Below are positions 1 to 64,000 of a stretch of 64,000 bases of DNA, one piece after another. Under the pieces are notes generated by a model. That model was not told the origin of the DNA. It saw only the letters and a program-made list of their open reading frames with translations, and ran no database searches. Position numbers and translations under genes: made by a program. The stretch comes from Betaproteobacteria bacterium (GTDB lineage Bacteria > Pseudomonadota > Gammaproteobacteria > Burkholderiales > CAIKXV01), in NCBI GenBank assembly GCA_947458265.1, contig CANGYF010000013.1:57301-121300 (forward strand). Direction: 5' to 3'. Position 1 is the first letter of the stretch; every line of letters begins with the position of its first letter.

Positions 1-1221
1 CCGGAAGCCGAGCGGGCCACGTTCATGGGCATCTTGCGCGCGAACGGACAGGTCGCCACCCGCAACTACGTCGGCGTGCTGTCGACGGTCAACTGCTCGG
101 CCACGGTCGCGCACAAGATCGCCGAATACTTCACGCCCGAGCGGCTGGCCGAGTACCCGAACGTCGACGGCGTGGTTGCCTTCGCGCACGGCACCGGTTG
201 CGGCATGGAGATGACCGGCGAGCCGATGGACCTGCTGCGCCGGACGATGGCCGGCTACGCGCTGCATGCCAACCTGGCCGGCGCGCTGATCGTCGGCCTT
301 GGCTGCGAGCGCAACCAGGTGAACAAGCTGCTCGCCGAACAGAAGCTCACCGCCGGCGCGCGCCTGCACACCTTCGTGATGCAGGACGAGGGCGGCACCA
401 CGAAGACCATCGCCGCCGGCATCGCCGCGGTGAAGTCGATGCTGCCGGAAGCGAACCAGGTCACCCGCACGAAGGTACCGGCCAGCCACATCACCGTCGG
501 CCTGCAGTGCGGCGGCTCGGACGGCTTCTCGTCGATCACCGCCAACCCGGCCCTCGGTGCAGCGATGGACCTGCTGGTGCGCCATGGCGGCACCGCGATC
601 CTGTCCGAGACGCCCGAGATCTACGGCGTCGAGCACACGCTCACCGCGCGCGCACGCTCGAAGGAGGTCGGCGAGAAGCTGATCGAGCGCATCCGCTGGT
701 GGAAGGATGAGTACACCCCGGGCCGCGACACCCAGATCAACGGGGTGGTCAGCCCGGGCAACCAGTCGGGCGGCCTGGCCAACATCTTCGAGAAGTCGCT
801 CGGCTCGTCGATGAAGGGCGGCACCGGCCCGCTGATGGAGGTCTACCGCTACGCGGAACCGGTCTCCCAGAAGGGCTTCGTGTTCATGGACACACCCGGC
901 TTCGATCCGGTCTCGGCCACCGGCCAGATCGCCGGCGGCGCGAACGTGATCTGCTTCACCACCGGCCGCGGCTCGATGTTCGGCGCCAAGCCATCGCCTT
1001 CGATCAAGCTGGCGACCAACACGCCGATGTACAGCCGGCTGACCGAGGACATGGATATCAACTGCGGTGGCATCCTCGACGGCACGCACACGCTGCAGCA
1101 GATGGGCGAGGAGATCTTCCAGCACATCCTGCGCACCTGCTCGGGCGAGAAGACCAAGAGCGAACTGCTCGGTCTGGGCGACCACGAGTTCGTGCCCTGG
1201 AACATCGGCGTGACCGGCTGA
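1..1221 (+). CDS. UxaA-family (altronate/galactarate-type) dehydratase, 5'-partial
   Basis: The reading frame is open from the window edge (PEAERATF precedes the listed Met at 25). Blocks such as GTGCGME, GLQCGGSDGFSS and FMDTPGFDP are typical of the UxaA/GarD C-terminal domain. The SAF-like N-terminus would lie upstream of the window. Confidence 0.8.
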   Translation, partial: PEAERATFMGILRANGQVATRNYVGVLSTVNCSATVAHKIAEYFTPERLAEYPNVDGVVAFAHGTGCGMEMTGEPMDLLRRTMAGYALHANLAGALIVGLGCERNQVNKLLAEQKLTAGARLHTFVMQDEGGTTKTIAAGIAAVKSMLPEANQVTRTKVPASHITVGLQCGGSDGFSSITANPALGAAMDLLVRHGGTAILSETPEIYGVEHTLTARARSKEVGEKLIERIRWWKDEYTPGRDTQINGVVSPGNQSGGLANIFEKSLGSSMKGGTGPLMEVYRYAEPVSQKGFVFMDTPGFDPVSATGQIAGGANVICFTTGRGSMFGAKPSPSIKLATNTPMYSRLTEDMDINCGGILDGTHTLQQMGEEIFQHILRTCSGEKTKSELLGLGDHEFVPWNIGVTG

Positions 1222-1261
1222 GCGCGTCGCACGGCGCCGGTCGTCCCGTTACACTGGCCCG

Positions 1262-2104
1262 ATGCTCAGCTATCGTCACGCCTTTCACGCCGGCAACCAC
1301 GCCGATGTGCTCAAGCACATGGTGCTGGTCGACCTGATCGGCTACCTCGAGCAGAAGGACAAGCCCTTCTGGTACATCGATACGCATGCCGGCGCCGGGC
1401 TCTATCCGCTCGACACGCCGACCGCGCTCAAGACGGGCGAGTTCCGCGACGGCATCGGCCGGCTGTGGACCGAACCCGGCCTGCCAGCGCCGGTCCAGGC
1501 CTATGTCGACCAGGTGCGCAAGGTGAACCGCAGTGGCCGTCTGCTGCACTATCCCGGTTCGCCGCAGTTCGCGCTGCAGATGCTGCGCCCGGATGACCGG
1601 CTGCACCTGTTCGACCTGCACTCGACCGACAGCCGCCTGCTGCAGAAGCAGTACGACGGCGAACGGCGGGTACGCGCGCTGGCCGGCGACGGCTATGCCG
1701 GGCTTAAGGCGCTGCTGCCGCCGCAGCCGCGGCGCGCGCTGGTGCTGGTCGATCCCTCCTACGAAGACCGGCAGGACTATCGGCAGGTGGTCGACGCGGT
1801 CGAGGACGCATTGCGCCGCTTCGCAACCGGCGTCTACATGGTCTGGTATCCGCTGCTCGTGAAGCGGGAGTCGGTCCGGCTGCCGATGGCGCTCGCCGAG
1901 CTGCGCGAGCGCGACTGGCTGCAGGTAGAGCTGCGGGTGAAGGCGCCGGCCGAGGATGGCATCGGCATGCATGGCAGCGGCCTGTTCGTGTTCAACCCGC
2001 CGTGGACACTGCCGGCGACACTCGAGGCCGCACTGCCGGCGCTGGTGCGGCTGCTCGGGCAGGATGCCACCGCCAGCCATCTCGTGCGCCACACGATAGC
2101 CTGA
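1262..2104 (+). CDS. rlmJ: 23S rRNA (adenine2030-N6)-methyltransferase RlmJ
   Basis: The N-terminus MLSYRHAFHAGNHADVLKH...DKPF.Y.DTHAGAG closely matches the E. coli RlmJ N-terminus as I remember it. The length of 280 aa fits. Confidence 0.85.
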   Translation: MLSYRHAFHAGNHADVLKHMVLVDLIGYLEQKDKPFWYIDTHAGAGLYPLDTPTALKTGEFRDGIGRLWTEPGLPAPVQAYVDQVRKVNRSGRLLHYPGSPQFALQMLRPDDRLHLFDLHSTDSRLLQKQYDGERRVRALAGDGYAGLKALLPPQPRRALVLVDPSYEDRQDYRQVVDAVEDALRRFATGVYMVWYPLLVKRESVRLPMALAELRERDWLQVELRVKAPAEDGIGMHGSGLFVFNPPWTLPATLEAALPALVRLLGQDATASHLVRHTIA

Positions 2105-2313
2105 CCGGCGCCGCGCAGCCGCCGGTTTGCGAGCGCGGCTGCCATGCTGATAAGCTTGGTCCGGCGAGCGACGCTCGCATGCCACAGGGATGGCCGTGGA
2201 CAGGAAATGCGCGGGACAGCGCATGCACCGGCCGCCCGTCGCCCGCCCTCAGAACAGGGGTGCGGGAAAACACGGCGCCGCCTTGCTGGCGGCCCAACGG
2301 AGGAGAGACACGA

Positions 2314-3318
2314 ATGACGCGATCACTGTCCGTGCTGCGCCGGGTGGCGCTGCTGTCCGCGATGACCACCGGCGGCGCTGTACTGCTCACCGGCACACTG
2401 GTGCCCAATGCACAGGCACAGGCGTTCCCGGTCAAGCCGCTGCGGCTGATCCTGCCGTTCCCGCCCGGCGGTCCGACCGACATGCTCGGGCGCAGCGTCG
2501 GCGCCAAGCTGTCGGAACAGGTCGGCCAGCCGGTCACGGTCGACAACCGGCCCGGTGCCGGCGGCAACCTCGGCCTCGAGGTCGCCTCGAAGGCACCCGC
2601 CGACGGCTACACGATGGTGCTGTCCTCGCCGCTGATCTCGATCAGCCCGTCGCTGTACGCCAAGCTCAACTACGATCCGATGAAGGATCTGGCGCCGATC
2701 TCGATGCTGGCGGTGATCCAGAACATCCTGATCGTGCATCCTTCCGTCCCGGCGAAGACCCTGGGCGACCTGGTGAAGATCGCGCGCGCCAATCCCGGCC
2801 GGCTCAACTACAGCTCGGGTGGCGTGGGCACCACTGGCCACCTGGCGGCCGAACTGCTCAACAGCCTGATGAAGATCCGCACCGTACACGTGCCCTACAA
2901 GGGCTCCGGGCAGGCGCTGGTCGGCCTGATGTCGGGCGAGACCGACATGCTGATCATGGCCGCCGCCGTCGCCGCCCCACAGGTCACGGCGGGCAAGGTG
3001 AAGGGGATCGCGCTGCTGTCGGAGAAGCGGGTGCCCAACCTGCCGAACGTGCCCACCGCGGCCGAGTCGGGCGTGCAGGGTTTCGAGGTGCCGATCTGGT
3101 ACGGCATGCTGGCACCGTCGGGTACACCGCGCGAGCTGATCGGGCGGCTGAACGCCGAGATCGTCAAGGCCCTGGCCTCGCCCGACCTGCGCGACAAGCT
3201 GGCCACCTCGGGCATCGAGTCGCGCACCAGCACGCCGGAGCAGTTCGCCGAGTTCATCCGCAGCGAAGCGGTGCGCTATGGCAAGGTGATCCGCGACGCC
3301 GGGATCAAGGGCGAGTAG
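2314..3318 (+). CDS. Bug-family (TctC-like) tripartite tricarboxylate transporter substrate-binding protein
   Basis: An internal ATG at 2314 follows GGAGAG. There is a signal peptide (..PNAQAQA), then FPVKPLRLILPFPPGGPTD and VDNRPGAGG, the Bug family hallmarks. The upstream part of the 2002 ORF is a GC artefact. Confidence 0.9.
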   Translation: MTRSLSVLRRVALLSAMTTGGAVLLTGTLVPNAQAQAFPVKPLRLILPFPPGGPTDMLGRSVGAKLSEQVGQPVTVDNRPGAGGNLGLEVASKAPADGYTMVLSSPLISISPSLYAKLNYDPMKDLAPISMLAVIQNILIVHPSVPAKTLGDLVKIARANPGRLNYSSGGVGTTGHLAAELLNSLMKIRTVHVPYKGSGQALVGLMSGETDMLIMAAAVAAPQVTAGKVKGIALLSEKRVPNLPNVPTAAESGVQGFEVPIWYGMLAPSGTPRELIGRLNAEIVKALASPDLRDKLATSGIESRTSTPEQFAEFIRSEAVRYGKVIRDAGIKGE

Positions 3319-3334
3319 TACCGATCGAACCAAC

Positions 3335-4243
3335 GTGGCATTGACCGAGGGAAACACCGTGGCCAGGAAGACCATTCGAAGCCTGCTGAAGGAAGAAAAA
3401 CCCCTGGTGCTGCCGGGCGCGCACGATGCGCTGTCCGCGCTGCTGATCAAGCAGGCCGGATTCAAGGGCTTCTTCATCGGCGGCTTCCAGACCGCCGGTG
3501 CCCGTCACGGATTGCCCGACATCGGCCTGTGCCAACTCGGTGAGTTCGGGGCCGCCTTCCGCGACATGGTTAACGCCTGCGACCTGCCGGTGCTGGTCGA
3601 TGCCGACAACGGCTACGGCGACGTGAAGAACTGCGTGCACCTGCTCAACAGCTACGAACGCATGGGCATCTCGGCGCTGTTCATCGAAGACCAGGTCGCG
3701 CCCAAGCGCTGCGGCCACATGGCCGGCAAGCGGGTGGTACCCACCGAAGAGATGGAAGCCAAGCTGCGCGCGATGAGCGCCAACCGCATGGACCCGGAGA
3801 CCTTCATCGTCGCGCGCACCGATGCGCGCGCAATCCACGGACTCGACGAAGCGCTGCGCCGCGCCGAACGCTATGTACGCGCCGGTGCCGACGGCGTGTT
3901 CATCGAGTCGATGCTGAACGAGGAAGAGATGGCCCGTGCGGTGCGCGAGATCGACACCGTGCACGTGGCCAACATGCTCGAAGGCGGGCTGTCGCCGATC
4001 GTCAAGCCGTCGGTGCTGGGCGAGATGGGCTACGGCATCGCGCTCTACGGCATCACCCTGCTGCTGCGTGTGGTGAAGACGATGCAGCTGGCGCTGGCCG
4101 ACCTGCGCAGCGACGAACTGAAGCTGGTCGGCACCGGCGCCAACTTCGACGACTACCTGAAAGTGGTCGGCATCGACCGCTGGCGCGCGATCGAGGAGCA
4201 GTTCGGCGAGGAGCATCCGGACGCGGCGAAGACCGGCCACTAG
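3335..4243 (+). CDS. Isocitrate lyase / PEP mutase family protein (methylisocitrate-lyase / carboxyvinyl-carboxyphosphonate phosphorylmutase-like)
   Basis: GTG start. PGAHDALSA, DADNGYG and IEDQVAPKRCGHMAGK are signature blocks of the ICL/PEPM superfamily. Confidence 0.85.
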   Translation: MALTEGNTVARKTIRSLLKEEKPLVLPGAHDALSALLIKQAGFKGFFIGGFQTAGARHGLPDIGLCQLGEFGAAFRDMVNACDLPVLVDADNGYGDVKNCVHLLNSYERMGISALFIEDQVAPKRCGHMAGKRVVPTEEMEAKLRAMSANRMDPETFIVARTDARAIHGLDEALRRAERYVRAGADGVFIESMLNEEEMARAVREIDTVHVANMLEGGLSPIVKPSVLGEMGYGIALYGITLLLRVVKTMQLALADLRSDELKLVGTGANFDDYLKVVGIDRWRAIEEQFGEEHPDAAKTGH

Positions 4244-4275
4244 GCGCCTGCCGCGTCTCCGGGAAGGAGAGGACG

Positions 4276-5274
4276 ATGATCCGTGCCGCCGTGATCGGCC
4301 TGGGCCGCTGGGGCCGCAACCACGTGCGGTCGGTGCAGGGCGGCGAGGCAGCACCCAGCCCGCACGTGCGGTTCGTGCGGGCCGTGGTGCAGACGCCCGC
4401 GAAGTCCGACGAGTTCGCGCGCGAGCACGGGCTCGACCTCGGCACCGACCTCGATGCCGTGCTGGCCGACCCGTCGATCGACGCGGTGGTGCTGGCAACG
4501 CCGAACTCGCAGCACGCCGGGCAGGTACGCGCCTGCGCGGCAGCGGGCAAGTCGGTGCTGAGCGAGAAACCGCTGGCGCTGACGCTCGACGACGCGCGCG
4601 GCGCAGTGCAGGCGTGCATCGACGCCGGCGTCGTGCTCACCGTCGGGCAGGACAAGCGGCACTGGCCCTCGATGCGGGAACTGGGCGAGGTGGTGGCCAG
4701 CGGGGTACTCGGTCCGATCCTGCATGCCGAGGGCCACTTCAGCAACGAGAACCAGAAGAACTTCTTCACCAGCTGGCGCGAACGGCCCGAGGAGGCGCCC
4801 GCTTCCAGCCTCACCGCGACCGGCATCCATGTGCTGGACGCGATGATCCGCCTGTTCGGACCGGTGGCTGGTGTGAGCGCGACCACCGTTTCGCAGCCGC
4901 CACCGGACGAGGCACTCGATGCCCTGACGATGGTGTTCCGCTTCGCCCGCCCGATGTCCGCCGTACTGTGCGGCGTGCGCCCCACCCCGCTGTTCTGGCG
5001 GCTGCATGTATTCGGCCGCGACGGTTCGGTGGAAGCCATCGGCGACCGCGAAGTGGTGATCCGCCTGAGCGGCCAGCCGATCCGCCGGCTCGAACTGCAG
5101 CCGGTGAACGGCATGCGCCTGCAGATGGAGGCCTTCGCCGCTGCGGTCGCCTCGCGTGCGCAACCCGCCGCCTGGCCGATCCCGCCGGGCGAAATGCTCG
5201 GTACCATTGCCGCCGTGGAAGCCGTCGCACATTCGCTTCGCCACGGCACCCCGGTACAGTCCACCCTGCCCTGA
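4276..5274 (+). CDS. Gfo/Idh/MocA family oxidoreductase
   Basis: The N-terminal Rossmann motif is IRAAVIGLGRWGRNH, followed by the EKPLALT motif. A GGAGAGG Shine-Dalgarno lies upstream. Confidence 0.85.
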   Translation: MIRAAVIGLGRWGRNHVRSVQGGEAAPSPHVRFVRAVVQTPAKSDEFAREHGLDLGTDLDAVLADPSIDAVVLATPNSQHAGQVRACAAAGKSVLSEKPLALTLDDARGAVQACIDAGVVLTVGQDKRHWPSMRELGEVVASGVLGPILHAEGHFSNENQKNFFTSWRERPEEAPASSLTATGIHVLDAMIRLFGPVAGVSATTVSQPPPDEALDALTMVFRFARPMSAVLCGVRPTPLFWRLHVFGRDGSVEAIGDREVVIRLSGQPIRRLELQPVNGMRLQMEAFAAAVASRAQPAAWPIPPGEMLGTIAAVEAVAHSLRHGTPVQSTLP

Positions 5275-5316
5275 AAACAATCCGGGTCAGACACGGATTT
5301 CCTCGAGGAGAAGCGC

Positions 5317-5577
5317 GTGACAGGCAACACCCCGGTGATCGACGTGCACAGCCAGGCGCTGCCGAAGCCTCTGGTGGATGCGATCGCCGCACGGCCACGC
5401 GCATACGACATCGAGGTCGGCGCCGATCGATTGTTGGTAGGCACTGATGCGCCCTGCGACAGGGGCGAAGAGAATCCGCCCGGGATGCTGGAACAGCTTG
5501 CCGGGCCCACCAACCAGCAGCGCGACCTGATCCACGGACTGAACGCGCTCGAACTGCTCGGGGAAGGACAGTCCTGA
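5317..5577 (+). pseudogene. Internally deleted amidohydrolase-2 family relic (86 codons)
   Basis: The N-terminus PVIDVHSQ resembles the IDxHxH metal motif, with the second His replaced by Gln. It is joined directly to a C-terminal-type block ADRLLVGTDAP....LNALELLG. The roughly 200-250 residues normally between these blocks are absent. A GAGGAG Shine-Dalgarno and GTG start are retained, and the stop overlaps the next start (TGATG). Confidence 0.55.
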
Positions 5578-6827
5578 TGGAACCCACCAAAGGCAAGGGC
5601 CGCGCGATCGTCATCGGCGGTTCGCTCGGCGGGCTGTTCGCCGCCAACCTGCTGCTCGCCCGCGGCTGGGACGTGAAGGTGTACGAACGCGCGAGCGACG
5701 ACCTCGCTACCCGCGGCGCCGGCATCGGCACCCATGAAGAGCTGTTCGCCGTGATGCGCGAACTGGGCATCACCATCGACCAGACGATCGGCGTCGCGGT
5801 CAACCGCCGCATGTGCCTCGCGCTGGACGGTTCGCTGGTGTACGAACTGACCGTGCCGCAGGTCATGAGCGCCTGGGCGCGCGTCTACCGTCCGCTGAAA
5901 GCGATGCTGCCCGACCGCTGCTACCGCCCGGGAACGGCACTCAAGGCCTTCACCGAGCATGCCGATCGGGTGGTGGTCGAACTGTCCGACGGCAGCCGCG
6001 ACGAATGCGACCTGCTGATCGGCGCCGACGGAATCCGCTCGACGCTGCGCTCGATCTGGCAACCGACAGCGCAGCCGGTATACGTCGGCTACATCGCCTG
6101 GCGCGGCGTGATGCAGGAAAGCGCGATGCCCCCGGCGTTGCATGCGCAGCTCATGCCCAACTATGCCTTCGGCCTGCCCGAAGGCGAGATGATGCTGGCC
6201 TATCCGGTGCCTGGAAAGGGCGACGACGTGCGCCCCGGCCATCGCGGCTACAACTTCGTCTGGTACCGCCCGACCGACGAACACAGCCAGTTGCCCGACC
6301 TGTGTAGCGACGCCACCGGCCGCTGCCATGGCCAGTCGATCGCACCGCCCCTGATCCGTCCCGAAGTCATCCGCTCGATCAAGAAGACCGCACACGAAGT
6401 GCTGGCACCACAGATAGCCGAGGCTTTCGAACTGACCGAGCAGCCGTTCTTCCAGGCGATCTACGACCTCGAATCGACGACCATCGCGAAGGGCCGGGTC
6501 GCCCTGCTCGGCGATGCCGCCTTCGTCGCACGCCCGCACATCGGCGCCGGAGTGAGCAAGGCTGCGCTCGATGCGCTGGATCTCGTGAACCAGCTCGATG
6601 CGGCGCCGGGCGACGTGGCGGGGGCGCTGGCGACGTACGACGTACGCCGGCGCAACTTCGGCAGCAAGGTCGTGCAACGTTCGCGCTGGGTCGGCGGCTA
6701 CGTGCAGTGGCATGGCAAGCCCAAGCACCTCCATCCAGACAACATGATGCCATCGGCACCGGAGAACGTACTGCGCGAGATCGGCGCACCACTGGCCAAG
6801 ATCAAGGAACTGCACGAGATGATGTGA
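5577..6827 (+). CDS. FAD-dependent monooxygenase (2,6-dihydroxypyridine hydroxylase / UbiH-like)
   Basis: RAIVIGGSLGGLFAANLL is a GxGxxG FAD fold. DLLIGADGIRS and the GDAA motif (LLGDAAFVARPHIGAGVS) are also present. Confidence 0.85.
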   Translation: MEPTKGKGRAIVIGGSLGGLFAANLLLARGWDVKVYERASDDLATRGAGIGTHEELFAVMRELGITIDQTIGVAVNRRMCLALDGSLVYELTVPQVMSAWARVYRPLKAMLPDRCYRPGTALKAFTEHADRVVVELSDGSRDECDLLIGADGIRSTLRSIWQPTAQPVYVGYIAWRGVMQESAMPPALHAQLMPNYAFGLPEGEMMLAYPVPGKGDDVRPGHRGYNFVWYRPTDEHSQLPDLCSDATGRCHGQSIAPPLIRPEVIRSIKKTAHEVLAPQIAEAFELTEQPFFQAIYDLESTTIAKGRVALLGDAAFVARPHIGAGVSKAALDALDLVNQLDAAPGDVAGALATYDVRRRNFGSKVVQRSRWVGGYVQWHGKPKHLHPDNMMPSAPENVLREIGAPLAKIKELHEMM

Positions 6828-6909
6828 TCCGTGCAGGTCACGCTTGCCTGAACCCATGTGCCCCCGCGTTAGAATCCCCCCGACGCCCCACACACCCTGA
6901 AAGAACGCC

Positions 6910-7683
6910 ATGGAACTCGGACTCAAAGGCAAGGTTGCCCTGATCACCGGCGGCAGCGAAGGCATCGGCCGCGCTACTGCACTCTGTCTCGCCAAGGAAG
7001 GCGCGATCGTCTCAGTATGCGCACGCCGCGCCGAGCCGCTGGCCGCAGTCGAAAAGGAACTGCTCGCCACCGGCGCCACCGTGCTCGCCTTCCAGGGCGA
7101 CGCGACGAACGCCGAGCAGATGCAGCAGTGGGTGAAGCAGGTCCACGACACCTTCGGGAAGATCGACATTCTGGTCAACAACGCCGGCGGCTCGGGCCAG
7201 CTGTCGTTCGACGACGTCGACGAGGCGCGCTGGCAGGAAGACGTGTCGGTCAAGCTGTTCGCGCCGATGCGCCTGATCCGGCTGGTACTGCCGTACATGA
7301 AGGCGCAGAAATCCGGTTCGATCATCAACCTGACGATGGCCGCCGCGGCCACGCCGGGCCCGAACCAGTTGCCGACGGTGGTGAGCCGGCAGGCCGGCGC
7401 TACCCTGGCCAAGGCGCTGTCGAAAGAACTCGGCCCGCACAACATCCGTGTCAACGTGGTCTGCGTCGGCAAGATCAAGACGCCGCAGCAGGCGCGCAGT
7501 GCGAAGCGCACCAACCTGACCGTCGAGGAGCATTTCGCACGCAACGCCAAGTCGGTGCCGCTGCAGCGCATGGGCGAGCCGGAGGACATGGGCAACGCGA
7601 TCACCTTCCTGGTTTCCGATGCAGCCGGCTACATCACCGGCACCTGCGTCAACGTGGACGGCGGCCTGTCGGGCGTGCTGTAG
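6910..7683 (+). CDS. SDR family oxidoreductase
   Basis: KVALITGGSEGIG is the TGxxxGIG motif. NNAG and a C-terminal GxxxNVDGG block are present. Length is 257 aa. Confidence 0.9.
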   Translation: MELGLKGKVALITGGSEGIGRATALCLAKEGAIVSVCARRAEPLAAVEKELLATGATVLAFQGDATNAEQMQQWVKQVHDTFGKIDILVNNAGGSGQLSFDDVDEARWQEDVSVKLFAPMRLIRLVLPYMKAQKSGSIINLTMAAAATPGPNQLPTVVSRQAGATLAKALSKELGPHNIRVNVVCVGKIKTPQQARSAKRTNLTVEEHFARNAKSVPLQRMGEPEDMGNAITFLVSDAAGYITGTCVNVDGGLSGVL

Positions 7684-7790
7684 GGGCGAGCGGGGGCGCG
7701 CCACGGGATGGCCCGCTGCAACTTGTCACAGGGCGGGGCTACCATGGGGCACTTCAGTGCTACCACTACCGTGCCACCACTACCAATTCC

Positions 7791-8879
7791 ATGAACGCCA
7801 AGACCCCCACCCGCGCCCTGCACGACCTCGGCCAGAGCCTCTGGCTGGACAACATCACCCGCGACCTGCTCGATAACGGTACGCTCGCGCGCTACATCGC
7901 CGAGTTGTCGGTAACCGGCCTGACCTCGAACCCGACCATCTTCGCGGGGGCGATCGGCGGCAGCAAGGCCTACGACTCAGGCATCGCCGCGAAGACGAAG
8001 GCCGGCCTGACCAACGAGGCACTGTTCGTCGAACTGGCACTGGAAGACCTGCGCCGTGCGGCCGACCTGTTCCGTCCCGAGTTCGACCGCACGGCGGGCG
8101 TCGATGGCTGGGTGTCGATGGAAGTCTCACCGTTGCTCGCGAGCGACACCGCCGGCACGATCGCCGAGGCCCTGCAGATCCACAAGCAAGCCGAGCGGCC
8201 CAACCTGTTCGTGAAGATCCCGGGCACGCCGGAAGGCCTGCCTGCGATCGAGGAAGCGATCTTCGCCGGCGTGCCGGTGAACGTGACGCTGCTGTTCTCG
8301 TGCGCCCAGTACGAGGCGGCGGCAGATGCCTGGCTGCGCGGCATCGAACGCCGGATCGACGCCGGGCTCGATCCGCGCGTCGATTCGGTCGCCTCGCTGT
8401 TCATCAGCCGCTGGGATGCCGCGGTCGTCGGCAAGGTCCCCGCGACGCTGAACAACCGCCTGGGCATCGCGATCGGCCAGCAGGCCTACCTCGCGTATCG
8501 CGGCCTGCTCGCCTCGGCCGCCTGGAAACGGGTGATGGCTGCCGGCGCCCGGCCGCAGCGGCTGCTCTGGGCCAGCACCGGCACCAAGGACCCGGCGGCA
8601 CCGGACACGCTCTACATCGAGGCGCTGGCCGCAGCCGACACGGTGAATACGATGCCCGAAAAGACGTTGCTGGCGTTCGCCGACCACGGCAAGGTCAGCG
8701 CTGCGATCGGTGCTGGCCGCGATGGCGAACCGGCGGCGACGCTGGCTGCGATCAAGGCCGCCGGCGTGGACCTCGACGCGCTGGCATTGAAGCTGCAGCA
8801 GGATGGTGCGGCGGCCTTCGTGAAGTCATGGCATGAGCTGCTGGGGACGATCGACGTGCGGATGAAGGCGGTGGGCTGA
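7791..8879 (+). CDS. tal: Transaldolase (long, type-2-like form)
   Basis: An internal ATG at 7791 lies in the 7017 ORF frame. The blocks LHDLGQSLWLDNITRDLL and GLTSNPTIF are present, and the length of about 362 aa fits. The upstream 258 codons are a GC artefact overlapping the SDR gene. Confidence 0.9.
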   Translation: MNAKTPTRALHDLGQSLWLDNITRDLLDNGTLARYIAELSVTGLTSNPTIFAGAIGGSKAYDSGIAAKTKAGLTNEALFVELALEDLRRAADLFRPEFDRTAGVDGWVSMEVSPLLASDTAGTIAEALQIHKQAERPNLFVKIPGTPEGLPAIEEAIFAGVPVNVTLLFSCAQYEAAADAWLRGIERRIDAGLDPRVDSVASLFISRWDAAVVGKVPATLNNRLGIAIGQQAYLAYRGLLASAAWKRVMAAGARPQRLLWASTGTKDPAAPDTLYIEALAAADTVNTMPEKTLLAFADHGKVSAAIGAGRDGEPAATLAAIKAAGVDLDALALKLQQDGAAAFVKSWHELLGTIDVRMKAVG

Positions 8880-8926
8880 CGAGCGGGCCTTGCGCCACGG
8901 AGCCCTTGCGGCGCTGCCGCGAAGGT

Positions 8927-9253
8927 TCAGCTGAACCCCGCTTCCCGCTGGTGCCTGACCGACAACACCTCGACCCGCAGAAGCCTGGGGCGAACCCGGT
9001 AAAGCACGACATACCCGCTGTTGCCGAACGATACGACCAGCGCGCGAAGTGCATCGCTCACTGGCCGACCGACCAACGGATGTTCGGCGAGCACGGCCAC
9101 GCCCGACACGATGGACTGGATCGCACGCCGCGCGGCTGCGTCATCGGATGCAGAGAGGAAATCGAATATCCGATCGACACCGCTCAGCGCATGCCTGGAA
9201 TAGACGATCGAGAACCTGCCTTCGGCCAGCCGTATCGATCGCTTCGAGGACAT
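8927..9253 (-). CDS. Type II toxin, RelE/ParE family
   Basis: The protein is 108 aa. It has the ...GRPV...RALVVSFGNSGYVVLYRV......VEVLSVRHQRE C-terminal pattern typical of ParE/RelE. It sits immediately downstream of a small RHH gene. Confidence 0.8.
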   Translation of the reverse strand: MSSKRSIRLAEGRFSIVYSRHALSGVDRIFDFLSASDDAAARRAIQSIVSGVAVLAEHPLVGRPVSDALRALVVSFGNSGYVVLYRVRPRLLRVEVLSVRHQREAGFS

Positions 9254-9280
9254 CGACAGCGTGCGGGAATCGATGCGCGA

Positions 9281-9568
9281 TCAGCGGCCCGCAAGCGGCC
9301 GAGGGCGCTTGATGCGCCCGCCGGATAGGCGGGATACGAGGTATGCATGGACTTCTTCGGCTGCGTAGACCGCGGCCCCTGCATCGATCTCATCGGCCGC
9401 AGCCTGAGCCTCTGCAATGAACGACTCGCGCATCTCGGCGCGCGCCACCTGCTGCCCGACCGCCTCGACGAGCCATGCATGGACGCTCTTGCCTTCGAGC
9501 TGCGACAACTCCGCCACGCGCGCCTTCAACGCGCCGGGCAACTTGATGGATGTGCTGGTCGTCGACAT
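9281..9568 (-). CDS. Type II antitoxin, ribbon-helix-helix (CopG/Arc-like)
   Basis: ATG at 9568 is preceded by GGAGG. The 95-aa product begins MSTTSTSIKLPGALKARVAELSQLEGKSVHAWLVEAV, an RHH beta-strand plus helices. It ends 27 nt before the toxin start. Confidence 0.7.
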   Translation of the reverse strand: MSTTSTSIKLPGALKARVAELSQLEGKSVHAWLVEAVGQQVARAEMRESFIAEAQAAADEIDAGAAVYAAEEVHAYLVSRLSGGRIKRPRPLAGR

Positions 9569-9587
9569 GCATGCCTCCGTCACCTCA

Positions 9588-9607
9588 GGTGTTACGAAGG
9601 TAACACC
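9588..9607 (-). promoter_or_regulatory. Perfect 8-bp inverted repeat (GGTGTTAC-gaag-GTAACACC), candidate antitoxin operator
   Basis: The repeat was read directly from the sequence. It lies 20-39 nt upstream of the RHH antitoxin start codon. Confidence 0.35.
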
Positions 9608-9647
9608 GCCACCCTGCAGTGACAAGTCGGGGCATGCCGACCTCATT

Positions 9648-11378
9648 TCACGCGCGCGGCACCACCCCCCGCGTCGGCGCCCGCATGAACGCGAAATCCA
9701 CGCCGCGCTCCGCCTGCTCGATGTCTTCCATGTACAGCTTGCGATAGCCGCGCCGGTCCTCCGGCTTCGGCTCCGGCGCAACCCAGGCGGCACGACGCGT
9801 TGCCAGTTCCTCGTCGCTGACCAGCACGTCGATGCGCCGCCCCGCGGTATCCAGCCGGATGCGATCGCCATTGCGCACCAGCGCCAGCGGTCCACCCACC
9901 GCCGACTCCGGCGACACATGCAGCACGATGGTGCCGAAGGCAGTGCCGCTCATCCGCGCATCGGACACGCGCACCATGTCCTTCACGCCCTGCTCCGCGA
10001 GCTTCTTCGGGATCGGCAGGTAGCCGGACTCGGGCATGCCGGGCACGCCCTTCGGACCCGAGTTCTGCAGGACCAGGATGTCATCGGCCGCCACGTCCAG
10101 CGCCGGGTCGTCGATACGCTCGGCCAGGTCGGCCAGCGACGAGAACACCACCGCCCTGCCCTCGTGCTGCAGCAGCGGCTGCGAAGCGGCGCACTGCTTG
10201 ATGATCGCGCCGTTGGGCGCGAGGTTGCCGCGCAGCACGACCATCGCGCCGTCCTTGTAGACGGGATCGTCGAACGCATGGACCACCTTCTGGTCCCATC
10301 CGGGCGGCGCGGCATCGAGGTTCTCGCCCAGCGTGCGGCCGGTGACCGTCAATGCATCCAGGTTCAGCAGCGGCTTCAACTGGCGCATGATCGTCGTCGC
10401 GCCACCGGCTCGGTACAGGTCTTCCATGTAACCCTGCCCGGTCGGCTTCAGGTCGACCAGCACCGGCGTCTTGCGTCCCATGCGGTCGAAACCGTCGAGG
10501 TCGAGTTCGAAGCCGAGCCGTGCCGCGATCGCGGCCATGTGGATCAACGCATTGGTCGAACCACCGACCGCGAGCAGCATCGTCAGCGCATTCTCGAACG
10601 CGGCCTCGGTCATCACCTTGTCCGGCGTGAGTCCCTCGGCTGCGATCGCCACCGCCCGCGCACCGGTCTCTTCGGCATTTCGGATACGGTCGGCCATCAC
10701 CGCCGGGATCGCCGCCCCGCCCGGGATCATCATGCCCATCGCCTCGGCGCAGCAGGCCATCGTGCTCGCCGTGCCCATCACCATGCAGGTACCGGCGGTC
10801 GGGCAGAGCTTCTCCTCGATCTCGCCGATCTCGCGAGCATCGATCTCCTTGCCACGGTACTTGCCCCAGAAGCGGCGGCAATCAGTGCAGGCGCCCAGTC
10901 GCTCGCCCTTGTGGTCGCCGGTCATCATCGGGCCGGTCACCATCAGCACCGAGGGTACGTTTGCGCTGGCCGCGCCCATCAGCAGCGCCGGCACCGTCTT
11001 GTCGCAGCCACCGATCAGCACGCAGGCGTCCATCGGCTGCGCGCGGATCATCTCTTCCGTGTCGATCGCCATCAGGTTGCGCAGGTACATGCTGGTCGGG
11101 TGCGCGAACGATTCGTGCAGCGAGACCACCGGGAACTCGATCGGCAGGCCACCGGCGAGCATCACGCCGCGCTTGATGCCCTCGATCAGGTCGGGCACGT
11201 TGCGGTGGCAGGCGTTGTAGCCGGAGAAGGTGTTCGTGATGCCGATGATCGGCCGGCTCAGCGAATCTTCGGTATAGCCCATCGCCTTGATGAAGGCCTT
11301 GCGCAGGAACAGCGAGAAGCCCTGGTCGCCATAGGCGGTCAGGCCCTTCTTCATGCCGCGGGGTTTTTCGTCTGCCAT
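9648..11378 (-). CDS. IlvD/Edd family dehydratase (dihydroxy-acid / sugar-acid dehydratase)
   Basis: The start is MADEKPRGMKKGLT at 11378. The blocks NTFSGYNACHRN, IGGCDKTVPA, CPTAGTCMVMGTA and RMSGTAFG are present. Length is 576 aa. The remaining 421 upstream codons of the 997-aa ORF are an artefact. Confidence 0.9.
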   Translation of the reverse strand: MADEKPRGMKKGLTAYGDQGFSLFLRKAFIKAMGYTEDSLSRPIIGITNTFSGYNACHRNVPDLIEGIKRGVMLAGGLPIEFPVVSLHESFAHPTSMYLRNLMAIDTEEMIRAQPMDACVLIGGCDKTVPALLMGAASANVPSVLMVTGPMMTGDHKGERLGACTDCRRFWGKYRGKEIDAREIGEIEEKLCPTAGTCMVMGTASTMACCAEAMGMMIPGGAAIPAVMADRIRNAEETGARAVAIAAEGLTPDKVMTEAAFENALTMLLAVGGSTNALIHMAAIAARLGFELDLDGFDRMGRKTPVLVDLKPTGQGYMEDLYRAGGATTIMRQLKPLLNLDALTVTGRTLGENLDAAPPGWDQKVVHAFDDPVYKDGAMVVLRGNLAPNGAIIKQCAASQPLLQHEGRAVVFSSLADLAERIDDPALDVAADDILVLQNSGPKGVPGMPESGYLPIPKKLAEQGVKDMVRVSDARMSGTAFGTIVLHVSPESAVGGPLALVRNGDRIRLDTAGRRIDVLVSDEELATRRAAWVAPEPKPEDRRGYRKLYMEDIEQAERGVDFAFMRAPTRGVVPRA

Positions 11379-11624
11379 CTCGATGTCGTCCGTGGTGTGT
11401 GGCGACAAGTGTAACGCCAGCGTCAGGCCTGCTGTGGGGTGCGGCGGCGACAGGTGGCGCGAGTCGCAACGGGTGCGCATGATGCCGCGCGGACCGATGG
11501 ACATCACCGCGCGTCTGTGACAGCGCCACACGCGATACCGTAGACTCCAGCGGAGCGCGTCTCCGCCACGCGATGATCCGGTTCCCCTCACTCCGACTCG
11601 ACTGAGCGCTTTCCCACCTCGTCC

Positions 11625-13601
11625 ATGCGCGAACCAGCCTCGCCGATCCTGATGCTGGCCCGCAGCGCGAGCGACCTTGTGCTGCACCTGCTGGGCCTGC
11701 GCGGTGCAAGCCTGCAGCGCCCAGCCGAGCGGCGGCAGCACCTGCTCACGGCCGTCGCGTTCGGGTTGCCCCTGTCGCTGGGCTTCGCTCTCTTCAACCT
11801 GTACACCGGCTTTATCGTGCTGGCCGCGGTCGAGGCGCTGGCGAGCCTGCTGCTGCTTTCGGCGCTCTGGCTGCTGCGCCGCGGCGAGCGCGCGCTTGCC
11901 TGGGCGGAGTCGATCACGCTCGTCTGGGGGGGCAGCATCTCCTGCGCACTGGTAGTGTTCGGCGGCATAGAGGGCAGCGGGGCGTTGTGGATATTCGCTT
12001 ACCCCTACCTGGCGTTCTTCCTCAAGCCGCACGGCACCGCCTGGCTGATCAGCCTCGCCTGGCTCTCCAGTTGTGTTCTGCTGCTCGCAGCAGGCGATGC
12101 GATTCCAGCGGCATGGCCGTACTCCGACATGTACAAGGGGCAGATGGCAGGCGCCCTGCTGTTTGCCACGCTGGTGGCCGCAGCGTTCAACCTGGCGCGG
12201 GTTCGCTTCGCCCAGCAGCTCGAGCAGCGCGTGGCCGAGAATACGGAGAAAGCACGCGCCTACCTCGAGGAGCTGCAGTATCTCGCCACCCGCGATGCCG
12301 TCACCGCGCTGCCCAACCGGGCCGGTCTGTTGCAGTCGCTGGAGGACACCCTCGCCGCCTGCGACCCGGCGCGGGAGGTGGTCATCGCCATCAGCCTGCG
12401 CGTGGAGCGGTTCCCCGAGACGCTCAACGTGATCGGCGAGGAGGCCGGCGATCGCCTCGCGCGCCACATCGCCGGCGCGCTCGCGCTGCACCTCGATGCC
12501 GACGGCGTTCTGGGCCGCACTCGCGCCGACGAATTCGTCGCCTTCCAGCGTGCAGAGCGCGATCCGGCGACCCCCGAGCGGGTGATGACCGCGTTGCACG
12601 GCATCTCGCTCAGTTTCACCATCGACGGGCTGCCGGTGCACTTAGACCACATCGTGGGCTGCGCGGTCTTTCCCGAGCATGCGACCAGCGCTGACGACCT
12701 CCTGCGCCGCGCCGAACAGGCGATGATGCAGGCGCGCGCGCGCCGGGTCAGCCTGTGGCGCTACGACGACAAGCTCGACCAGGCCTTCCACCGCAGCACC
12801 CGCCTGTTCGGGGAGCTGCGCGAGGCCCTGGCGCGCGATGCACTGGAGGTATGGTTCCAGCCGCAGCACTGCCTGCAGACCGGCCGCGTGGTCGGTGCAG
12901 AGGCGCTGGCGCGCTGGCCACGCGCCGACGGCACCTTCGTCTCGCCGGGCGAATTCATCCCGGTGGCAGAGCAGTCGGGACTGATCAAGCCGCTGTCCGA
13001 TCTCGTCCTGCGCCGTTTCTTCGATGCAGCCACGTCATTCCACGGTCGTGGCCTACAGCTGCGCTGCTCGGTGAATCTGTCGGCGCGCAACCTCACCGAT
13101 CCCGATACGCTCGAGTTGCTGCGCCGGCTGCTCGACGAGTCAGGCCTTCCGCCCGCGCAGATCGTGGTCGAGCTGACCGAATCCTCCTTCGCCGACGATC
13201 CGCAGCACCTGATGCGTACCGCGCATGCGCTTCGCTCGCTCGGAGTGTGGCAGTCGATCGATGACTTCGGCACGGGATATTCCTCCCTGGCCTATCTTCG
13301 CGACCTTCCCGTGGACGAGTTGAAGATCGACCAGGTCTTCGTCCGCAACCTCGCCGAAGGCAGCCGATCGGCTCCTCTGGTCGAGGCCATGATCCGGCTT
13401 GCGCACACCCTGGGCCTGGAGGTCGTGGCCGAAGGCATCGAGGAGCAGACCGCCGAGCGGTTCCTCGCCGACCGGGGCTGCGATACCGGACAGGGATTCC
13501 TGTACGCGCCGGCGATGCCGCCCAACCTGTTCATCGATTACGTGCGCAGTTCGACTGCGCGCAAACCGCGGCCGCCTGCGTCGGTCAGCTCAGAGGGCTG
13601 A
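11625..13601 (+). CDS. Membrane-anchored GGDEF(degenerate)-EAL domain protein, probable c-di-GMP phosphodiesterase
   Basis: The N-terminal roughly 190 aa are hydrophobic, with multiple TM helices. The GGDEF position reads RADEF (LGRTRADEFVAF). The EAL domain has EALARW, NLSARN, ELTES, DDFGTGYSSL, KIDQ, EGIE and QGF all present. Confidence 0.85.
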   Translation: MREPASPILMLARSASDLVLHLLGLRGASLQRPAERRQHLLTAVAFGLPLSLGFALFNLYTGFIVLAAVEALASLLLLSALWLLRRGERALAWAESITLVWGGSISCALVVFGGIEGSGALWIFAYPYLAFFLKPHGTAWLISLAWLSSCVLLLAAGDAIPAAWPYSDMYKGQMAGALLFATLVAAAFNLARVRFAQQLEQRVAENTEKARAYLEELQYLATRDAVTALPNRAGLLQSLEDTLAACDPAREVVIAISLRVERFPETLNVIGEEAGDRLARHIAGALALHLDADGVLGRTRADEFVAFQRAERDPATPERVMTALHGISLSFTIDGLPVHLDHIVGCAVFPEHATSADDLLRRAEQAMMQARARRVSLWRYDDKLDQAFHRSTRLFGELREALARDALEVWFQPQHCLQTGRVVGAEALARWPRADGTFVSPGEFIPVAEQSGLIKPLSDLVLRRFFDAATSFHGRGLQLRCSVNLSARNLTDPDTLELLRRLLDESGLPPAQIVVELTESSFADDPQHLMRTAHALRSLGVWQSIDDFGTGYSSLAYLRDLPVDELKIDQVFVRNLAEGSRSAPLVEAMIRLAHTLGLEVVAEGIEEQTAERFLADRGCDTGQGFLYAPAMPPNLFIDYVRSSTARKPRPPASVSSEG

Positions 13602-13609
13602 GGTCTTTC

Positions 13610-16378
13610 TCAGCGCGAAGCGGCGCCGCTTCGTACCCCGCCTTCGCTCTCGTCGATCAGTGATCGCGCAAGCTCGCGATCCACCGGCAGGACAAGTCGT
13701 TCGGCGTCGCGCGCTGCCGCGCTCCACAGCGCACGGGCGCGTCCTGACCGTCCCGCCAGCGCCTCGAGCCGCCCGCGAGCGATCAACAGCGCCGGCCGCG
13801 CCACCTGCACATGGCGGGCAAATCGGGCAAAGGCGTCGAGCGCGTGGCGCGCCTGCGCGAGCGCATCTCGCCGCCGCAAGCGGGATTCACGCATCGGGGT
13901 CGCCGCGGCCTCCGCCGAGGCGACCGCAGCAAGCGCGACGCGGGTGTCGAGCGCCGCCCGCGCACCGCCGAGAACGGAGAAGCTCACCGGAAGCCTATCG
14001 CGAAGCATCTGCAGCGCGAGGCTCGCCGTCTCGCCCGCGCCCGGGTCAGCCTCTGCGAGCATTACCGCCGAGAGCAACCCAGCCCGTTCGATGTCGGCGA
14101 GCCCGTCGTGTGCCGGAACCGGCACGCCCTCGAGGTGACGGCGGGCTTCGCGCACATCGCCACGAGCCCAGGCTGCGCGTGCGAGCCCCAGCTGGCCCCA
14201 GCCCAGGCTCTGCGCATCCGTGCGCTCCTGTGCGATCCGGCACAGGCGTTCATACCAGCGGCGCCCCGCCTCCTGGGCCCCGGCACGACTGCGCAGCAGG
14301 CCCAGCATGAGCGCGGCTACCGATGCCCAACGGCCATCCCCGACGCGGCGCGCAAGGCGGTAGGCCTCCAGGGCGTCGACCACCGCGCGCTCGCCTCCGG
14401 AGGCATTGGCGCGGTACATCGCGGAGAACAGGAGCACCTGCACGAGCGTGGCCGGATCGCCGCCGCGCCGGGCCGCCTCGATCGCGCGCTCGGCGCGGCG
14501 CAGCGCAGCCTGTTGCAGGCCGAGCGCGCCGCAGCCGGTGGCGATCGCTGCGTCGATGATGGCCGACTCGCGCCCCGGGGAGGACCGTCCGACCACGCGC
14601 AGGCAACGCAGGGTCGCCCAGGTCATCAGTGGCGTATCCACGCGCAGGTAGGCGGTGTTCGAGAGGCGGATCAGGGCGACAGCGATGTCGCGCTCCTTGA
14701 CGCTCGCCGCCCGGCTACGCCGGCCGACCGACGGCAGACGCAAGCCGAACACCGCAGCATCGCGCACCGCCGAGGCGAGTCGCCAGCTGCGGGACTGCGG
14801 CACGCGGTGGCCCGCGAGGTCGAGCGCTGCGCTCAGGTCGCGCTGCGCGCCCGCGAGGTCGCCCAGTTGCAGCTCGCTGTAGCCACGAAGGCGCAGGCAC
14901 TCGACCCGCGCTTGATCGACGCGGTCGCGATCGACGCCGGGGAAGGTGCCGCCGTCGGACTCCAGCCATTCGACGGCCTCACCGAGATGGACGACCGCTT
15001 CGGCGTGCGCATACCGCTGCATCGCCTCGCGACCCGCGGTACGCAGCCAGTCCACCGCACGCCACGCCTCGCCAGCGCAGCGCCAGTGATCGGCGATCCG
15101 CGCGGCTACCGTATCGTCGCCGGCGCGCGCGCTTGCCTCCGCGACGGAGGCAGCCGCCGCGTGCAGCGCGCGATACCGGGCCGGATCGGCCGCGGCGACC
15201 ACGGCCCGGCGAAGATAGCCATGACGAAACCGGTAGGTCATTCCGCCAGCCTCGGGCTCGATGAGGGCACGCTCGACGCAGGCGGCGAGCGACGCATCCA
15301 CCGCCGCAGCGTCTGTCCCACCCACCAGGGCGAGCCACTGCGCCGTGAACGGGCCATGCGCGACGCTGGCCGCGAGGAGAAGGTCGCACTCTGGGGCCGA
15401 CAGTCGCTGCAGTCGCGCAGCCAGCAGACCGTTCAGGTCGTCCGCGCGGCTCACGCCGAGCAGCGGGTCGAGGCGGTTACCCGCCGCGAGGCAGGCGTGG
15501 CCATCGCGCACGACGATCTGCCCGCGCTCGAGGAGCAGCCGCAGCAGCTCGACCGCGTGCAACGGAAAACCCGAGGACGCCTCGCCGATGGCCTCGCGTA
15601 ACGCCTGGGAGGGTGGCACGTTGCCGAGCACCGGTCCGAGCAGTCGCCCGAGGTCCGCCTCCCCGAGCGGACCGAGCACGCGATTGATCGTGCCCTCGTC
15701 GCGCAGCAACCGGTCCGAAGCCGTGGTGAGTGTCTGCAGACCCAGCACCACCAGCAGTCCGGAGGTGCGCGTGCGGACCCGCTCCAGCAGGCGCCAGGAT
15801 GCGGAATCCATCCAGTGCGCGTCGTCGATCGCCAGCACGAGCCCGGTCTCGCCCGCCGCCCGCCCGACCAGGTCGCCGACCAGATCGGCCAACGCGTCGG
15901 CGCGTCCTTCCGGTGAGAGCGCCTCGCTGCGCGCGGTCTCGGGCAGACCGGTGACCAGCAGGTCGCCGAGTACCGGCAGTAGCTCCCGCTGACGGGCTGC
16001 GTCCTCGCCCCCATCGAACAGCGCCTGAAGCAGCCGGCCCTCAGACCGTGGGCCGGCGGCCTGCGAGACCGTCTGGTGCCAACGCGCCGCCAGGGCGGGC
16101 AGCATTCCCGCGACCAGGCTGCGCCAGACCCGGTAGGGCACGTGGCGATCGGCCTCCGCGGCAGTGGTGCCGAACCAGCCCAGAGCATTCGCCGCGCAGC
16201 GCGAACGGAACGCCTCCAGCAGGCGGGTCTTGCCCAGCCCGGGCTCGCCGTGCACCGCGAGTCGCTGCGTCCGCTCTCCTGGCCTGAGGTGCCCGAGGCA
16301 CTCGGCAAACACCCGCTGCTCGATGTCGCGACCAGCCAGGGCAACCGCGCCGGCCGTCGGAAAGATCCTGCTCACCAT
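13610..16378 (-). CDS. STAND-type P-loop NTPase (AAA_16-like) with C-terminal TPR-like repeats; no recognisable effector or HTH domain
   Basis: Walker A is GEPGLGKTRLL near residue 45 and Walker B is LVLAIDDAHWMD. A long helical-repeat C-terminal region follows. The ATG at 16378 lies 33 nt after the upstream gene's stop. Confidence 0.8.
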   Translation of the reverse strand: MVSRIFPTAGAVALAGRDIEQRVFAECLGHLRPGERTQRLAVHGEPGLGKTRLLEAFRSRCAANALGWFGTTAAEADRHVPYRVWRSLVAGMLPALAARWHQTVSQAAGPRSEGRLLQALFDGGEDAARQRELLPVLGDLLVTGLPETARSEALSPEGRADALADLVGDLVGRAAGETGLVLAIDDAHWMDSASWRLLERVRTRTSGLLVVLGLQTLTTASDRLLRDEGTINRVLGPLGEADLGRLLGPVLGNVPPSQALREAIGEASSGFPLHAVELLRLLLERGQIVVRDGHACLAAGNRLDPLLGVSRADDLNGLLAARLQRLSAPECDLLLAASVAHGPFTAQWLALVGGTDAAAVDASLAACVERALIEPEAGGMTYRFRHGYLRRAVVAAADPARYRALHAAAASVAEASARAGDDTVAARIADHWRCAGEAWRAVDWLRTAGREAMQRYAHAEAVVHLGEAVEWLESDGGTFPGVDRDRVDQARVECLRLRGYSELQLGDLAGAQRDLSAALDLAGHRVPQSRSWRLASAVRDAAVFGLRLPSVGRRSRAASVKERDIAVALIRLSNTAYLRVDTPLMTWATLRCLRVVGRSSPGRESAIIDAAIATGCGALGLQQAALRRAERAIEAARRGGDPATLVQVLLFSAMYRANASGGERAVVDALEAYRLARRVGDGRWASVAALMLGLLRSRAGAQEAGRRWYERLCRIAQERTDAQSLGWGQLGLARAAWARGDVREARRHLEGVPVPAHDGLADIERAGLLSAVMLAEADPGAGETASLALQMLRDRLPVSFSVLGGARAALDTRVALAAVASAEAAATPMRESRLRRRDALAQARHALDAFARFARHVQVARPALLIARGRLEALAGRSGRARALWSAAARDAERLVLPVDRELARSLIDESEGGVRSGAASR

Positions 16379-16411
16379 GGGGGTCGGGGGCGTGCCGACA
16401 GGCCCTTGCCG

Positions 16412-19400
16412 TCAGCCACGCAGCATGACGCCCGGCTGCAGGACGAAGTCGAGGTCGCAACGCGCGGCGGCGAGCGCGCGCGCCGCGCCACCAGCCTCGA
16501 GGACAAGCCCCAGATCGGTCGCGATCGGGTGGCTGGCTACCCCGGCGAAGCGGACCACGTAGCTGTCCGGCAGGAACGACCAGCTGCGCAAGGGCACATT
16601 GAACGGCGCCGCCCGCGCGAGGACGAGGTGACTGAGCGACGAGGCCGGATCGCCGGACAGTGCCGGTACCTGCCTCAGGAACACGAAATCGAGCTGCTCG
16701 GAAAGCGCCGCATGGAGGAAGGCGAGCGCCGTCCTCGAACGCGCGCCTGGGCGGGTCGCCAGTCTGGACAGTCGCTCCAGGGCAGAGGGTCGCGTCAGAG
16801 GGTCTCCCCGCTCGCAGACGACCACTTCGGTCGGCTGGAATCCGCCTCCCGCGACCTCTCGGGCGGGCAACCGAACGGATAACCGATCCGGCTCTTCCAC
16901 GCCCGAGGGCACGTGCAGATCCGCCACCTCTTTCGGATAGCCGTAGTGCTCGCGTCCCGCCGCCACCGCCATGCCACTGCCAGCGAAGATGTAGGGAATC
17001 AGCATCGCGCACTCGATGCCGGAGCGCCGTTCGCGCACCGGTACCCAGAAGGCGGCCTCGTCGTAGTCGAACTCGCCCTCCTGCGGACGCGGCACGGAAT
17101 GCATCCCGCGCAGCGACTGGAAGGTGAGCACGACCAGGTCCGACAGCGGCTCGAACCGGAACTGGCGGCCGCTCGGGTCGTTGAGCGATCGGTCGCAGAG
17201 CGCCTGCAGCGCGGTCATCTCGCCCTGCAGGTAGAACAGGAACGCGCGGCCCTCGCGACAGCGCCAGGGCGGTGGCGGCGGATTGGCGGCACCGCGGCGC
17301 ACCGCGCCGGGTTGCACCCGAGCGAACGGGGAGGTCGGCGGAAAATCCGTCTCCCCGAACAACCGGGCCGGATAGCCGCCGATCGCGCGCGCGGCCTGCA
17401 GCCCGCCGAGCACCGCCGACTCGACACACCCGTAATTCAGACCGTTGAGCGTCCAGTCACCCGACAGCAACAGGTTGTCGAAGCCGGACTCATCGGCGCG
17501 AAGACGCAGGCGGGTCGTGTCCGCGCGCGACTGGACGTAGCGGGCGCTCGGATCGACATTGGCGGAGAACCACTGGTGCTCGAGGCGTTTCTCCTCGGGC
17601 GTGCCTGGCGGCGCGTGCAGCAGCCGGTGGTCGAGCGCCTGCGTCCCCGGATAGGTACCCTTCGGCCACAGTTCGCCCGTGTGCTGCACGAACCAGTCGC
17701 GCGCGCAGCGCCGGGCCTCGTCGAGCGCCCGCTCGCTGTAGTCGGCGGGAACCCCCTCGCCCGGGGGCAGCAGCCCGCGCGCGTCATCGGCCATCACGCC
17801 GCAGAAATAGGCGAGGCTCCGCGGCTCACGGCCATCGCCGTAGCCACGCGCCCCCCAGTTCTCGCGCTCGAGCAGCTCCGTAAGGTCGGCCCAGGTGTCG
17901 AACGGCTCGCCGTAGGCGCTGACCACCGGCGACGGCAGGTGCCAGCCCAGCTGCTCGAGCGTGCGATCGACCCACAGTTGCGCGGCCTGGGTCCTCACGG
18001 TCGCGATGCCAGCCACCATGTCCCGGAAGCGGGTATTCGCCGCGCACAGGGTCGGGCACAGGTACGCCAGAGCCCCCACCGGAACCCCGAGCACCACTCG
18101 ATCGAAGTCATGGCCCGCGCGCAAGGTGAGGGTCTCGACGTCCGGCCAGTCGGTATAGGCCGACTCGAGGTCGAAGGTACGGTCGGCGAAGTGCGAACGC
18201 ATTGCCTCGCCCTCGGCGAGTTGCGCCCAGTCGGGCAGCGAGGGCCACCCGGGCACCCCGCGGTAGTCCCTGAGCGGCTGGTACTCCTGCCCGCCGACGA
18301 TGGTCGCCTGGCGACCGATCAGGATCTCGTCGACCTGGCGGCCGGCACGCGTCTTGAGTTCGAGCGCCCGGTGGAAGAAGCGGAAGCGCACGCCGCGGCG
18401 CCGGAGTACCTCGTAGAGTGGCGCGAAGATGGTGTCACCCATGCCGGCGCGCATCTCCCAGAACACCGCGCCTCGGGAGCAGAGCACGAGCCGCAGCAAC
18501 ATGCGCACTGCGACGCCGGCGGCCAGATTGGGCCGCCGGGTGTCGCCCTGCTCGAAGGCGAACACGTAGCTGTAGGCCGACCTGAGTGTCGGGTGATCCA
18601 GCGCTGCGTCGCTGGCCCCGTGGTGCCGAAGCCACACGGACAGCTCCCACGCGTCAATCCGGTCGAAGCCCTCCTCCATCACGCCGTCGGCGAGCATTCC
18701 GATCATCATGGTGCACAGCAATTCCGCCTGGCCCAGCAGTTGCCCCAGCGGCGACGTGGACACGCCAGCATCGGCCAGTTGTCGCTGTATCCACCGCTGC
18801 ACCAGGCGCAGCCGATCGGCGAGCGCGCGAAACCGCGCGCGCGCATCGGCCGTGGTCACCCGCCGATCGCGCGCCGCAAGTGCATCGTGGGCCCGCCGGG
18901 CCGCGACGAAGGCGCGCATCACGCGCCAGGCGAGGAAGCCGAGCCCGATCCGCGACAGCCAGACCGACAGCGGAGCGCGTTCGCCGCCGGTGGCGTGGTC
19001 GAACATCCACTCACCGACCGACTGGCCGGCCGGCTTGCCGGCATCGGTCACGCTCGCGTGGGTCTGAAGGTAGCGCAGCGACCACGGAACGATCTCGCAG
19101 AACAGCTCCCATGGGCTGCGGACGTCCGGACCCGGGGATGCGTAATCGTCCGGGATAAAGTCCCCGGGCTGTCCGGGATCCTGCGGCAGGTAGCCGTTCC
19201 AGAATATTGCGTCGCCACGCAACTCGCTGCCGAGGCCGGCGAAGTGACGCGGCTTGAACGCGGTGTGCAGGGTCGCTATCGGGGCCGACGGCGGCCGATC
19301 GAGTTCGGCGAAGGCCTTGCGCATCATCCAGAACGCGTTCTCGTAGAAGCCGCTCCACAGGTGCAGGCCGTGCTCCTCGATCCGGTCGCCCCGAGCCTCG

Positions 19401-19555
19401 TTGCGCCCGGCAGCCCCCTTGCCGCCCAGCCGCGAGCCGGGCTGGTAGACCGTTATTTCGTAGCGATCCTGCCAGCCGGATCGATCGGTCAGGGCGAACA
19501 CGGTGGCCATGGCCGCGCAGCCGCCACCCAGTACCACGATACGTTCCTTGGCCAT
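16412..19555 (-). CDS. Fusion protein: FAD/NAD(P)-binding amine-oxidase/desaturase-like flavoprotein (COG3349-like) plus C-terminal acetoacetate-decarboxylase (ADC)-like domain
   Basis: The N-terminus RIVVLGGGCAAMATVFAL...GGKG....EHGLH is the dinucleotide-binding fold of the amine-oxidase/phytoene-desaturase class. The late motif LLLSGDWT..GLNYGCVESAVLGG is the class C-terminal FAD contact. The last roughly 330 aa carry YDEAAFWVPV...IPYIFAGSGMAVAAGREHYGYPK, the ADC-family hallmark. A GGAGA Shine-Dalgarno lies upstream. Confidence 0.8.
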   Translation of the reverse strand: MAKERIVVLGGGCAAMATVFALTDRSGWQDRYEITVYQPGSRLGGKGAAGRNEARGDRIEEHGLHLWSGFYENAFWMMRKAFAELDRPPSAPIATLHTAFKPRHFAGLGSELRGDAIFWNGYLPQDPGQPGDFIPDDYASPGPDVRSPWELFCEIVPWSLRYLQTHASVTDAGKPAGQSVGEWMFDHATGGERAPLSVWLSRIGLGFLAWRVMRAFVAARRAHDALAARDRRVTTADARARFRALADRLRLVQRWIQRQLADAGVSTSPLGQLLGQAELLCTMMIGMLADGVMEEGFDRIDAWELSVWLRHHGASDAALDHPTLRSAYSYVFAFEQGDTRRPNLAAGVAVRMLLRLVLCSRGAVFWEMRAGMGDTIFAPLYEVLRRRGVRFRFFHRALELKTRAGRQVDEILIGRQATIVGGQEYQPLRDYRGVPGWPSLPDWAQLAEGEAMRSHFADRTFDLESAYTDWPDVETLTLRAGHDFDRVVLGVPVGALAYLCPTLCAANTRFRDMVAGIATVRTQAAQLWVDRTLEQLGWHLPSPVVSAYGEPFDTWADLTELLERENWGARGYGDGREPRSLAYFCGVMADDARGLLPPGEGVPADYSERALDEARRCARDWFVQHTGELWPKGTYPGTQALDHRLLHAPPGTPEEKRLEHQWFSANVDPSARYVQSRADTTRLRLRADESGFDNLLLSGDWTLNGLNYGCVESAVLGGLQAARAIGGYPARLFGETDFPPTSPFARVQPGAVRRGAANPPPPPWRCREGRAFLFYLQGEMTALQALCDRSLNDPSGRQFRFEPLSDLVVLTFQSLRGMHSVPRPQEGEFDYDEAAFWVPVRERRSGIECAMLIPYIFAGSGMAVAAGREHYGYPKEVADLHVPSGVEEPDRLSVRLPAREVAGGGFQPTEVVVCERGDPLTRPSALERLSRLATRPGARSRTALAFLHAALSEQLDFVFLRQVPALSGDPASSLSHLVLARAAPFNVPLRSWSFLPDSYVVRFAGVASHPIATDLGLVLEAGGAARALAAARCDLDFVLQPGVMLRG

Positions 19556-19586
19556 CTTCGTCTCCAGGGGTGCGAGGGTCAGCAGC

Positions 19587-20918
19587 TCACAACCGCAGGC
19601 GCCAGGCGACGCCGATCGTGGTCACCGAAGGGCTGCGTGCGACGCCCGACATCTGTACGGTCGTGGCCAGCGGCGTGCCGCCGTAGAAGCTGCGCGACAG
19701 GTCGATGCGGCCATCCTCGAACATCGCGTGCTTGAGCGCCAGATCGATCGTCGAACGGGCGCCTGCGCGCAGGCTCGCTCCGGCGGTGAGCCACGTGCGC
19801 GCACCGTCGGGGAAGGTGGTGTCGCGCAACCCGTCGGTGGTCGGCGTCTGCTCGCGCCGCACGCCCGCCCGCAGCACGAGCGACTCGCTGCGCTGCCACT
19901 GCAGTCCCAACGATACAGCGGAGGCGTCCCGGTAGCCGCTCGGGCGCACGAGGTCGGCACTGCCGTCGGCGAGCCGCACGCGAAGATCGCCGAACCGGCC
20001 CCAGCCGTACGTATCCAGCTGCGCGAAAACGGTGAGGGACTGGCTGGCCGTCCAGGCCACGCCGAGGCCAGCCATCGCCGGCATCCGCAGCTCGGTGGTC
20101 GCGCCCACCGTACCGTTCGCGCCCGCCAGCAGCCCGGTGAGGCCCTGTATGGTATTCGTGCCGCTGATCGCGATGTCCATCCCCGAGCGGTAATGTGCGC
20201 CCACCCTCAGCGCAGGCGTGGCCGCCCAACTCACCCCGAAGTGCATGCCGACACCCGAGCCGCTTCCGCGCAGGCGGGTGCTGCCATCCGTGGACGCGGT
20301 CGGCACAACGGCGAATGGATCCGGCAGCGCGGACTGGAGATCCGATTGCGCATGCTGCCAGTCGATGCCGCCACCGATCGACAGGGTATCGGTCAGCAGA
20401 CGCGCCGCCGAGACGGTCAGGTTCACGGTCTCGAGCGACACGCGGGTGGAATCGTAGCGTCCGAACCACTCGGGGCTGAAGGTCGAGGACAGCCCGAACG
20501 CAGAGGTGAGCCCCGCTGCCAGTGCGGTCCGTCCGTCGGAAAGGCGGTGCACCACGAACAGGTTCGGCACCGGGGTCGGGTCGGTGGGGTTGTCGAAGCC
20601 CGTGCCCGGATAGGGCTGAGCGACAAGACCCGTGCCCGGGCTCCTCGCGGTCGACCCCAGGTCGCGCAACGAGGCCCGAGGCGTCAGCACCTGCGCCCCC
20701 AGGGACCACTCGGTGCCGCTCCCGTAATTCGTACCGGGCGACAGAAGCGCAGCGGGGTTGAAGTATGCGGCGGCTGGATCGGCCGTGTCGACCACCGTGC
20801 CGGCACCAGCCCGCCCGATCGCCAGAACGCTCTGCTGGTTGACGAACCAGCCGGTCGCCCCGACTGCGCCGGGCATCCCGAGCAGGAGCAGAGCAAGACA
20901 TCTGAAACAAACCGTCAT
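19587..20918 (-). CDS. FadL/TodX-family outer-membrane transporter for hydrophobic compounds
   Basis: The start is MTVCFRCLALLLLGMPGAVGATG at 20918, a signal peptide. QSVLAIGRAGAG...DPAAAYFNPAAL is the typical FadL N-terminal hatch motif. The C-terminus has a beta-barrel pattern ending VAWRLRL. Confidence 0.85.
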   Translation of the reverse strand: MTVCFRCLALLLLGMPGAVGATGWFVNQQSVLAIGRAGAGTVVDTADPAAAYFNPAALLSPGTNYGSGTEWSLGAQVLTPRASLRDLGSTARSPGTGLVAQPYPGTGFDNPTDPTPVPNLFVVHRLSDGRTALAAGLTSAFGLSSTFSPEWFGRYDSTRVSLETVNLTVSAARLLTDTLSIGGGIDWQHAQSDLQSALPDPFAVVPTASTDGSTRLRGSGSGVGMHFGVSWAATPALRVGAHYRSGMDIAISGTNTIQGLTGLLAGANGTVGATTELRMPAMAGLGVAWTASQSLTVFAQLDTYGWGRFGDLRVRLADGSADLVRPSGYRDASAVSLGLQWQRSESLVLRAGVRREQTPTTDGLRDTTFPDGARTWLTAGASLRAGARSTIDLALKHAMFEDGRIDLSRSFYGGTPLATTVQMSGVARSPSVTTIGVAWRLRL

Positions 20919-21154
20919 CTGGAAACCCCACGATCCGTTGAGCGGCAGGCCTTCCCCGGACATCGACCCGGCATTCGCCGCTGACGACACCGGCGCGACC
21001 CGAGGCTGGTGCCCTCCAGCCTCTTCCGTGCTTGATCCGCACAATACGGCAATATCATGCGTTTTCCGCGTGGAGTTTGGCACGGACACTCCGGCTGATT
21101 CAAGTTCAGCCGCCCACACGGCCGATGGGCTCCCGGCAGGCGCTGCGGGCGGCG

Positions 21155-21552
21155 CTACCTCTCGCGCAGCGACTCGTGCAGCGTCCGGGTGATCGGCTTG
21201 GTGAGAAACTCCCAGATCGTCCGCTCCCCGGTCTTGATCTCGACGGTGCCGGTCATCCCGGGCTGGATCTCCAGCCGCTCGCCTGCCCGTGGAACACGCC
21301 GTAGATCGCGTAGTCGAACGCGTCGAGCTTGACCGTCGCCGGCAGGTGACGGCGCACGACCCCGCCGATCGTCGTGAGGCGCACGTTGCGCACCACCCCG
21401 TCCATCGGCGCGCGGACATCGGTCAGCACGAGCTCCTCGCGCCGCTGCGCCATCACCTGCCGAATACCCGAGAGCTCTTCCTGCGCCTTGGCGAGATCGG
21501 CGTGGATGCCCTGCGGTCCGGCACGGGGAACGCTTGATTCGTCGGCGACCAC
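21155..21552 (-). pseudogene. HlyD-family (type I secretion membrane-fusion protein) C-terminal relic, frameshifted and internally deleted
   Basis: Two overlapping frames carry HlyD-type blocks. One has DVRAPMDGVVRNVRLTTIGGVV and ATVKLDAFDYAIYGV..G. The other has LEIQPGMTGTVEIKTGERTIWEFLTKPI. The N-terminal two thirds of the gene are absent. Confidence 0.6.
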
Positions 21553-21660
21553 CTATCGCCTGAATGACCATCATGTGATACCGGCCGCAGAAGTCGGCGA
21601 GGTCCACGGACAAGGCGACATGGCCGCGGGCGTGCAACCCGCGGTCAGTCACTCCCGCGA

Positions 21661-22308
21661 CTAGGCGCTGGGACGCTTCCTGCGCAGCAGGCCGAACAGC
21701 GCCAGCCCGCTGGCAGTCAGCAGCGCACTGCCGGGCACCGGGATGTTTTCAACGACCACGCCCTCGACCGTCGTCTGTCCGAGCATGAAACCCGAGTTCG
21801 GCGCGACGATGCCGGTTAACCCGTTCAGGCTGAAAACGGACACGCCAAAGGTACCGCTCAACGTGCCGTTGGTGCCCGGCCCGATGGAGGTCGGCGCCCA
21901 ACTCAGCATGATGGGGCTGACATCGCTGAAGATCGTTCCGCCGGCGGATGATCCGACGAACTTGCCCGTTCCGCCTTCGTTGAGGTCCTGAATGACCAGG
22001 TCGAAAGTGAACGCATTGAACGTGGCGCCAGTGCCCAGATCCTGGGTTGAGCAGCCGACGCACGCGAGCGTGAAGATTCCGTAGTTCACGTTCGAGGGGG
22101 TTCCGACGGTGGCGGTCGGCGCGGCAGCGTAGGTCAGCGTGGCAGCGGCGCCCGATGAACTGTTCAACGTCAGGCTCGTACCACCGAAGCCAGTGCCGGG
22201 GTTATTGGTAGTGAAGGTGACGGTGGCGGCGCTGGCGGCGCCGCTCAATACAGCGACGACGGCGCCCGCAATCGACAGGGCGCTGGTCAGCAGAGGTTTG
22301 CATCGCAT
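21661..22308 (-). CDS. PEP-CTERM-type sorting-domain secreted protein
   Basis: There is a signal peptide (..LSGAASAA) and a Gly/Thr/Ser-rich body. The C-terminus IPVPGSALLTASGLALFGLLRRKRPSA has the motif, TM helix and basic tail layout of exosortase substrates. Confidence 0.75.
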   Translation of the reverse strand: MRCKPLLTSALSIAGAVVAVLSGAASAATVTFTTNNPGTGFGGTSLTLNSSSGAAATLTYAAAPTATVGTPSNVNYGIFTLACVGCSTQDLGTGATFNAFTFDLVIQDLNEGGTGKFVGSSAGGTIFSDVSPIMLSWAPTSIGPGTNGTLSGTFGVSVFSLNGLTGIVAPNSGFMLGQTTVEGVVVENIPVPGSALLTASGLALFGLLRRKRPSA

Positions 22309-22544
22309 CTCGTAGATCTCCAGATGGGGTCCGCAAGATCATGGGTCGGGCGTCAGCCGGGACGCACACAGTGCGTCCTGATCCAAACGGCGCGTCAGAC
22401 CTCGTGGGCGACGCATCGATCGAGCCCGTCTGCCGTGCGGTCGCTCGCCTCCTGTTGGATGGGGCATGGTTGATGCATGTCGATACGCCAGGGCACCACG
22501 AGGCCGATCATCCGGTCTCATGTTCCGCCCCTGGGGAGAACGCC

Positions 22545-23180
22545 ATGATGCGATCCGCAGTCCGATTGACCGGTTGCCTGTGCGTCGCGATGGCAGGTTT
22601 CGCATCGAGCCCCGCTGCATCCAACAGCGTGAGTTACGTGATGAATACCGCGAACGTCCCCCTGCTGCCGGGGTTCGACCGTTACGGCTCGCTCAACTTG
22701 ACCGAAACCGGCGCCGACACCGTGCTTTTCTCGGCTAGCGTCGGGCCCTCGAGCCCGCAGGATTTCGCCGTCGCCGGGGTGTGGTTCAACGTCAGAGGCG
22801 GACAGCCCCTGATGTTCAGCGTGCCTGGCTACATCCTGAGCCTGGGTGACGTCGGCGGCTTCGGCACATTCACCTTCAACGTCGTTCCGTACCCGGGGTC
22901 GTTCGCGGTGCCGCGGTTCGAGTTCAGCGTCTCGAGTCCCGGCCTCACCCTGTCGGATGTCGCGTTCGACAACGCGCATGGCTGGGGTGCGGCCATGCGC
23001 ATCGTCGAGTTTGCCTACATGCCCCCCGGCCCCCCGTTCGTACCGATCGTGTTCGAGGCGATCTTTGCCGCACCGACGCCGGTGGTTCCGCTCCCTGCGC
23101 CGCTCCTGCTGTTGATGTCCGGCCTGGCCGCACTCGGTGTGGCGGCACGACGGCCTGCCGCTTCAACGACTATCATGTAA
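22545..23180 (+). CDS. VPLPA-CTERM-type sorting-domain secreted protein
   Basis: ATG at 22545 follows GGGGAGA. There is a signal peptide (..GFASSPAAS). The C-terminus VVPLPAPLLLLMSGLAALGVAARRPA matches the VPLPA-CTERM variant layout. Confidence 0.7.
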   Translation: MMRSAVRLTGCLCVAMAGFASSPAASNSVSYVMNTANVPLLPGFDRYGSLNLTETGADTVLFSASVGPSSPQDFAVAGVWFNVRGGQPLMFSVPGYILSLGDVGGFGTFTFNVVPYPGSFAVPRFEFSVSSPGLTLSDVAFDNAHGWGAAMRIVEFAYMPPGPPFVPIVFEAIFAAPTPVVPLPAPLLLLMSGLAALGVAARRPAASTTIM

Positions 23181-23254
23181 CCCCGGGCGCAAGAACCGGA
23201 TCGCTGTTTCCGGTGACGCTCGAAACGTCGTGAACGCACACGGGGGAGGAGAAC

Positions 23255-24232
23255 ATGAGGGTTACATCCGCGGTGGCCACCGTGCTGCTGTGCATGCTGC
23301 TGCCTGGCGCTCCCGCGCACGCCCAGCAGAAGGCCGGCGACTTTCCGGCACGTGCCGTGCGACTGGTCGTCCCGTATCCGCCCGGTGCATCGAACGACAT
23401 CGTCGCGCGACTCCTCGGGCAGAAGCTGTCCGAGGCCTGGGGCCAGCAGGTGGTGATCGACAACCGCAGCGGCGCGGGGGGCCTCGTCGGCGCGGAGATC
23501 GTCGCGCGGGCCAGTCCCGACGGCTACACGCTGCTGATGACCAACCCGGGATCCAATGCGATCAACTTCGCGCTGCGCGCGAAGACCCCTTACCGCCCCG
23601 AGGACTTCGCCTCGGTGACGCTGCTCGGCTGGTCGCCGATCATGCTGCTGACCAGCGCGACGTTCCCGGCCGCGAGCATGAACGAACTCATTGCCATCGC
23701 GAAGGCGAAGCCGGGCCAGCTTACCGGTGGATCGTCGGGTGCGGGCGGCAGCAGCCACCTCGCGCTCGAGTACTTCAAGATGCTCTCGGGCACCGACATC
23801 CTGCACGTGCCGTACAAGGGTGCGGCACCTGCGATCACCGACATGATCGCAGGACAGGTGAGCATCATCTTCACCACGCCGGTCACCGCGCAGGGGATGA
23901 TCCGCGCGGGCAAGATCAAGGCACTCGCCGTCGCTGGCAACCGGCGGCTCGACGTGTTCCCCGACGTGCCGACCACCAGCGAGCAGGGGATGAAGGGCTA
24001 CGACGTCAACATCTGGTTCGGCATCTCCGCGCCCGCCGGCACGCCGCGCCCGCTGATCCTGCGGATCGCCCGCGACCTGCACACAGCCACCGCGTCGGCC
24101 GATGTGAAGGAGCGTTTCGCCGGACTGGGACTGGAGCCGCAGGTCGGCACGCCCGAGGCGTTCGACCGCATCATTCGCGAGGACATCGAGCGTTGGAGCA
24201 AGGTCGTGAAGGCGGCGAAGCTCGCGCCGTGA
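23255..24232 (+). CDS. Bug-family (TctC-like) substrate-binding protein
   Basis: A signal peptide is followed by FPARAVRLVVPYPPGASND and IDNRSGAGG. A GGAGGAG Shine-Dalgarno lies upstream. Confidence 0.9.
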   Translation: MRVTSAVATVLLCMLLPGAPAHAQQKAGDFPARAVRLVVPYPPGASNDIVARLLGQKLSEAWGQQVVIDNRSGAGGLVGAEIVARASPDGYTLLMTNPGSNAINFALRAKTPYRPEDFASVTLLGWSPIMLLTSATFPAASMNELIAIAKAKPGQLTGGSSGAGGSSHLALEYFKMLSGTDILHVPYKGAAPAITDMIAGQVSIIFTTPVTAQGMIRAGKIKALAVAGNRRLDVFPDVPTTSEQGMKGYDVNIWFGISAPAGTPRPLILRIARDLHTATASADVKERFAGLGLEPQVGTPEAFDRIIREDIERWSKVVKAAKLAP

Positions 24233-24277
24233 GCGGTTGCCCATGCACGGCCGAGACCACGCCTTTCATGCTTTGCG

Positions 24278-24300
24278 CCAGGCCGGCCATGCCGGCCTGG
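24278..24300. terminator. GC-rich hairpin between convergent genes (CCAGGCCGG-ccatg-CCGGCCTGG)
   Basis: A perfect 9-bp stem was read from the sequence. It sits between the Bug gene stop (24232) and the DUF2950 gene stop (24305). There is no clear U-tract. Confidence 0.45.
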
Positions 24301-24304
24301 CCGG

Positions 24305-25270
24305 TCACGGCTGAGTCTGCCGCCAGCGCGAGTCAGGGTTGAAACGCTGGATGCTGGCGGCGATCTTCGCGCCGTGGGGCCCCAGGTTGCGCTCGTAGAT
24401 CACGCCATCGTGGTTCACGATGAAGGACATGACACCGGATTGGCCGTAGCTTACCGGCCAGGCGATCAGCGCAAAGCCGCTGACCATCCGGTCGCCGATC
24501 AGGTAGCTGGTGGCGCCACCGGGTGCCTGCGGGCCCTGTCCGGTGAGGATCCGGAAGTGGTAGCCGTGGTAGCCCGTCCCGGGCCTGTTGGGCAGGAAAG
24601 CCTGCCCCAGCGGACTTTCGTCGCCGAGATCGGGGCTCCAGATGAGACCATCGCGCTTGCCCGGGCTGCTGACCAGGCGGCGCGCATACTGCAGTGCGCC
24701 GCTGCCGATCCGGTCGACCGTGGCGTACTCGCGCTGTGCATCCAGGTAGGCCAGCATCGCCCGCATGGCCGAGCGCTCGTTGTTGCCGATACGCTGTTCC
24801 AGGACGGCTCTCAGGCCACCGCTCACGTCGAACTGCCAGCGTCCGTCGGTGCGCTGAAGCAGCGGTATCGGCAGCACCCAGTCGTCGGCACCCACTGACA
24901 ATTCGGCCCTGCGGCCATCGAGCATCCTGACCGAGCGCGTCTGTCGGGCCTTGTCCACGAAGGCGCGCACGTCGGCGGGATCCATGCGATCGAGCGGTAC
25001 CAGGGTCTGCGCGTCTTTTCCCAGCACCTTCGTCAGCGCCGTCCGATCGTTGGCGGCGACGGCCTCTATCAGAGCATCGGCCGCCGCCTCGGCCGTCGCA
25101 TACGGTGCCTGCGCCAGTGCAGCGCCGTGCCCGGCAAGCAGGCAGACCAGCGCCGCAACGCGGGCAATCCGGCGCAGCCAAGGCGCAAGGGTCGCTCGAA
25201 CCGGTGTCGACGCTGCCGAGGGCAAGTCGCCGGTGGGGTGTCCTGTCATCATCGGGGCTCCTGCCTTCAA
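24305..25270 (-). CDS. DUF2950-family secreted protein
   Basis: A signal-like segment is followed by blocks such as AYLDAQREYA, GYHGYHFRIL and SGFALIAWP..YG.SGVMSF, which I recognise as DUF2950. The start overlaps the stop of the upstream DUF3300 gene. The exact start is uncertain. Confidence 0.8.
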   Translation of the reverse strand: MKAGAPMMTGHPTGDLPSAASTPVRATLAPWLRRIARVAALVCLLAGHGAALAQAPYATAEAAADALIEAVAANDRTALTKVLGKDAQTLVPLDRMDPADVRAFVDKARQTRSVRMLDGRRAELSVGADDWVLPIPLLQRTDGRWQFDVSGGLRAVLEQRIGNNERSAMRAMLAYLDAQREYATVDRIGSGALQYARRLVSSPGKRDGLIWSPDLGDESPLGQAFLPNRPGTGYHGYHFRILTGQGPQAPGGATSYLIGDRMVSGFALIAWPVSYGQSGVMSFIVNHDGVIYERNLGPHGAKIAASIQRFNPDSRWRQTQP

Positions 25271-26529
25271 CGGTGTCTACCGGCACCGGCTGCGCGCGCG
25301 CCGCCACCATGGCCACCTTGCATTGCCGCTGCGCTCGCGCGGCCGCGTTCGGCGTTGGCACGGGCCGCACCGGCGTCGCGCGCGCCGGCCAGTGCGCCCT
25401 GGCTGACCGGTTCGGCGCGGGCGCCGTGGGTGTCGCGCACAGGGGTGCGATCGGGACTGCGATCAGGGCTGCGATCGGGGGCACGATCGGAGCGCAGTTC
25501 GCGCGCGGATCCGCTACCCGCATCCGCGCCCTTCAGCTGCCTTCGTCCCTCGGCCGGGTCGGCGCCGCGCGCCTTCAGGGCTTCGGCGGCGCGTGCGCGA
25601 TCGGCATCCTTGCCGTCACGGCCGCGGAATGCGTCGCGGTCGATCGTGCTGTCGGTCTTGCGGCCGAACTGCTCGCGGCTGCGGGCATCGCGGTAGGGAA
25701 CGTCGCGCCGCCGCTGGGCATTGTGCTCGAACCGGTTGTTGTTGACCGTGATGGGCCGGTTGACGTTGATGTTGTTGTAGCGGTTGACGTTGATGTCGAT
25801 GTCGTTACGGCCCCAGTTGAAACCGCCCCATAGCGAGTTGCTGGCGCTGCTGATGGCCACGCCCCACACCACCCCGGCCACGAACACGCCGCCCGGATAG
25901 TAGGCGGGCGGCGGTGGCCAGTAGTAAGGTGGATAGCTGGCATACGGCCACGGGCCGTACATGACCGTGGGCTGGTACACGGGCACGTAAACGACCTGTG
26001 GCTGCGCCGGCACGATCACGATCACCTGCTTTCCGGCGTCGGTCTGGAGTTCCACGAGTTGCTGCTCGGTGCTCTTCAGGTTGCCGGCTGCCTTGGCCTT
26101 CGCGCGCAGGACCTGAACGCGATCCATCAGACGTCCCGGATCCGCCAGGAATGCGTCACCCAGCCGCTGCACATCGGAGGGCCGGGCTGCCATCATCGCC
26201 AGTACCTGCGGAAAAGCCACCAATGACTGCACGGAGGGTTCCCAAGGCTGGCTTGCGACCCGCTTCACCGCCTCGTCGCCACTGACCTTCGGATTGGCCT
26301 TCGACCAGGCGGCGGCATCCTTCACGTCCGCCGGATAGGTGCTGGCCATCAGGATCTGCGCCAGCAGTGCGTCCGGGTAGAGCGCGATCGGTGCGAGCAT
26401 CTGATCGAGCTCTTCGTCCCGGAAAGGCTGCGGTGCCTGCGCATTCGACAGTGCAGGCAGCGCCAGCAATGCCAGCATGCCGAGCATCGCAAAGAGCCGG
26501 TGCAGTGCCCTGTTGACGGTTACATTCAT
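25267..26529 (-). CDS. DUF3300-family secreted protein
   Basis: A signal peptide is followed by LDQMLAPIALYPDALLAQILMASTYP and VQSLVAFPQVL (DUF3300 blocks). The middle is Pro/Tyr/Trp-rich and the tail is low-complexity and Arg/Asp-rich. A GGAG Shine-Dalgarno is present. Confidence 0.85.
   Translation of the reverse strand: MNVTVNRALHRLFAMLGMLALLALPALSNAQAPQPFRDEELDQMLAPIALYPDALLAQILMASTYPADVKDAAAWSKANPKVSGDEAVKRVASQPWEPSVQSLVAFPQVLAMMAARPSDVQRLGDAFLADPGRLMDRVQVLRAKAKAAGNLKSTEQQLVELQTDAGKQVIVIVPAQPQVVYVPVYQPTVMYGPWPYASYPPYYWPPPPAYYPGGVFVAGVVWGVAISSASNSLWGGFNWGRNDIDINVNRYNNINVNRPITVNNNRFEHNAQRRRDVPYRDARSREQFGRKTDSTIDRDAFRGRDGKDADRARAAEALKARGADPAEGRRQLKGADAGSGSARELRSDRAPDRSPDRSPDRTPVRDTHGARAEPVSQGALAGARDAGAARANAERGRASAAAMQGGHGGGARAAGAGRHR
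25445..25492. repeat. Four tandem 12-nt units (c/gTGCGATCrGGG-like) inside the DUF3300 gene, encoding (D-R-S/A/T-P) repeats
   Basis: Read directly from the sequence. The translated tail reads SDRAPDRSPDRSPDRTP. Confidence 0.7.
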
Positions 26530-26679
26530 TGTCGGTCTCCACCCTGCATCGAGCGCTCCCTGCCGACGCGCCCCGCTGCATCGAATCTACACGATATCGT
26601 GAGTAATGAGACCCGCTCGATCGGGGAAAACCGCATGCCCCTTGGTGCATGCACGCTTTCACTTTGGTACCCTTCCAGC

Positions 26680-28677
26680 ATGCAGACCCGTATCAGACGA
26701 CGCGCAAGCAGGTCCCGCGCGGCTGGTCTCTGTGGCGCCAGTCTGCCGGGACTCGCGCGATCGATCCGCAGCACGATTGGCGGAGCAGGCAGGGCCGGCT
26801 GCCACGCGGTGGTGTTGCGGCTGGCCGTGCTCCTGTTGGCCGTACTGCTCTGGCCGCGGCCTGCCCTGGCCAATGACTCGAACGTGCTGGTGCTGTTCTC
26901 CAATGGTCGCCTGCTGCCCGCGAACGTGGAGGTCGAGCGCGGCCTGCGCCAGTCGTTGCCGCCAGGGCATCGCGGCAGCCTTTTCGAGGAGTTCCTCGAC
27001 GCACCCCGGTTCAGGGGTACGGATTTCGAACACGCGACGGTCGACTACCTGCGCGTGAAGTACCGTTCGCGCAGGCCAGCCATCATCGTGGCTGCAGGTC
27101 CGGAATCGCTCGCCTTCATTCTCGCGCATCGCAGCGTGCTGTTCCCCGGCGTGCCTGTCGTGCACCTGGGCGTATCGAGCGCCCAGCTCGGGCCACTGCC
27201 CGCCGATGTCATCGGGGTGCCGATCGAATACGATCTTGCAGGCACGATCGATCAGGCGCTGCGCTGGCATCCGACGGTGCGGCAGGTGGTGATCGTGACC
27301 GGCGCCTCGCCCATCGACCGGATGCTGGAAGCCCGGCTGCGCGCCGAGATGGTTCGGTTCCAGCCACGGGCGACATTCGAGTTCCTGGCGGGGGTGCCGG
27401 ATGCCGAACTGGTCCGCCGCCTCGGCGCGCTGAAGGGCGATTCCATCGTGTTCTCCCCCGGCTATTTCATGAACGGCGATGGCGTTGAAATGTCCCCGCG
27501 CGAGTCGGCGGTACATCTGGCGACCCTGTCCGCCGTTCCGGTCTACGCGCCGTACGACACGTTCATCGGTACTGGCGTGGTCGGCGGACGCATGCCGGCA
27601 TTCTTCGATGCAGGGCTGATCGCAGGCAGGATCATCGAGAGGCTGATGGCAGGCGAGGATCCCGGGTCGATACGCCTGCCCGCGGCTCAGCCCACCGCGC
27701 TGCATGTCGACTGGCGACAGATCGAGCGCTGGGGCATCCAGACCGACGGCGCCGGGCCGGATCTGATCGCGCATTACAAAGCACCGGGATTCCTCGATCA
27801 GTATGCCCGCGAAGCCGCTGTCGCCCTGGTCCTGTTCCTGCTCCAGACTGCACTGACTGCAGGCCTTGTCATCGAGCGCAGGCGGCGGCGGCGCGCGGAA
27901 TCGAGCATCCTCAGGCAGCGCGCGGAACTCGCGCATGCCACCCGGCTGCAGATCGGTGCGCAGCTGGCCGCCTCGATCGCCCACGAAATCAACCAGCCGC
28001 TGGGCGCCATACTGAACAACGCGGACGCTGGCATCATGATCCTCGATGCGGGGGGTAGCGTACCCAGCGCCGCGCTCCGGGACATCATCAGCGACATCCG
28101 CCGCGCCGATCTCCGCGCAAGCGAGGTGATCCGGCGCCTCAGGGCATTGCTGGCACAGCGCGAAGTCGAGCAGCGCCCCTTCGGCGTAGAAGACATGCTG
28201 CATGATGTCGAAGCCATCATGCGTTCCGAAGCCCAATTGCGCAAGGTCGCGCTGGAGTTCCTGGTGCCTGAAGGCAGAACGATCGTGACCGGCGACCGCA
28301 TCCAGATGCAGCAGGTGGTGATCAACCTGCTGCTCAACGCACTGGACGCCTGCGCCGACGTGCCCGCGGGGCGCCAGCGGGTATCGGTCTCGCTGAAAGC
28401 CGATGCGGACAGCGCGACGATCTGCGTGCGCGACCGCGGCCAGGGGATCCCCCTGGAATATCGTGCGCGGCTGTTCGAGTCGTTCTTCACCACCAGGCCC
28501 GACGGCATGGGCATGGGCTTGTCGATTTCGAGAACACTGGTCGATGCACATGGCGGGCGCATCTGGGCCGAACACGCTGAAGAAGGCACTCTCGTGAGCG
28601 TACGACTGCCGATATCCCCGCCAGAATGCATCGCAGAGGCCTGCGATGCTCCCGATCCGAGGATGCCGCACGCATGA
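26680..28677 (+). CDS. Sensor histidine kinase with periplasmic ABC-substrate-binding-like sensor domain
   Basis: The probable start is MQTRIRRR (26680), but 26635 or 26500 are possible. A TM helix is followed by a roughly 300-aa periplasmic domain, a second TM, then HisKA (SIAHEINQPLGAI) and HATPase (DRGQGIP, GMGMGLSISR). Confidence 0.85.
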   Translation: MQTRIRRRASRSRAAGLCGASLPGLARSIRSTIGGAGRAGCHAVVLRLAVLLLAVLLWPRPALANDSNVLVLFSNGRLLPANVEVERGLRQSLPPGHRGSLFEEFLDAPRFRGTDFEHATVDYLRVKYRSRRPAIIVAAGPESLAFILAHRSVLFPGVPVVHLGVSSAQLGPLPADVIGVPIEYDLAGTIDQALRWHPTVRQVVIVTGASPIDRMLEARLRAEMVRFQPRATFEFLAGVPDAELVRRLGALKGDSIVFSPGYFMNGDGVEMSPRESAVHLATLSAVPVYAPYDTFIGTGVVGGRMPAFFDAGLIAGRIIERLMAGEDPGSIRLPAAQPTALHVDWRQIERWGIQTDGAGPDLIAHYKAPGFLDQYAREAAVALVLFLLQTALTAGLVIERRRRRRAESSILRQRAELAHATRLQIGAQLAASIAHEINQPLGAILNNADAGIMILDAGGSVPSAALRDIISDIRRADLRASEVIRRLRALLAQREVEQRPFGVEDMLHDVEAIMRSEAQLRKVALEFLVPEGRTIVTGDRIQMQQVVINLLLNALDACADVPAGRQRVSVSLKADADSATICVRDRGQGIPLEYRARLFESFFTTRPDGMGMGLSISRTLVDAHGGRIWAEHAEEGTLVSVRLPISPPECIAEACDAPDPRMPHA

Positions 28678-29318
28678 ACGTCGCCCCGTTGATCCATGTC
28701 GTCGATGACGATGATGACCAGCGCAACGCCCTTCTGCGGCTGCTGGGTGCGGCCGGGTACGATGCTCGCGGCCATGCCTCGGTCGGGGATTTCCTGCTGC
28801 ACGAGTTGCACGAGTTGCCCGATCGGCCCGGCTGCCTGGTGCTCGACCTGCGCATGCCTGGACAATCCGGGCTGGACCTGCAGGCCGTGCTGAACGAACG
28901 CGAGCGTTCGTTGCCGATCGTTTTCCTGAGTGGCAACGCAGACGTTGCGAGCAGCGTGCGGGCGATGAAAGCCGGTGCGGTCGATTTCCTGACCAAGCCG
29001 GTAGAGTCCGCAACCCTGCTCAAGGCGATCGAGACCGCGCTTGCATCGGAGGCAGCGCAGCGCAAGGTCCGCAACGAGGCGCTACGCGTCGGCGCGCTGC
29101 TCTCGAGCCTGAGCACGCGCGAGCGTGCGGTGCTCGATCTGATCATCGCCGGCAGCCTGAACAAGCAGATCGCAGACACGCTGGGCATCGCGGAGCGCAC
29201 CGTCAAGCTGCACAGGGCAAACCTGATGAGCAAGCTCAACGTGAGGTCACCCGCGCAGCTCGGCCAGCTTGCCGAACAGTTGCGCGAGCGCAGCGGCCTG
29301 ACTCGATTCCAGTCCTAG
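28674..29318 (+). CDS. FixJ/LuxR-family response regulator
   Basis: There is an ATGA overlap with the kinase stop. The REC domain has VVDDDDD...LVLDLRMPG...K. The C-terminal LuxR HTH reads LSTRERAVLDLIIAGSLNKQIADTLGIAERTVKLHR. Confidence 0.9.
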   Translation: MNVAPLIHVVDDDDDQRNALLRLLGAAGYDARGHASVGDFLLHELHELPDRPGCLVLDLRMPGQSGLDLQAVLNERERSLPIVFLSGNADVASSVRAMKAGAVDFLTKPVESATLLKAIETALASEAAQRKVRNEALRVGALLSSLSTRERAVLDLIIAGSLNKQIADTLGIAERTVKLHRANLMSKLNVRSPAQLGQLAEQLRERSGLTRFQS

Positions 29319-29463
29319 GCGTTCGGTTGCAGGGCACGTCCGCGCCAACCGACATGCCTGCACTTTGGTGCAGGTCCGGGACGGTCTGCCGGCCCTCTTG
29401 CAGGGACATGCCTCCGGTCGGATACTTGCCGGCTCGTGATCGCGAAGAATGCGGAGTCGTCTG

Positions 29464-30309
29464 ATGAACACGTTCGAAAACCGGAATCGCCTGCGCAGGT
29501 CGGCCATGGCCATGGCCATGACGCTTGCAGCCTCGGTATCCACGCCGCTCCTGGCGCAATCCCAAGGGCAACCCGGCGCGTGGCAGTACTCGGGCTCCGT
29601 GTACGGTTACCTGCCCTCCATTGGCGGAAAGACCCGGTTTCCGGCGCCGGCAGGCGGATCCACGGTCGACATATCGGCAGAGCAGATACTGAACAGCCTC
29701 GACTTTGCGTTCATGGGCACGTTGCAGGCCCACAACGGGCAATGGGGCGTCTTCAGCGACCTCATCTACCTGAATGCGTCTGCCGACAAGGCAGGCAGCC
29801 GGGACTTCACCATCGGAAACACCGCCATCCCGGCAGGCACCTCCGCGTCGCTCGGGCTGAAAGTGAAGGGGCTTGTCTGGACCATTGCAGGCGAGTATCG
29901 CGTGCGTCCCGACCCTGGCCTCACGATCGATCTGTTCGGAGGTACCCGGCTTTTCTCGTTGAAGCAGGAACTCGACTACTCGATCACCGGCAGCCTCGGA
30001 CCCATGGCACCGGCAGGTCGTTCCGGCAACCTGGAGGTGAAATCCACGCTCTGGGATGCGATCGTCGGCGCCAAGGGACGCATGGCGCTGGGTGCCCAGG
30101 GCAGCCGCTGGTCGGTGCCCTTCTATGTCGATGTCGGCACGGGCGAATCGAAGCTCACATGGCAGGCGGCTGCCGGCTTGAGCTATTCCTATTCGTGGGG
30201 GGAACTGACCGCGCTGTGGCGTTACCTCGACTACGAGATGAAGTCGGGACAGTCGATCCAGAGCTTCAATTTCAACGGGCCGATGTTCGGGGCCACGTTT
30301 CGATGGTGA
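29464..30309 (+). CDS. Outer-membrane beta-barrel protein (unknown family)
   Basis: There is a signal peptide (..STPLLAQS), an alternating beta-strand pattern, and a C-terminal aromatic signature GATFRW. The start at 29464 is preferred over 29449. Confidence 0.7.
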   Translation: MNTFENRNRLRRSAMAMAMTLAASVSTPLLAQSQGQPGAWQYSGSVYGYLPSIGGKTRFPAPAGGSTVDISAEQILNSLDFAFMGTLQAHNGQWGVFSDLIYLNASADKAGSRDFTIGNTAIPAGTSASLGLKVKGLVWTIAGEYRVRPDPGLTIDLFGGTRLFSLKQELDYSITGSLGPMAPAGRSGNLEVKSTLWDAIVGAKGRMALGAQGSRWSVPFYVDVGTGESKLTWQAAAGLSYSYSWGELTALWRYLDYEMKSGQSIQSFNFNGPMFGATFRW

Positions 30310-30353
30310 GCACCCTCGGGCAGCCCGCCTGACCCGTCCTTCGCAGCCGCGCC

Positions 30354-31142
30354 GTGGATATTCACTCCTACTCCCCATATGCTGTCGCCGGCTTCACGCT
30401 GGTCTTCGTTCTGCTGGCCTTCGAAGCTGGCCGCCTGCTCGGACGCCTGAATACTCGCAGGACCGCCGAGAACGAGGGCCAGACATCGACCATCGTCGGA
30501 GCGATGCTCGGGCTGATCGCATTTCTGCTCTCCCTCACGTTCGCCTTCGTGGCCGATCGCTACGAAGACCGGAAGTCGCTGGTGCGCGAAGAGGCCAACG
30601 CGATCGGCACGGCCTACCTGCGTTCGGCGTTCCTGCCCGAGCCCCAGCAGGCGGAGGCCTCAGGCCTGTTCCGCAAGTATGTCGATCTGACGCTGGAGGC
30701 GGCGCGGGCGGGCGATCCCGATCTGATTCGCCGGATGGTGGAGGAATCCGTACCGATCCAGGAAGCGCTGTGGCGGATGGCGGTTGCCGAAGGGCGGCGC
30801 GACCTCAACTCCGACGTCGCCGCGCTGTACATCGAAGCGCTCAACGAGATGTTCGACATCCGGTCGACGCGAATCGCCGTTACGCTGGAGGCGCTCATGC
30901 CGATCGGCATCTGGCTGGTCCTCTACGCGGTCATCCTGCTGGGTTCGATCGGGGTGGGCTACCACGGCTCGCTGAACGGATCTCCCCGGCCCTGGACGTT
31001 ACCCCTGCTCGCCGTATCCTTTGCCATGGTGCTGGGACTCATCTCGGCGCTCGAGCAGCTCGACAGCAGGCTCGTCCAGGTACCGCAGGGGCCGCTCGTC
31101 TCGCTCAAGGCCTCGATGGATTCGGCAGCACCCGTGCGCTGA
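30354..31142 (+). CDS. Membrane protein, DUF4239-like
   Basis: GTG start. There is one N-terminal TM region, a soluble helical middle and two C-terminal TM helices. The family assignment is from memory of the overall layout only. Confidence 0.6.
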   Translation: MDIHSYSPYAVAGFTLVFVLLAFEAGRLLGRLNTRRTAENEGQTSTIVGAMLGLIAFLLSLTFAFVADRYEDRKSLVREEANAIGTAYLRSAFLPEPQQAEASGLFRKYVDLTLEAARAGDPDLIRRMVEESVPIQEALWRMAVAEGRRDLNSDVAALYIEALNEMFDIRSTRIAVTLEALMPIGIWLVLYAVILLGSIGVGYHGSLNGSPRPWTLPLLAVSFAMVLGLISALEQLDSRLVQVPQGPLVSLKASMDSAAPVR

Positions 31143-31242
31143 GGCGATCTTCCCGGCAGGGTGGGCAGCAGAAGCTCTGGACAGGTCGAGTCGCGATCGA
31201 GTAGCGTCTCGAGCAGGGCGCCCCTGCCGCAACCTGCCAGTC

Positions 31243-32766
31243 ATGGGAGTCATCATCGCAAGCAAACCGTCGGTCACCGCCAGCAAGCCGGCCGCGCGCC
31301 AGCAGGCGCGCAAGAAGGCACCCCTAAAGACCTCCAGAAAGGGGCCGGGTTCCCTGGCCGTCCCTTCCGCGGCGCACAAGGTCGCGCATCTGCCCGAACA
31401 GTCGCACGGACTGCCGCATGCCGAGCGCATGGCCCGAGGGCGCGGGCTGCGCGCGCTCAGCCCGCGGCGCGAGCTGGCTCGCTGGAAGGTCGCAGATGGC
31501 CGCGCCGATCCGATCGACCTGCTGATCGCCAACAGCGCCGGTCGTGTGCCCGAGCTGGTGCCGATCCGCTATGGCCGGATGATGGCGAGCCCGTTCGCGT
31601 TCTATCGGGGCGCTGCGGCGATCATGGCGCATGACCTGTCTTTTCTGCCGAAGATCGGGCTGGATGTGGTGGCGTGCGGAGACGCGCACCTGGTCAACTT
31701 CGGCGGCTTCGCCACGCCCGAGCGGCGGCTGGTGTTCGACATCAACGACTTCGATGAGGTTTCGGTCGCACCGTGGGAGTGGGATGTGCGCCGCCTCACC
31801 GCGAGCTTCGTCATCGCCGGACGGGCCAACGGGTTCAGCCCGGCCGACTGCACCGCTGCCGCGACCGCAGCGGCGCGCAGCTACCGTCAGCAGATCGCCC
31901 GCTACGCGGAGATGCCGGTGCTCGACGCCTATTACGAGTTCATCGACCTGAAGAAGCTCGCACTGGCCAACCCCGATGACGAACTGAAGAAGCTCACGCT
32001 CAAGCGCATCCGCAAGGCCGAGGCAGATTCGGCGCACCTGAAGGAGTTCGCCAGGCTCACCTTCCAGTCGGGGGAGACACCACGCATCAAGGACGAGCCA
32101 CCACTGATCTACCACGACCAGGACCTTCAGCGGCAGGCCGGCTTTCATGCGTTCGCCGAGGCGATGATCGCCGACTATGTCGACAGCCTGCCTCCGGAGC
32201 GGCGCATGCTGGTACAGCGCTACCGGCTCGCCGATGTCGCCGTGAAGGTGGTCGGGGTAGGCAGTGTCGGTACCTACTGCGGCATTGCGCTGATGGTGTC
32301 GGGCAACGGCGACCCGCTGTTCCTGCAGTTCAAGGAAGCACGCGCATCGGTGCTCGAGCCCTATTGCGGACGGGTACCGATACAGCACCACGGCGAGCGC
32401 GTGGTGTTCGGGCAGCGGCTGTTGCAGTCGGCCTCGGACATCTTCCTCGGCTGGATGACCAGCCAGAAGACCGGCCGCCACTTCTATGTCCGGCAACTGC
32501 GCGATGCGAAGATCAAGCCGATGGTCGAGATCATGAACCCGCTCGCCATGGTGGACTATGCCGAGGCTTGCGGATGGGCGCTGGCGCGTGCCCACAAGCG
32601 TTCCGGCGATGCGGTGGTACTCACCGGCTACATGGGCAGCACCGATGCCTTCGAAACGGGCATGGCCGGCTTTGCCACTGCCTATGCAGACCAGAACGAG
32701 CGTGATCATGCAGCGCTGGTTGCCGCGGTACGTTCCGGACGGGTGGAGGCGCGAGTCGACGTGTGA
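31243..32766 (+). CDS. DUF2252-family protein
   Basis: The blocks LVPIRYGRMMASPFAFYRGAA, CGDAHLVNFG and FDINDFDE are characteristic of DUF2252. The start is uncertain: 31243 gives a basic low-complexity leader, and 31429 is the alternative. Confidence 0.75.
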   Translation: MGVIIASKPSVTASKPAARQQARKKAPLKTSRKGPGSLAVPSAAHKVAHLPEQSHGLPHAERMARGRGLRALSPRRELARWKVADGRADPIDLLIANSAGRVPELVPIRYGRMMASPFAFYRGAAAIMAHDLSFLPKIGLDVVACGDAHLVNFGGFATPERRLVFDINDFDEVSVAPWEWDVRRLTASFVIAGRANGFSPADCTAAATAAARSYRQQIARYAEMPVLDAYYEFIDLKKLALANPDDELKKLTLKRIRKAEADSAHLKEFARLTFQSGETPRIKDEPPLIYHDQDLQRQAGFHAFAEAMIADYVDSLPPERRMLVQRYRLADVAVKVVGVGSVGTYCGIALMVSGNGDPLFLQFKEARASVLEPYCGRVPIQHHGERVVFGQRLLQSASDIFLGWMTSQKTGRHFYVRQLRDAKIKPMVEIMNPLAMVDYAEACGWALARAHKRSGDAVVLTGYMGSTDAFETGMAGFATAYADQNERDHAALVAAVRSGRVEARVDV

Positions 32767-32846
32767 CCAGGGCCACAGGGCGCCGACATGCCGCGCCGTG
32801 CGGGGCCTACAATGACGGTCTCGCAAAAGCGCAGTCAGCCCGAGGA

Positions 32847-34337
32847 ATGCCCGTGCAACCGACCAACCTGATCGTCATCCTGTCCGACGAGCACAACCCG
32901 AAGGTGGCCGGGTATGCTGGCCACCCGATCGTCCAGACGCCGAACCTCGATCGCCTCGCGGCCCGCGGCACCCGCTTCTCCAGCGCGTACACCAACTGCC
33001 CGATCTGCGTGCCGGGCCGCGCCAGCCTCGCCACCGGCCGCCATGTGCACGAGCACCGCTGCTGGGACAACGCGATCGCCTACGAGGGCGCGCCGCCGAG
33101 CTGGGGTCATCGCACGATGGCCGCTGGCCACCGCACGGTGTCGATCGGCAAGCTGCACTATCAGGACTCCGACCCGCGCCGAAACGGCTTCGATGAAGAG
33201 ATCCTGCCGATGCATATCGTCAATGGCGTCGGCGACCTGCTCGGCCTGATCCGTGACGAACTGCCGAAACGGGTCGGTGCGATGAAGCTCGGCCCCGAGG
33301 CCGGCCCGGGCGAGTCGGACTACACCCGTTACGACCGCGACATCGTCACCGCCACTCGCAAGTGGCTGCGCGAGGAAGCGCCGAAGCACAAGGACCGTCC
33401 CTGGGTGCTCTATGTCGGCTTCGTCGCGCCACACTTCCCGCTGATCGCACCGCAGGCCTTCTACGACCTGTACCCGCCCGCCTCGCTGCCCTGGCCGAAG
33501 ATGTATGCGAAGGAGGAGCGGCCGAAGCATCCGTTCATCGACCAGCAGCGCTGGTCGATGTGCTTCGACGACGGCTTCACCGGCGATGACATGGTGCGCC
33601 GTGCACTCGCCGGCTACTTCGGCCTGACCAGCTTCCTCGACGACAACATCGGGCAGGTCCTGGGCGCGGTTGAGGAACTCGGGCTTTGGGCGAACACGCG
33701 GGTGCTCTACTCGTCCGACCATGGCGACAACCTCGGGGCGCGCGGGCTGTGGGGCAAGTCGACGATGTACGAAGAGTCCGCCGGCATCCCGATGCTGCTG
33801 GCCGGCCCGGGCATCCCGGAAGGCGCGCGGGTCGATGCGCCGGTGTCGCTGGTCGACGTGTTCCAGACCACGCTCGATTCGCTCGGCGTGCCGGCGCATG
33901 CGGACGATGCCGACCTGCCCGGGCATTCGCTGATCGCGATGGCCAATGGTGCACGTCCGGAACGCACGGTGCTGTCCGAGTACCATGCAGCCGCATCGCC
34001 ATCCGGCTCGTTCATGATCCGCCATGGCCGCTACAAGTACATCCACTACGCCGCGTTCCGCGACTTCGTGCCGCCGCCGATGCTGTTCGACCTTGAAGCC
34101 GATCCGGAAGAGACGGTAGACCTGGCTGGCGATCCCGCCCATGCCGATGCGCGTGCGCAATGCCTGGCCGCCCTGATGAAGATCGTGGACCCGCAGGCGG
34201 CCGATGCATTGGCGCGCGCCGACCAGCAGGTGTACATCGACCGGCATGGCGGCCGCGATGCCATCCTGGGTCTGGGTACCTTCCGCTACACGCCACCGCC
34301 CGGCGTCGATCCGCAGTACTTCGCGAAGAAGCCCTGA
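32847..34337 (+). CDS. Sulfatase-family hydrolase (no signal peptide, choline-sulfatase-like layout)
   Basis: ATG at 32847 follows GAGGA. NLIVILSDEH and CPICVPGRASLATGR are present, giving a C-x-P-x-R formylglycine motif CVPGR. SDHGD is also present. Confidence 0.85.
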   Translation: MPVQPTNLIVILSDEHNPKVAGYAGHPIVQTPNLDRLAARGTRFSSAYTNCPICVPGRASLATGRHVHEHRCWDNAIAYEGAPPSWGHRTMAAGHRTVSIGKLHYQDSDPRRNGFDEEILPMHIVNGVGDLLGLIRDELPKRVGAMKLGPEAGPGESDYTRYDRDIVTATRKWLREEAPKHKDRPWVLYVGFVAPHFPLIAPQAFYDLYPPASLPWPKMYAKEERPKHPFIDQQRWSMCFDDGFTGDDMVRRALAGYFGLTSFLDDNIGQVLGAVEELGLWANTRVLYSSDHGDNLGARGLWGKSTMYEESAGIPMLLAGPGIPEGARVDAPVSLVDVFQTTLDSLGVPAHADDADLPGHSLIAMANGARPERTVLSEYHAAASPSGSFMIRHGRYKYIHYAAFRDFVPPPMLFDLEADPEETVDLAGDPAHADARAQCLAALMKIVDPQAADALARADQQVYIDRHGGRDAILGLGTFRYTPPPGVDPQYFAKKP

Positions 34338-34349
34338 GCGGAGGACGCG

Positions 34350-35327
34350 ATGCGCGCAACGATCACCGCACACCCTGCGCTCGCCGCGCTCGCCCTGATC
34401 GCGGCAGTTCCCGTCGCAGGGGCTGCGGAGCAGGCCTGGCCAGCGCGGCCGATCCGCTTCATCATCAACTCGGCGCCGGGCGGCGCGCCGGACATCATCG
34501 GGCGGCTGGCGGCCACCCCGCTCGCCGAGCGTCTCGGGCAGCAGGTGGTGGTCGACAACCGGGCTGGCGCGAGCGGCATCATCGCAGCCGAACTGGTCGC
34601 GCGTGCCGCCCCCGACGGCTACACCGCGCTGCTGGCGACGACCACGGTGTTCGCGATGCTGCCGGCGATGCATCCGAAGCTGCCCTACGACGTCGAGCGC
34701 GACTTCGCACCGGTGAGCCTGCTCGCCTCGGCAGCGAACGTGGTGGTGGTCAACGGCGCGCTGCCAGTGAAGAACATCGCAGACCTGGTCGCCCTGGCGA
34801 AGACCCGGCCGCTGCTCTATGCATCGGCTGGCACCGGGACGCCAGCCCACCTCGCTGGCGAGATGATGAACCTCGCCGCCGGATTGAAGATGGGCCATGT
34901 GCCCTACAAGGGCGCCGGCCCGGCGCTGGCCGATGTGCTCGCGGGACAGGTGCACCTGATCATCACTTCGCCGATCGCGGCGATGCCGCACGTGGCCGGC
35001 GGGCGCGTGCGCCTGGTCGCCACCACCGGCGCGACGCGCGACCCTTTGCTGCCCGACCTGTCGCCCGTGGCCGACACCCTGCCCGGCTACGAGATCACCC
35101 AGTGGTGGGGCATGGTGGTGCCTTCGAAGACGCCGCAACCGCTGGTGCAGCGCCTCAACAGGGAACTCAGCGCAATCCTCGCCCAGCCCGACATGCGCGA
35201 CCGGCTGACCCAGCAGGGCGCGGTGCTCCACGGCGGCTCGCCGCAACGCTTCGCGACGTTCATCGCCTCCGAACGCGCCCGGCTGGGCGCGATCATCCGC
35301 CAGGCGGGGATCACCCTTCGCGACTGA
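34350..35327 (+). CDS. Bug-family (TctC-like) substrate-binding protein
   Basis: A signal peptide is followed by WPARPIRFIINSAPGGAPD and VDNRAGASG. Confidence 0.9.
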   Translation: MRATITAHPALAALALIAAVPVAGAAEQAWPARPIRFIINSAPGGAPDIIGRLAATPLAERLGQQVVVDNRAGASGIIAAELVARAAPDGYTALLATTTVFAMLPAMHPKLPYDVERDFAPVSLLASAANVVVVNGALPVKNIADLVALAKTRPLLYASAGTGTPAHLAGEMMNLAAGLKMGHVPYKGAGPALADVLAGQVHLIITSPIAAMPHVAGGRVRLVATTGATRDPLLPDLSPVADTLPGYEITQWWGMVVPSKTPQPLVQRLNRELSAILAQPDMRDRLTQQGAVLHGGSPQRFATFIASERARLGAIIRQAGITLRD

Positions 35328-35420
35328 CCGCGACTGACCGCGACTGAACGGGACCGAACGGCACTGATCGGGGCGAACGCAGCGCCTCGCCCCCCTCGCC
35401 CCCCCTCGCGCCCCCTCGCG
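35321..35420. repeat. Two adjacent 10-bp-period tandem microrepeat tracts
   Basis: CGACTGACCG occurs three times and then decays (GGACCGAACG, GCACTGATCG). It is followed by three copies of CCCCCTCGC(C/G). The first unit overlaps the stop codon of the Bug gene. Confidence 0.7.
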
Positions 35421-35512
35421 TCGCACCCGCGTTGACGGCACCGTTGCGCATGCGACAGGCTCACCTTGGGGCTATGCTCGAAAAAATCCCTTCCTGATAT
35501 CGGAGACGCCCA

Positions 35513-36478
35513 ATGAACATGCGCATCCCGGCCGCCGCTGCCGTTGCCCTCGTCACGCTGGGCACGACCATTCCCGCGTCTGCCCAGTCCTTCCCGTCGC
35601 GCCCGATACGCATGATCGTCGGCTTCCCGCCCGGCGGGGCGACCGACCTGGTCGCGCGCATCCTGCAGCCCAAGCTGCAGGAGTCCTTCGGACAGCAACT
35701 GGTGGTCGACAACCGCCCCGGCGCCAACGGCGTGATCTCGCTGGAGATCCTGTCGCGCAGCGATGCCGACGGCCACAGCGTGGCGTTCGGCCACATCGGC
35801 AACCTGGTGATCAGCCCGACGATCCAGAAGGTGCCCTACGACCCCTACAAGAGCTTCGAGCCGATCGGCATGATGGTCACGCTGCAGAACATCATGATCG
35901 TGCATCCGTCGGTGCAGGCGAAGTCCCTGAAGGACCTGATCGCGCTGGCGAAGGCGAAGCCGGGCACGATCAACTACGCCACCTCCGGCGTCGGCAGCCC
36001 GGGACACCTGGCCACCGTGCTGTTCGAGACGATGACCGGCACCTCGCTCAACCACATCCCCTACAAGGGCGGCGGGCCGGCGCTCACCGACCTGATCGGC
36101 GGCCAGATCCCGATGTTCACCGCGGTGATCTCGACCGCAGTGCCGCAGGTGCAGGCTGGCAAGGCGCGCGCGCTGGCGGTGACCGGGGCGAAGCGCGCCG
36201 AGGCCCTGCCCGACGTGCCCACGGTCGCAGAGGCCGGCGTACCCGGCTACCAGGCCACCAACTGGTACGGCCTGGTCGCACCTGCGACAACGCCGAAGCC
36301 GGCGATCGCACGCTTCAACAAGGACATGGTGGCCGCGCTCGATTCGGCCGACGTGCGCCAGCAGCTGAAGGACCGTGGCATCGAGAGCGCCCCCAGCTCG
36401 CCGGAGGCGTTCACCCGCTTCGTGCGCGAGGAAGAGAAGCGCTGGGGCCCGATCATCCGCAAGGGCAAGTTCGAATAG
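35513..36478 (+). CDS. Bug-family (TctC-like) substrate-binding protein
   Basis: A signal peptide is followed by FPSRPIRMIVGFPPGGATD and VDNRPGANG. Confidence 0.9.
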   Translation: MNMRIPAAAAVALVTLGTTIPASAQSFPSRPIRMIVGFPPGGATDLVARILQPKLQESFGQQLVVDNRPGANGVISLEILSRSDADGHSVAFGHIGNLVISPTIQKVPYDPYKSFEPIGMMVTLQNIMIVHPSVQAKSLKDLIALAKAKPGTINYATSGVGSPGHLATVLFETMTGTSLNHIPYKGGGPALTDLIGGQIPMFTAVISTAVPQVQAGKARALAVTGAKRAEALPDVPTVAEAGVPGYQATNWYGLVAPATTPKPAIARFNKDMVAALDSADVRQQLKDRGIESAPSSPEAFTRFVREEEKRWGPIIRKGKFE

Positions 36479-36539
36479 CCCGCGCGCACGCCGGTGCAGG
36501 GCGCCGCGAGGCGGGCCCTGCATACCGCCGGAGCGCGGC

Positions 36540-38870
36540 TCAGTCCACCGGCAGCGGCGGGAAGCCCGGCGGCGGCACGCGGCGGCGCGACGCTGCCTCG
36601 TACGAGGACGCGACCTTCAGCAGCACGTCCTCCCGGCCGGGTTCGCAGCGGAACACCAGCGAGAACGGCAGGCCGGGTGCGGCCACCTGCTCTGCCCGCT
36701 CCGAGCGGACGAACTCGTAGCGCTTGCGGTCTTCGCTCAGCCGGAACTCCGGGTCGTAGACCGTGGTGACGTAACCGGCCGGCACCAGCATCTCGGTCAG
36801 CCCCGCGTTCGGCCCGTTCAACGATTCCGGACGAAGGTTCTGCCAGATCCCCGGCTGGCCAGCGCCACCGATCTTCGCCGGCGGATAGGGCGAGTGCAGC
36901 CGCACCAGTGCATCGAGCCGGTTCTCGTACATCACCATCATGTCTACCCGGCGCAGCAGTTCGCGCAGCATGATCCGTTCGTTGATGCCCTGGCGCTGGC
37001 CGAGCGGGTTACGCATGTCGGCCACCTCTTCCCAGTTCGCGAACCAGGCACGCTGGTCGTCGCCCCAGAATTTCGTGCGCGCGTTGAGCGTCGGGAAGTT
37101 CACCACCGACTCGCTGAAGCCGCGCGTCTTCCAGTCGGCGGCACGCCGGGTCAGGTACTGGGTCAGGTGGAAGCGGAAGGCCATCGCCATATCCTGCTGC
37201 TGCACCGTCGGCACGTCGAGGTTGGACGGCGCAGGGATCAGCCCTTCGGCCAGCTGCACGAAGTAGTCGATCGGCTGCATGGAACCCGAGCCGAAGAACT
37301 TGCCGGGCTGGAACTCGGTGCGCACGATCGCCTCGGCGAACTCCCGGAACAGAGGCAGGCCGTCGGCGCCCAGGCGGAACAGCAGGTCGGGCATCAGCAC
37401 CGGCACCATTCGGGCGAGCGCGCGACGGAAGTCCACCGTCATCTGCTCGCAGTCGGCATCCGGCGTCCACAGCGGATCGCTCGACTCGACCAGCGTCGCG
37501 CCCAGGTGACGGCCAAGCACCGACTTGATCTCGGCGCAGGCGGCCTCGACGATCGGCTGCTCGCTCTTCGAGCCGCGCGGGTACACCATCGACTCGCGGA
37601 TCACGCCCAGGCGCATGCCGGCCAGCGCACCGGGCGTGCCCTTGCCCTGGGCATGCTTCGCATAGCCACCGGCGACGATCGACGAGCGCGGCACGGTCGA
37701 CCATTCATCGCGCGGATCGTAGTAGCCACGCTCGGGGTCCTTCAAGGCGTCGAGCACCTTTGCGCAGTCACCGAGCGAGCGGCACAGAATGCCAGTGCGA
37801 TCCACGTAGATGTCCACGCCGATCGCGCCCCCATCGAAGCCGATCATCGACTTGTGCGGCAGGATCAGCGCGACCGAGTTGTGGTTCGACGGACCGCGGC
37901 AGGAGGCGCGCGTCTCCTCGCCCAGGCTCGCCATGACCAGGTTCGCGCCCACCGACACGCCCGAACCGGAACTCGAACCGAGCGAACCGGCGCGCGTGGT
38001 GTCGTACGGGTTGGACGGGTTGCCGCCCCAGGTGCTGCGCTGGTAGCCGATGGTCGAGGGCAGCACCTTGAGCATCTTGTGCCGCCCACCCGGATCGGCC
38101 GCGCGACCGTTGTACTCGGTGCACACTGCCTTGGCGAAGATGATCGCGCCCTTCGCGCGCAACTGGTCTACTAGCACATGGTCGCGCGCCGGCACGTCGA
38201 TGTCATAGCGAGTGTCGCCACCGCCGGTGGAGCGCATGTCCTTCGTGTCGAACGGATCCTTGAACGAGAACACCACGCCGTACATCGGCATCTTCTCGAG
38301 GTCGGGGTTACGGCCGTACAGCGCGTCCAGTTCGGCCGCGCGTTCGAGCGCATCGGGCTGGTGGCGGAACTCGTCACACATCGGCGGCGCGCCGGGCGGC
38401 AGCGGGCCGAGCGATGGATGGCGATCGAAGTCGCCCTTGCAGGTGACCGAACGCTCGCCGCGGATGTTGATCGTCGACAGCGCGTTGACCTGCCCGGCGT
38501 CCGGGATGCCGGCAACCATGCCGTATTGCTGTACGACCTCGGGGTCGGAGGCGGTGGCTTCCATCCGGCCGAATTCGATCGCCGGCCCTTCGTACTTGTC
38601 GAGGTCTGGCAGCCAGTCGGAAGCCTTTACCGTCTTCGTCGGGAATGCGAGCGGCGATCCGCCGCGCACCGTTCCCGGGGCAGGTGCGATGTCCGCGCCG
38701 TCCTCGGTGATCAGCATGCTCGATACACCATTGAAGGCACGTACCCGCTTCAGGTAGTGCTCGACGACCTTCACGCAGGTGGTGCGACCGTCGCGGATCG
38801 CCTGCTGCATCTCGCCGATGGTGGCCTCTTCGAGGCGGAAGGGTTCACTGGCTGGGCTGGATGTATTCAC
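36540..38870 (-). CDS. Amidase-signature family protein, unusually long (about 776 aa)
   Basis: FSFKDPFDTKDMRSTGGG and GSLGSSSGSGVSVGANL form the AS-family Ser-rich signature. The GTG at 38870 is the preferred start, but the ORF stays open to the ATG at 38963. Confidence 0.8.
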   Translation of the reverse strand: MNTSSPASEPFRLEEATIGEMQQAIRDGRTTCVKVVEHYLKRVRAFNGVSSMLITEDGADIAPAPGTVRGGSPLAFPTKTVKASDWLPDLDKYEGPAIEFGRMEATASDPEVVQQYGMVAGIPDAGQVNALSTINIRGERSVTCKGDFDRHPSLGPLPPGAPPMCDEFRHQPDALERAAELDALYGRNPDLEKMPMYGVVFSFKDPFDTKDMRSTGGGDTRYDIDVPARDHVLVDQLRAKGAIIFAKAVCTEYNGRAADPGGRHKMLKVLPSTIGYQRSTWGGNPSNPYDTTRAGSLGSSSGSGVSVGANLVMASLGEETRASCRGPSNHNSVALILPHKSMIGFDGGAIGVDIYVDRTGILCRSLGDCAKVLDALKDPERGYYDPRDEWSTVPRSSIVAGGYAKHAQGKGTPGALAGMRLGVIRESMVYPRGSKSEQPIVEAACAEIKSVLGRHLGATLVESSDPLWTPDADCEQMTVDFRRALARMVPVLMPDLLFRLGADGLPLFREFAEAIVRTEFQPGKFFGSGSMQPIDYFVQLAEGLIPAPSNLDVPTVQQQDMAMAFRFHLTQYLTRRAADWKTRGFSESVVNFPTLNARTKFWGDDQRAWFANWEEVADMRNPLGQRQGINERIMLRELLRRVDMMVMYENRLDALVRLHSPYPPAKIGGAGQPGIWQNLRPESLNGPNAGLTEMLVPAGYVTTVYDPEFRLSEDRKRYEFVRSERAEQVAAPGLPFSLVFRCEPGREDVLLKVASSYEAASRRRVPPPGFPPLPVD

Positions 38871-39143
38871 GGTGCGTCCGCTCTGGCTGTGGAGGCCGAA
38901 GCTTACCGCCACCGTGGCCACTGCGCAGGGCGGATGCGGATGGCTGCACCGCAGGGCTTGCATGCGCCGCTGGCCGCGTCGCGCGCGAAACGCGGACGGG
39001 TGTGCGTGGTTGACGCAAACCGGCCTGCACAGCGAAATTTATAGTTGTGATTCCTGGGCCCTAGATCGTCAACGCGCCAGTGCACGCGCCGTTATTCGAC
39101 TCAACACAGGCCATCTGTGTCATCCCAAGGAAAGGAAGAAAAA

Positions 39144-39428
39144 ATGAGCAAGATCGTGACGATGCTGATCGCTGGCCTTTTCGTGGCAGGCAACGCAGTT
39201 GCACAAACCACCGCTGCCCCGGCGGCGCCGGCCAAGAGCCCGACCGCCGCGACCCCGGCGACCCCGGCAACCGCCGCGACCCCGGCAGCGCCCGCGGCCC
39301 CCGCCGCAACGCCGTCGACGACCGCCAAGCCGTTGACCGGCGCGCCGGCCGCCGAGACGAAGAAGGCCGATCCGAAGTCGTCCGGCACCGATGCGAAGAA
39401 AGCCGCACCGGAAACCGGCAAGAAGTAA
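39144..39428 (+). CDS. Small secreted Ala/Pro/Thr-rich low-complexity protein
   Basis: ATG at 39144 follows AGGAAG. The signal peptide is MSKIVTMLIAGLFVAGNAVA. It is followed by PAAPA/TPATPA-type repeats and a Lys-rich tail. A hairpin lies just downstream. Confidence 0.55.
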   Translation: MSKIVTMLIAGLFVAGNAVAQTTAAPAAPAKSPTAATPATPATAATPAAPAAPAATPSTTAKPLTGAPAAETKKADPKSSGTDAKKAAPETGKK

Positions 39429-39436
39429 CGTCGCAA

Positions 39437-39471
39437 CAGCAGGCCGCATCGCGATCCGATGCGGCCTGCTG
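39437..39471. terminator. Perfect 15-bp stem hairpin (CAGCAGGCCGCATCG-cgatc-CGATGCGGCCTGCTG) between convergent genes
   Basis: Read directly from the sequence. It lies 9 nt after the stop of the small secreted protein gene and about 87 nt from the MFS gene stop. There is no U-tract. Confidence 0.55.
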
Positions 39472-39557
39472 CAACCGGCTCGCACGACTCCACGCGTGTG
39501 GGCCGGTTCGAGCGGACCTGCCGGCCTTCCGGCCGTTCAGGTCCGCTCTTTCTTCGT

Positions 39558-40751
39558 TCAGCCAGGCAAGCGGCGCATGAACATCCCTGCCCCGGCCAGC
39601 CCGAGCAGCCCTACCAGCGCGAACGAGGCGACATAGTTGCCACTTGCGGCATGGGTGAGGAAGAACACCGCCGGCCAGACCATCACGCCGGCATAGGTGC
39701 AGAACATGGTGCCGCCGGTAGCTGCGGTGGCCATGCCCGGTGGCGCGCGATGCGCGACCTCCGCCAGATAGACGCCGTTCCATGCGATCGACGACAGGCC
39801 GGCAGCCACCGAGATGGCGATCACGGCCGCCAGCGGCCATGACGGACCGACGCAGGCAAGGCCGAGCGAGGTCAGGCCCATCAGCAGGCTCACCAGCGCC
39901 AGCGTACGGCGCGGTGCCAGCAGGTTGTCCGCGACCCAGCCCCAGCCGATGCGGCCGACCAGGCCGCCGATCATCGCGCAGGTCATGGCAAGCCCGGCCG
40001 CGGCCAGGCCGAGCCCGGTCTCGGTAAGAAACACCACCAGGTAGGTGACGACGCACATCTGGATGCCGGCGAACACGAACGAACCGATCGCCAGTTCGCG
40101 CAGCCTCGGCAGGCGCCAGACGAGCGCGAGAGAACCCAGGGGTGAGGTGCTCGCGGACGGGCCACTGCCGCGCACGCCTTCATCGAAATCGCGTTGCAGG
40201 GGCTGGCACAGCACGGCACCGGCGACCGCCGTCGCGGCCAGCGCCCAGGCGGCGACCTGCCAGTCGAAGTCCGCGACCAGGGCCGGGATCGCGAGCCCGC
40301 AGGCGGCGGCTCCGACTGGCACGCCAGTCTGCTTCACCGAGAAACCGAGCGAGCGGTAGCGCGCCGGCAGGGTCGACACCAGGATGATCGCGGAGGACGG
40401 CGTGACCGGACCATAGCCCAGTCCGAGCAGGACCGCGCCCAGCACGACCAGCGGCAGCGAGGCGGTGGCCACCAGCGCGATGCCGGCAGCGCACAGCAGC
40501 AGGCAGATCTGGCTGGCGCGCAGAGCACCCAGGGCAGCCACCGGCCGGGCACTCGACACTGCTGCGATCGCCGCGAAGAGGTAGACGATCGAGGTGAACA
40601 AGCCCACCGTCGACGGGTCCACCCCGATGGCGCGGGTGGCTGCAGGCGCGAGCACCGGCGGCGCGAAGATCACCAGCGCGACGCCGGTCTGCACCGCGAA
40701 CGCGACGCCGACCGCGGTGGCCACGCCGACGCTGGGTGCATCCGCGCTCAC
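39558..40751 (-). CDS. MFS transporter
   Basis: The 397-aa product is predicted to have about 12 hydrophobic helices. The GTG start overlaps the hrpA stop (GTGA). Confidence 0.85.
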   Translation of the reverse strand: MSADAPSVGVATAVGVAFAVQTGVALVIFAPPVLAPAATRAIGVDPSTVGLFTSIVYLFAAIAAVSSARPVAALGALRASQICLLLCAAGIALVATASLPLVVLGAVLLGLGYGPVTPSSAIILVSTLPARYRSLGFSVKQTGVPVGAAACGLAIPALVADFDWQVAAWALAATAVAGAVLCQPLQRDFDEGVRGSGPSASTSPLGSLALVWRLPRLRELAIGSFVFAGIQMCVVTYLVVFLTETGLGLAAAGLAMTCAMIGGLVGRIGWGWVADNLLAPRRTLALVSLLMGLTSLGLACVGPSWPLAAVIAISVAAGLSSIAWNGVYLAEVAHRAPPGMATAATGGTMFCTYAGVMVWPAVFFLTHAASGNYVASFALVGLLGLAGAGMFMRRLPG

Positions 40752-43700
40752 TGCAGCTCCTCCCAGGCCTTCTGCAGGCGCTTGATCGACACCGGTGCCG
40801 GCGTGCGCAGTTCCTGCGCGAACAGCGAGACGCGCAATTCCTCCACCTGCCAGCGCAGCGCCTCGGCACCCGGATCGGGCTCTCCCGCAGCCTGCCGTTC
40901 CTCTAGGCGGCGATCGATGCGCCGTGCCAGCCCGGCGATCGCCTCGGCATGCTTGCGGTCGCGCTCGGGATTGCCCGGATACTTCGCCAGACGCAGCTCC
41001 ATCGCCTTCAGGTAGCGAGGCAGGTGCGGCAGTTGCTCCCAGGGCGTGCCCTGCATGAAACCGGGATGCACCAGCCGCGCCAGCTGCACGCGCATGTCGG
41101 CGGCGATCCTGGCCAGCGCCGGTGGCGGTGACGCCACCAGCGGCGCGACCCGGGCATGCGCCTGGGCCACCTGCCCGAACAGCCGCAGCGCCGCATCGGC
41201 GACTGCCGGCACCCGGGCACGGGCACGGGTGCGCTGCTGTTCATAGTGGGCCTTCGACCGCGGCAGCGGGTCATCGCCGATGAAGGCGCGATCGGCCACC
41301 GCTGCGACCACGTCCTCCACCAGCGCATCGGGTGGCGCCACCAGGCGCAACGAAAGCAGCGCCTCCTTCTGGTCGCGCACCCGCTTCTCGAGCATGCGCA
41401 TCGGCTCCTTCATCTCGATGCGCATCAGCCGCACCACGCCGCGCCGGGTCGACGCAGTCGCGGATGGCTCCGTGTCGAACAGGCGCAGTGCGACGCTCTT
41501 TCCCTCGTCCTCGATGCCCGGATGCGCAGTCAGCCGACGGCCGCCCTGGGTGACCGCGATCGACGCCGGCAACTCGCCGAAATCCCAGGCGGTGATGCCG
41601 CCGCGTTCGAAGTCGCTGCCCGCCTCGCTCACCGCAAGCTGCGCCGCTTCGCCCAGTTGCGCCCGCAGCGCCGGCAGGTCGCGGCCCAGCGCCAGTTCGC
41701 GCCCGGCATCGTCGATCACCCGATAGTTCATGCGCAGGTGCGCTGGCAGGTCGCCACTGTTCGTCGCCGACTGCTGGATAGCGCGCCAGGCCTCGACCGT
41801 GAACGCTTCACCGGTCTCGCGCTTGACGAACGCCACCAGCGCCTGTTCGAACGGCGGTCGTCCGCCGGCGCCGCGCGCACCGACCGACTCTCCGCCACGG
41901 TCGACCCATTCGAGGAAGCGGGTCACATGCTCGGGCACCGGGATCAGCCGCTTGCGGATGGCCTTGGGCAGCGCCTTCAGGCAGGCCGCGATCTTGTCCC
42001 GGATCATCCCCGGCACCAGCCAGTCGAACTGCCCGGGGTCGATGCGGTTGAGCACCGGCAGCGGCACCGACAGCGTGACCCCGTCGAGCGGATGTCCCGG
42101 CTCGAACCGGTAGACGAGCTTGAGCACCAGCGCATCGACCTCGACCTGCGCCGGATAGAGTTCCTCGGTGACTGCCGAGGCCGCATGGCGCATCAGGTAC
42201 TCGCGGGTCAGGAACAGACGCTTCGGGTCGTCCTTTTCGGCCGCACGCCGCCAGGTCTCGAACGCGGCACCGTTATGGATGCCCTCGTCGACACGCTCGG
42301 CATAGAACTCGGCGATCGCCTCGGGGTCGACCAGCACGTCCTTGCGCCGTGCCTTGTGTTCCAGCGCCTCGACCTCGCGGATGAGCCGCCGGTTGTGCTC
42401 GAGGAACGGTGCCTGCGTACCCTTCGGCACCCAGGCGCGGTCGACCAGCCCTTCGCGGATGAAGATCTCGCGCGCCTTCACAGGGTCGATCGGACCGTAG
42501 TGCACCTTGCGCCGGGCCACCAGCGTCAGCCCGAACAGGGTCACCCGTTCGTATGCGATCACCATCGCGCGTTCGGCCTCGAAACGCGGATCGAAGTGTT
42601 CACGCTTGAGCAATGCCGCGCCGACCTGCTCGATCACCTCGGGCTCGACCCTGGCCACCAGCCGTGCGTAAAGCCGGGTGGTCTCGGTCAACTCCGCCGC
42701 CACCACCCACTTCGGCTTCGCCTTGCGCAGGCCGGACGACGGATGCACGTTGAACCGGATGCCGCGCGCGCCGGCATAGCCGTCGCCCTCCTCCAGCTTG
42801 AAGCCGATGTTGCCGATGAAGCCGGCGAGCAAGGCCCGGTGCAAGGCATCACCCTTGGCGGGTTGGTCGTTGATGCGCCAGCCGAGTTCCGACACGGTCG
42901 CATGCAGCTGGCCATGCACGTCGCGCCATTCGCGCAGCCGGCGCGGCGACAGGAAGCGCGCCTGCATTGCCTCGGCATGCTTGCGGTTGGACTTCTTGTG
43001 CTGCAGCGACTCCTCGTGGAACTTCCAGATCGCCAGCAGCGTCGCGAAGTCGGACTTGTCGTCGACGAACTCGGCATGCGCACGGTCGGCGGCCTCGGAC
43101 TGCTCGAACGGCCGGTCGCGCGGATCCTGCACCGCGAGCACCGAGCACACGACCAGTGCCTCGGCCAGGCAGCCGCCGTCGCGCGCCGCGACCAGGATCC
43201 GGCCCAGCCGCGGATCGGTCGGGAAGCGCGCCAGTTCGCGGCCGATGCGGGTCAGCCTGCGCGCCTCGTCGATCGCGCCCAGTTCGGTCAGCAGCTGGTA
43301 ACCATCGGCCACCGCACGCGGTGTCGGCGGGTCGATGAACGGGAAGTCCTCCACCTCGGGCAGCCCGAGCGCCTTCATGCGCAGGATCACCGCGGCGATC
43401 GAGGTACGCAGGATCTCCGGGTCGGTGAATGCCGGGCGTGCCTCGAAGCCCGGCTCGTCGTACAGGCGGATGCACACGCCAGGACCGAGTCGACCGCAGC
43501 GGCCGGCACGCTGGTTGGCCGCCGCGCGCGACACCGGCTCGACCTGCAGCATCTCGACCTTGTTGCGGAAGCTGTAGCGCTTGACCCGGGCAACGCCGGT
43601 ATCGACCACGTAGCGGATGCCCGGCACGGTGAGCGAGGTCTCGGCGACGTTGGTGGCGAGCACGATGCGCCGGCCGCCGTCGGGCTTGAACACCCGCTCC

Positions 43701-44563
43701 TGTTCCTCGAAGGACAGCCGGGCGAACAGCGGCAGGATCTCGTAGCCCTTCGGATGGTGCTTGCGCAGTGCCTCTGCAGTATCGCGGATCTCGCGCTCAC
43801 CCGGCAGGAACACCAGGATGTCGCCACCCATCGAGCCGGCGGTGCGATCGCGCGCGAGTTCGTCGACCGCATCGAGGATCGGCTGCGCCGGGTCCTCGTC
43901 GCGCGCATCGTCCTCGTCGGCCTCGACGGGTGGTCGGTAGCGGGTCTCCACCGGATACAGGCGCCCGGACACCTCGATCACCGGCGCATCGTCGAAGAAC
44001 GCCGAGAAGCGCTGCGCATCGATCGTGGCCGAGGTGACGATCACCTTGAGGTCCGTGCGCCGGCGCACCAGGCCACGCAGGAAGCCGAGCAGGAAGTCGA
44101 TGTTCAGGCTGCGCTCGTGAGCCTCGTCGATGATCAGCGTGTCGTAGGCAGAGAGGCTCCGGTCGTGCTCCAGCTCGGCGAGCAGGATACCGTCGGTCAT
44201 CAGCTTCACATGGCCGTCGCGCGAGAGCTTGTCGGAGAAGCGCACCTTGTAGCCGACCACCGTGCCCAGCGGTGTTCCCAGCTCCTGCGCGATGCGGGTG
44301 GCCACGCTGCGCGCCGCGAGCCGCCGTGGCTGGGTGTGTCCGATCAGGCCCTCGATGCCGCGGCCCAGTTCCAGGCAAAGCTTGGGCAGCTGGGTCGTCT
44401 TGCCCGAGCCGGTCTCTCCGCAGACGATGACCACACGGCTGGCGCGGATGGCTTCGGCGATCTCGGCCCGCTTGCCGGAGACCGGCAGCTCTTCCGGATA
44501 GGTGATCGGCGGCAGCGCGGCGCGGCGGCGGGCGATGTCGGCGGGAGAGAAGCGGGCGGTCAC
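40748..44563 (-). CDS. hrpA: ATP-dependent RNA helicase HrpA
   Basis: GETGSGKTTQLPK, DEAHERSLN, SATID, the TNVAETSLT..PGI block and QRAGRCGR are present. A long C-terminal HA2/OB/DUF3418-type region follows. Length is 1271 aa, with a GTG start. Confidence 0.92.
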   Translation of the reverse strand: MTARFSPADIARRRAALPPITYPEELPVSGKRAEIAEAIRASRVVIVCGETGSGKTTQLPKLCLELGRGIEGLIGHTQPRRLAARSVATRIAQELGTPLGTVVGYKVRFSDKLSRDGHVKLMTDGILLAELEHDRSLSAYDTLIIDEAHERSLNIDFLLGFLRGLVRRRTDLKVIVTSATIDAQRFSAFFDDAPVIEVSGRLYPVETRYRPPVEADEDDARDEDPAQPILDAVDELARDRTAGSMGGDILVFLPGEREIRDTAEALRKHHPKGYEILPLFARLSFEEQERVFKPDGGRRIVLATNVAETSLTVPGIRYVVDTGVARVKRYSFRNKVEMLQVEPVSRAAANQRAGRCGRLGPGVCIRLYDEPGFEARPAFTDPEILRTSIAAVILRMKALGLPEVEDFPFIDPPTPRAVADGYQLLTELGAIDEARRLTRIGRELARFPTDPRLGRILVAARDGGCLAEALVVCSVLAVQDPRDRPFEQSEAADRAHAEFVDDKSDFATLLAIWKFHEESLQHKKSNRKHAEAMQARFLSPRRLREWRDVHGQLHATVSELGWRINDQPAKGDALHRALLAGFIGNIGFKLEEGDGYAGARGIRFNVHPSSGLRKAKPKWVVAAELTETTRLYARLVARVEPEVIEQVGAALLKREHFDPRFEAERAMVIAYERVTLFGLTLVARRKVHYGPIDPVKAREIFIREGLVDRAWVPKGTQAPFLEHNRRLIREVEALEHKARRKDVLVDPEAIAEFYAERVDEGIHNGAAFETWRRAAEKDDPKRLFLTREYLMRHAASAVTEELYPAQVEVDALVLKLVYRFEPGHPLDGVTLSVPLPVLNRIDPGQFDWLVPGMIRDKIAACLKALPKAIRKRLIPVPEHVTRFLEWVDRGGESVGARGAGGRPPFEQALVAFVKRETGEAFTVEAWRAIQQSATNSGDLPAHLRMNYRVIDDAGRELALGRDLPALRAQLGEAAQLAVSEAGSDFERGGITAWDFGELPASIAVTQGGRRLTAHPGIEDEGKSVALRLFDTEPSATASTRRGVVRLMRIEMKEPMRMLEKRVRDQKEALLSLRLVAPPDALVEDVVAAVADRAFIGDDPLPRSKAHYEQQRTRARARVPAVADAALRLFGQVAQAHARVAPLVASPPPALARIAADMRVQLARLVHPGFMQGTPWEQLPHLPRYLKAMELRLAKYPGNPERDRKHAEAIAGLARRIDRRLEERQAAGEPDPGAEALRWQVEELRVSLFAQELRTPAPVSIKRLQKAWEELQ

Positions 44564-44623
44564 GGTTACTCGATTGTAGTGCGGACGCAGTCACGCACGC
44601 CGCGGCCTGCACTCGGCGACGGA

Positions 44624-44659
44624 TGGAAAGAAAACGGCCGCGGATCGCTCCGCGGCCGT
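44624..44659 (-). terminator. Intrinsic terminator (ACGGCCGCGG-agcgat-CCGCGGCCGT followed by TTTTCTTTCC on the minus strand)
   Basis: A perfect 10-bp GC stem plus a T-rich tail was read from the sequence. It sits about 60 nt upstream of the hrpA start and about 75 nt downstream of the small ORF's extended frame. Confidence 0.55.
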
Positions 44660-44827
44660 CCACTGCAGGTGTTGCTGCTGTTGCAGGTACTGCTGGTTCG
44701 ACTGCCTGGCTGCACGCCATGGCCCTGGAAACGGTCAGGGCCGACGCGCTCCCGGCGTCGAGGCGAAGAAGTCGAACGTCAGTGGCAACGTGCCTTCATC
44801 GTCTAGGAGGACGAATCTGCGCTGGAA

Positions 44828-44935
44828 TTACGCGCGGTCGGTCGACTTGATCACCACGCCGGGAAACGTTGGCGCGACACCCGCTGCCTTGACCGAGGCC
44901 ACGACAGGGGAGAACTGCAGCAATCGACTAGACAT
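44828..44935 (-). CDS. Candidate 35-codon small ORF with perfect Shine-Dalgarno (possibly the front half of a TAA-interrupted 66-codon gene)
   Basis: AAGGAGGTGAtccgATG was read from the minus strand. The product is MSSRLLQFSPVVASVKAAGVAPTFPGVVIKSTDRA, ending at TAA. No homolog was recognised. Confidence 0.3.
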   Translation of the reverse strand: MSSRLLQFSPVVASVKAAGVAPTFPGVVIKSTDRA

Positions 44936-45064
44936 CGGATCACCTCCTTTCCAGAAGTACGGCACATGCCGTGCACGAACGGTAGCAGAGCAAGCCGGGC
45001 CGATCAAACCCGTGACGCGCGTCTGTCCGGTCGCGGCCACGCCGGCCCGGCCGGCCGGCGAGTG

Positions 45065-45122
45065 GCCTCAGCCGGCAGCCTTCCGGTTCTCCACCAGCTT
45101 CGCATCCACCAGCTGCACGATC
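45065..45122. repeat. Direct repeat copy A: orphan duplicate of the last 17 codons plus stop of the 45760-46827 gene
   Basis: 57 of 58 nt are identical to 45757-45814, at an offset of 692 bp. The single difference, at 45092 versus 45784, is a synonymous Val third-codon position. Confidence 0.85.
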
Positions 45123-45137
45123 GCGATCACACCGTGG

Positions 45138-45254
45138 TCAGTGGTAGTCGTCCTCGAACTGGTGGCGTACAGCGAGCACCACGACGTCCGTCGCGGACTC
45201 GATCTCGAAGAGCGCGATGTACCCGGCCCGCCCGAAAGGGATGATCAGCTCGCG
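45138..45254 (-). pseudogene. N-terminally truncated RelE/ParE-family toxin remnant
   Basis: The minus-strand frame reads ..DSPFLRELIIPFGRAGYIALFEIESATDVVVLAVRHQFEDDYH*, which matches only the C-terminal about 40% of a ParE/RelE toxin. There is no start codon between the upstream in-frame TGA and this block. Confidence 0.6.
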
Positions 45255-45526
45255 CAGGAACGGGCTGTCCGCAGCGCAGCGTCGAGTTTGCGCTGTAGCC
45301 CGGCGACGACTACGTCAGCTTCGACATAGTCGCCAGAAGCCTTCGCCTCGTCCCGAGCGCGCAGGCCACGAGCGATGAACTCGGCCTGGACGCGTCGTCG
45401 CTCGACGCGGGCACGCACCGACGCCTCGACGAATTGCGAGAGCGTTTCGCCTTCGGAAAGCACCGACTCGACTGCGGCGCGAAGTTCGGGTTCGACGCGA
45501 ACGGACGGGAGGGTCGACGTTTTCAT
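45245..45526 (-). CDS. Type II antitoxin, RHH-type (now orphan)
   Basis: The start is MKTSTLPSVRVEPELRAAVESVLSEGETLSQFVEASV at 45526, the RHH layout. It lies directly upstream of the toxin remnant. The C-terminal residues (..LRTARSCAS) may be deletion-derived. Confidence 0.7.
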   Translation of the reverse strand: MKTSTLPSVRVEPELRAAVESVLSEGETLSQFVEASVRARVERRRVQAEFIARGLRARDEAKASGDYVEADVVVAGLQRKLDAALRTARSCAS

Positions 45527-45704
45527 CGCGCCAATGTAGCGCAGTTGCATCGCAATATCCAGCAACCGTGGCTTGAGTCTTGCGTCGTCGCTCCTGCCGT
45601 CTACCGGGCCTGCCTCGCGATCAACATACTGCGTGATCGCCTCGCCCAGCAGCCGAGCACTTCACCGACGCGCTGGCGGCGCGCCCATCGGCTGACAGGA
45701 ACGA

Positions 45705-45731
45705 AAACGGCCTGCAAAGGGCAGGCCGTTT
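45705..45731 (-). terminator. Intrinsic terminator downstream of the 45760-46827 gene (AAACGGCCTGC-ccttt-GCAGGCCGTTT, then TCGTTCC on the minus strand)
   Basis: An 11-bp perfect stem was read from the sequence. It lies 29 nt past the stop codon, and the T-run forms part of or follows the 3' arm. Confidence 0.5.
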
Positions 45732-45756
45732 CCACCGCAGCTGGGCAAGGTCGCCT

Positions 45757-45814
45757 GCCTCAGCCGGCAGCCTTCCGGTTCTCGACCAGCTTCGCATCCA
45801 CCAGCTGCACGATC
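45757..45814. repeat. Direct repeat copy B (functional 3' end of the 45760-46827 gene)
   Basis: See copy A. This copy is contiguous with the intact reading frame ...DEIVQLVDAKLVENRKAAG*. Confidence 0.85.
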
Positions 45815-46827
45815 TCGTCGAGCACCGGCGAACGCTGCCCCTGCTGTGCCGCGACCTGCTGCACCAGCCGGTCGACGCGCTCGATGTTCTGTGCCCCGCC
45901 GTACAGTGCACGCGCAGCCGACGACGGGCTGCCCAGGCCGTTGGCGGCATTGGCATACTTCTCGAACGGCACCAGGTCACCGGCATCGGCACCGAGGTTG
46001 CGGCACAGGCCGAACACCCACTCGTACATCTCGCGCGAGGCGGCCAGGTCGGAATGCACCGAATCCTTGATCGAACGCATGCCCTGCGGCGTGATGCAGC
46101 GGTAGTTGCCCGCCATCAGCATCGCCCACTTGGCGAGCGGCACGAAGACCGATTCGTGCACGCGCAGCTTCACCGGCAGTTCGATCGGCGCGCCGCCGTC
46201 GCCCGCATCGAAGCGGATCGCGTCGATGCCAGCCTCGAGCTCGCGCAGCAGCGCAGTATCGGCATCGGATTCGAAACGCGCGGCCTTGAAGTTGGTCGGC
46301 AGGCGCACCTGCAGCACGTTCACCGGCTCCTCCGGCGGGCGGAAGGCCTGGGCGTCGGGGCTGCACAGGGTGAGCGTCGCCGGGTCGAACGAATCCCAGA
46401 CGGTCGCATCGGCATAGGCATCGCGGCACTTCGTCGCGTCGAGGCCCGGGATGCGCTTCAGGTAGGGATAAGGCGGCATGTTCATGATCGACATGCAGGG
46501 CACGCGCGACTTCGCCACTGCATCGAGCAGCTCGCGCACGCCGGCGGAGCGGTACTGCGGCTCCTGCATCGCCAGCGCGATCAGGTCGTAGTTCTTCGGG
46601 TCGACCGCGCCGGGGCCGGCGGCATCGAGCTTGCCCGGTGCCTTGCGCGTGTCGATCTCGACCAGGCCTTCACGCCCCTTGATCGGCAGGCGCACCCGCG
46701 CGCCGTCACGGTTGAAGGCCTCGACTTCGGCCGGCAGGCAGACCAGGGTGACCGCATGCCCGGCGAGCGCCAGCTTGGCGCCGAGCAGGGAGCCATAGGA
46801 GGCACCCAGTATCAGGATCTTCTTCAT
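45760..46827 (-). CDS. NAD(P)-binding oxidoreductase, ketopantoate-reductase (ApbA/PanE)-like N-terminal domain
   Basis: MKKILILGASYGSLLGAKLALAGHAVTLV is a Rossmann GxxxG motif. Length is 355 aa. The family call is tentative. Confidence 0.65.
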   Translation of the reverse strand: MKKILILGASYGSLLGAKLALAGHAVTLVCLPAEVEAFNRDGARVRLPIKGREGLVEIDTRKAPGKLDAAGPGAVDPKNYDLIALAMQEPQYRSAGVRELLDAVAKSRVPCMSIMNMPPYPYLKRIPGLDATKCRDAYADATVWDSFDPATLTLCSPDAQAFRPPEEPVNVLQVRLPTNFKAARFESDADTALLRELEAGIDAIRFDAGDGGAPIELPVKLRVHESVFVPLAKWAMLMAGNYRCITPQGMRSIKDSVHSDLAASREMYEWVFGLCRNLGADAGDLVPFEKYANAANGLGSPSSAARALYGGAQNIERVDRLVQQVAAQQGQRSPVLDEIVQLVDAKLVENRKAAG

Positions 46828-46911
46828 CGTTGCTCCTCTCGCGCACCGGTGGCCGGCGGGATTGCCGGGTCCGCGTGCTGGATATGAATTGGTTGTGCGG
46901 CAGGACGCCGG

Positions 46912-47736
46912 TCAGCCGCCGACGCTGATCGCGTCCGTGGGTGCCAGCAGGCAGCGCAGCAGGCTGTAGGCGGCAAGGCTGGAGGTCTTCGGGTTCTCTT
47001 CCAGCGGGTTGCCGATCACGTGGTAGCGCAGGATGCCGAAGCTGCCTTCGGCCTCGACCTGGTGTTCGTTGCCGCGCGCCTGCGGATCGGCGAACAGCTG
47101 GACCGTGGTGTCGTCGAAGCCGACCCCGGCCAGTGCCACCGCAGCGCAGACGTTGGCGTTCTGCGGGAACGCGAGTGCCGCCTCGCGTGCGCTGCCTTCG
47201 AAGATAATGGTCGCTTCGCGGATGCCGTCGAGATCGAAGGACGACTCGGCGCGGGTGCCACGCCAGGCGAGCACCGGCTTGCGCCCCGTGTAGGTCACGC
47301 GCTTCAGTCCGCCCACGCGCGCCGACGAGATCGCATCGAGCGCGCCGATCGCGCCCGACGGGATGCGGATACGCGCGCCACCCTCGCGAGCCGCCTCGCG
47401 CAGCGCCTTTTCCAGCGGGGCATCGGCCAGCGCGCCCACGGACGCGACCACCAGGTCGATGCCTGCCCGCAGCACGCCAGGGCCGGACTGCAGCAGCCCG
47501 GCATGGCCGGCGCATTCGGCCACCAGACTGGGCCCGAGTGCCAGCAGCGCCGGCAGCGTCTCGACCAGCGGCACCTGTTCAGCGAAGCCACGGGCACGCG
47601 ACTGGGCGGGATCGATGTCCAAGGCGCCCACCAGCCGGATCTCGGGATGCCGCTCGACCACCCGGCGCGCGATCACCCGCGCGATCGAGCCTCCGCCAAT
47701 CAGGCCGACCGGGAACGAGGCAGCAGCGTCTGTCAT
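46912..47736 (-). CDS. L-aspartate dehydrogenase family protein (NadX-like)
   Basis: GLIGGGSIAR, ECAGHAGL, SGAIGALDAISSARVGGL, YTGRKP, FPQNANVCAAVALAG and NPKTSSLA closely parallel the proteobacterial aspartate dehydrogenase sequences I recall. Confidence 0.75.
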   Translation of the reverse strand: MTDAAASFPVGLIGGGSIARVIARRVVERHPEIRLVGALDIDPAQSRARGFAEQVPLVETLPALLALGPSLVAECAGHAGLLQSGPGVLRAGIDLVVASVGALADAPLEKALREAAREGGARIRIPSGAIGALDAISSARVGGLKRVTYTGRKPVLAWRGTRAESSFDLDGIREATIIFEGSAREAALAFPQNANVCAAVALAGVGFDDTTVQLFADPQARGNEHQVEAEGSFGILRYHVIGNPLEENPKTSSLAAYSLLRCLLAPTDAISVGG

Positions 47737-47746
47737 CGCGGATCTC

Positions 47747-49183
47747 CTATCGGCTCGTGCGCATGCCGATGAACTTCAGCTGCGAATACTCTTCCATCGC
47801 GTAGCGGATGCCTTCGCGGCCGAAGCCGCTGTCCTTCATGCCGCCGAACGGATACATGTCGAGCCGGAAGCGGCTCGCCTCGTTGATCCAGACCGAGCCG
47901 CAGTCGAACTCGTCGGCCACGCGCAGCGCCGTGTCGAGGCTGGCGGTGAAGCATGCGCCCTGCAGGCCGAACTCGGAATCGTTGGCCTGCGCCAGCGCAT
48001 CGTCGAGGTCGCGTGCCGACTGCACCACCACCAACGGACCGAACGCCTCCTCGCACAGCACGCGCGCCCCGTCGGGCGCCGCGACGATGATCGCCGGCGA
48101 CAGCAGTGCGCCATCCATCGTCGGCTTGAGCGCGATGCGTGCACCCTTCGCCTCGGCATCGGTGACCATCGACATCACGCGCTGCGCGGCGGCCACGCTG
48201 ACCATGGTGCCGACATCGGTCGTCGGGTCGGTCGGGTCACCCACCTTCAGCTTCTTCGCGGCGGCGACGAACTTCTCGACGAAGGCCTCGAACACCGGCT
48301 GCTCGACGATCACCCGCTGCGCCGAGATGCACTGCTGGCCGCTTGCCTCGAAGCCGGCCGCGGCGATCTTGGTGGCGGCGTCGTCGAGGTTGGCATCGGC
48401 CAGCACCAGGTTCGCCGCATTGGAGCCCAGTTCGGCGCAGAACTTCTTCGGTCCGGCCGCGGCCGACAGCGCTCGCGCCGCCGCGACGCCGCCGGTGAGC
48501 GTGATCACCGAGGTCAGCGGATGCGCGACCAGTTCCAGCGCCGCGCTGCGGTCGCCGGTGACGACATTGAACAGGCCGTCGGGCAACCCTGCCTGCTTCG
48601 CGAGTTCCGCGAAGGCGAGCGCGACCTCGATACCGGTCGGGTGCGGCTTGACCACCATCGCATTGCCGGTCGCCAGCGCCGGGGCCAGCTTCTGCACCAG
48701 CAGGTTGGCCGGTGCGTTGAACGGCGTGATGGCCGCCACCACGCCGCAGGGTACGCGGCGCGCATAGCCGAGGTGGCCAGCGCCGGCAGGCGCGGAATCG
48801 AGCGGCAGCACTTCACCGCGGCCCGCGAGCAATTCGGCGATCGTGTTGCGCAGGAAGGCACCGACGCGCGAGGCCTCGAAGTTCGCTGCCTTGCGCGGCT
48901 TGCCGATGGTGTCGACGATCATCTGCGAGATGCGCGCGCTGTCCTGCTCGAACGCCTTCGCCAGCGCTTCCATCCAGGCCACGCGCTGGGCGATCGTGCT
49001 GCGCCGGTGCTTCATGTAGGCCGCATGGGCGCTCTTCACCGCCTGGTCGACGGTCGACTTGTCGGTCTCGACGATGCGACACAGCAGCTTGCCGTCGATC
49101 GGCGACACCAGATCGAAGGCGGCATCGGTAGATTGAGGTTCGACGAGCTTGCCATCGATCCAGGAGACGAGGGTACGGGTCAT
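47747..49183 (-). CDS. NAD(P)-dependent aldehyde dehydrogenase
   Basis: FNAPANL, VVKPHP, the TLTGG block, AELGSNAANLV and GQQCISAQR are the ALDH Glu and Cys signature regions. Length is 478 aa. Confidence 0.9.
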   Translation of the reverse strand: MTRTLVSWIDGKLVEPQSTDAAFDLVSPIDGKLLCRIVETDKSTVDQAVKSAHAAYMKHRRSTIAQRVAWMEALAKAFEQDSARISQMIVDTIGKPRKAANFEASRVGAFLRNTIAELLAGRGEVLPLDSAPAGAGHLGYARRVPCGVVAAITPFNAPANLLVQKLAPALATGNAMVVKPHPTGIEVALAFAELAKQAGLPDGLFNVVTGDRSAALELVAHPLTSVITLTGGVAAARALSAAAGPKKFCAELGSNAANLVLADANLDDAATKIAAAGFEASGQQCISAQRVIVEQPVFEAFVEKFVAAAKKLKVGDPTDPTTDVGTMVSVAAAQRVMSMVTDAEAKGARIALKPTMDGALLSPAIIVAAPDGARVLCEEAFGPLVVVQSARDLDDALAQANDSEFGLQGACFTASLDTALRVADEFDCGSVWINEASRFRLDMYPFGGMKDSGFGREGIRYAMEEYSQLKFIGMRTSR

Positions 49184-49372
49184 GGTCAGGTATCCGTTCG
49201 AGCGGGGAAGAAGGAGGCAGCGCCGTCCTCGGGGTGGGCCTTGCCGGCGAACTCGCTCTTCGCCTCACCACCGACATGCAACGCGAACGGTGACGCACAG
49301 TCGAGCAAGAACTGTTGCGCATGCGACAGCCATGCGCCGCCCAGGATCGGGCTGGCGTGCGGCAGGCCCACC

Positions 49373-50008
49373 TCAGGCCTTGGCCGGCACGGCCGGGTTC
49401 AGCGAATAGACACCGGTGAGGGTCGCACTGCCGAGCGTGTGCCCGGCGATCGCGGCGCGCACGTCGGCGCCGGTGAACCGGCCCTCGACCGGGCAGCGTT
49501 CTACATCGAGCGCATGCAGCGTGAACACGTAGTGGTGGACGATCGAATCGTTCCACGGCGGGCACGGACCATCGTAGCCGTGGTAATCGCCGCCCATGTC
49601 CTTGTCGCCCCCGAACCAGAGCGTGTAGTCGTTCACCCCCTGCCGGGTTCCATGCGGCCCCTGCGGACCGGGCTTTCCCTTCGCGGTCACTGCATCACTG
49701 AACTCGCCCTCTTTCAGCCCGGCCAGCGAAACCGGGATGTCGACCAGCACCCAGTGGAAGAAGTCGATGCGCGCGAGCGACTTAGGGATCGTGCGCCCTT
49801 CCTGGTTGACGTCGGTCGCCTCGCTCGGCACGTCCGGGTCGCAGCACAGCAGCACCAGCGATTTCGTGCCGGGCGGCAGGTCGGCCCAGGCGAGGTCCGG
49901 GCTCAGGTTATCCGACAGGCCGGCATGGGTGACCGCGTCGGGCTTGCAGAAGGCGAACTTCGAAGGGATCGGGGTGTTGTCGGCGAATGCGTGCGAGGTC
50001 AGTTTCAT
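49373..50008 (-). CDS. YbhB/YbcL-family (PEBP / Raf-kinase-inhibitor-like) protein
   Basis: The start MKLTSHAFADNTPIP at 50008 follows GGAGCC. The blocks LLCCDPDVPS, FFHWVLVDIP, GYDGPCPP and HHYVFTLHALD are present. Confidence 0.85.
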   Translation of the reverse strand: MKLTSHAFADNTPIPSKFAFCKPDAVTHAGLSDNLSPDLAWADLPPGTKSLVLLCCDPDVPSEATDVNQEGRTIPKSLARIDFFHWVLVDIPVSLAGLKEGEFSDAVTAKGKPGPQGPHGTRQGVNDYTLWFGGDKDMGGDYHGYDGPCPPWNDSIVHHYVFTLHALDVERCPVEGRFTGADVRAAIAGHTLGSATLTGVYSLNPAVPAKA

Positions 50009-50137
50009 CGGTGGCTCCGCAGGAATGTGCAGGTGACGCGGCGTGATCACACGCCGCGCAAGGATGATAAACGGACGGCGCGGCCAGTGCGCGCTCGCTG
50101 TCCGGTGCGCGACAGCCTGGACGCGCTGCCCGATCGG

Positions 50138-51229
50138 TCAGTTCTTCGAGCGCAGGCGCAGCGCCCGCGCATCCGGACCCAGCCGGGCCAGCGCCGCCAC
50201 GGCCTGGTGGAACCGTGCAAGGTCGCCCCCGGCCTCCTCCAGCAGCCGCTGGAACGCAGGCACATGCTCGTTGTAGAGCGCCACCGACGCGAGCTGCGCA
50301 TTGTTCGGCCCGTCGCCGAACCAGCGATCGAAGCCTTCGAACGGCATGGCCGCGCGATCGGCTGACGCAGGCGCGCCCCACGCCAGCCTGAACGCGGCGT
50401 ACTCGGCGCGAAGCCGCTCATCGAGCACCCCGCGCCCGGCGCGTTTCGCGACATCGTCGACCGGCTCTCGGAACAGCACGGCGAGACGCTCGCGGTGCGC
50501 GAGCAACAGGCCGAAGAACGCCTCGCGTCGCGCGAGCGTCCGGGCATACGCCTCGCCCGCGACCGGGTCGCCGTTATGCTTCATCCAGCGACGTACGCCC
50601 TCGAGTTCGACCGCGACCGCGTACGACTCGTTGAATGCCGTATCTCCCGGAAGGTAGACCCTCTGGTGCGCGAGCTCGTGGAAGATCAGCCGGGCCAGCT
50701 CCGCCTCGGGCCAGCGCACGAACGTGTTGAGCACCGGGTCGTCGAACCATCCGAGCGTGGAGTACGCCGGCACCGGCCCGACCCAGGACTGCAGCCCCTC
50801 TTCGCGGCGTGCGCGCTCGGCAAAGCGGTCCGCCGCTGCCCGGTCGAAGTAGCCTCGGTAGCCGACGCAACCGGCGATCGGGAAGCACCACTGCTTCGCG
50901 TCCACCGAAAACTCGGCAGCGGCGAACACGTTCCAGACCACGGCCGGCCGGCCCAGGTCGGCATAGGTGCGGTAGCTGCCATTGTCGGGCAAGGCCAGTT
51001 CCCGGCTGGCGAATTCCCGGATGCGCAGCACCAGGGCGAGGCGCTCCTTCAGGTCGGCGGGCGTTGCCGGATCGGCCACCACGTCCTCGATCGCCCGCGA
51101 CCGGGCGAGCAGGCCCAGGTGACCTTGGACCGCCTGCGCGTAGAAGCCGACCGTCGTGCAGCCGCCGAGCATCCCGACCTGCAACGCGGCCAGCAGCACC
51201 ACCCCCGCCAGGCCCAGCGGACGCTTCAC
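50138..51229 (-). CDS. Putative lipoprotein zinc aminopeptidase (PF10023-like)
   Basis: The lipobox is LGGC. LPDNGSYRTYADLGRPAVVWNV, WCFPIAGCVGYRGYF, AYSTLGWFDDP and IFHELAHQ (HExxH) are present. The GTG start overlaps the upstream stop. Confidence 0.7.
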   Translation of the reverse strand: MKRPLGLAGVVLLAALQVGMLGGCTTVGFYAQAVQGHLGLLARSRAIEDVVADPATPADLKERLALVLRIREFASRELALPDNGSYRTYADLGRPAVVWNVFAAAEFSVDAKQWCFPIAGCVGYRGYFDRAAADRFAERARREEGLQSWVGPVPAYSTLGWFDDPVLNTFVRWPEAELARLIFHELAHQRVYLPGDTAFNESYAVAVELEGVRRWMKHNGDPVAGEAYARTLARREAFFGLLLAHRERLAVLFREPVDDVAKRAGRGVLDERLRAEYAAFRLAWGAPASADRAAMPFEGFDRWFGDGPNNAQLASVALYNEHVPAFQRLLEEAGGDLARFHQAVAALARLGPDARALRLRSKN

Positions 51230-51903
51230 ACGCGCGGTGCGCCCGGGCTGAACCGCCCGGTGCGCAGGAAGGCCGCCACCTCATCGGCCACCCCGGCGGA
51301 CAGGATCAGCGAACTGTGCGCCACCGGAAGCAGGATGGTGTCGCAGGCACCGGGCACCCGCGCTTCTTCCAGCGACACCGCGCCATCGTTGATGCCGGGA
51401 AAGCGGATGAGTATCCGCGACAGCCCCAGCGGCCTGCTGCCCGCGATCACGCCGACCTGATGCCTGGGGTCGGGCCGAGGGCGCGGTGCGGCCAGCCATT
51501 CGCGCAGCGTGCGCCCGAGCATCCGGTGGCCACCTGGCAAACGGAGCAGCGAATGTGCGGCCGCACTGTCCGCATAGGGTATCCCGAGCAGGACCACTCG
51601 CGACACCCGCTCGGCCAGCGCTGGACTGTCGGCCAGCGCACGCAGCAGCAGCGCACCGCCGGTGCTGTGGCCGACCAGGTGAAGCTTGACCGGCGCATCG
51701 CCTTCACTGCCCCTGCGGCCCTCGGCCATCGCGAACGCCGAGAGTCGCCGGGCGTTGGTTGACAGATCGTCCACCACGCTGGCATAGCCGAACGATCGTG
51801 CGGAGAACCCCGCCCGGCGCAGGCGGTTGCCGAGCAGCGCCATCGACGCCGCCGGCATCCACAGGCCGTGGATCAGGACGACCTGGTCAGGTGACGACGG
51901 CAT
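51226..51903 (-). CDS. Alpha/beta hydrolase
   Basis: VVLIHGLW is the oxyanion region and LVGHSTGG is the GxSxG nucleophile elbow. Length is 225 aa. Confidence 0.75.
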   Translation of the reverse strand: MPSSPDQVVLIHGLWMPAASMALLGNRLRRAGFSARSFGYASVVDDLSTNARRLSAFAMAEGRRGSEGDAPVKLHLVGHSTGGALLLRALADSPALAERVSRVVLLGIPYADSAAAHSLLRLPGGHRMLGRTLREWLAAPRPRPDPRHQVGVIAGSRPLGLSRILIRFPGINDGAVSLEEARVPGACDTILLPVAHSSLILSAGVADEVAAFLRTGRFSPGAPRV

Positions 51904-52618
51904 CCGACAGTGCGTCGAGGTGCGCCACCTCGCCCCAGACCTCGAGCCGGAAGCGTCCGGCTTCGTGTTCCAGGCAGTTGTAGGCCGCGTTGTACAGGCT
52001 GAACACCCGCGGCTGGTCGAGCGGAATCGCGTGCGTGTGCCGGTACATCATGTCGAGGATGCCGCCATGCGCGACCACGCAGAGCGCGCCGCCCGGATGC
52101 GAGTCGACCAGCGAGGTGACTGCATCGACCGTGCGCTCGTACAGATCACGGAAGCTCTCGCCGCCCGGGATGCGGAAGTCGGCATCGCGATGCTTCGAGC
52201 GCGCATGTTCCTCGGGATGGCTCGCCGCGATCTCCGCGCTGGTCTTGCCTTCCCACTCGCCGAAGTCCATCTCGCGCAGCCGGCGGTCGGCGATCGGTTG
52301 CGGCGCATCGGGGCGCTCGGCAAGCGTGGCCTGCCCGATCGCCAGCGCGGTATTCCAGGCGCGCTGCAGGTCGCTGGCGTAGATCGCGGTGAAACGTTCG
52401 CGCTTCAGCCGCTGGCCAATCGCCAGTGCCTGCTGCTGACCGAGCGCCGACAGCGGCGTGTCGGTCTGGCCCTGGATGCGGCGGTCACGGTTCCACTCGG
52501 TCTCACCGTGGCGGATCAGCACGACCCGGGTCGTCACCCGCGACGTGGAGGCCCCGCCATTGTCCGTACCACCACCCGTCCCCTTGGCCGCCTCGGCCCC
52601 TGCCGGCTCACTGATCAT
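51887..52618 (-). CDS. Histidine phosphatase (phosphoglycerate-mutase-like) family protein
   Basis: The start is MISEPAG at 52618. LIRHGETEWN is the RHG motif and the later VVAHGG motif is present. Confidence 0.85.
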   Translation of the reverse strand: MISEPAGAEAAKGTGGGTDNGGASTSRVTTRVVLIRHGETEWNRDRRIQGQTDTPLSALGQQQALAIGQRLKRERFTAIYASDLQRAWNTALAIGQATLAERPDAPQPIADRRLREMDFGEWEGKTSAEIAASHPEEHARSKHRDADFRIPGGESFRDLYERTVDAVTSLVDSHPGGALCVVAHGGILDMMYRHTHAIPLDQPRVFSLYNAAYNCLEHEAGRFRLEVWGEVAHLDALSDAVVT

Positions 52619-53588
52619 CGGCCTGCTTTCCGGCCGGCTTTCCGTCCGCATTTCCGTCCAACTCCGCCTTGATGATCTGGAAAGCCGCCGCCAGCGTCTT
52701 CTCGTAGCGCGCACGTTCGGCGACGATGGTCTCCGGCGTCCACTGGTAGAAGCCTTCGCCGGTCTTCATGCCCAGCTTGTTCGCCGCCACCCGATCGGTG
52801 AGCGCACTGCTCACATCGGGCGAATTGTTGAAGTGCGGATACATCTCGGCGCCCGCGGCCGCATGCACCTCGAGGCCGGCATGGTCGCGCTGCAGGCAGG
52901 GACCGGCCGCGATGTAGCGGAAGCCGAAGCCGAACCGGACGGCGGCATCGATGTCCTCCGCTTCGCAGAAGCCCTGCTCCATCAGCCAGAACGCCTCGCG
53001 CGACAGCGCATGCTGCAACCGGTTGGCGAGGAAGCCGGGAATGTCGCGCTTGACCCGCACCGGCACCCGGCCGGTCGCGCGCAGCATCGCGCAGACATGG
53101 TCGGCCACCTTCGGATCGGTGGCCTCCGAGCTCACCACCTCGACCGCCGGCACCAGGTGCGCCGGCATGAAGTAGTGGGTATTCAGCATGCGGTCGCGCG
53201 AGGCCAGGCCCTCGCCGATCTTGCTGATGCCGATCGCCGAGGAGTTGCTGCAAAGCGGGGTATCGCGCCGGGCGAGCGTCTCGAGTTCGCGGAACAGGCT
53301 GCGCTTGAGCTCCAGCTGCTCGGGCACCGCCTCGATCACGATGTCGATCGCCGGCCAGGGCACGCCCGCGAGGCTGTCATGCACCGTGTAGCGGGCACGC
53401 GCCGCCGCATCGGCACCGAGCTTGTCGAAGGTCTGTCCGATGCGCTCGGCGATCACGGCCCGCGCCTGCGGGAAGGTCTCGACGATGTGCGCCTGCGCGC
53501 CGGCATTGGCGAAGGTCGCCGCGATGTCGCGGCCCATCGTGCCGCCACCGACCACGGCCACCTGAATACGGGAAGCATCCATGTTCAT
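52608..53588 (-). CDS. 3-hydroxyacyl-CoA dehydrogenase family protein
   Basis: The start MNMDASRIQVAVVGGGTMG at 53588 follows AGGACGGA. AVPEQLELK, SNSSA, HYFMPAHLVPAVEV and PGFLANRL are present. Confidence 0.85.
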   Translation of the reverse strand: MNMDASRIQVAVVGGGTMGRDIAATFANAGAQAHIVETFPQARAVIAERIGQTFDKLGADAAARARYTVHDSLAGVPWPAIDIVIEAVPEQLELKRSLFRELETLARRDTPLCSNSSAIGISKIGEGLASRDRMLNTHYFMPAHLVPAVEVVSSEATDPKVADHVCAMLRATGRVPVRVKRDIPGFLANRLQHALSREAFWLMEQGFCEAEDIDAAVRFGFGFRYIAAGPCLQRDHAGLEVHAAAGAEMYPHFNNSPDVSSALTDRVAANKLGMKTGEGFYQWTPETIVAERARYEKTLAAAFQIIKAELDGNADGKPAGKQADDQ

Positions 53589-53827
53589 TCCGTCCTGTTC
53601 GAATCTGTCGTCTTTACGGGTGCATCGGGCGGGGGCCCCAGCACGGTACCGAACTGCTTCACCCGGCGCACCACGACGAGCGCACCGATGAAGGGCAACA
53701 CCCAGGCCACCGCCAGCCATTTCACGCGATCGCGTCCGGACAGCATTTCGTCGGGAACGATCTGCAGCGTCGCCCAGACGGCGAGCGTGGCGTAGGCACA
53801 GGTGATGATTCCGGGCACGGGATCCAT
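53585..53827 (-). CDS. Small membrane protein, PLD-nuclease N-terminal (PLDc_N)-like
   Basis: The 80-aa product has two hydrophobic helices. KWLAVAWVLPFIGALVVV resembles the PLDc_N motif. There is a 4-nt overlap with the downstream gene. Confidence 0.5.
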   Translation of the reverse strand: MDPVPGIITCAYATLAVWATLQIVPDEMLSGRDRVKWLAVAWVLPFIGALVVVRRVKQFGTVLGPPPDAPVKTTDSNRTE

Positions 53828-53950
53828 GCGCGCATTCTACGGGAAGGCGTGCACCGCCCAGGATGCCGAAGGTATCCGCACGCCGCTCCAGGGGGTGCCA
53901 CGGCGTACCACGCCACTTGCCTGCCCGGATCCGTGCCGCGACAATCGCGC

Positions 53951-54736
53951 GTGATCCAGGAACTGTTCGGCGCGCTGTCCGCTACCACGCTGTTCACCGA
54001 CCCGGCCTCTGCCGCACTGGTCGCGGGCGTGGTGTTCATCGCCTATGTCGCCTTCGGCGTGTCCGGCTTCGGCTCGGCGCTGATCGCGGTGCCGATCATC
54101 GCGCACGTATGGCCGCTCACCGTCGTAGTGCCGCTGTTCGCGCTGTTCGAGATCGTCGCCGCGGTCACCGTCGGCGGCAGTCACTGGAAGTCGGTCGAGC
54201 GGCGCGAACTGATGACGCTGGTGCCCTTCATGCTCGCCGGCATCGCGATCGGCGTCACCCTGCTGCTGTCGTTGCCCTCGCCCTGGCTGCTGGTTGGCCT
54301 GGGTGCCTTCGTGCTGTGCTACGGGCTGCGCGGCGCGCTGAAGAAGAACCGCGCATTCGCGAAAGTGTCGCGCCTGTGGGCGGTGCCCACGGGGCTGGTC
54401 GGCGGCGTGATGAGCGCGCTGTTCGGTACCGGCGGCTCGTTCTACCTGATCTACGTCGCAGGGCGGGTCGAGGACAAGGGCGCGCTGCGCGCCACCCTCT
54501 CGACCGTGCTCGGCACCAGCAATGCGGTGCGACTGGTCGTGTTCATCGTCGCCGGACTGCTGGCGCCCGCCGTGCTGTTCACCGCACTCACCCTGCTGCC
54601 GGTGGTCTTCGCCGGGCTGTGGGTCGGCGGACGGATGCACGCCCGGGTCACCCGCGAGCAGATCATCCGCGGCGTGTGCATCCTGCTGGTGGCGAGCGGC
54701 GCCTCGCTGCTGGTGCGCGCGCTCGGCCAGGTCTGA
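53951..54736 (+). CDS. TauE/SafE-family sulfite/anion exporter
   Basis: GTG at 53951. There are roughly 7-8 TM helices with the repeated G.SGFG / GTGGS motifs typical of the family. Confidence 0.8.
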   Translation: MIQELFGALSATTLFTDPASAALVAGVVFIAYVAFGVSGFGSALIAVPIIAHVWPLTVVVPLFALFEIVAAVTVGGSHWKSVERRELMTLVPFMLAGIAIGVTLLLSLPSPWLLVGLGAFVLCYGLRGALKKNRAFAKVSRLWAVPTGLVGGVMSALFGTGGSFYLIYVAGRVEDKGALRATLSTVLGTSNAVRLVVFIVAGLLAPAVLFTALTLLPVVFAGLWVGGRMHARVTREQIIRGVCILLVASGASLLVRALGQV

Positions 54737-54756
54737 GCCGGGCTTCTAGGCCCGGG

Positions 54757-55671
54757 TCATTCGGTCGTGTCGTTGCCGCGGGTACGGCTCTTGTCGAGCC
54801 GCGCGGACAGGTACAGCGTGCTCGGCGTGATCAGCAGCACCGGGTTCTCGAGCTGCAGCTTGCTCCGGCGCGGCGAGATATGCCCGCCGAGCAGTTGCAG
54901 GTCTTCCCCAGTCTTGCTGAACACCGGGAAGAACGACCGATCGTTGGTCGTGCACTGTACGTCGAAATCCGGCACCGCCTTGCGCGCGCGCTGGTACTCG
55001 GCACGAACCCGGCGCACCACCGCCGCCAGCTTCGGGTCGACCGGGTCCTTCCGGTCGACGCTCTGCACGCGGCAACGGAAGCCTGCACGACGCATCGCCG
55101 GCACGGTGTCCATCTCGTTGAAACTGGGCATGCGCGTGCCGAACGGCTTGAGATCGATGATCTTGAACGTGGCACGGCCGGCCGGGAACGACAGCATGAA
55201 CCTCGGGTCCTTCTCGGGATCGCGCTCGTCGGGCAGCAGCTTGATGTGGAACATGCCGCTGCGGTCGACATAACCGAACACGAACTCGCCACCACAGCCC
55301 AGGGTGTTGAGGTCCTCGCAGGCCTCGAAGATCTGCGCCCGCAGCTTGATCGCCCTTGCCTGGTCTTCCCGCACCTGATCGAACAGCGTGTTCCATTCCC
55401 AATCGGGCGTATGCGCGCGGTGGTGACCGCTGTAGAGGTCGAACACCCAGCGCAGTTCGTCGACCGAGCGCGGCCGCGCGGCCTTCGACGCGTTCTTCTC
55501 GGCGAGCGCCTCGAACGCCGCGAGTTCCTCGCGCGTGCGCGGCGGGGTGAACGAGTCAGCGGCCGCAGGCGCGGCGGCCAGGTTCAGGGCCAGCCCGACG
55601 GCGGCCAGCGCACCTGCCAGTACACCTGCCAGCGGCCGGCGCTGGCATCCCGTGGTTTCAGTTCCGGACAT
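54757..55671 (-). CDS. Hypothetical exported protein, no family recognised
   Basis: The 304-aa product has a signal-like N-terminus (QRRPLAGVLAGALAAVGLALNLAAAPAAA-DS). Amino-acid composition is ordinary, and neighbouring genes leave no competing ORF. Confidence 0.6.
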   Translation of the reverse strand: MSGTETTGCQRRPLAGVLAGALAAVGLALNLAAAPAAADSFTPPRTREELAAFEALAEKNASKAARPRSVDELRWVFDLYSGHHRAHTPDWEWNTLFDQVREDQARAIKLRAQIFEACEDLNTLGCGGEFVFGYVDRSGMFHIKLLPDERDPEKDPRFMLSFPAGRATFKIIDLKPFGTRMPSFNEMDTVPAMRRAGFRCRVQSVDRKDPVDPKLAAVVRRVRAEYQRARKAVPDFDVQCTTNDRSFFPVFSKTGEDLQLLGGHISPRRSKLQLENPVLLITPSTLYLSARLDKSRTRGNDTTE

Positions 55672-55770
55672 GATCTTCTTTCGTGGTTGCCTGGCCGCGC
55701 GTCGCGAGGATCCGCGGCGTGCCGCCGTTGCGGCGATCGCCTTGGGTCGAGTGGCTCCGGCGGCCCGGCA

Positions 55771-56997
55771 TCAGCCTGCGGCCAGCGCCCTCGACGCGCC
55801 TTCACCCGAAGCCGGACGCTTGCGCAGGTGTGCCGCGATCCGCTCGACGCCTTCGCGCAGCGAGTCCATGCTGGTGGTGTAGGCAAAGCGCACATGCTGG
55901 TGCGCCCGATGCACGCCGAAGTCTGCGCCGGGCGTGATCGCGACGCCCGAACTCTCGAGCATGTCGAGCGCGAACGCGAAGCTGTCGTCGGTCAGCGCGC
56001 TGCAGTCGGCGTACAGGTAGAACGCGCCCTCGGGGATCACCGGGATCCTGAAGCCCAGTCCGACCAGGGCCTTCGCAAGGTAGTCGCGCCGCTCGCCGAA
56101 CTCGGCCCGCTGCCGTTCGCAGATGGCCATCGATTCCGGGCTGAATGCTGCCAGCGCCGCATGCTGGGCCACGGTCGAACAGGCCAGGAACAGGTTCTGC
56201 GCCAGCCGCTCGGCCGGGTCGTGGTAGGCCTCGGGCACGACGATCCAGCCCAGGCGCCAGCCGGTCATCGTGAAGAACTTGGAGAAGCCGTTGATGACGA
56301 ACGCCTTGTCGGTCAGCGCCAGCGCGGTCGGCGGACGCTCGCCGTACACCAGGCCGTGGTAGATCTCGTCGACCACCAGCGCAGCGTTGCGCCCCTGCAC
56401 CTCGTCGACGATACGCTGCAGTTCCGGACCTGGGATCGTGGTACCGGTCGGGTTGGCCGGCGTGGCCACCATCACCGCCCGGGTGCGCTCGGTCCAGTTC
56501 GCGGCGATGGCCGCCGCGGTGAGCTGGTAGCCGGTCTCCGGCCCGCTGGGGATGCCGACCGGCACGCCTTCGCAGAAGCGGATGAAGTGCCGGTTGGCCG
56601 GGTAGGACGGATCGGCCAGCAGCACCTCGTCGCCCGGGCAGAGCAGCACGCCCATCGCCAGCAGCAGCGCGCCCGACGAGCCGGGCGTGACGATGATGCG
56701 ATCGGGCGACACCTCCACCCCGTATTCGTTCCGGTAGTAGCCGGCGATCGCGCGGCGCAGCGCCGGCAACCCGAGCGCGGGCAGGTAGTGCACATCACCG
56801 CCGCGCGTTGCCTCGAGCGCCGCCGCGGTGACCGGCGCCGGCGTCGGGAAATCGGGCTCGCCGATTTCCATGTGGATGATCGAACGACCCTGCGCTTCCA
56901 GTTCCTTCGCTCGGGCGAGCAGTTTCAGCACCTGGAACGTCGCAATGCCCGACATGCGCGTCGCCAGCGGCGCGCCCTGCAGTTTCGATGAACTCAT
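55771..56997 (-). CDS. Class I/II pyridoxal-phosphate-dependent aminotransferase
   Basis: EIGEPDF, TPANPTG, DEIYHGL and NGFSKFFTMTGWRLG (PLP-lysine block) are present. The ATG overlaps the upstream stop (ATGA). A GTG one codon upstream is also possible. Confidence 0.9.
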   Translation of the reverse strand: MSSSKLQGAPLATRMSGIATFQVLKLLARAKELEAQGRSIIHMEIGEPDFPTPAPVTAAALEATRGGDVHYLPALGLPALRRAIAGYYRNEYGVEVSPDRIIVTPGSSGALLLAMGVLLCPGDEVLLADPSYPANRHFIRFCEGVPVGIPSGPETGYQLTAAAIAANWTERTRAVMVATPANPTGTTIPGPELQRIVDEVQGRNAALVVDEIYHGLVYGERPPTALALTDKAFVINGFSKFFTMTGWRLGWIVVPEAYHDPAERLAQNLFLACSTVAQHAALAAFSPESMAICERQRAEFGERRDYLAKALVGLGFRIPVIPEGAFYLYADCSALTDDSFAFALDMLESSGVAITPGADFGVHRAHQHVRFAYTTSMDSLREGVERIAAHLRKRPASGEGASRALAAG

Positions 56998-57875
56998 CAC
57001 ACCCCGTGCCTGGTGAACCAGTCGCGCATCTTCTGCCAGCCGTCGTCTGCCGCGCCCTTGCGGTAGCTCGGGCGGTAGTCGGCATAGAACGCATGCGGGG
57101 CTTCCGGATACAGCACGATCTCGCTGGTCGTGTTACCAGCCGCTTTCAGCGCCGCGCGCATCTTCTCGACCGTCTCGACCGGGATGCCGGCATCGGCTTC
57201 GCCGTACAGGCCCAGCACCGGCACCTTGAGCAGCGGCGCCAGTTCGACCGGATACACCGGCTGCAGCGGTGCCATCGAGGCGGCCACCAGCCGCCCGTAC
57301 CAGGCCACGCCCGCCTTCACCGACGGGTTGTGCACGCAATAGGTCCAGGTGATGCGCCCGCCCCAGCAGAAGCCGGTGACGCCCAGGCGCGAGGTGTCGC
57401 ACTTGCCTGTGGCCTTGGCATGCACGACGGCGGCATCGAGGTCGGACATGACCTGGCTGTCGGGCACATGGTTGACCACCTTGGCGAAGATCTCCGGCGG
57501 ATCGGTCAGCGTCGACACGTCGCCCTGGCGCGCATAGAGCTCGACGGTGATCGCGAAATACCCGACCTTGGCCAGCCGGCGGCAGACATCCTTGATGTGC
57601 TCGTGAACGCCGAAGATCTCCTGCACCACCAGAATCACCGGCAGGTTGGTGCCGTTCTCGGGGTAGGCGCGGTAGGCCGGCACGTCGCCGTCACGGGTGG
57701 TCAGCGACACTTCGCCGGCAACCAGCCCGGCGGTATCGGTGCTGATCGCCGTAGACTGGATCGGTTGGCAGGCGCGGGCAAAGCCCTCGGTCAGCCGTCC
57801 GAGCAGGGCATGGCCGGCCGGCTGGGCGCCGGTGCCAGGCAGGGACTGCCAGCCGGTGTTGAGTGTCTGGTCCAT
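56997..57875 (-). CDS. Dienelactone hydrolase family protein
   Basis: The start is MDQTLNTGW at 57875. [17 protein letters not shown] and GVTGFCWGG (nucleophile Cys) are present. The C-terminus has HAF. Confidence 0.85.
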
Positions 57876-57945
57876 CGTGTCGTCTCCGGTCGGAATTGCT
57901 GGAACATGCGCGCGAGCAGTGCGCCCAACCCCCGATCGTACTAGG

Positions 57946-58977
57946 TCAGGCTGCCTTCGTGCGGCGCGGCACCGCACGGCGCGCGGCCGGGGCCGGCGCG
58001 TCGATCGCGGGCCCAGGGATGGGCGCCGTCTCGGGCGTGCCGGGCGGGATCGCAATGTCCGCGACGCCGGCCAGCGCCAGCCCCTGGTCCCAGTAAGGCT
58101 GCGGACCGAAGCGCTCGACGAAGAAGTCGACGAACGCGCGCACCTTGGGCGACAGGTAGCGGTTTGGCAGATATACCGCGTTGATGTGGCTGCCGAAGGT
58201 ACCCAGCGCCTCGTAGTCGGTAAACAGTGCCTTGAGCCTGCCGGCGCGCAGGTCGTCGCCGACGACGAAGGTCGGCGACATCGCGATGCCCACGTCACGC
58301 AGCACCACCTCGCGGATGGCAAGGCTGTTGGTCGCGATGAAGTTGCCGCCGACCCGCACGCTCACCACCGACCCGTCCGGCGCGCGGAACTTCCAGTCGC
58401 TGTGCATGGAGCGGAACGAATAGAACAGGCAGTTGTAGCTGGCGAGCGACTCCAGCGACTGCGGGGTACCGTGCTTCTTGAGGTACTGCGGCGAGGCGCA
58501 GACCACCCAGCGGATCGGCGCCAGCTTGCGCGCGACCGTGTTCGGCGCGAGGTCGCCGAACAGCTGGATCGCCACGTCGATGCCCTCCTCAGCGAGGTCG
58601 GCGCCGCGGTCGATCAGGTCCATCTCGAGCCGGATGTCGGGATACTTCTCGAGGAAGGCGGGCGCCGCCGAGGCCACGTGCATCCGGCCGAAGGCGGCCG
58701 GCGCGGTCACCTTCAGCACGCCGCTGGGTGCACCGCCCAGCCGCGATACCGCGACCTCGGCCGCCTCCGCCTCCTGCACCACGCGGGCGCAGTGCTGGTA
58801 GAAGGTCGTGCCGACGTCGGTCAGGCTGAGCGTGCGGGTGGTGCGGTTGAGCAGCCGCGCCTTCAGTTCGCGCTCGAGGCGCGCCACATGCTTGCTCACC
58901 GCGGATTTCGAAATGCCGAGCCGGCGCGCCGCGCCCGAGAAGCTTTTCGCCTCGGCCACGCGCGCGAAGATCGCCAT
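57946..58977 (-). CDS. LysR-family transcriptional regulator
   Basis: [32 protein letters not shown] is the wHTH, followed by a LysR substrate-binding domain. ATG at 58977 is the first canonical start near the HTH, and the 64-codon upstream extension is unlikely. The Pro/Ala-rich C-terminal tail is unusually long. Confidence 0.85.
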
Positions 58978-59171
58978 GCCGACCAGGTTCTCGAGGTGTT
59001 CCAGGACCGTATCCCGCAGACGTTGGACAGCGCCAACAAGGAAACAATGGTATTCCAGAACGCCGGATTGTGGCCATGGAGAAACGCAGCAGTCCGCGCG
59101 ACCTTCCGACCGCGCGTGGCTCGCGTAGACTTCCTCCGTCGCAGACCATGAGCCGAACAGGGAGAGCATCG

Positions 59172-59723
59172 ATGGAACGCCGGGATTTCTTGCTGTCTGG
59201 ACTGGCCGGGTCGGCGGTCATCGCATCGGGCACCACGTTCGCCCAGGAAGGCCGGCGCACCCCGGACGTCATATACGTCCCGACGCCGCAGGAAGTGGTT
59301 GAAGGAATGCTCAAGCTGGCCAAGGTCGGCAAGACCGACGTGGTGTACGACCTGGGCTGCGGCGACGGCCGCATCGTGGTCACCGCCGCACGCCAGTTCG
59401 GCGCCCGGTCGGTCGGCATCGACATCGACCCGATCCGCATCCGCGAAGCGACCGAGAACGTCCGCGTGGCCGGCGTCGGCGAACGCGTGAAGCTGATCGA
59501 GGGCGACCTGTTCGCCACCGACATCAGCGAAGCGACCGTGGTGACGCTCTACCTGCTGTCGCGACTGAACCTGAAGCTGCGGCCGAAGCTGCTGAAGGAA
59601 CTGCGGCCTGGTACGCGCATCGTGTCGCATGCGTTCGACATGGACGACTGGAAGCCGCAGCGCAGCGAATCGGTGGGCTCGAGCACGATCTACCTGTGGA
59701 CGGTCCCGGGCAAGAAGGCCTGA
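59172..59723 (+). CDS. Class I SAM-dependent methyltransferase with twin-arginine (Tat) signal peptide
   Basis: ATG at 59172 follows GGAGAG. MERRDFLLSGLAGSAVIASGTTFA-QE is a Tat-type signal. VYDLGCGDGR is SAM motif I, and IDIDP and LIEGDLF are also present. Confidence 0.75.
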   Translation: MERRDFLLSGLAGSAVIASGTTFAQEGRRTPDVIYVPTPQEVVEGMLKLAKVGKTDVVYDLGCGDGRIVVTAARQFGARSVGIDIDPIRIREATENVRVAGVGERVKLIEGDLFATDISEATVVTLYLLSRLNLKLRPKLLKELRPGTRIVSHAFDMDDWKPQRSESVGSSTIYLWTVPGKKA

Positions 59724-59784
59724 GCCTGCACTACCCCTTGCCCCCGTCGCTGCGCGACGGTCGGCACAGGACTTCGGGACAGGA

Positions 59785-60135
59785 TCAGGGCGCCTCGCGC
59801 TCGTCGGCGCATTCCTGGCAGAACACCTCGGCCGGATCGGAATCCAGCCGCTCGCCGTCCATGGTTGCACGACATTCGCAGCACAGGCCATAGGATCCGG
59901 CATCGATGCGCGCGAGTGCCGCCTCGACCTTGCGCCGGCGCAGGTTGAACTTCTCCAGCTGGTCGCGGGTGTTCACCTGTTGCGCCATCGCGTCCATGCG
60001 CGCCTGGCGCATGTCGGGCGAGACATCGGCCGTGACCTTGCCGCCGGCCCCGAGCAGGCCGGCAATGGAATCGAGCTGGCGGCCCAGGTCGGCGGTCAGT
60101 CGGGTGCGATAGAGCGTCTGTTCGGCATTGTTCAT
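59785..60135 (-). CDS. DksA/TraR-family C4-type zinc-finger protein
   Basis: The start MNNAEQT at 60135 follows GGAGCG. There is a coiled-coil region, then CCECRATMDGERLDSDPAEVFCQEC (CxxC-x17-CxxC). Confidence 0.75.
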   Translation of the reverse strand: MNNAEQTLYRTRLTADLGRQLDSIAGLLGAGGKVTADVSPDMRQARMDAMAQQVNTRDQLEKFNLRRRKVEAALARIDAGSYGLCCECRATMDGERLDSDPAEVFCQECADEREAP

Positions 60136-60285
60136 CGGGTCACGCTCCATTTTCGGCAGGGCTACAGCTTGCGCCCATTCGCGCCTCCCGGGTTGGATAT
60201 CCGCACCCCCGGGCTGGGCCGGGGCCGGACGGGCTACAATCCGCGCCTTTCCGGCTGCCGGTGGCTGCCCGGACACCCAACGAGC

Positions 60286-61905
<1,620 letters not shown>

Positions 61906-61911
61906 CCGACC

Positions 61912-62919
61912 ATGACCTGTGCAGACGCAGACGCCGAGGTGACACCCGTGACATCCACGCTGGCCATCGCGTTGACGCTCGTGCTTTCCGCCACGGGCCT
62001 GCCCGCCGCATTCGCGCAGCCATCAGGCGCTGCCTTCCCCGCGAAGCCGTTGCGCATCATCTCGCCGTATTCCCCGGGCGGCCTTGGGGACAGCTTCCCT
62101 CGCGCGGTCGCTTCGGGCCTCGCGGAATCACTGGGACAACCGGTGATCGTCGAGAACCGGCCCGGCGCGTCGCAGGTGATCGGGATGCAGGTGGCAGCGA
62201 AGGCCCCACCGGACGGCTACACGATGGTGTTCGGCAGCGTCACCAGCCTCGCCATCAATCCGGCCGTCAGCAAGGAACTCCCCTACGACCCGGTCAAGGA
62301 TTTCGCCCCACTCAGCCTGTGCGTGACCACGCCGCTGTACCTCGTGGTGCATCCCTCGGTGCCGGCGACGAGCGTGAAGGACCTGGTCGCGCTGGCACGC
62401 CGACAGCCCGGCCGCCTGACCTTCGCCTCGGGTGGCAACGGCTCTTCGAACCATCTGGCCGGTGAACTGCTGAAACTGCTCGCCGGCATCGACATGATCC
62501 ACGTGCCGTACAAAGGTGCCGGGCCGGCGATGGCCGACGTGATGGGCGGCCATGTCGACCTGATGCTCGGCTCCGCTGGTCTGTCGGAGGCGCGCGCGGG
62601 ACGCGTGCGCGTGCTCGGGGTCACCAGCACGAGGCGCACGGCAGCCGCACCCGATGTACCCACGCTGCAGGAAGCCGGGGTTGCCGGCTATGAATCGACC
62701 ATCTGGTTCGGCCTGCTCGCGACCGGGGGCACGCCGGCACCGATCGTCGATCGCCTTTCGCGCGACATCCGCAAGGTGCTGCAGCAGCCGGCACTGCAGA
62801 AGACCTTCAGCACGGTCGACATCACGCCGACCACGCCCGAGGGATTCGCCGCGCACATACAGGCCGAGATGCAGAAGTGGCGCAAGGTGATCAGCCGCGC
62901 AAAGATCGTGATGGAGTGA
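61912..62919 (+). CDS. Bug-family (TctC-like) substrate-binding protein
   Basis: A signal peptide (..LPAAFAQ) is followed by FPAKPLRIISPYSPGG and VENRPGAS. The exact start is uncertain: ATG 61912 or a downstream GTG. Confidence 0.85.
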   Translation: MTCADADAEVTPVTSTLAIALTLVLSATGLPAAFAQPSGAAFPAKPLRIISPYSPGGLGDSFPRAVASGLAESLGQPVIVENRPGASQVIGMQVAAKAPPDGYTMVFGSVTSLAINPAVSKELPYDPVKDFAPLSLCVTTPLYLVVHPSVPATSVKDLVALARRQPGRLTFASGGNGSSNHLAGELLKLLAGIDMIHVPYKGAGPAMADVMGGHVDLMLGSAGLSEARAGRVRVLGVTSTRRTAAAPDVPTLQEAGVAGYESTIWFGLLATGGTPAPIVDRLSRDIRKVLQQPALQKTFSTVDITPTTPEGFAAHIQAEMQKWRKVISRAKIVME

Positions 62920-62924
62920 AGCCA

Positions 62925-64000
62925 GTGAAACCAGTGTCGTTTGCGATCATCGGTGCCGGCATCGGCGGGCTTGCAACCGCGGCGCTGCTGCTGCGTGCAG
63001 GACACCGGGTGCAGGTGTTCGAGCAGGCGGCACGGTTCGCGCGCGTCGGCTCGGGCATCCAGATGGCGCCCAACGCCGTCAAGGTGCTGCGCTACCTCGG
63101 CATCGAAGACGTGCTGCGCAGGACCGCATTCCAGGCCGACTTCGCGATCAGCCGCACATGGGACACCGGCGTCGAGACCAGCCGCCTCCCGCTGGGCTCG
63201 GAGGTCGAACGCGCCTTCGGTGCGCCCTACCTCTTCCTGCATCGGGCCGACCTGCATGCCGCGATCGCCGGCATCGTGCCTTCCGAAGTGGTGCACCTGG
63301 GCATGAAGCTCGCGGCGATCGACCAGGATCCGCAGGGCGTGAACCTGCGCTTCACGGACGGGACATCCGTACGCGCCGATGCGGTGATCGGTGCCGACGG
63401 CGTTCACTCCCTGGTCCGCGAGACGCTGCTCGGACCCGAGAAGCCACGATTCACCGGCCGGGTGGCCTACAGGACCACTTACGCGTCCGACCGCCTGCGG
63501 GGCATGAAGCTGGCCCCGGTGCGCACCAAGTGGTGGGGGCCGGACAGGCACATGGTGGTGTACTACGTCACCCACCCGCAGGACGAGCTGTACTTCGTGA
63601 CCAGCGTGCCCGAACGTGCCGAATGGACCACGCCCGAGTCATGGTCCGCGAAGGGAGATCTCGACGAACTGCGTGCTGCATACGCCGGCTTCCACCCGGA
63701 AGTGCAGGCGATCCTGGATGCATGCCCTGAGGTCTTCAAGTGGGCGCTGTTCGAACGCGATCCCCTGCCGAGGTGGTCGGACGGACGCATCGCGCTGCTC
63801 GGCGACGCCTGCCATCCGATGACGCCCTACATGGCCCAGGGCGCGGCGTCCGCACTGGAGGATGCAGCGGTCCTGTCGCGCTGCCTGCACCGGGTCGAGT
63901 CCGATGGCGTGCAGGAGGCCTACCAGCTGTACGAGCGGATCCGGAAGCCGCGTGCATCGGAGATCCAGGCGGGATCGAGCGCGAACAACTGGCTGCGCGA
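62925..64000 (+). CDS. FAD-dependent monooxygenase, salicylate-hydroxylase / 6-hydroxynicotinate-3-monooxygenase (NicC)-like, 3'-partial
   Basis: This frame is not in the supplied track because it runs off the window. It reads VKPVSFAIIGAGIGGLATAALL, VIGADGVHS, KWWGPDRHMVVYYV..DELYFVT and LLGDACHPMTPYMAQGA. In-frame GTG candidates lie at 62916, 62925 and 62934. Confidence 0.8.
   Translation, partial: MKPVSFAIIGAGIGGLATAALLLRAGHRVQVFEQAARFARVGSGIQMAPNAVKVLRYLGIEDVLRRTAFQADFAISRTWDTGVETSRLPLGSEVERAFGAPYLFLHRADLHAAIAGIVPSEVVHLGMKLAAIDQDPQGVNLRFTDGTSVRADAVIGADGVHSLVRETLLGPEKPRFTGRVAYRTTYASDRLRGMKLAPVRTKWWGPDRHMVVYYVTHPQDELYFVTSVPERAEWTTPESWSAKGDLDELRAAYAGFHPEVQAILDACPEVFKWALFERDPLPRWSDGRIALLGDACHPMTPYMAQGAASALEDAAVLSRCLHRVESDGVQEAYQLYERIRKPRASEIQAGSSANNWLR

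Follow-up and report, generated by a model that had tools for sequence, protein, structure and literature searches.

Organisation of the three-gene locus

Within the 64,000-nucleotide stretch of DNA analysed (the window), three long ORFs follow one another on the minus strand at 19587–20918 (443 aa), 16412–19555 (1047 aa) and 13610–16378 (922 aa), encoding a FadL/TodX-family outer-membrane channel, a fusion of a flavoprotein with an acetoacetate-decarboxylase-like (ADC-like) domain, and a STAND NTPase, respectively. As read from the sequence, the channel and fusion genes are separated by 31 nt (19556–19586, minus strand) with a GGAGA motif 6 nt 5′ of the fusion ATG, and the STAND ATG follows the fusion stop codon after 33 nt (16379–16411, minus strand). 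These ORFs, both gaps and the GGAGA motif are exactly as described in an earlier reading made from the sequence alone (the sequence-only reading). No Shine-Dalgarno sequence was recognisable 5′ of the STAND ATG when the 33-nt spacer was read directly. A single terminator-like hairpin was found on the operon strand, within the STAND gene, leaving both gaps free; such matches were no commoner than in shuffled sequence. The three genes are read as an operon because of the short gaps, the GGAGA motif, the terminator-free spacers and a gene order that is kept in relatives. All three are under purifying selection (dN/dS 0.13–0.32).

The leader and promoter region 5′ of the channel gene, again as read from the sequence, spans 238 nt (20919–21156, minus strand) and contains one block (…GCATGAtAtTGCCGTATTGTGC…) which is kept in the closest relative, whose fusion protein is 93% identical. 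No Rfam family was matched within this region, a simple promoter scan gave no sigma-70 match and no convincing Crp-type palindrome was seen there. Further upstream lie a broken reading frame (approximately 21157–21540, minus strand), previously described as an HlyD relic, and a 215-aa ORF (21661–22308, minus strand) ending in a PEP-CTERM-like tail. Both the broken frame and the tail are visible, but neither ORF gave a match in a Pfam HMM search. The suggestion that these genes mark an accessory neighbourhood was not borne out, with GC content being even across the window and the operon being flanked by ordinary chromosomal genes (IlvD, TctC and GGDEF-EAL).

The FadL-family channel

The ORF of the first gene is longer than 443 aa, with the 443-aa form beginning at the ATG that precedes the N-terminal signal peptide MTVCFRCLALLLLGMPGAVGA; residues 3–21 form a hydrophobic N-terminus. 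The protein matches the Pfam family Toluene_X (1.7e-56) over profile positions 9–393 of 421, and thus over nearly the full profile of this 14-strand-barrel family, which it shares with FadL, TodX and TbuX. A further likeness to these channels is that its gene comes first in an operon whose enzyme presumably acts on something hydrophobic. It differs from these channels in its match to the NCBIfam FadL model (2.6e-24), the score of 85.7 being far beneath the equivalog cut-off of 585. Comparison with two relatives gave dN/dS values of 0.15 and 0.21.

A flavoprotein fused to an ADC-like domain

The N-terminal part of the 1047-aa protein (residues 1–745; 17321–19555, minus strand) is an FAD/NAD(P)-binding domain of the phytoene-desaturase/amine-oxidase type, matching the Pfam families NAD_binding_8 and Amino_oxidase (24.3 bits, cut-off 19.8). 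It carries a dinucleotide-binding motif (VVLGGGCAAM, residues 7–16) and a helical insertion of approximately 265 aa (roughly residues 148–330), with no transmembrane helix found in the domain. In a profile search of PDB sequences the first ~50 residues alone were matched (protoporphyrinogen oxidase, E 0.008), and the N-terminus also matches HpnE (6e-10). With an AF2 model of the enzyme (pLDDT 86), the top Foldseek match of the domain was rice phytoene desaturase (PDS; 5mog, E 7e-17, TM(target) 0.77), ranked ahead of LAAO, PPOX, NicA2 and MAO. The amine and amino-acid oxidases gave TM values of 0.6–0.7, and the modelled fold does not cleanly separate C–C desaturases from these oxidases. The domain resembles plant-type PDS, of the amine-oxidase/PPOX fold, in its GxGxxA dinucleotide motif and its Amino_oxidase match as well as in structure, and COG3349 (JGI) holds both this flavoprotein and the cyanobacterial PDS. 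It is distinguished from PDS by an identity of only ~12%, by the ~265-aa insertion and by the pairing of its family with an ADC-like domain.

The C-terminal part (residues 755–1047; 16415–17293, minus strand) belongs to the ADC superfamily (ADCSF), with a Pfam ADC score of 33.2 bits (cut-off 29.8) and Foldseek matches to the ADC-fold structures 3bgt, 3cmb, 3c8w, MppR (4jm3) and Swit_4259 at TM(target) 0.6–0.7. A motif, G867-R868-E869-x-x-G872-x-P-K875, was invariant in alignments of 27 and of 47 sequences, the window family having F or Y before the proline. It aligns with GGRELWGFPKK of the Chromobacterium violaceum ADC (3bgt) and with the PKK of Sbi00515 (4zbo). Lys875 (codon 16931–16933, minus strand) is therefore a putative Schiff-base lysine, as it aligns with the catalytic lysine of the solved ADCSF enzymes. 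The window family does not keep the second lysine of the PKK pair, and it further differs from the solved enzymes (C. violaceum and C. acetobutylicum ADC, Sbi00515, MppR and Swit_4259) in its low identity to them (13–18%), an extra helical segment and the fused or adjacent flavoprotein, no solved member being so paired.

Among the best 120 homologs, 48 had the order flavoprotein-ADC and 19 the order ADC-flavoprotein, with 53 being the flavoprotein alone. At the level of loci, the ADC-like domain was fused to or adjoined the flavoprotein in 68 of 83. Since fusions exist in either order and the two domains are also encoded by neighbouring separate genes, each form having been checked, they are obligate partners. 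No publication on this enzyme family was found in a literature search.

The STAND NTPase

The third protein consists of an AAA_16 NOD module (64 bits, cut-off 32.6) followed by a helical TPR-like C-terminal half, and is without an output domain. Its Walker A motif (GEPGLGKT) is encoded at 16226–16249 and its Walker B motif (LVLAIDDAHW) within 15806–15841 on the minus strand; the stop-to-stop frame leaves room for at most 11 extra N-terminal codons. Pfam recovered the domains assigned to all three proteins by the sequence-only reading (Toluene_X, NAD_binding_8/Amino_oxidase, ADC and AAA_16) with the exception of TPR, which is weakly supported as its sole match, TPR_4, was sub-threshold (19.2 bits, cut-off 27).

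The same reading had taken the poverty of domains as a trait of this protein. Comparison with orthologs of ~1350 aa gives a different picture: the window protein aligns over ~900 aa (29–30% identity) with their residues 424–1331, in front of which lie two cyclase-homology domains, and GerE and Crp regulator genes absent from the window lie 3′ of the ortholog genes. The window lineage has lost the tandem cyclase domain and both regulator genes. In having a P-loop NOD followed by a helical repeat sensor arm, and in being encoded beside genes presumably under its control, the window protein resembles the MalT/LAL-type STANDs and the mycobacterial Rv0386-type cyclase-ATPase-HTH proteins. The likeness extends to the sister-clade orthologs, with their class-III cyclase homology at the N-terminus and a gene for a LuxR/GerE HTH directly 3′. 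The window protein departs from these families in lacking any HTH, cyclase or kinase domain, and the orthologs depart from them in carrying the cyclase domain as a tandem pair and in having the HTH encoded by a gene of its own.

The STAND protein of the window may have a role differing from that of its orthologs, given the missing output domain, the missing Shine-Dalgarno sequence and a somewhat relaxed dN/dS (0.25 against the 93% relative, the highest of the three genes). The same features, together with the lost cyclase domain and regulator genes, would be expected if the protein were a decaying or re-purposed remnant untied from the enzyme, leaving a unit of effectively channel and enzyme. 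This is considered quite improbable: the 922-aa frame and both Walker motifs are intact and dN/dS is well under 1 against two relatives (0.25 and 0.32). Moreover, the truncated form is common to relatives with 93% and 67% fusion identity, and it has therefore been retained for a long time.

Conservation of the gene neighbourhood

A lack of synteny in relatives had been named beforehand as a finding that would refute the three-gene unit, but the neighbourhood survey found the order kept. Channel, fusion and STAND genes occur in this order in every related contig with enough flank, namely in L081 (fusion 93% identical), L083 (67%) and, at 47–50% fusion identity, L001, L084, L085, L086, L089 and the P0014 contig. 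In L082, L088 and L090 the fusion and STAND genes are present with the upstream flank or upstream gene missing. As the order and short gaps recur among unrelated flanking genes, the arrangement is not due to chance, and the three-gene module is both real and conserved. A Verrucomicrobial MAG (L005) has the full triad in another order (STAND, ADC, flavoprotein, FadL).

Across GTDB species loci flanked by 3 kb or more on each side, a 7TMR-DISM sensor or a STAND protein of kinase or cyclase type was encoded within 3.5 kb of the enzyme in 41 of 62 (raw count). With flanks reaching 10 kb, 53 of 56 sensor genes lay within this distance. The remaining third of the well-flanked loci (21 of 62) had no other recurrent neighbour in common. 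The neighbouring STANDs are of the types Pkinase-AAA_16(-GAF-PAS-HK/cyclase/REC) or cyclase-AAA_16. In Shewanella, Janthinobacterium, Duganella, Pseudoalteromonas, Dyella and Deinococcus they are replaced by 7TMR-DISM GGDEF proteins or hybrid kinases (receptors of the RetS/LadS/NicD type), which take the position of the STAND gene at 0–3 kb from the enzyme unit. Absent from the window, these are membrane receptors with a periplasmic DISMED2 domain rather than cytoplasmic NTPases. What generally accompanies the enzyme is a signalling protein of one of two kinds, STAND or 7TMR-DISM. Some STAND-enzyme adjacencies in Myxococcota and Cyanobacteria could be due to chance, since STAND kinases are numerous in both. 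The channel is not a general partner: outside the clade of the window, 80 species loci yielded FadL in 5 cases and TonB-dependent receptors in 8, and adjacency of FadL is confined to a minority of lineages. In two cyanobacterial loci (L003 and L087) a squalene/phytoene-synthase-like gene lies within the enzyme unit; no other enzyme recurs beside the flavoprotein/ADC pair among the related loci.

Defence systems often contain STAND NTPases of the AAA_16/TPR type and the STAND of one relative has a weak BrxC/BrxD match, which would suit an anti-phage or conflict system with an Avs-like sensor and an enzymatic effector. Such a function is disfavoured as highly improbable, as PADLOC matches none of the three proteins, the domains attached to the STANDs of relatives (Pkinase, GAF, PAS, HK, cyclase) belong to housekeeping signalling, the partners found in place of a STAND are 7TMR-DISM membrane sensors, GC content is even and the flanking genes are of core type. 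In agreement with the sequence-only reading, no characterised pathway or defence system matching the unit was found with PADLOC or in a literature search.

Proposed function

It is suggested, with about an even chance of being correct, that the operon, expressed as one transcription unit, is a module that takes up, converts and senses a lipophilic small molecule. By analogy with FadL, TodX and TbuX, the channel would admit a hydrophobic compound through the outer membrane, and the cytoplasmic enzyme would modify it in two coupled steps. From the modelled folds and the aligned catalytic motif we infer an FAD-dependent dehydrogenation (C–C desaturation or C–N oxidation) by the PDS-like N-domain, then Schiff-base chemistry on a carbonyl at Lys875, either decarboxylation or a hydratase/aldolase-type reaction. 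A lipophilic substrate is proposed because PDS is the top fold match and because of the synthase-like gene in the cyanobacterial units. The STAND protein would be a MalT-like, ligand-responsive ATP switch, in which ligand and ATP lead to oligomerisation and then to output. In the orthologs the output would come from the built-in tandem cyclase domain and be read by the neighbouring Crp-type and GerE-type regulators. In the window lineage it would have to pass through a separately encoded partner or act directly on the enzyme, since this lineage is without the cyclase domain and the two regulator genes but keeps the NOD-TPR core under purifying selection.

Of the two interpretations put forward earlier, the one in which a hydrophobic compound is taken up and processed oxidatively, the STAND being a ligand-gated regulator, fits the PDS fold, the synthase-like gene and the recurrence of FadL and TonB-dependent receptors. 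The other, in which the enzyme is the effector of the STAND, is unlikely in general because the sensors of relatives have nucleotide, kinase or phosphorelay outputs of their own, but it may apply to the truncated form of the window. An uncharacterised enzyme pair beside signalling proteins in dozens of species suggests an unstudied form of lipophilic-compound sensing or modification.

Well-known operons for hydrocarbon degradation begin with a FadL-family gene (todX, tbuX) and MalT/LAL-type STANDs control catabolic regulons. Together with the GerE HTH gene directly 3′ of the STAND gene in sister-clade loci, this would be consistent with nutritional catabolism, the operon providing the first degradative step for a hydrophobic compound that supplies carbon or nitrogen (such as a terpenoid, a long-chain amine, or a beta-amino or keto fatty acid) and the STAND being its pathway-specific transcriptional regulator. 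This is thought unlikely: no enzyme for a later step, be it a CoA ligase or one for beta-oxidation or ring cleavage, accompanies the operon in the window or does so repeatedly in related loci, in contrast to the known operons, and the partner sensors (GGDEF, hybrid HK, Ser/Thr kinase, cyclase) are mostly of global output without a dedicated DNA-binding domain. For the proposed module, the sensing, activation or neutralisation of an environmental lipophilic cue is more likely than use as food, because no further catabolic enzyme is linked and, from phylum to phylum, only outer-membrane transporters and globally acting sensors (with c-di-GMP, cNMP, phosphorelay or Ser/Thr kinase output) recur as neighbours.

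The PDS and HpnE matches and the cyanobacterial synthase-like gene could also point to endogenous lipid or pigment biosynthesis, with the enzyme pair tailoring a cell-made isoprenoid or polyene, by analogy with an SQS-like enzyme plus HpnE or with CrtC/CrtD, and the channel serving envelope lipid traffic. A family-level lead in this direction is all0736, an NXD1 homolog of the ADC family which is a carotenoid-related lipid-droplet protein in Anabaena (PMC12923008). This biosynthetic role is likewise thought unlikely: all0736/NXD1 was not found among the homologs of the window ADC subfamily, and no prenyl or terpene synthase was found in the annotated stretch of the window or in non-cyanobacterial loci. 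The recurrent partners in Proteobacteria are instead transporters of the uptake type (FadL and TonB-dependent receptors).

Organization and conservation of the three-gene unit

The ORF list places three consecutive genes on the minus strand of the window: a long frame at 19587–21419 for the FadL-family channel, the 1047-aa fusion of a flavoprotein with an ADC-like domain at 16412–19555, and the 922-aa STAND NTPase at 13610–16378. For the channel the ATG at 20918 is preferred, which directly precedes a signal peptide and gives a protein of 443 aa, the length also called in L081, the locus of a relative with 93% identity in the fusion protein. The spacers between the genes are 31 nt and 33 nt, and reading of the sequence showed a GGAGA 6 nt ahead of the fusion ATG and no Shine-Dalgarno sequence ahead of the STAND ATG. 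The frames, both gaps and the GGAGA are as noted in the sequence-only reading, which had taken the genes for one operon. GC content is uniformly high across the window (0.64–0.73 in 2-kb bins). The sole minus-strand terminator-like hairpin (15572–15584) lies within the STAND gene and none was found in the intergenic gaps, such matches overall being no commoner than in shuffled sequence. A search of the leader and operon for riboswitches or other RNAs gave no match to Rfam families, and a scan of seven loci for palindromes of the Crp type ahead of FadL gave none with fewer than three mismatches and none that was conserved.

The order FadL, fusion, STAND was also found in L081 and in L083 (a relative with 67% identity), with different flanking genes, as well as in contigs of a sister clade with 47–50% identity (the P0014 contig, L084, L085, L086 and L089) and in the GTDB locus L001. 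In L082, L088 and L090, fusion and STAND were seen together, with the upstream flank or the upstream gene missing. The triad is reordered in a Verrucomicrobial MAG (L005) as STAND, ADC, flavoprotein and FadL, on one strand throughout. The dN/dS values against L081 and L083, respectively, were 0.15 and 0.21 for FadL, 0.13 and 0.32 for the fusion, and 0.25 and 0.32 for STAND. Values of 0.13–0.32 indicate that all three genes, the short STAND included, have been retained by selection. The neighbourhood comparison proposed with the sequence-only reading bears out the grouping, and the three genes form a conserved operon-like unit.

The channel protein matches Toluene_X (PF03349) with 191.9 bits (1.7e-56, cut-off 29.7) over profile positions 9–393 of 421. 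Its N-terminus, MTVCFRCLALLLLGMPGAVGA, is a predicted Sec signal peptide, judging by a hydropathy peak of 1.85. With 85.7 bits against the NCBIfam equivalog NF007988 (cut-off 585), the protein scores as a member of the family rather than as a FadL ortholog.

Fold and catalytic motif of the fusion enzyme

When the flavoprotein part was searched against the PDB by sequence, the match was confined to the first ~50 residues, the dinucleotide-binding region, so a fold search was needed. An AF2 model of the fusion built from a 47-sequence alignment (pLDDT 86, pTM 0.72) was resolved by Foldseek against the PDB into two parts. Residues 1 to ~745 best match rice phytoene desaturase 5mog (E 7e-17, TM(target) 0.77), followed by L-amino-acid oxidases, protoporphyrinogen oxidases, nicotine oxidoreductase and MAO with TM values of ~0.6–0.7. 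The 5mog alignment spans ~730 columns against a 467-residue target, and the excess of ~265 residues corresponds to long helices at ~148–330 of the model. This part carries a GGGCAA motif and matches Pfam Amino_oxidase (24.3 bits, cut-off 19.8) and NAD_binding_8. As modelled, it begins with a dinucleotide-binding fold and follows the two-domain layout of PDS/MAO enzymes, and it is predicted to bind FAD. It was considered as HpnE or a zeta-carotene desaturase, identities rejected on scores far under the equivalog cut-offs (39 bits against 283 and 20 against 622, respectively), with the first ~80 residues alone matching.

Residues ~760–1047 adopt the ADC fold, with Foldseek matches of E 1e-10 to 6e-14 and TM(target) 0.57–0.70 to acetoacetate decarboxylases (3bgt, 3cmb, 3c8w), MppR and Swit_4259 (4jm3, 5upb). 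Few positions are invariant among 27 aligned ADC-like domains, and five of these make up the motif G-R-E-x-x-G-x-P-K; the same residues (G867, R868, E869, G872 and K875) are also invariant across 47 full-length fusions. By profile, this motif aligns with GGRELWGFPKK of the Chromobacterium violaceum ADC (3bgt) and with the PKK of Sbi00515 (4zbo). In these two enzymes the Schiff base forms on the first lysine of the PKK pair. K875, which lies within the G-[FY]-P-K motif of the ADC-like superfamily, is the predicted Schiff-base lysine of the fusion. K875 is followed by E in the window and by varying residues across the family, the second lysine of PKK not being conserved; assignment as a true (family I) acetoacetate decarboxylase was rejected, as the adjacent second lysine is missing. 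Used as a profile against the protein database, the ADC-domain alignment gave just four matches, the word index being swamped.

Pairing of the flavoprotein and ADC-like domains

More than 2,300 database homologs of the fusion protein were found, in Proteobacteria, Myxococcota, Bacteroidota, Cyanobacteria, Verrucomicrobiota, Acidobacteriota, Chloroflexota, Planctomycetota and Deinococcota. Among the best 120 of these, the window order of flavoprotein then ADC is seen in 48 and the reverse order in 19, and the other 53 consist of the flavoprotein alone. Of 83 loci, 68 have an ADC-like domain either fused to the flavoprotein or directly next to it. A Janthinobacterium locus (L012) holds a single ORF with the ADC domain first, and a split form, in which a ~320-aa ADC gene is followed by a ~750-aa flavoprotein gene in a different frame, occurs in Pseudoalteromonas, in Bacteroidota and in one Spartobacteria and one Lysobacterales MAG. 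Fusion in both orders together with a split form is classic evidence that two activities work together, and these loci show the flavoprotein and ADC-like domains to be obligate partners.

Variants of the family were also seen. In some relatives (L039, L057 and L070; proteins P0016 and P0019–P0021) the flavoprotein occurs as two or three paralogs in tandem or as a protein of double length, ~1,390 aa; the ~1,390-aa proteins match the flavoprotein domain alone, without an ADC-like domain, and are putative tandem flavoprotein fusions. A Polyangiaceae fusion gene (L004, 12221–13192) has an in-frame stop in its ADC-like part, representing either a pseudogene or a MAG sequencing error.

Signalling proteins as recurrent neighbours

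The neighbours of the enzyme were surveyed in one genome per GTDB species, giving 80 loci with flanks of up to 10 kb, and neighbour classes were assigned by purpose-built domain-specific HMMs. A STAND NOD module was found in 24 loci and the seven-helix module of 7TMR-DISM sensors in 31, with both in two loci; FadL was found in five and a TonB-dependent receptor in eight. Where at least 3 kb were available on both sides, a sensor lay within 3.5 kb in 41 of 62 loci (STAND 16, 7TMR-DISM 26). Of all sensor genes, 53/56 are no more than 3.5 kb from the enzyme and 21/56 no more than 100 bp; as the flanks reach 10 kb, this clustering acts as a built-in control for chance adjacency. No other neighbour recurs among the 21 well-flanked loci that lack a sensor. 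The enzyme adjoins two classes of signalling protein and outer-membrane transporters, the only genomic partners that recur, and this association is strong and spans phyla.

By Pfam, the neighbouring STAND proteins, 1,300–2,400 aa in length, have a Pkinase-AAA_16-TPR arrangement, supplemented for example by GAF, PAS, histidine kinase, receiver or Hpt domains or by a cyclase at the C-terminus. The 7TMR-DISM neighbours are of the GGDEF type in Shewanella, Dyella and Deinococcus maricopensis, and of the hybrid histidine kinase type in Janthinobacterium, Duganella, Massilia and Pseudoalteromonas. Cyanobacteria excepted, no second enzyme travels with the unit in the surveyed loci. In Microcoleus (L003) the unit consists of ADC, SQS_PSY, flavoprotein and STAND, and a squalene/phytoene-synthase-like gene likewise lies inside the unit of Anabaena cylindrica (L087). 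It should also be noted that D. maricopensis DSM 21211, a cultured strain with a complete genome, carries an ADC-flavoprotein fusion (L091; CP002454, 2368587–2371691) followed by a MerR regulator gene and then a convergent 7TMR-DISMED2/7TM-GGDEF sensor gene.

The short STAND protein and its orthologs

The STAND protein of the window matches AAA_16 with 64 bits (cut-off 32.6), with intact Walker A (GEPGLGKT, residues 44–51) and Walker B (LVLAIDDAHW, residues 180–189) motifs. Pfam upheld the earlier domain calls of a FadL-type channel, a flavoprotein with an ADC-like domain, and AAA_16; the C-terminal TPR repeat arm is putative, the sole match being a sub-threshold one to TPR_4 (19.2 bits, cut-off 27), with some orthologs matching TPR_12. 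Pfam found no helix-turn-helix in the 922 aa. A single-sequence AF2 model was all-helical and, with a pLDDT of 44.5, unusable. Neither STAND nor the fusion has a transmembrane helix, so both are expected to be cytoplasmic or peripheral. Identity as a TOMM kinase/cyclase fusion (TIGR03903) was rejected, since the score of 112 bits is below the equivalog cut-off of 706 and the NOD region alone matches.

In the sister clade, and also in L090, which is more distant, the fusion is followed by a gene for a protein of ~1,330–1,365 aa with Guanylate_cyc and AAA_16 domains, and the ortholog in L084 has two cyclase-homology stretches in its N-terminal 430 residues. A small GerE/LuxR HTH gene comes after the ortholog in L084 (64 bits), L085, L086, L088, L089 and the P0014 contig, and the sister-clade loci also have a divergent Crp-family gene (cNMP_binding and HTH_Crp_2). 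The window STAND aligns with residues 424–1331 of the L084 ortholog, and its frame can be extended by at most 11 codons. The short form is common to the window, L081 and L083. There is no Crp homolog in the window and no GerE gene near the operon. By parsimony, the lineage of the window has lost the cyclase domain and both regulators, with the NOD-repeat core kept under selection. The protein had been called domain-poor in the sequence-only reading; this describes the window, where it has no output domain, but not its orthologs, which bear the cyclase domain lost in the window's lineage.

Together, the cyclase-STAND, GerE and Crp genes of the sister clade give the impression of a cyclic-nucleotide circuit complete in itself, as if a regulator of the MalT/LAL or Rv0386 type had been divided into parts. 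MalT/LAL proteins have a C-terminal LuxR/GerE HTH, whereas the window STAND lacks an HTH and the GerE of the sister clade is a separate gene. Two genes upstream of the cyclase-STAND operon of L089 lies a cNMP_binding-GGDEF-EAL protein (1252–2931, minus strand), which could link cNMP to c-di-GMP signalling.

Proposed function

Going by profile scores, each part belongs to a known superfamily and none reaches an equivalog-level match. The design of substrate channel, enzyme and STAND regulator is made up of known kinds, with an uncharacterised enzyme family and an unusual STAND form. A full-text literature search found no study of the flavoprotein/ADC fusion or of its sensor association, and no assigned reaction for the pair was found. 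A role in defence would fit no system known to the sequence-only reading, and here too none of the three proteins matched a PADLOC-DB 2.0 component HMM at E ≤ 0.01; this role was rejected on that result and because the STANDs of relatives bear housekeeping signalling domains.

A lipophilic compound would enter through FadL and be dehydrogenated by the flavoprotein, the product would then be processed through a Schiff base on Lys875, and STAND would bind substrate or product and switch on an output. The earlier interpretation, of a hydrophobic compound taken up and oxidized with STAND as regulator or sensor, is partly supported. Whether the compound serves as a nutrient or as an environmental lipophilic cue or toxicant that is sensed and modified was weighed: the absence of downstream catabolic genes, and partners whose outputs are c-di-GMP, cNMP, phosphorelays or Ser/Thr phosphorylation, favour a sense-and-modify role over nutrition. 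The design as a whole is given roughly even chances.

The chemistry may be oxidation of an amine or amino acid with subsequent keto-acid chemistry, or C-C desaturation, which the best fold match and the SQS-like gene of cyanobacteria favour. Cyanobacterial phytoene desaturase falls into COG3349 (PMC4558948), and an "ADC family protein", all0736, which is described as an NXD1 homolog, is listed among the proteins of carotenoid-rich lipid droplets in Anabaena (PMC12923008). The homologs of the Anabaena ADC-like partner included neither plant nor PCC 7120 proteins, so the NXD1 link stays a family-level lead. A more specific and rather speculative proposal is that the ADC-like/PDS-like pair forms, activates or breaks down a lipophilic signal of possibly terpenoid-like nature, which the adjacent STAND kinase/cyclase or 7TMR-DISM protein reads to control c-di-GMP, cNMP or a phosphorelay. 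If true, this would amount to a system of lipid-cue signalling, found across many bacterial phyla, that had not been recognised before, and the effector-less STAND of the window a variant signalling purely by protein-protein contacts. Identification of the substrate would give a function to thousands of proteins annotated as "NAD(P)-binding protein" or "acetoacetate decarboxylase family protein", suggest a candidate ligand for two large classes of orphan receptor (STAND kinases/cyclases and 7TMR-DISM sensors) and reveal the role of a STAND NTPase without an effector domain. Cultured carriers available for direct tests are D. maricopensis, Janthinobacterium, Duganella, Shewanella and Pseudoalteromonas luteoviolacea.

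Flanking genes

Upstream of FadL, a frame for the C-terminal portion of a membrane-fusion protein of the HlyD type (21157–21540, minus strand) ends 238 nt from the FadL start. It is broken, running APMDGVVRNVRLTTIGGVV, frame break, GTVEIKTGERTIWEFLTKPITRTL, and is a gene relic, as described earlier; L081 has no HlyD at this position and carries a 74-aa Gly-zipper gene instead. Next to it, at 21661–22308 (minus strand), is a 215-aa secreted protein. It has a signal peptide, its C-terminus (VPVPGSALLTASGLALFGLLRRKRPSA, then stop) is PEP-CTERM-like, and there was no Pfam match.

On the other side, a 658-aa GGDEF-EAL protein with a weak MASE-like N-terminus (11625–13601, plus strand) is convergent with STAND, an arrangement kept in L081. 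Their stop codons are separated by 8 nt, with a terminator-like hairpin at 13585–13601. The GGDEF-EAL protein is a candidate STAND partner, and no specific link between it and the operon was found. It was also compared with the cNMP_binding protein of L089 as a possible relay, which was rejected, its homology lying in the GGDEF-EAL part alone and its N-terminus being the MASE-like membrane region.

A TctC-family receptor (23255–24232) and a DUF2950 and DUF3300 gene pair divergent from a histidine kinase (24305–26529, minus strand; 26500–28677, plus strand) suggest a Burkholderiales-type chromosome. The long ORFs at 13811–15601 (plus), 16913–19735 (plus) and 9648–12641 (minus) are antisense or overlapping and are the usual artefacts of high GC, the real gene from 9648 to ~11414 (minus) being IlvD/Edd and not the 997-aa ORF.
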